Shown here: positions 1 through 64,000 of the stretch, one piece after another
Layout: every line of letters starts with the position of its first letter
Position numbering within the stretch: the first letter of the stretch is position 1
From: Pavona decussata
Lineage: Eukaryota
Assembly (NCBI GenBank): GCA_977016875.1
Contig: CDRNST010000078.1
Span: forward strand, 4,960,001-5,024,000
Direction of reading: 5' to 3'
Length of the DNA stretch: 64,000 bases
Translations under genes and position numbers: made by a program
Notes under the pieces: generated by a model
The model's input: the letters and a program-made list of their open reading frames with translations, nothing else
The model's database searches: none
Told to the model about the DNA's origin: nothing

Positions 1-324
1 TCTTGATAAAGTGTGTGTCGTGTGTATTCTATTAATATGGAGATGGAATAGGCATAGTTGCGTGTCATGACTATTGTCGCATTAGGCTGAGTTATTGCAG
101 CCTTAGTGTTAAAAAACTTTTGCAAGACAAATAAAGAAGTGGAAAACTGAAAAGGCGCCTGTCAGAACACGCTTGTACTCAATTCAAGCTACATTGTAAC
201 ATTACATTCCAGTGGTATTATGAAGGTACTGGGGAGTGAATTTGTGTTAATGAATAAAAGAAAAGAGAGGCTCTCGTACATGAGATGGAAAACCATTTTC
301 TTTTTCTTTCTTTCTTTTTTTTTT

Positions 325-925
325 TGTGCTTACGGGCGAAAGCCCGTGTAAATCAACTGGCTGTTGACTAGACTGGTGGAAAACTAGAAAAAAGAAGAGA
401 AGAAAAGTCTAGAAAGATTAAAAAAAAAGATTATGATGAAGAGATGATCATGAGGGGCTCGAACCAGCGGTATCATCTACGTTCAGCACACTGTACGCAA
501 TACACGCTCTGAACCCATGTGCTATTGCGTCTACACATTCAAGTTCTTGTGAATTTAAAGTTCTAAAAGTGTCTTTGTTTACACTGAAGACCTTGAAGCA
601 AGACTGTAAACACTTCATTTTATTGATATTTTTCAATTCTTAAGAACTTACAACGATTTTATTATTTGAAAGTCTCTATTGGCACGGTTTACAAACTGTT
701 AGCAACGATTTTCCACGATTTACCACGGTTTCGTTGCAGTGAGAGACAAATGAAAGACTTGAATCAAATATATTTTACTGATAGCCGGAATCGTCCAAAA
801 CCGTTTGAAACCGTTCAAAACCAGCCATAAACCGTGCAAAATACATCGTAAACCGTCAATAAAACGTTTGAAGTATCATTCCGGAAACATAGTTCCAGTA
901 GGCGATGGCCGGTCAGTGAGTACTG
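325..925. mobile_element. Possible Helentron-associated non-autonomous element with a degenerate tRNA-like segment
   Basis: Begins in a T-run with hairpin ACGGGC-GAAA-GCCCGT; B-box-like GGTTCGAGCCC on the minus strand near 455-465; boundaries uncertain. Confidence 0.3.
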
Positions 926-937
926 TGACCCAAGGAG

Positions 938-2020
938 TTAATATTTTAGTCGTTCTCCGTTGTTTTGTATTATGCCGGTGATGCGACCACTCATAGACTG
1001 GATAGTTTTATCGATCAACTCCTGAGAAATACCACTGATTGTTCTCTGCACTCTATCACAGAATTCTTCATACGACTCATGTATGATGCCTTCGTTCAGG
1101 GCATCTTTTTCCAACTTTTTGGAAGCAATGTGAAAAATGTTCTCAATAGGATTTAAATCGGGACTTCGCGGCGGTATTTTTAATAGTTCGCAATGACAAC
1201 GAGCCATAGCTTCACGGGCTGTTTTACTGTTTTGGCTAGGATCACCGTCTTGCAGCCAGAGGTGAGTCAATCCCTTGGCAGATCGTTCACACATGGTGTT
1301 AAAGTGTTGGTCAATAAACGATGCAGAATATTTTGCATCCATTTTTTCGTATCTCTCACAAATTTTTGCTCCTCCACCGTGAGTTATTGCTACCATCATC
1401 CTGGCAACTTTACCTCCTGTTTCGACTTTACTTCCCTTAGCCAAACACCCTTGGTTTAAACCTTCGGATTTTTTTCGCCATACTCTCCCTTTGGGTGCTC
1501 GGGCTTGGTCCATGGGGTTGGTCTTGTAAATAAACGAGACCCCATCTAAGTAAAACGCGATAGTGTCCGTCCAGACACTCTGAGGGTAATTTGATTGCAT
1601 CCGTCTAGCAAATTCTACTCTTCTCTCTTTGTCGCTTTGACTCATTAGTCCCTTTTTACGAGCCTGCAGGAAGAAGTACCCGTTTCTATTTAACAAACGC
1701 CGAACCGTTCGATCAGTGACATGACGAATTCCTGTCCGCTCCATCAGGCGCCGCGAAGAAAATGAACCCTCTTGCTCTCTTAACTCTTCAATGGTTCTAA
1801 GAATCAACGCTTCGTGTTCAGGAGTAAGCTTTTTCTTTCTGCCCCTCAAATGTCTCCTGCTCTCATGTACTTCCTTGTATTTTGAGCTCGTTACGCGGTG
1901 AACACTTGCTGTCGAGACCTGAAAGCGTTCGGCGACCTCATTTAATGTGAGATTTGTAGTCATCTTTAGGACTCTGATTGAAGCCTTTGTTTCTTCCGAT
2001 ATTCTTTTTCTCGAGGGCAT
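938..2020 (-). CDS. Tc1-family (DD34E) transposase, uninterrupted, 360 aa from the first ATG
   Basis: N-terminal HTH with GRKKK linker; FYLDG, LQDGD and SPDLNPIEN with 34 residues between the second D and E. Confidence 0.9.
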   Translation of the reverse strand: MPSRKRISEETKASIRVLKMTTNLTLNEVAERFQVSTASVHRVTSSKYKEVHESRRHLRGRKKKLTPEHEALILRTIEELREQEGSFSSRRLMERTGIRHVTDRTVRRLLNRNGYFFLQARKKGLMSQSDKERRVEFARRMQSNYPQSVWTDTIAFYLDGVSFIYKTNPMDQARAPKGRVWRKKSEGLNQGCLAKGSKVETGGKVARMMVAITHGGGAKICERYEKMDAKYSASFIDQHFNTMCERSAKGLTHLWLQDGDPSQNSKTAREAMARCHCELLKIPPRSPDLNPIENIFHIASKKLEKDALNEGIIHESYEEFCDRVQRTISGISQELIDKTIQSMSGRITGIIQNNGERLKY

Positions 2021-2251
2021 GTTGTCTGAGGATTTTTCAGTGCTTTTTGGAAAGTTGTGCAAACAATTGCGTATTTTATTTACTCTCTGTTACCAAAATA
2101 TCGCACTTGTAATACATTAACACAGATACCGCCTTCAGGTTGTGACGCGCGTGACTGCGTCAGACACAGTTGATATAGCCCGATAAATGTGTTGACAAAT
2201 AATCTACTAATTAGTCACTCCCTTTGTTTTGTCACGCTTAAAGCCGGCTGA

Positions 2252-2402
2252 CAATCTTGGACAGATCAAATGAAAAATTAAGACCACCCCTCCCCCCCAT
2301 TTCAATGATGGAAAAATGGCGCGTTTTGCTTTGCGCGCGGATTCATCATTGAATTTGGGGGGAGGGGGGGTTTAATTTTTCATTTTATTCTGTCCAAGAT
2401 TG
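2252..2402. mobile_element. MITE with about 55-bp imperfect TIRs (CAATCTTGGACAGA...TCTGTCCAAGATTG)
   Basis: Direct inspection; TA on the right flank. Confidence 0.75.
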
Positions 2403-3438
2403 TAGATCGCATAAGTAAGTAAAACTCAAATATAGCGATGAGAAAAAGAAAACTCAAGCAGAGAGTAAACAGGGCTTCTGGTTCGAACAACCTTCAACTT
2501 CACAGATGGAAGATGAGTCTCTGTAGGGATCTCCTGTGTTGTTTTCCATTGGTCGGCGGTATGACCTCGTTGACATCTGCTGCAATGGTGTGCGAAAACT
2601 GTGCAAATCTCTGGAGGCCGAAAACTCAGGGCTTACTTCTACGAGTATTCCTTCCATTCAAATGAATATAATAGGGATGATATATTTTCCAGATTTGAAC
2701 GAAATTTGGCCGGCAAGATGTTCGTCACACACTAATGCACCTAAGTGATTCAGGCTCTTGCGAAAATCGAAAAAGCTTTCTTGCGTCGTCTTAGCGCGTG
2801 GGACTCGTTGATAAATATTCAATTATTAAACTTTACAATAGATTTTCTTAGTAAACAGTGGGCAGATCGAGAGAGCCTGACACGCTTTGTTAGCCCGTTA
2901 TCTCCTGAAGGATATAGTCTAGCTTGTTGGGATATTTGCATTAATGTGGGAGCTGGTAATTGATGCAGTCAAAGCACAAACTGACAGTTTTGGGTCTCAG
3001 TGCTTTGATCAGCCTACAAAATCGAAAGCGTTATTTTCAGATTTTACAGCTTAATAGCTTTACCGTAATATATAGTTAACGTTTTTAAGGTTTCTCTAAA
3101 AGCAGCCCGCGTAGGTTTGGAATAACCTGTTAACGATTGTCCTAGAAATTTCACAGTTTCCCTTAAACCTTCGTTTCTCGGTCAACTGTGCATTTTTCGT
3201 ACAGTCTTTCGCCTCGAACAATATCGTCTGATATGGTAACCGCCTGAGGAGTGTATTTGCTAAAAAACCGCGTTTAATTTAGTACCACTTGACGATTTTC
3301 CGGTTGTCCAATAATAACCGTGACGTAGATTAAAATCGGTGAATTATAATTTATCATAACAAACAATCCCTGAAAAGCAAATTGAAGTTTACTGTGGAGA
3401 GTATTTCGATAAAATTTCGTCCGACTATTTTTACTTAC

Positions 3439-3614
3439 CGGGAGAAACAAAGGAGAAATCTAACTTGTATCCCCCGCGCGTGAAATAGCCGTTTGATCGA
3501 AAGGTTAGCACAGCATAGTGTCCAGTAAAACTGATGTTCAATCCAGACTTCACCCCACAGTATGTGCCTACGGTATAGTTGTTATCATTGGAAATCCTCA
3601 AGTAGTCACCAAAC
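3439..3614 (-). CDS. CUB domain 3, second exon (176 nt)
   Basis: Within ORF 3431..3727: FGDYLRISNDNNYTVGTYCG...FRSNG...GYKLDF; tttgcag / gtaagt. Confidence 0.88.
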
Positions 3615-6600
3615 CTGCAAACAAGGAAGACGTATTTGCTTAGTTCATTGATGACTAGATAACATACGCTTAAATGACATGAGCTAACACAACTTGATAA
3701 GATAAGATGTGACAAAATCACACGCATTATTATATGTTTACTGAGTTAAAGGAGCACCGCCAATTCCTAACAAATAAGAGCACATATATACATTAAAGTA
3801 GGACAAACATTACAATAACTTACATTTAAACTATATAATGACAAATCGACAAGGTAATCGATAAAAAAATGCTAAAGTAATCCTTGGCTTAATAATAAAT
3901 GATGCAAATACAGCGACACAGACAAACAAACCTTATAAACAGCTTACCTATCAATTTGTCTCGAAAAAAAGCAAAGGTTCCAAAACAACCCATAATCAGG
4001 CCAGCATGAATTACAGACAGGCGCGAAGAGTAGAAAATCAGATCACATACATGCAAAACTTGTTTATCACATGTGGAGATGACAATAAATGACAAGGCAG
4101 ACTAGTTATTGATTTGATTCTTAGCCTCAGATCAAAACAACAACAATAACAACAAAAAGCAAACAAAAACACAAAAAGAAGCAAAGAAACAGGCAAATGA
4201 GTCTCAAGATAAAGAAGGGTACTTTTACAGTGATCAGACTAACAAGTAACTTTGTTCTTTACGATGTTTCAAAAACACTTTTTTTCGAGTAGTGTATATA
4301 CCTTTTTTTTCTTTTTTTTTTTTTTTGTCTTTTATTCTTCTCCAGTCATCTCCACAATATACATCAAGAGAATAAAGGTATTAAAATAACGGAGAAAGGG
4401 CCAAAAACAGAAAGACTAATACTTAGCCCTAATGATGAAAAAAAAAAAAAACAAGGTTCAAGCAAATATAGACAAAACAAAGAAACAATAGCAACCACCG
4501 TTATCATGCAATGGAGGTTATGTAATGTATAATCTAAACACTGATTCGATAGTTTTGTACCTGCAAGATGAATAACCCGCCAGGGTAAAATTAGAAAAGT
4601 AAATCCTTATGGCCATGTCGTGTGGAATTTGTACTCGATAAACACAGTCCATGTTGTTTGGATAGTTGTTTGGATATCCGGGACTTTTCAGGACGTTGTT
4701 GACAACGGCACCACATCCTGTTGGATTAAGTAGACATTTAGTTTTAATGAGTAATTTCTTAGATATAGATCAGTTTGTGATAAAAGTTAACGCTAAAAAA
4801 TCACGACCTTTCGACCTCTCCAAGGTCGATTTCAAGTGCGAGTAAAAAAAAAACCAAAGCTTAGCATAAATATATTACAAACAGTCAAAATCAGTAAGAA
4901 TGTCATGAACGCTAAAATGTGATAAAACTTGTGGATTATAAGTTTTATCGGACATAAAAAGGACATAAAACACTGAAACAATTAAACAATAACGAGGCTT
5001 CCTAAGAGCGGATCTAAAGAGATAATTTTGCGCGGACGGAATCACACTGTTGTTTAGTGTTGGTTTAGGTTCTTTGATAAAAAAAAAAGCGTTACGAAAA
5101 TGAGGCAGTCAAGTTTGTTCTGACATTTTCTTAAAATTTTTAAACTTCGCACAGTGCCATTTGAGGCTATATTGTGCTGCCCCGTCAGGTGGTTTCCGAT
5201 TACCGATCCCTTGTGTTCTTGAATTCGCTGGTGAAGATGTCGATACGTGTAACCGACATAACCTGCATCGCATAGGCTACACTGAAAATGATAAACAACA
5301 CACTGTTGATTCACAAGGGGTGACTTGTCTTCCCTCACTTTGATTATTTTCGTCCTTGATCTTTCGACTTGTGTACACCGGGCTGATATCCACATTGATC
5401 TTCCGACTTAGGTCTTGAAGTTGTCTGCGCACTGCGGTTATAGATTTCTGATGTTTGAAAGGCAAAACGATTCTGATGAGGGATTCTTGATCTCAGGTAC
5501 TTGCTGTTGGGTAGGTGAATCCTCAGACACTCTTCAATCAATGCATTGACGGATGGTAGACTGCGCAAGTTTGTCTGGGTAGCGCAGTCGGGAAAAGGTT
5601 ACCTTGAGGCGTCCTGATTCCTGATTAAAGAGTTTCTACGTAGATGAGAGCTTAAATGCAAGGTTGAGGATGTTTCAAAATTTAAAGAAAGTGTCAGAAC
5701 AAACTTTACTGCCTCATTTTCGAAATGCTTTTTACCAAAGAACTGAAACCAACACTAAACAAACAGGGTGATTCCATCCGCGCGAAATTATTTGTTTAGA
5801 TCAGTTCTTAGCAAGCCTCATTATTGTTTTAATGTTTCAGAGTTAAAGTCCAGTTTTACTTTATAAATACTTATCATTGACACATTTTATCACATTTTAG
5901 CGTTTATAACACTCTTACCGATTTTAACTGTTTGTAATATATTTATGCTAAGCTTTGTATTTTACTCTCACTTGAAAACGACCTAGGAGAGGTCGAAACG
6001 TCGAGATTTTTTAGGGTTTACTTTTCAAACAAATTTTAGTTTTAAATAACCATTTTAGAAAGGTTAAAAGGAAAAGAAAACCTGAGTGAAAGAACATAAA
6101 AAAAAACGTTTTAATTAAAAATTAGTACATTCCAAAAAACATGGAAAATAAGTACAATTTTAAGATGTTAAACTCTGCAAAAAACAGCACAAAAGGTATA
6201 AATTGGTTCGTGTATAGCTTTGTACAGTGTAACTACTCTATTAATAGCTTAGCTTTGTGACACGTTTCTTGTTGTTTACCATAATTATAAATCAGAAAAA
6301 GTGCGTTTTACAGAGAAACGCTTGGTTTAGTACGGTTCTTTTTTTTGGCACCTAAGGACGAGTCAAACATAAGTAAATAATATTTTGATTTCCTTCTATT
6401 TAACAATTAAGTGCTCCAAACTCCCAATTTTTTCTTTAAAACAATCCAAGAAAAAATGTTTCGGTTAAATCCTCGCCTTTTTATCCCCCTTAAACTTAAA
6501 TACCGAATTGTTCACGACCGCGTAAAGGGGATCTGGAGAAAGTCAAGTTCTGACGTCAAATCAAGAACGACGCTTAAGCGATTTTCAGTCAGTTATCTTT

Positions 6601-9600
6601 ATTTTCGAACTTTCAAAGCTTTCTGTTGCAAAATTCGTTCGATTCGGGCTCCATAGCCATCAGAATTCTACCGAAATTTACAATTTCATTCACGTCATCG
6701 CATTTGGAGACGCGCTTTGACTCAGGCAACTCAGAAATCAGTTTAATAGCTGGATACGAAATGTAACCCGATCAGGATTTATCCCGTTTATCACCACAGA
6801 GATAACCCAAACCTCGAGTGAGTCTACTAGCGATGACGAAGCTGTTGCTTATGCTGACGTCCCACTGGCGGACGAGAAAAAACAGCGAGATACCAAGGGG
6901 AAGTGAAGGCCGTATTCGAAAAGACCGATAACAGGACAATGTAGAACTCAGGGAATGTCAAGATTCGCGATTGTTTACTTTAATTCCACGCGTCGTTTTG
7001 TCATGCTTATTGATATTTTCCATGTGTTGGTATACTTTCTTTACACGCTAAAACGTTAATATTTCTTAAATCATTTATTCGCTTACATAACGTTACTGTA
7101 CTTCAGATGCAAGTGTAGAAATTGTGGAGTCGTTTGGTTGCAAACATGTGCGAACGTTGTTGCTAGCGCTGTTGTGAACGGTAAGATTGTCGATCACTCG
7201 AGTGTTGTTCTGCTATCACAGAAGTATAAATTGCTGGGAAAGCGGTGATTCCGAATCTGTCTCGCTCTAACCTGTTGTTTACACTCTGGACAGCGATTGG
7301 CAGGCCGCTAAACCGTCGCGCCACTAAATTATAAACCTCACTCGCTCTTTACACCCTGACCGCCATTATGGCGAGCCACCGAGACTTCGAGCAACTAAAT
7401 TGTTAACTCTACTCGTTCTTTACACGCGACTGGCAAGCGGCCTCACTGTGTTATATACCTCTCGAAATGTGTCCCTCTATTGTTTATTTGCTCCGAGTCT
7501 TCATCCTTTGATCCTTAATCCTTTGTGCATGTGCAATTACATACAAAATCGTCCGTTACAAAATACTTCGAGCATATTACTGAACTCTTCGATGACTCCC
7601 ATCGAGCACGCTTCTGTCTAACAAAGTTGACATATATTTTTCTTCGTTTCTTCGCCTCTGGACGCTCATCGCCTTAAGAGGGTATCGTACAATACGCTTT
7701 TCTTTCTTGCAAATTACTAACCTTACTACAACCTCTGCAACTAACTGCAATTAGGAGTCGAACCTACTATTACTAGTTCGGATGCTCTACCACTGAGCTA
7801 CAGAAGACTCGTGGAAGCTAAAGCCATTAAACTAGGTTTATGGGACAAACATCCTGCATACTACTAGGATTGGAGTGTCAATGAGTGGCATATGCGCAAT
7901 GAGAGGAAACGTGATGTGATATTTTTTTTAAGCTTGAGAGCATCTGAACTAGTAATCGGAAGGTCTTAGGTCTTACTCCTGATAGGAACACTCGGGATTT
8001 CTTTTTCTAAGTTTGCCTGTGTTATTACTGAATAATACATCATACTCATTTGTTCACCAGGCAGTGTAGAGCATTCCAACTAGTAAACGTAAGTGCTTAG
8101 GCTCGACTTCTGATAGGAGCACTCGGAATATCTTTTTCGAAGTGCGCCTTTGTTATTACTGAACAGTACATCATTCTCATTTGTTCACCAGGCTTAAAAA
8201 AATATTACATCACGTTTCCTTTCCTAGCTTCAGAAAAGCACAGAAATTGAACAAAAACCAATCAGAACAATTAATTAAAGAAACACTTATTTTACCTAAA
8301 AGCCACAGCTATATTAAGAAAAGTTTTTTTCTTTATTTTGAAAAAGAATTTTTCATTTTGTGAAGAAAACTTCCTGTCAAAATTTGGTTGCCATGACAGC
8401 ATCAAAGTCAATGAATCCAAACGACCACATAAAACTTCTTTCAGTTAAATTTCTAAAAACGACCTTACGTTTCACGGAGTTTGCGCAAATATTAAAAACG
8501 TTATGCAGGTTTAAAGTGGCCGTGGACAGAATCCCTCCTACCAATCTACATACGGTTAATCTAAATATATAAAAGAAACAAGTAAAGTATGTGTAGTGTT
8601 CTCGTGTTCTAAAAGTGACGTCAGCAACCACTAGACCCATGCTCCTTAAAACTCGGTCGTGAACCAAAATGGTGGTGATTTTAGGCTATTTTCCGTTTTT
8701 CCACAGGGTACAAAATAGCGAAGATTTCACCAAATCAAAAAAAAAAAAATACTTCTGCAGAGATGCCTACCAAATTATGGGCATTTTTGTGGGAGAAAAA
8801 ATGGGGATGGAGGGGTTTAGGTGAACTTTGATTGAGTGAGCGTATTGTTAGTATCAATGGAGGCTGCCTGAAGAAGACTTTTTGTTAGTGGAAACTTGCA
8901 AGTAAAGAAATATTACACATAACTTCCATGTGTTTTATTTCAGCAAGTCATTCGAAAACCGCGTTTAATGTTAAATATTGCCAAGAGAATCTGGCTTTAA
9001 AGTATTTAAACAACATTACTTAAATTAATATCCTCTATTGACATAAGACCTCTATTGACATAAGACGTTATCAAAGTCTTACACAAAATGCATGTACTTG
9101 GCTAGCAGAATCAATTTTTAGAAAGTGACAGTCGAATGCTGATTACCGTAAACAAATACAATAACAAACCAGCTTTGGTAAACTTACTTCTTCACCAAGT
9201 TTACAAAAAAAAATCCACTTAATACATTGCAACGATTAAAACGCTTTGCTCTGCAAACATGAAGGCGTTGGAAGATGGAATTTTCACCGGCAAATTTTAA
9301 CAATGCACGAAGAATGAGAAATGCAGTCATCTAATAGTCAATGCAGTAGTAAGAACATAGTGAATGGTGTTGTTGATGGGTTTGTCAAAACAGGAGTTGT
9401 AGTGTGTTCTGTTAAAGAGTTTGTTGTAAACTACATCAATGAAGACCTCGGTGAACCTGTTTATGACTGAATTGGTGCATTTTTTAACTGACCGGTAATG
9501 GTAAGCTCCCTAATTTTCAATTCCTTATCGTCGCACAATTAGTATGCGACAGTTGTCACAAGAATCTTCATATGGATATTATTGTTTAAAGAATGAAGGT

Positions 9601-50200: not shown

Positions 50201-53200
50201 GTAGAAAATGATTTGGTGTTAACGTAACATCATCTGCAGGATTCGCTGACTGATGTCCTAAAAGTTGTGAGTTTATCAGGGTTTCTGCACCAGTGAAGGC
50301 CGTTATCAGTTCTTCGTCCGTCACATCAGTGTTCCCAAAAATCCCATATATAGCTCGTTTGGACGCCTTTATCTTAGACCCGTGTGCACCGCCAAAGGGT
50401 GGAGTCAAAGGGGGATTGAAATGCCATTGTACTTCTTTGTCGGCTGTAGTTACTCTAATCTTGTTCTCGTCTAACTTGTCTACAACAAGTTCTTCCAGTT
50501 GTCGATTTGCTCCCCCGAAATGAGTCCCATTGTCTGAATTCATTTCTTTCGGCAATCCTCTGCCATTCGCTAACCCTAAAATAGGGTAAGGAAGGAATCG
50601 TTGTCCAGTGCAATTGCCATTTTGAAATGTACCACTCTGGTGGTTATACATGTAAACAGACAAAGTTATACCTTAGCTATTTGTTGTCCTCTGCCCTGGA
50701 ATGTTATGAAAGGCCCTTCAAATCTACAAGCATACGACCGAACGCAAGAAGTGGAGTCTAAAGCCAAATTCTTGGGTGAGCCGCTGTGATTTGTTGCGAC
50801 AGTTTGGCTTTTCTTTTACGGTATTCATAGCACTAAGCTTCACAATCTCGGATTTCTTCTCGCCTCTGCATTAACCAAAAACAAGAGAGGACAACATAAG
50901 CAATGTTTGAGGTGTGACTCCCTTTTTCCATGATAATGTCCCATGATCAGCTTGGTTATTCAGTTCTCTCGTCTTTCATGGTAAGATATTAAGGTACTTA
51001 ACGTCATGTGGTACATACTCACCATTCTCTAGACGAGACCAGATCTCATAAACCCATCTTCATCAATTCTTGGTTTTAGGGCGAGTAACTTGTTACCACC
51101 TGGAAGTGTTTTATCCCTTGTCAATTATGAGTACTCTTCTCCAAATGATTCCGCTTCTGCTGACTTCATTACTTGAATGCGCTCGTCCTCGATGTCGTTA
51201 GTAGTCAGCCCACTTTTAATGCGTTTCTCTCCACGTAAACTCAGACAACCGTGTAAGAGGCGATAAACCCAGGCTAGTGTTCTGATGAGACTAATCCAGG
51301 TAGAAAAGCGTCTCGTTTCAAGCCACTACGTAGCATGGTTTTGGATAGCCAACATCGTTGTCCCTTTAATGCTGCAGTCAGTCTGTAGGCGTGCCTGTTT
51401 TCTGACCTCTTTCGTTGCTATTTCATAATTCGATCTATTGCCCATTTAGATATTTTTCCTCTGTAAATACAAAAAGGTCCGTCCCACCGGGTGTCCTTGC
51501 TAGCTAACTCCTCGACTGATAAGACTCTTGTGAGACAATCAGCTGAATTATCGTCAGTGGAAAAATGCATCCACCGTCGAGGACTTGTGTGAGACTGTAT
51601 TTCTCCAATTCTGTTTACAACAAACGCCTTAAATGTCCTGGTTGGTTAGGCGATTTATCTACGATAACACGTTCATGCTATCCGACCAAGACGGGATCTC
51701 GCTAGTTGCAATCTTCAATGCTTACGATATCGATGCACTTAGTCTGAATCCTAGAATTGCGCCCATCAGCTCTAAACGAAGGATACTTGTGGCTGTAAGT
51801 GGTGCAACTCTTGATTTAGAAGCCACTACATGGGGCGAAACAGCTCCATCAATGTGCTCATGTCTGTAATACACGATCGCTCCATACACATTCGATGAGG
51901 CATCCACGAATGTGTGTAGACTCGCGGACTTCACATCCCTGTCTACCGGCTATAGACATCACGATCTTAATTTTTACTAAATGCTCTAGTTCATTGTTGA
52001 ATCACCGAATAACCTTCTTTTCTTGTTACAATTGAAGCGACTGCTCACTAGTCGTTGCCCGTGGTCCAGATTTCTTGCAACAAAGCCTATACACGAATGG
52101 TATATGGCGTCCGAAATCCCATAGGCGCGAAAAATGTTGTTATTCTTCTCAGGAAACTGCGCTTTAGTAGGTCTAACATCTGTACATATCTCGAGGTGGA
52201 TGAACTCGGAAGATGAACATGTTTTCCTTCTCTTCCCATAGTACTCCGAACTTCTAAACAGAGGGCAGCTTACCCTTATCTAGGTCCACTTTTCGCTGCT
52301 GGTATCTCCCACAACAATTGTTCTAGATTAGACAGCCATTTACGTGCGTGCATAGCAGCTTTCTTCCACAGCGTTAAAAGTATTTTTTGTAAAAGTTCAT
52401 GGCTGTCTTATCGTCTGAAACTGAATCCATGCTATTGTCCATATATGTTGACAGATAGTTAAAGATAATATTGCCAGAGATGGTATTGTCACTTATGCGG
52501 AGATACCTTTCTGCTGTGCCACAGACTAACGCCATCGCTTGCTTGTGGAACAGTATCAAAACGCTGAAAAGCACTCGTTTCAACTTAGGTCCCTGTTGTA
52601 CGACATCGCTAAAAGATCCCCTTGCACTTGGCTGACGCGTCAGACACAATGTTCGTCTCCGCCGTTGCTTCGTCCGGCCTCATAACAGATAAGTGTGGTA
52701 GGCAATAGGACTTAATGGGCTTTTCTCTGTTTTTGGGATCTTCCTTACGCAACCTTTCTTCTGGCTCCTTGAGAATGCGTTTCTCTGTTCTTCTCAAGCA
52801 TCTCAGGGCTGTCTCGTAGTTGTCCGGTAACACTGACCGGTCGTCTTTCCAAGGAACTAGGACTTCGTACCGCCCGCTCTCAAATTTGATAGGCCGCTTA
52901 AGTTTCTCGAGCGCGAATTTCTCATTTGGAGTCTCAAAGCTGTGACTTAGCAGTTCTATCTCCAAGACCTTTTGGAGTTTGCAATTTAGTTGCTGCTCTT
53001 ATCATCGGCACGTATAAAAGAAGAGTGAGCGAAACTTGTTCGATAGCGTCCCTCATCAGTACTATTTGGATCGCCGATCGTGTCCATTCGAAGGCCATTA
53101 ACAGTGCAACTGTTTTTACTGGTTTTCTTATAACACCCCTCTCTGATTGATACCGACAAAAATGTCGATTATTGGGCGTGGTCCAAGGTAAAGTAATACC

Positions 53201-56200
53201 CTTTAGATGCTCCAACTTCTTCGCGTATTTTGCCCAGTTGATTGCTCCAATGTTCCCTGAAATGCGTTTTGCAGTGAAAGCTGCTATCTTTACATCTATC
53301 TTTCCATCTAAGCTTTTAAGATTTAGTTGGAAGATTTTTGTCTCGAGGCTGTCGGTTCGACCATTTAGAACGTAAACAGTTACTCTACGGTTCTCCCATT
53401 AAAGTCCTAATTCAACTGTTGATGTATGTCTTACTGATAGAATCGTCCAATAGCGCATTAACGACCACTCGTCTTGCACCATTTGTCATTTCTGCTGTTA
53501 CTTTCCTCATTGCAACATATTCGCGTCTAGTTTCTTTCATGTGCATTGCTGTTGTGTTCGATGTCTCCGGTAAGACTAGTATGGACTCCCCCTCCGTAAT
53601 ATTTCCTACTGGAGCTACTTTAGTTTCATCCCGATGGACGTTTAAGGGCTGAAGATTGTAGCTGTCACTCCTATTGCCGTTTCTTGCAATCACCGGCCTC
53701 TCCTTTCTTTACAATGTAGTAAGACTGTTGTGCGTCCCTACAAACCAAAAAATCGGGACCGTGGGAACGGTATTCCGTGTTGGGTCTCTCCTTGGCATCT
53801 ATAGCAACAACGTTGTTGGGCTGCTTTCGGCCACCTCTTTTCAACGGTTATACCTTAAGACTCGTCGCACCAAATGGGTGGTTATTTCCACAAACTTTGC
53901 ATGTTCGGCGGCTCTTCCTAGGCCACTGGTTTGGATGCATGCATGATCGATCCCCGCGAGTGAACTGATCTGGCCAAGGAAACGTTTGATTTCTCCTTTT
54001 GGTACTGCAATTGCTCCATATCCCTCGAAGCGTCTCAGCTTGTACTGTCTGGAATTCTGCTTCTTGTATAACCCATTGTCGTAATGCTTCTACGCACTGT
54101 GGTTTCTTGTGTTCAAAAATCTATCGATGGTACTGTGCTAGCATTTAGTATGTCATCTTCCTCTGTAGCTTATCATAGAGCGATCCATTGCCCAACTCCT
54201 TATGTCGGCCAGCCTCTTTAAGGTTGATAACTTCGATGTCTTGGATATCAGAGAACTTCTCTATATCTTTGGCGTTACCGACACGGATTGGCTTAAAATC
54301 TCAAAGTTCCTCCAAATAGAGTGCGATCTGTCCTCTTCTTCCTCAATACTTGTAGAGGTAAGCAGAGATGGAATGATCCAAATTCTCAATAACCCTTCGC
54401 CCGATAAGTACTGTCCGGGCTACATTAGCTTGCGTTCGGGTACCGCAGTTGCTTTGTCGATACGGGCTTGAAAAAACTGGGCGCTGATGCTTTGCTTAGT
54501 GGACCCTCAAGCTGTGGTTAGTGCCTGATGGTGTTTTCCGAGTCTTCTTGTCGTCTAATTCTGCTTCTAGGCCGAGCTCCTCGCTGATCTCTCTCTCCAG
54601 GGCTAAATGGGTTTCTTTGACGTTTTCCTTGGCGATCTTTTATGCCCGTTTATCTTTTCTCACGCTCTCTTATTTTTTGGGCAGATTTTACTTCGACCCT
54701 TTCCTTCTCAAGCCTCAATGGCTAGCTATTCACTAAAATCCTTAGCTGCTTATCTCTCGGCGCGCTCTCGAGCCTTTCGCTCTTTGACGTGTAAGCCTTC
54801 ACATCTCCGGGAAGCACAAAATACGATACTGGATGATTCGCAGATATTCGGCAAAATATGAAGGTTTTTGTAGAAAAATGGGGGGGGGGGGGGGGGGGGG
54901 GTAGGTGCACTTTAATTAAGTGACCTTCCCAAATCGTTACTATCAATTGGGGCTGGCATATAAGGTTTATGACAATCGGGAACTTTGGAATAAAGAAAAA
55001 ATTACACAATTTATGTGTTTTTAATTACAGAAGTCGTTCGGAAGCCTCGTTTAATGTTAATTCCTGCCCTGAAAATCTTAATTAACCCTTTCTAGACCGG
55101 GTTCTCTTTTTGTTTTCTGGGTCTGGGAAGGTCGAGGGGTGGGGGGAGACATGAAGAGACATGAAGGCGGCAGCTGAATTACATTTTCAAAAAAATCTAT
55201 TAGCAACGTATACTAAGAGAAGAAAAAGAAATACAATCACCTAGTAGTCAACGCAGTAGTTGGAAGATAGTTAATTGTGGTCTTTGTGTTGTCGGTGTGT
55301 TTGACCAAGCAGGCATTGTTATGTTTCTTGTTAAGAATTGTGTCATAAACTACATTAATGGAGACCTAGGTGAACCTGTTTTTCACTGAATTGGTCAATT
55401 TTTAAACTGACCGGTAATGGTAAGCTCCCTTAAATCTTCAATTCCTCATCGTCGAACAATTTGTATGCTAAAGTTGTCGACAAGTCTAACGTATGATTGA
55501 AAACCTTATTCCAGTATTATATAGTTCAAAAACACAAGTCATTTATTACCTTCTGCTGGACTCGGTGTCACGGACGCTGGTCTGTTTGTGGTTGGTGGGT
55601 CTATCGACGGAGTCACATTGACTGTTGAGAATGAAATTAAAGGCGAAGTAAATAGAGACATCTTGTAAACCAGTTTGTCAAGGTGATGCATTTGCAGACT
55701 TATCTACGATGCTTGTGAGTAAACCGCCCGGTATTTAATTGCGGATCCATGGGAAATTAGAATGTGGCAGTTTTTGACAAGTACAAACGAATGTTTTATA
55801 ATTCTCAGTATCAGGAACAATCAGGGGAGATCAGTCAAACATTGGCTAGTTATTTTGTCTACATGTATTCAAAGGTCATGGAGGGCCTCTCAACAACCAG
55901 CAAATTTTTATTATATTTTCAAGTAGTTCCATTTGTTTTCAAAGGAGAATACGCACTTTCTGAGAATCTGCTGAAGTTCTGCAATCATTCGATAACCACC
56001 CGCTGTTCGACGTCAACGCTATTAATCTGGAAATCCAAAGCATTGGCTACCCTTTTAGCCTTTTGCCTTTTAAACTAGTTCTCTTTCGACGTTTACTGAA
56101 TTTTCTCTATACCACAAAGCAGACACCCGGAGAGGGTAGAACCCGTAGTCTTCATAGGCGTTTCAACACCTGTCGGGCTAGAAGAAACTATCTCAGTAAT

Positions 56201-59200
56201 CACCCGAAATTATACTTTCAATCTTCAGAGTTTTGGTCCCTCTCTCGTCCATTTTTGTTGAGCTAATTTAGCATGGGATTGCCGTCGGATGTCATTTAAG
56301 GTGACCAGTTGAGCCGCATAAATTTAATTTTGAATTTACGTCACAGACATGGTCGGCCGTGCACGGGTCCCGCCATTTCTTCTTGGGGAGGAAAGAAAAA
56401 AAAAAGAGAAGAAAAGGAAATACAGTCACCTACATTCCATTTAGTAGTAAGAAAATATTGAATCGTGTTCTTTGTGTTATCTGTTGGTTTGTCCAAGGAA
56501 GCATTGTAATGTTTCTTCTTAAGAAGTGTGTTTTAAACTACATTAATGGAGAACCTGTTTTTCATCGAAATGGTACATTTTTAAACTGAACTGTGATGGC
56601 TGGCTCCCTTAAATCTTCAATTACTCATCGTCACGCAGTTTGTATGTGAAAGTCGTCGACAAACGTAACGTTAGTTTTTGAAAACCTAAATCTAGTAATA
56701 TATACTTCAAAAAATACAAGTCATATATTACCTGTTGCTTGACTCGGTGTCGGGGAAGCTGGTCTGTTGGTGGTTGGTGGGTTTGTCCACGGAGTCAAAG
56801 TAACTGTTAAGAATCAATTAAAAACCCCAATAAACTGAGAGGTCTTGTAAATCAGTTTTTCAAGGTGATTTACTTCCAGACTTATCCATGATACCTGCAG
56901 AAAATCGCTTGTATTTAATTGCGGATTAACGGCAACTTTCTGAGAATCTGTTGAAGACGTCCAAATATTTGTGACCCGAGGGAGCGACCTACATTTTTGT
57001 AGAAATATATTAATATAAATATATGAAACATATATTTGAACTGCGGGTGAAAGATTAAACAGAAGAAAGATCCTCGCGCTTTATTGTTTCAAGCCGCTAC
57101 GTAGCATTGTTTTTGATAGATAGATAACATCGTTGTCCCTTTAATGCTGTAGTAAGCTTGTGGGCGTGCTTGTTTCCTGACCTCCTTCGTTGCTGTTTCA
57201 TGATATGTTCTACTGCCCATTCAGATTTTTTTACTCTCCAAATACAAAAGTCCTTTCCATCACGTGTCCTCACTAGCTAACTCCTCTACTGATAAGCCTC
57301 TTGTTAGACGATCAGACTGTTGAAGACTTGTGTGAGACTGTATTTCTCCAATTTTGTTAACAACGAACGGCTTAAATGTCGTTTTTCGGCGATAAATCTA
57401 CTATAACACGTTCATACTATTCGACCAAAACGTGGTTTCGCGAGTTGCAATCTTCAATGCTTTCGATATCGATACACTTAGTCTGTGCTCATATCTGTAA
57501 TACGCTACAGTTCCATACGCATATTCAATGAGGCATCTACGAATGCGTGCAGAACTTCACATCCCTGTCTACCAGCTGAGGACATCGCGGTCTTTATGTT
57601 CTCTAATTGCTCTATTCATTGAAACACCGCCTAACCTTCTTTTCCTATTCCAACTTTAGCGACTCCTCAACGTCTCCGTCGTTGCATTTTCGGCCTTATA
57701 ACAGGAAAGTGTGGTAAGTAGCAGGACCCAATTGTTTTTTTTCTATGTTTTTGGGATCGTCTATCCAAGGGATAACGACCTCGTAACGACCACTCTCATA
57801 TTAGATTGATCGCTGTGACTCAGTAGTTCTATCTCCAAGAAACTTTGGAGTTTATCATCTATTTGCTGCTCTTATCGTCCGCGCGTATAAAATAAGTGTG
57901 ACTGAAACGCGTTCAATAGCCTCCCTGATCAGTACTATTTGCATCGCCGATACATGTCCATCCGAGGGCCGTTAACCGTGGAACTGTTTTTCCTGGCTTC
58001 CCTCTAGCATCCCTCACTGATTGATACCGATAAAAATGCCGACGATTGGGCGTGGTCCAAGGTAAAGTAATACCTTTTAGATGCTCCCACTTCTTCTCGT
58101 ATTAGCCCAGTTGATTACTCCAATGTTCCCTGTAACGCGTTCTGCGATGAAAGCTGCTATCTTTACATTATCTTTCCATCAACGCTTTGAAGTTTTAGTT
58201 CGAAGATTTTTGTCTCGAAGCTGTCTGTCCGACCATTTAGAACGTTAACGGTTACTCTACGGTTCTCCCCTTGAAGTCCTAATTCAGCTGCTACATCACT
58301 GTTGATGTATGTCTTACTACTAGCGTCGTCTAGTAGCGCTTTAACGACCACTCTTCTTGTGCCATTTTTGAATACTAGTGTTACTTTCCTCAGTGCAGCA
58401 TATTCGCCTCACGTTTTTTTTTTTTTTTTCATGTGTATTGCTGTTATGTGCAATCTACTTCGGAAAGATTTGTGTGGACTCCCCTTTGTGGTATCTCTAG
58501 CTGGAGCTTCTTTTGTTTCATCTTGATGGACTTTTTAGGGCTGACTCCTATTGCCGTTTCTTGCAATCTCCGGCCTCCCCTTTGCTTTACAATGTAGCGC
58601 GCCTGTTGTGCGTCCGTTGAAACCACAAAGTCGGGACTGTGGGAACTATGTTCCGCGGTGGGTCTCTCCCAGGCATCTGTAGCAAAAACGTCGTAGCGCC
58701 GCTTTCAGCCACCTCTTTTCAACGGTTATAACTTAAAACTCGTCGCATTAATGGGGTGGTTATTTCCACAGACTCTGCATGTGCGGCGGCTCTTAGTAGG
58801 CCAGATTTCTCTTCGGGGTACTGGAATTGCCCCATATCTTTCGAAGCGTCTCAGCTGGTACTATCTGGAATTCTGATTCTTGTATAGCTTATTGTCGTAA
58901 TCTTTCAACAAGCTGCTGTTTCTTGTGTTCAAAAATCCATCGATGGTACTGTGCCAGCATTTACTCTATCGTCTTCCCCTGTAGCTTGTCATAGAGCGAT
59001 CCATTTCCTAACTCCTAATGTCGGCCAGCCTCTTAAAGGTTGATAACTGCGATGTCTAGGATAAAAGCGAACTTCTCTATATCTTTGACGTTACCGGTAC
59101 GGATTAGCTTCCAAGTAGAATGCGATCTGTCCTCTTCTTCCTCCATACTTTCTAATTTGCTCTTAGCAGCTTCATAAGCAGACGTTGAATGATCCTATAT

Positions 59201-62200
59201 CCTATAACCCTTTGCCCAATAAGTACTGTCTGAGCTACAGTAGCTTGTGTTCGGGAGCCGCAGTTGCTTTGTCAATACGGGCTTGAAAAATTCTGGGCGC
59301 TGATGCTTTGCTTAGTGGACCCTCTGGCTGAGGTCGGTACCTGGTGGTGTTTTCCGAGTCTTCTTGTCGTATAATTCTGCTTCTAGGCCGAGTTCCTTGC
59401 TGATATCTGTCTCCAGAGCTAACTGGTTTTCTTTGACGTTTTCCTTGGCGATCTGTTATGCCTGTTTATCTTTTCGGTACCGACTCTCAAGCTCTCTTAA
59501 TTTCTTGAGCAAATTCTTCTTCCACCTTCTCCTTCCTTCTCCGCCCCAATGGCTAGATCTAATTAAACTAAAAACCGTCAGCTGCTTATCTCTCGGCGCG
59601 CTCTCGAACCTTTCTCTGTCCGACGTGTAAGTCTTCTCATCTCTGGGAAGCACAATATACGACACTAGGTGATTCGCAGATTTTCGCCAAAATATAAGGG
59701 ATTTTTGAAGAAAAATTGTGTGTTTAGGTGCATTTTAATTAGGTGAGCTTGGCATGTTGTTAGTATCAGTTGGTGCTGGAATACATAGTTTATGACAATC
59801 GGGAACTTTGGAGTAAAGACTAATTACACATTACATGTGTTTTTAGTAACACAAGTCATTCGGAAGACTCGTTTAATGTATATTGGAAAATCTTAAATTA
59901 ACCTTGTCTAGACCGGGCCTCTTTTATTTTTTGTCTTCTGTGGGAAGGTCTAGAGTTCGGGGAAGGGTGATTGTCCCCCCTCTATAACAGTTGGAGTATA
60001 TGATAGTACGTTTAAAGACGTCTCCTTTGAGGTTCACAGCGCGAAGTGATAACATCATTTCATGTGGTAAAAAAGGTCATAATTGCCAAATGGCGGCCAT
60101 CTTGGATTTCTGGATTTTCAAAAAACCTTCAGGAGAGCCGCGAAATTGAACGAAAAGTTATCAAAACCAATACACAAACAACGTTATGAGCTAAACATAT
60201 TTAAAAATACGGGAAGAAGTGTTGTTTCTTCATTTTAAAAAAGGTTTTCTATTTCCCCCCCAAAAAAATGCCTGTAAAAAATGGTTGCCACGGTAACATC
60301 TACGCAAGCCTACGAACACTAACGACCACATTAATTTTTTTTTTCTAGATAAATTTCTGAAACAATCCTAAAGTTTGAGATAGTTGGCTCAAATATTTTA
60401 AAGTTATCTAGGTTAAAAGTGGCCGTGGCAACAATCAGCACTCCCAACTACTCCTCGGTCTAGATAGGGGTAAAGTATTGAAGCAAGACTCCTTAAATTG
60501 GTATCCTCTATTTACATGATGTTATCAAAGATGTTATCAAAGTTTCACGAAACAAATTCATGTACTTGGCTAGCAGAATTAATCTTTGGAGAGTGAAAAA
60601 GTGCAATAAAATTCTCATCACCGCAACCGAGTAGAGTGAGAAACCAGCTTTTGGAACCTTCCTTCTCCACCAAGTTTAAACCAGTATCGACTCAATACGT
60701 CGCTCCGATTAAAATACTTTGTTCCACAGACATGAAGACGTTGGTAGTTACATTAAATTTAAAAAATATATATTAGCAATATATACTAAGAGAAGAAAAA
60801 GAAACACAGTCACCAAGTAGCCAACACAGTAGTAAGAAGATGATGAATTGTGGTCTTTGTGTTGTCGGTGGTTTGTCTAAGCAGGCATTATAATGTTTCT
60901 TGTTAAGAAGTGTGTTATAAAATGCATTAATGGATACCTAGGCAAACCAGCTTTTCACTGAATTGGTCCATTTTTAAAGTAACTGGTGATGGTAAGCTCT
61001 CTTAAATCTTCAATTCCTCACCGTCGCGCAATTTGTATGCTAAAGTTGTCGACAAGTGTAATGTTAAATTGTAAACCTTATTTCAGTAATATATACCTCA
61101 AACATACAAGTCATATATTACCTGTTGCTGGACTCGGTGTCGGAGACGCTGCTCTGTTTGTGGTTGGTGTGGTTGTCCACGGAGTCACATTGGCTATTAA
61201 GAATCAAATTAAAAACGAAATAAATAGAGAAATCTCGAAACCAGTTTGTCAAAGTGGTGCACTTGCAAACTTATCCACGATGCTTGTCAGAAAACCGCCT
61301 GGTTTTCTATTGCAGATTGACGGGAAATTTAAATGTGGTAGTTTTTGACAAATACAAACAGATGTTTTATAATCCTCAGTATCAGGAACAATCAGCGGCG
61401 ATCAGTCAAACATTGGCTAGGTATTTTCTCTACATGTATCTAAATGTCATAGAGGGCCTCTCAATAACCGGCAAATTTTTATTATATTTTCAAGTAGTTC
61501 CATTTATTTTAAAAGAAGAACGCTCACTCTCTGAGAATCTGTTAAAGTTCTTTAAACATTTGTGAGCTTAGGATCGATTACTAGCTGCTGTTCGCGAAAT
61601 GAGTGCACGCTCATCCCCGAAGAGACAGTTGGACGCGTCACCTTGGCATTGTTAATATTATTTCAACCTATGAGAAACGTGTTTGCCTGAATCGACCAGG
61701 CAACTTAAATTACATAAATTAGCTTTAAGAGGGTTATGGCGAATTAAGTGGATAGTATTTGATCGTGTTATTGAGAAGTTTAAGATTCAAAATCTTAAAG
61801 CTGTGCAATAGAAATTGTTGAAAAAGTTGGCTAACATGCAAGATGCATTCGTTATATTATTTTACTGACACGATTGGGAAAGTCTCTAATTTTCCCAGCT
61901 GCACCAATGGTTTTTGATGTCGTGAAACGGTAGAACTTTCAATCCATAGCTGTCGTAATTTCGCCTTTGATGTCGCTGACAAAGGATCAAGTCGAATTTT
62001 TTAAATCTACAAGGGTCACCGACGAAAAATCCAAGCCGATAAAGCAATTAGCAAATGCCACAGCGCATGCGTACAAAATGGAATAGAGAAGCTAATTCAA
62101 ATGGCTCATAATGATAAGAAAATCTCTTTTAGCATATTAATAGAAACTACATTAATGGAGAAATTGTTTTTAATCGAAATGGTTCTTTTTTAAAACTGAA

Positions 62201-63595
62201 CTGTAATGGCTTGCTCTCTTAAAATTCCTTAAAATTTCAAATTATTCATCGTCGCTCAGTTTCCATGTGAAAGTTGTCGGCAAATGTAACATTACATTTT
62301 GAAAACCGAAATTTAGTAATATATACTTAAAGGCCCAGTTTCACCCATTCGGCTTTGCGGCCGTTTGTTATTGTTTAAAATCGCTTCTATTGTTTAGTCT
62401 TGCGATCTGATTGGTTTACCAGAATATTCCCGCTGGGATGAAAGTCCTGGCGCATTCAAAATAAATCAGACCACGCAAATCGGACTGGTTGATTTCGTTT
62501 CAGTCGCTCCGATTTATTTTAATCTCTAAACCTATAACAAATATGTACTCTCCAAAGCACTCGAGTTCTTTGTACTCCTTTGTGTAAAATTCTCGGCGAA
62601 CGAAATTCGAGGTGTGGTTCGTTTTTCTGCATTCATTCCTTTGAGCGACGCGGCGAAACAGTCGAACAGTTAAAGCCGGCAGCCCTCAACATTAAATAAT
62701 TTTGTGCCAAGATTTTCATTCTATTGTTGTATAAGTTAGACAGTAATCTTAAAGTGTCCTTTCGATTATTATAAAAGCTGACATGAAATGAAATTAACAG
62801 TGCTGGACTCGTTAGCTCAGTTAACATCGCTTCCAAAATTATAGCGAGCTGCGCCGATCTGGTCTATCTTACTATCATGAAATTATTTCTACCTTTGATG
62901 ATAAAGCAACGATGCTACGAACGAATCTGCAGCTTACTAAGCAAATGGGTATTTTAATTTATTTGCCTGTGACAATAAGAAAAAACGAAGGAACGCCACC
63001 TAGAAAACCATACAGTTTATTACGTCTCTTCGCAACGCTGTTTACAGGAATCGGGAGAATAAAATCGAATGGAGCTAAAAAAACTTACGTGTTAAGGTCA
63101 GACATCCGTAGAAATCAGGAACATCGCTACAACAGATGCATGCATGGAGACAACAAATCCTCCCGCTTCTTTGTTTCAGAATAAAAGCGAGACGAATACA
63201 TTCCTTCGGAATAACAACTGTACAACTACATTGTCAACGGCGAGATGTTACTTAGAAGCGACCGACGATTTTCCAATTTTCCTTTCCACACGAAGACTGT
63301 TCTTGAAAACATCCACATAAATAAAGCGAGAGGATATTATACAAAGCTTAGTGACACGAAAAATAGTGATATTCCAGGAAATGAGCTCGATGAATGTGGA
63401 TTACTTTCGCTATTTAGCGCTCGCTGGTAATTTTCTGAATTTTCGACTGTGCGAAATTCAGCTCGGCGCGCAATGTCTCTTGGGTGAACATGGGCCTTTG
63501 AAAAAATACAAGTCATATATTACCTGTTGCCGGAATCGGTGTCTGAGACGCTAATCTGTTTGTGGTTGGTGGGTTTGTCCGTGGAGTCAAAGTAG
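3439..63595 (-). CDS. Partial multi-exon gene: extracellular mosaic protein with P/S/T-rich stalk repeats, 3 CUB domains and 1 Ig-like domain (15 exons, 1794 nt, about 598 aa; both ends outside window or unseen)
   Basis: Exons 63595-63524, 61193-61122, 56803-56732, 55621-55550, 49474-49403, 47661-47590, 41603-41529, 38225-38069, 37299-37127, 20463-20392, 17137-16981, 14724-14552, 9931-9710, 4717-4561, 3614-3439 all have AG/GT ends, compatible phases and no stops. That they form one transcript is inference. Confidence 0.72.
4561..4717 (-). CDS. CUB domain 3, first exon (157 nt): [53 protein letters not shown]
   Basis: Hand translation (not in the ORF track); same splice sites as paralogs. Confidence 0.88.
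4775..5690 (-). mobile_element. Penelope-like retroelement 3' fragment with degenerate GIY-YIG endonuclease
   Basis: CVVYHFQCSLCDAGYVGYTYRHLHQRIQEH...NHL...DCLIF in ORF 5054..5395; frameshifted. Confidence 0.85.
5705..6030 (+). mobile_element. Penelope-like 3' end/pLTR, inverted relative to 4775-5110 (paralogs about 17205-17525 and 38293-38600)
   Basis: Reverse-complement similarity to 4780-5110. Confidence 0.75.
5967..6006 (+). ncRNA. Minimal type I hammerhead-like motif (U3-A8 core variant) in a Penelope pLTR; copies at 4801-4840 (-), 17467-17505 (+), degenerate 38546-38580 (+)
   Basis: TCAC-TTGAAAA-C-GACCT-AGGAG-AGGTC-GAAAC-GTC: core, stem II and palindromic ACGT stem III. Confidence 0.55.
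6407..8831. mobile_element. Degenerate Kolobok-like DNA transposon with THAP remnant, containing SINE and MITE insertions
   Basis: TTAA-(A)GTGC start and GTGAACT-TTGA end; paralog of 38993-40653. Confidence 0.5.
7752..8225. mobile_element. Cluster of tRNA-Thr(AGT)-like SINE fragments (one minus, two plus)
   Basis: tagctcagtggtagagcatccgaactAGTaa...ggttcgactcct A/B boxes; similar to 18541-18762. Confidence 0.6.
9710..9931 (-). CDS. Immunoglobulin-like domain exon (222 nt, phase 1-1)
   Basis: DKPKITIP...VKCSAEGTRPI...GNVTCTATNQAGTDSKTFSVT has the Ig Cys pair and C.A.N..G motif; atttcag acceptor; donor G|gtttgc (alternative in-phase donor at 9664). Confidence 0.8.
10107..10301. repeat. Two adjacent short palindromic MITE-like elements (10107-10198, 10217-10301)
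   Basis: AGGTGATTATAGA/TCTATAATCACCT and AACAATTATT..CGCGCGTTT/AAACGCGCG..AATAATTGTT inverted arms. Confidence 0.55.
10854..11320. mobile_element. Non-autonomous DNA transposon with CCCGGGG..TACT / AGTACC..GGG ends (EnSpm-like)
   Basis: Terminal inverted motif and repeated internal ACCCTGTTTAAGAC-like units. Confidence 0.6.
12393..12612. mobile_element. MITE (CAATCTCGTACCCAGAG terminus, nested inverted repeats)
   Basis: GTACCCAGAGTC / GACTCTGGGGTAC inverted motifs; right end degraded. Confidence 0.45.
12950..13190 (+). mobile_element. L2-type LINE 3' end fragment
   Basis: Degenerate GRSF..APTLWNALP..FKSLLKT and 3' stem-loop TGTAACGCGCCTT..AAGGCGC. Confidence 0.6.
14181..14230. repeat. (AAAT)n microsatellite
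   Basis: About 12 perfect units; absent from paralogous introns. Confidence 0.95.
14552..14724 (-). CDS. CUB domain 2, second exon (173 nt)
   Basis: Within ORF 14544..14801; protein identical to 37127-37299; tttgcag / gtaagt. Confidence 0.88.
15270..15515. repeat. Degenerate minisatellite (TACTTACAATACTACAG-like) in the L1 3' UTR
   Basis: Direct inspection. Confidence 0.8.
15708..16530 (-). pseudogene. L1-type ORF1p (coiled coil + RRM + CTD, Transposase_22-like), one frameshift near 15875
   Basis: LEQYSRRENLRFNNIPE, HAVHRVG..RPIIARF, then DYTKAIQDERRKL in the second frame. Confidence 0.88.
16981..17137 (-). CDS. CUB domain 2, first exon (157 nt)
   Basis: Protein identical to 38069-38225; same splice sites. 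Confidence 0.88.
18541..18762 (+). mobile_element. tRNA-Thr(AGT)-derived SINE-like repeat
   Basis: gtggtagagcatccgaactAGTaatcggaaggtcttaggtttgactcctg. Confidence 0.6.
18865..20050. mobile_element. Remnant of a helicase-carrying DNA transposon (AcademH-like): RecQ-type fragment (+) converging on a Cys-rich ORF fragment (-); paralogs about 47800-49060, 55760-56390, 61340-62140
   Basis: GKSLIF.AAP..FD...VVISPLMSL.KDQV (RecQ motifs I/Ia) at about 19035-19180 and 61760-62030; CLLC...FLCNDRC on the minus strand. Confidence 0.5.
20392..20463 (-). CDS. 72-nt stalk mini-exon, type A: (A)TLTPWTKPPTTNRSAFPTPSQTT
   Basis: ttcttaacag acceptor, G|gtaatg donor, open frame. Confidence 0.78.
20690..21012 (+). 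mobile_element. tRNA-core repeat flanked by about 50-bp inverted arms (second copy about 49635-49955; truncated at about 57020 and 63820)
   Basis: A box TAGCTCAGCTGG, B box GGTTCAAATC; arms 20729-20780 and 20957-21009. Confidence 0.65.
23203..23938. mobile_element. Helentron-associated-type non-autonomous insertion splitting the RT YLDD-equivalent motif
   Basis: Inserted in TT; terminal hairpin ATGCCC-TAAG-GGGCAT; subterminal IR GATGCCC/GGGCATC; flanks rejoin to IVNYLDKFLII. Confidence 0.55.
24207..25448. mobile_element. AcademH-like non-autonomous DNA transposon
   Basis: TIR TAGCCTGAGTATCAGGC / GCCTGATACTCGGGGTA; imperfect 9-bp TSD ATCTCTCGC/TTCTTTCGC; flanks rejoin to LQSLAGSLNFA. Confidence 0.7.
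32128..32147 (-). promoter_or_regulatory. Primer-binding site, tRNA-Trp-like
   Basis: TGGTGACCGCGGACGTGACC abutting the 5' LTR; resembles the complement of the tRNA-Trp 3' end. Confidence 0.7.
32169..33520 (-). mobile_element. 5'-truncated L2-clade LINE inserted in the BEL 5' LTR
   Basis: GVPQGSCLGPLLF, YADDTQLY, SRVDYCNSLL, LWNVLP; (ATT)n tail; one frameshift near 33140. Confidence 0.92.
37127..37299 (-). CDS. CUB domain 1, second exon (173 nt, phase 2-1)
   Basis: YDYLRI...GTYCG...ITFHSN...GYKLDF CUB motifs; tttgcag acceptor, gtaagt donor. Confidence 0.88.
38069..38225 (-). CDS. CUB domain 1, first exon (157 nt, phase 1-2)
   Basis: [29 protein letters not shown] matches the CUB CG..SP.YP..YP.N..C motif; ccaacag acceptor, gtacaa donor. 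Confidence 0.88.
38993..40653. mobile_element. Kolobok-like element with about 80-bp degenerate TIRs and THAP remnant
   Basis: AGTGC..TTTGGTGAGTATCTCTAC left, GTAGAGATGCCTACCAAA..GTGCACT-TTAG right; isolated right ends GTGCACT-TTAA at about 46935, 54910, 59735. Confidence 0.6.
40097..40363 (-). pseudogene. THAP zinc-finger remnant
   Basis: MPARCDAGGCS...P...RWVDFV...ICSKYF; conserved His replaced by Tyr; paralog about 7530-7745. Confidence 0.75.
40763..40994 (+). mobile_element. L2-type LINE 3' end with (TAT)n tail
   Basis: FKDRLKTHLF, GCGCGCGA..TCGCGCGC stem; ATGTG TSD; empty site near 8928. Confidence 0.75.
41529..41603 (-). CDS. 75-nt stalk mini-exon with one extra codon: (A)TLTLSTNQPTTNRPPVSPTPSQVP
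   Basis: ttcttaacag acceptor, G|gtaatg donor; the indel relative to other copies is exactly 3 nt. Confidence 0.8.
41818..42082 (+). mobile_element. tRNA-headed SINE with V-domain-like core
   Basis: GGCGCAGTGG A box, GGTTCAATTCC B box, GGTTTTTCTTCGGGTACTCCGGGTTTCTCC, (TTTA)n tail; absent from paralogous units. Confidence 0.75.
42110..46870 (-). mobile_element. Old degenerate BEL/Pao remnant, duplicated copy
   Basis: ALLEDAS protease region, GGRLENA, gag and RT fragments with many stops. Confidence 0.85.
47590..47661 (-). CDS. 72-nt stalk mini-exon, type B: (V)NVTPWTNPPTTNRAVSVTPSPAQ
   Basis: ttctcaacag acceptor, G|gtaata donor, open frame. Confidence 0.8.
49403..49474 (-). CDS. 72-nt stalk mini-exon, type A: (A)TLTPWTNPPTINRPASQTPSPAT
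   Basis: ttcttaacag acceptor, G|gtaaga donor; overlaps ORF 49284..49469. Confidence 0.8.
50100..54845 (-). mobile_element. Old degenerate BEL/Pao remnant, duplicated copy
   Basis: SDNGTHF..WHFNPP..LTPNHFL, LHTFVDAS..KSRVAPL..RLELM, ALLDDS. Confidence 0.88.
55550..55621 (-). CDS. 72-nt stalk mini-exon, type B: (V)NVTPSIDPPTTNRPASVTPSPAE
   Basis: ttctcaacag acceptor, G|gtaata donor, open frame. Confidence 0.8.
56732..56803 (-). CDS. 72-nt stalk mini-exon, type A: (V)TLTPWTNPPTTNRPASPTPSQAT
   Basis: ttcttaacag acceptor, G|gtaata donor, open frame. Confidence 0.8.
57085..59680 (-). mobile_element. Old BEL/Pao remnant, internally deleted copy (a further copy starts at about 63880)
   Basis: ALLDDASSKTYI; colinear with 51315-54845. 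Confidence 0.82.
59902..60469. mobile_element. piggyBac-like MITE in a TTAA site
   Basis: TTAA-CCTTGTCTAGACCG...CGGTCTAGATAGGG-GTAA; empty sites near 8998 and 41064; left-end-only copies at about 47112 and 55066. Confidence 0.72.
61122..61193 (-). CDS. 72-nt stalk mini-exon, type B: (A)NVTPWTTTPTTNRAASPTPSPAT
   Basis: ttcttaatag acceptor, G|gtaata donor, open frame. Confidence 0.8.
62331..63497. mobile_element. Kolobok-like non-autonomous element
   Basis: TTAA-AGGCCCAGTTTCACCCA...TGGGTGAACATGGGCCT-TTGA; empty site in other mini-exon units. Confidence 0.72.
63524..63595 (-). CDS. 72-nt phase 1-1 stalk mini-exon, type A: (A)TLTPRTNPPTTNRLASQTPIPAT
   Basis: ttcttaacag acceptor, G|gtaata donor, open frame, paralogous to 7 other copies. 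Confidence 0.8.
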
Positions 63596-64000
63596 CTGTT
63601 AAGAATCAATTAAGAAACACAATAAATAGAGACATCTTGTAAACCAGTTTTTCAAGGTGGTGTACTTGCAAACTTATCCATGATACCTGTCAGAAAACTG
63701 CCTGTATTTAATTATAGATCAACGGCACCTTTCCGAGAATCTGTTGAAGACTTCCAAACATTTGTGACCCGAGGGAGCGACCGACATTTTTGTAGAAAAA
63801 TATTAATATAAATACATAAGACATATATTTGTACTGCGGGTGGAAGATGAAAGAGAAGAAAGATCTTCGCAGTTTTTCGCTTTAAGCCGCTGCGTAGCAT
63901 TGTTTTTGATAGCTAACACAGTTGTCCCTCTATTGCTGCAGTCTGCTTGTAGGCGTGCTTGTTTCCTGACCTCTTTAGTTGCTGTTTCATGATATGATCT

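Follow-up and report, generated by a model that had tools for sequence, protein, structure and literature searches.

Candidate 72-nt mini-exons arrayed with CUB and Ig exons at a transposon-filled locus of Pavona decussata

Exon layout of the locus

The stretch of DNA analysed here, in the following called the window, covers 64,000 nt (positions 4960001-5024000) of contig CDRNST010000078.1 (C78), one of the 1180 contigs of the TE-rich 602-Mb Pavona decussata assembly with its GC content of ~39%. All 15 exons recognised, which together amount to 1794 nt, are located on the minus strand and comprise eight mini-exons of two types, A and B, six CUB exons and one Ig exon, in the 5' to 3' order A, B, A, B, A, B, A-like, CUB3, A, CUB2, Ig, CUB1. 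Searches were run exon by exon, never on a protein spliced in silico, and the two halves of each CUB domain were scored separately.

The eight paralogous mini-exons with AG/GT ends reported in an earlier note on this DNA could be located exactly (all coordinates are those of the window). The array begins with the type A unit c63 (63524..63595), a subtype that also leads related arrays, and continues with c61 (type B, 61122..61193), c56 (type A, 56732..56803), c55 (type B, 55550..55621), c49 (type A, 49403..49474) and c47 (type B, 47590..47661), each of 72 nt between AG/GT ends, up to the divergent A-like unit c41 (41529..41603), which is the final unit ahead of CUB3. The remaining type A unit, c20 (20392..20463), is placed between CUB3 and CUB2. 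The alternation of the two types noted earlier is borne out by this order, as is the sole indel of +3 nt, c41 having a length of 75 nt and the other seven units 72 nt. On the acceptor side the units are preceded by a pyrimidine-rich tract ending in AG (...TTGATTCTTAACAG), while the donor reads GTAAT or GTAAG in 8/8 cases.

Each CUB cassette consists of two exons, exon A with 157 nt (phase 1 to 2) and exon B with 173 or 176 nt (phase 2 to 1), and the exon coordinates confirm that the CUB cassette and the Ig exon are phase 1-1 modules. CUB3 is encoded by exon A at 38069..38225 (phase 1 in, 2 out), the protein sequence of which equals that of CUB2 exon A (Pfam CUB 4.4e-10), and by exon B at 37127..37299 (phase 2 in, 1 out); CUB2 by exon A at 16981..17137 (Pfam CUB 4.4e-10) and exon B at 14552..14724 (2.2e-05); and CUB1 by exon A at 4561..4717 (4.7e-10) and exon B at 3439..3614 (7e-04), the last recognisable exon, which is followed by a GTAAGT donor. 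Against the CUB profile PF00431 with its cutoff of 21.4 bits, the exon A halves score 40.2-40.3 bits over profile positions 9-54 and the exon B halves 20.3-25.2 bits over positions 57-110. Four conserved CUB cysteines are found in 3/3 cassettes, at the start of exon A, in ...MDCVY..., in the closing ...SCR or ...YCR of exon A and in ...GTYCG... of exon B. The phase 1-1 Ig exon (9710..9931) aligns with positions 2-78 of the 79 positions of Ig_2 (PF13895) at 27.6 bits (cutoff 27, E = 3.5e-06) and possesses both cysteines of the beta-sandwich, in ...VKCSAEG... and ...NVTCTATN....

The CUB cassette has been duplicated as a block of ~2.8 kb, which reaches from 640 nt 5' of exon A to 1.1 kb 3' of exon B. 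Exon A is identical in CUB2 and CUB3 and its immediate flanks are 99-100% identical, which indicates a recent copy or gene conversion. CUB1 and CUB2, on the other hand, differ at 20% of the exon A sites without codon-position bias. Cassettes 1 and 2 share 94-96% identity in the intron piece 3' of CUB exon B (2421-3013 vs 13489-14081), which has a further counterpart at 36116-36705; as the exons of CUB1 and CUB2 differ by 10-20%, they have diverged faster than the adjoining intron.

The introns of the array are filled with retroelement DNA. The array has a period of 6.8-7.9 kb, which consists of a retroelement piece, exon A, 1.2-2.4 kb of spacing and exon B, whereby one degenerate retroelement piece recurs ahead of each A-type unit. 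Within the 7-8 kb unit this piece is located at 42100..46700 on the minus strand, with sister pieces at ~50100-54700, 57700-59500 and 33500-35900 and upstream of c63. The earlier note had described the transposable element DNA duplicated with the units as riddled with stops and frameshifts, and stops and frame switches are indeed present in every copy of the piece. As the frameshift rate of this DNA predicts only ~1.3 frameshifts in the 504 nt of the seven mini-exons other than c41, the observed zero is not significant and the window by itself does not prove constraint, the support for which comes from the genome-wide copies.

Several further elements reside in the window. The intron between CUB3 and c20 harbours a BEL/Pao-type retrotransposon (27963..30724, minus strand) with long ORFs, a Peptidase_A17 domain (8.5e-44) and an rve integrase core, which is found also in the duplicate locus described below. 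A THAP zinc-finger ORF (40097-40438, minus strand, 7.2e-05) between c41 and CUB3 probably stems from a DNA transposon, the CUB2 intron contains an ORF (15.8-16.5 kb) with weak matches to coiled-coil Pfam families only, and a 700-nt element between c61 and c63 (62800-63500), which occurs with 95-98% identity on >25 contigs, represents a young dispersed repeat that has no relation to the mini-exons.

Neither end of the gene was recovered. Extension of the locus towards a signal peptide and a TM/GPI exon, as proposed in the earlier note, was carried out and neither was found. A signal-peptide exon was not recognised upstream of c63, between the units and the CUB exons or in 40 kb of upstream sequence with a search that combined tblastn with the N-termini of family proteins (see below) and a scan for an ATG, a hydrophobic core and a phase-1 donor, by which short exons are easily missed. 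A signal-peptide-like ORF at 39533 was discarded; it lies ~560 nt 3' of the THAP ORF and probably belongs to the same transposon-like stretch. The sequence upstream of c63 is occupied by a degenerate retroelement and, ~3.7-24 kb beyond the window end, by a 2.2-kb tandem repeat. This repeat has copies that are 79-90% identical, some of them inverted, an internal sub-repeat and stops in all frames of the best-conserved blocks, and it looks non-coding. The possibility that the units constitute the 3' stalk of an upstream LRR gene was rejected for this locus, as the 40 kb upstream contain no LRR, CUB or Ig exons.

On the 3' side, CUB1 takes the place after Ig that is held by LRRNT/LRR exons in related proteins. 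In the 134 kb from -30 to +40 kb of the window, tblastn with the LRR portions of eight family proteins gave no LRR exon, and an LRR pattern was absent from all six frames, the mini-exons being devoid of one in any frame; a terminal (3') exon and a TM/GPI exon were not found at the locus. Where a downstream exon is expected, the CUB1 cassette adjoins the proximal end (1..2400) of a Tc1/mariner-type tandem array of ~9 copies of a 2573-bp unit with a transposase ORF at 938-2062 (DDE_3, HTH_Tnp_Tc3_2). This array, 23 kb in length and 99.7-99.96% identical among its copies, extends ~20.9 kb before the window start and results either from very recent amplification or from an error of the assembly. 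At ~2400, exactly at the start of the 2573-bp array, the homology shared with the other CUB cassettes breaks off.

With the start, the LRR part and the 3' end not found, the locus may be an incomplete or decaying family member. A more radical version of this reading, which holds that the window contains a broken or chimeric pseudogene copy, deprived of start and LRR/3' part by rearrangement and transposon insertion, while family and mini-exons are functional elsewhere, is unlikely. It would account for the lack of start, LRR and terminal exons over 134 kb, for the nearly identical transposon array that begins where the CUB-cassette homology ends, for a CUB-Ig-CUB order that departs from the CUB-Ig-LRR order of the family, and for the missing codon-position bias between CUB1 and CUB2. 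However, open frames and splice sites are kept in 15/15 exons, and short signal-peptide and terminal exons can easily escape the searches used. The same CUB-Ig-CUB order, moreover, recurs on contig C240 at 87-96% identity, which argues against a one-off accident.

Constraint and reading frames of the mini-exons

Constraint on the mini-exons was assessed in 21 local copies, drawn from the window, from its duplicate at a distance of 1 Mb (97.5-98.4% identity) and from a related contig. In 21/21 cases the AG/GT ends are intact and the unit measures 72 or 75 nt. Mean pairwise identity in these copies is 0.82 in the exon compared to 0.67-0.68 in the 250-nt flanks, gap events occur at 3.5 per kb in the exon versus 26-27 per kb in the flanks, the single exon indel being +3, and with the flank-derived tree 73 changes are counted in the exon as against ~132 expected from flank rates. 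All base classes evolve more slowly in the exon than in the flanks, A sites fourfold, and the slowing of A sites is independent of codon position in the Pro/Thr/Ser-rich (P/S/T) frame. Genome-wide, the exon-centred 101 nt are 90-95% identical as compared to 83-88% for the surrounding 231 nt, the 50-100 nt 5' of the acceptor are conserved as well, as expected for a used splice site, and ~120 genome copies align without gaps over at least 18 of 23 residues. The mini-exons are under nucleotide-level constraint, substitutions being approximately halved and indels reduced to about a tenth relative to the flanks. The paralogous modules of the earlier note are conserved exon-like units with intact splice signals, and at most related loci they are accompanied by CUB/Ig exons of the same strand.

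Each of the eight units, like every other local copy, has two open frames, the P/S/T frame (phase 1-1) and a second frame (YFDSVDKPTNHKQ..., phase 2-2), owing to the composition of the units, which are A/C-rich with 13% T. The open P/S/T frame on which the earlier note had relied holds for 8/8 units, but it is not the sole open frame in the window, and the P+T+S content of 52-65% per unit in the phase 1-1 frame applies only if that frame is translated. The second frame has C in the third position of nearly all codons, includes a cysteine in the type B units, and runs into a stop exactly at each donor (AGG TAA).

The distribution of stops and the exon phases favour the P/S/T frame. Stops are absent from this frame in 96 and in 93 genome-wide hits (0 in both sets), while the second frame is interrupted in 10/120 and 10/118 copies, and a neutral simulation predicts a stop in 9-24% of the copies in either frame, a statistic to be read with the non-independence of the copies in mind, as many contigs resemble duplicates of each other. 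Seven of the 10 copies broken in the second frame are also contained in the P/S/T lists and are open there. The ~100 copies beyond the 21 local ones are known by their coordinates, identities and stop counts. The P/S/T frame is also the only one that is phase-compatible with every CUB and Ig exon and, being in addition stop-free genome-wide, it is kept as the more likely translated frame.

The substitution pattern, on the other hand, does not follow this frame. Relative to neutral flank rates, synonymous changes in the P/S/T frame occur at 0.43 and nonsynonymous changes at 0.55, four-fold sites evolve more slowly than introns, and omega is ~1.1-1.3, or 1.11 after correction for the mutation spectrum; the synonymous excess that is the signature of purifying protein-coding selection is not seen in this frame among the 21 local copies. 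This leaves room for a rival in which the units are coding exons in the second frame, reading S-YFDSVDKPTNHKQTSVPDTESSN in type A and QCDSVDKPTNHKQSSVRDTESST in type B, which in phase 2-2 could not join the CUB exons in frame and would be part of a separate transcript or gene travelling with the CUB gene. Changes by codon position, counted by parsimony, amount to 20, 19 and 34 in the second frame versus 19, 34 and 20 in the P/S/T frame, synonymous changes in the second frame are near neutral (0.75) while nonsynonymous ones are reduced to 0.45 (P = 8e-10), and pN/pS is 0.51 as compared to 1.26 in the P/S/T frame. Amino-acid identity is likewise higher in the second frame at most loci, with for example 100% vs 87% at three loci, and the differences between c41 and c49 are mostly silent in it.

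This second-frame reading is nevertheless judged improbable. C sites, which are ~2.4 times more mutable and fall mainly at one codon position, evolve equally fast at all three positions, so that much of the period-3 signal is compositional and codon-position periodicity is weakened as proof of the second frame; once C mutability is allowed for, omega rises to 0.72 with P = 0.12. The stops in 10/120 copies are about what neutrality predicts, the phase clashes with every neighbouring CUB and Ig exon, and no phase-2 partner exons were found. Public collections contain no protein of 24-75 aa that shares three 5-residue words with the second-frame unit and none of 30-96 aa that does so with the P/S/T-frame unit, and the degenerate 25-nt core pattern of the unit has no match in JGI metagenome contigs.

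With neither frame displaying significant amino-acid-level selection after correction, the units might also be spliced but untranslated exons or RNA-level elements, for example 5' UTR leaders conserved for exon definition. Such a role would be in line with a constraint that acts on nucleotides and is largely independent of frame, as seen in the fourfold slower A sites and the kept acceptor region of ~50-100 nt, with the position of the units 5' of the CUB exons, and with the lack of a recognised signal-peptide exon upstream of the array. It is considered about as improbable as translation in the second frame, as an untranslated leader does not readily explain a length of 72/75 nt in 21/21 local copies and near-full-length ungapped alignments in ~120, nor 0 stops in one frame over ~100 copies when 9-24% are expected, and as a signal-peptide exon, with which translation could start behind the leaders, was not recognised between the last unit and CUB exon A. 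Coding in the P/S/T frame is retained as the preferred reading, and the nucleotide-level constraint could derive from exon-definition signals in tiny exons between giant introns or from dual-frame use.

Arrays and relatives in the genome

DNA and protein searches of the whole assembly recovered 114-124 candidate mini-exon copies. The 120 matches that were clustered make up 34 oriented arrays, which contain 1-8 units each, most often four, and in which A and B units are usually paired as A-B and often are ~1.0 kb apart. For 27/34 arrays the next 30 kb downstream contain a same-strand family CUB exon A, at a distance of 1.6-15.4 kb (median 7.2 kb), and an opposite-strand CUB exon within 30 kb is found for 0/34. 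With this oriented linkage the units follow the pattern of 5' exons in a coral family of CUB-Ig(-LRR) genes, which argues against a mobile element. That the units are nothing but part of a mobile or satellite-like repeat with a retroelement piece, exon-like in looks and dispersed to ~120 sites by transposition, is accordingly very unlikely. In its favour, one and the same degenerate retroelement supplies the flanking pieces in every case, relatives of the units are missing from public protein collections, and the 503 nt around c63 recur with about 95-100% identity on many contigs (at least 12 loci). Against it, besides the arrangement upstream of same-strand CUB exons, the exon is better conserved than the surrounding repeat, and the units have preserved their length and one open frame next to a decayed transposable element coding sequence.

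The array in the window is, with eight units, the longest in the genome. A near-duplicate locus of at least 60 kb with the same eight units is located 1 Mb away on C78 (G000:C78:5980001-6050000); in the comparison with window positions 14226-52492 it is 97.5-98.4% identical, transposable element insertions included. Further copies of the CUB2 exon with 94-100% identity are present on contig C231, and both the near-duplicate and these copies are recent segmental duplications or uncollapsed haplotypes. Contig C240 is colinear with the window locus at 87-97% identity and carries five units and two CUB cassettes instead of eight and three; it may represent an allele or a paralog. Related loci with five versus eight units indicate that complete blocks of 7-8 kb have been gained or lost, and unit number has changed with them. 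The variability of spacer length and CUB number surmised in the earlier note stands insofar as unit number ranges from 1 to 8 among paralogous loci through duplication of the 7-8 kb unit, whereas exon skipping as its source is hypothetical.

By similarity, the CUB and Ig exons of the window appear to belong with a coral CUB-Ig-LRR receptor family. A HMMER search with the Ig exon recovered 337 relatives, the full-length ones among which are signal peptide-CUB-Ig-LRRNT-LRR proteins. The best matches to the Ig exon are short ORFs continuing past the donor into intron sequence, hence genomic calls rather than transcripts, and the ORF of CUB2 exon A matches two public genomic read-through ORFs (~80% identity) with intron-encoded residues ahead of the CUB domain, which as such provide no evidence for splicing. 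Alignments of family proteins with the CUB and Ig exons are in the range of 42-57%, those of full-length members with the Ig exon alone show 46-57% identity (tblastn), and the CUB2-to-Ig junction (...PP/D/KPKITIP...) fits the consensus of the CUB-Ig-LRR family. Copies of CUB exon A at related loci of this genome are 67-100% identical. The mini-exon sequence is absent from the retrieved full-length family proteins, and in one of them, P0060, signal peptide and CUB domain are separated by a short stretch rich in S/T/P. A full-text literature search retrieved no description of the CUB-Ig-LRR family.

A possible N-terminal spacer of variable length and its known counterparts

The best explanation, held tentatively and with somewhat less than even confidence, is that the gene in the window, swollen by transposons and recently duplicated anew, belongs to a lineage-specific CUB-Ig-LRR family of corals in which 72-nt coding mini-exons provide an N-terminal spacer. 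In one subfamily, arrays of two alternating 72-nt mini-exon types are located 5' of the first CUB exon and on the same strand. As symmetric phase 1-1 coding exons, these would contribute 24 residues each with 52-65% Pro/Thr/Ser, the type B unit carrying in addition an N-V-T sequon, and together they would form a flexible, probably glycosylated spacer before the CUB domain. Translation in the P/S/T frame, glycosylation and the role as spacer are inferred from sequence. The array has grown by tandem duplication of the 7-8 kb unit composed of a dead retroelement piece, exon A and exon B, and the CUB cassette of ~2.8 kb has been copied to a total of three at the window locus, both of which account for the longest array (eight units versus a mode of four) and the unusual CUB-unit-CUB-Ig-CUB order.

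Seen as a whole, the earlier interpretation of a modular extracellular gene with stalk exons is partly supported. The words 'stalk' and 'combinatorial' reach further than the data. A membrane-proximal 'stalk' does not agree with the position of the units, which 5' of the CUB exons would encode an N-terminal spacer instead, and a TM/GPI exon was not found. A more far-reaching and speculative scenario, to which only a low probability is assigned, envisages a receptor family of ~30 loci in which an exon-per-repeat spacer is reset to 1-8 units by unequal crossover between the retroelement-bearing 7-8 kb units, perhaps varying between haplotypes, and in which the mini-exons are doubly constrained, by a stop-free frame on the one hand and a code in the other frame or at the RNA level on the other, pointing to dual use or strong exon-definition signals.

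If transcripts confirm the preferred reading, corals would possess a fast-expanding family of secreted or surface CUB-Ig(-LRR) proteins, the N-terminal reach of which is tuned by gain and loss of whole mini-exons. This would amount to a simple heritable variation in the geometry of recognition molecules in animals that discriminate symbionts, pathogens and neighbouring colonies. The dead transposon pieces in the introns would be a natural example of the substrate for exon-array expansion, and the avoidance of stops in one frame together with the substitution pattern of the other poses a puzzle on the constraints that act on very short exons.

Modular extracellular genes of symmetric exons are known, and the putative spacer array with one mini-exon per repeat would be a variant of these. 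Closest are the uncharacterised coral and cnidarian signal peptide-CUB-Ig-LRRNT-LRR proteins (P0131, P0044, P0016, P0019), which share with the window locus the split of the CUB domain over two exons, the pattern of the CUB-to-Ig junction and the modular symmetric exons. The window locus differs from them in the absence of LRRNT/LRR exons, in the presence of three CUB cassettes instead of one, and in the mini-exon arrays ahead of CUB, which the retrieved proteins do not have.

Mucin-like Pro/Thr/Ser spacers of variable repeat number occur in cell-surface receptors, such as in the macroglycopeptide region of the LRR receptor GPIb-alpha. As at the present locus, short P/T/S-rich repeats in varying number are attached to a binding ectodomain in GPIb-alpha, but its repeats are contained within one exon and are positioned next to the membrane, whereas here each repeat would be a 72-nt exon, with the exons several kb apart and N-terminal to CUB, and glycosylation is putative.

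Symmetric arrays with one repeat per exon that have grown by unequal crossover are known from the PEVK exons of titin and the 54-nt exons of collagen. While the duplicated unit at the coral loci is with 7-8 kb composed mostly of dead retroelement and, unlike in titin and collagen, contains two alternating exon types, the common denominator of all three systems is an exon length that is a multiple of three with the same phase at both ends, tandem duplication of exon plus intron, and differences in copy number between paralogs.
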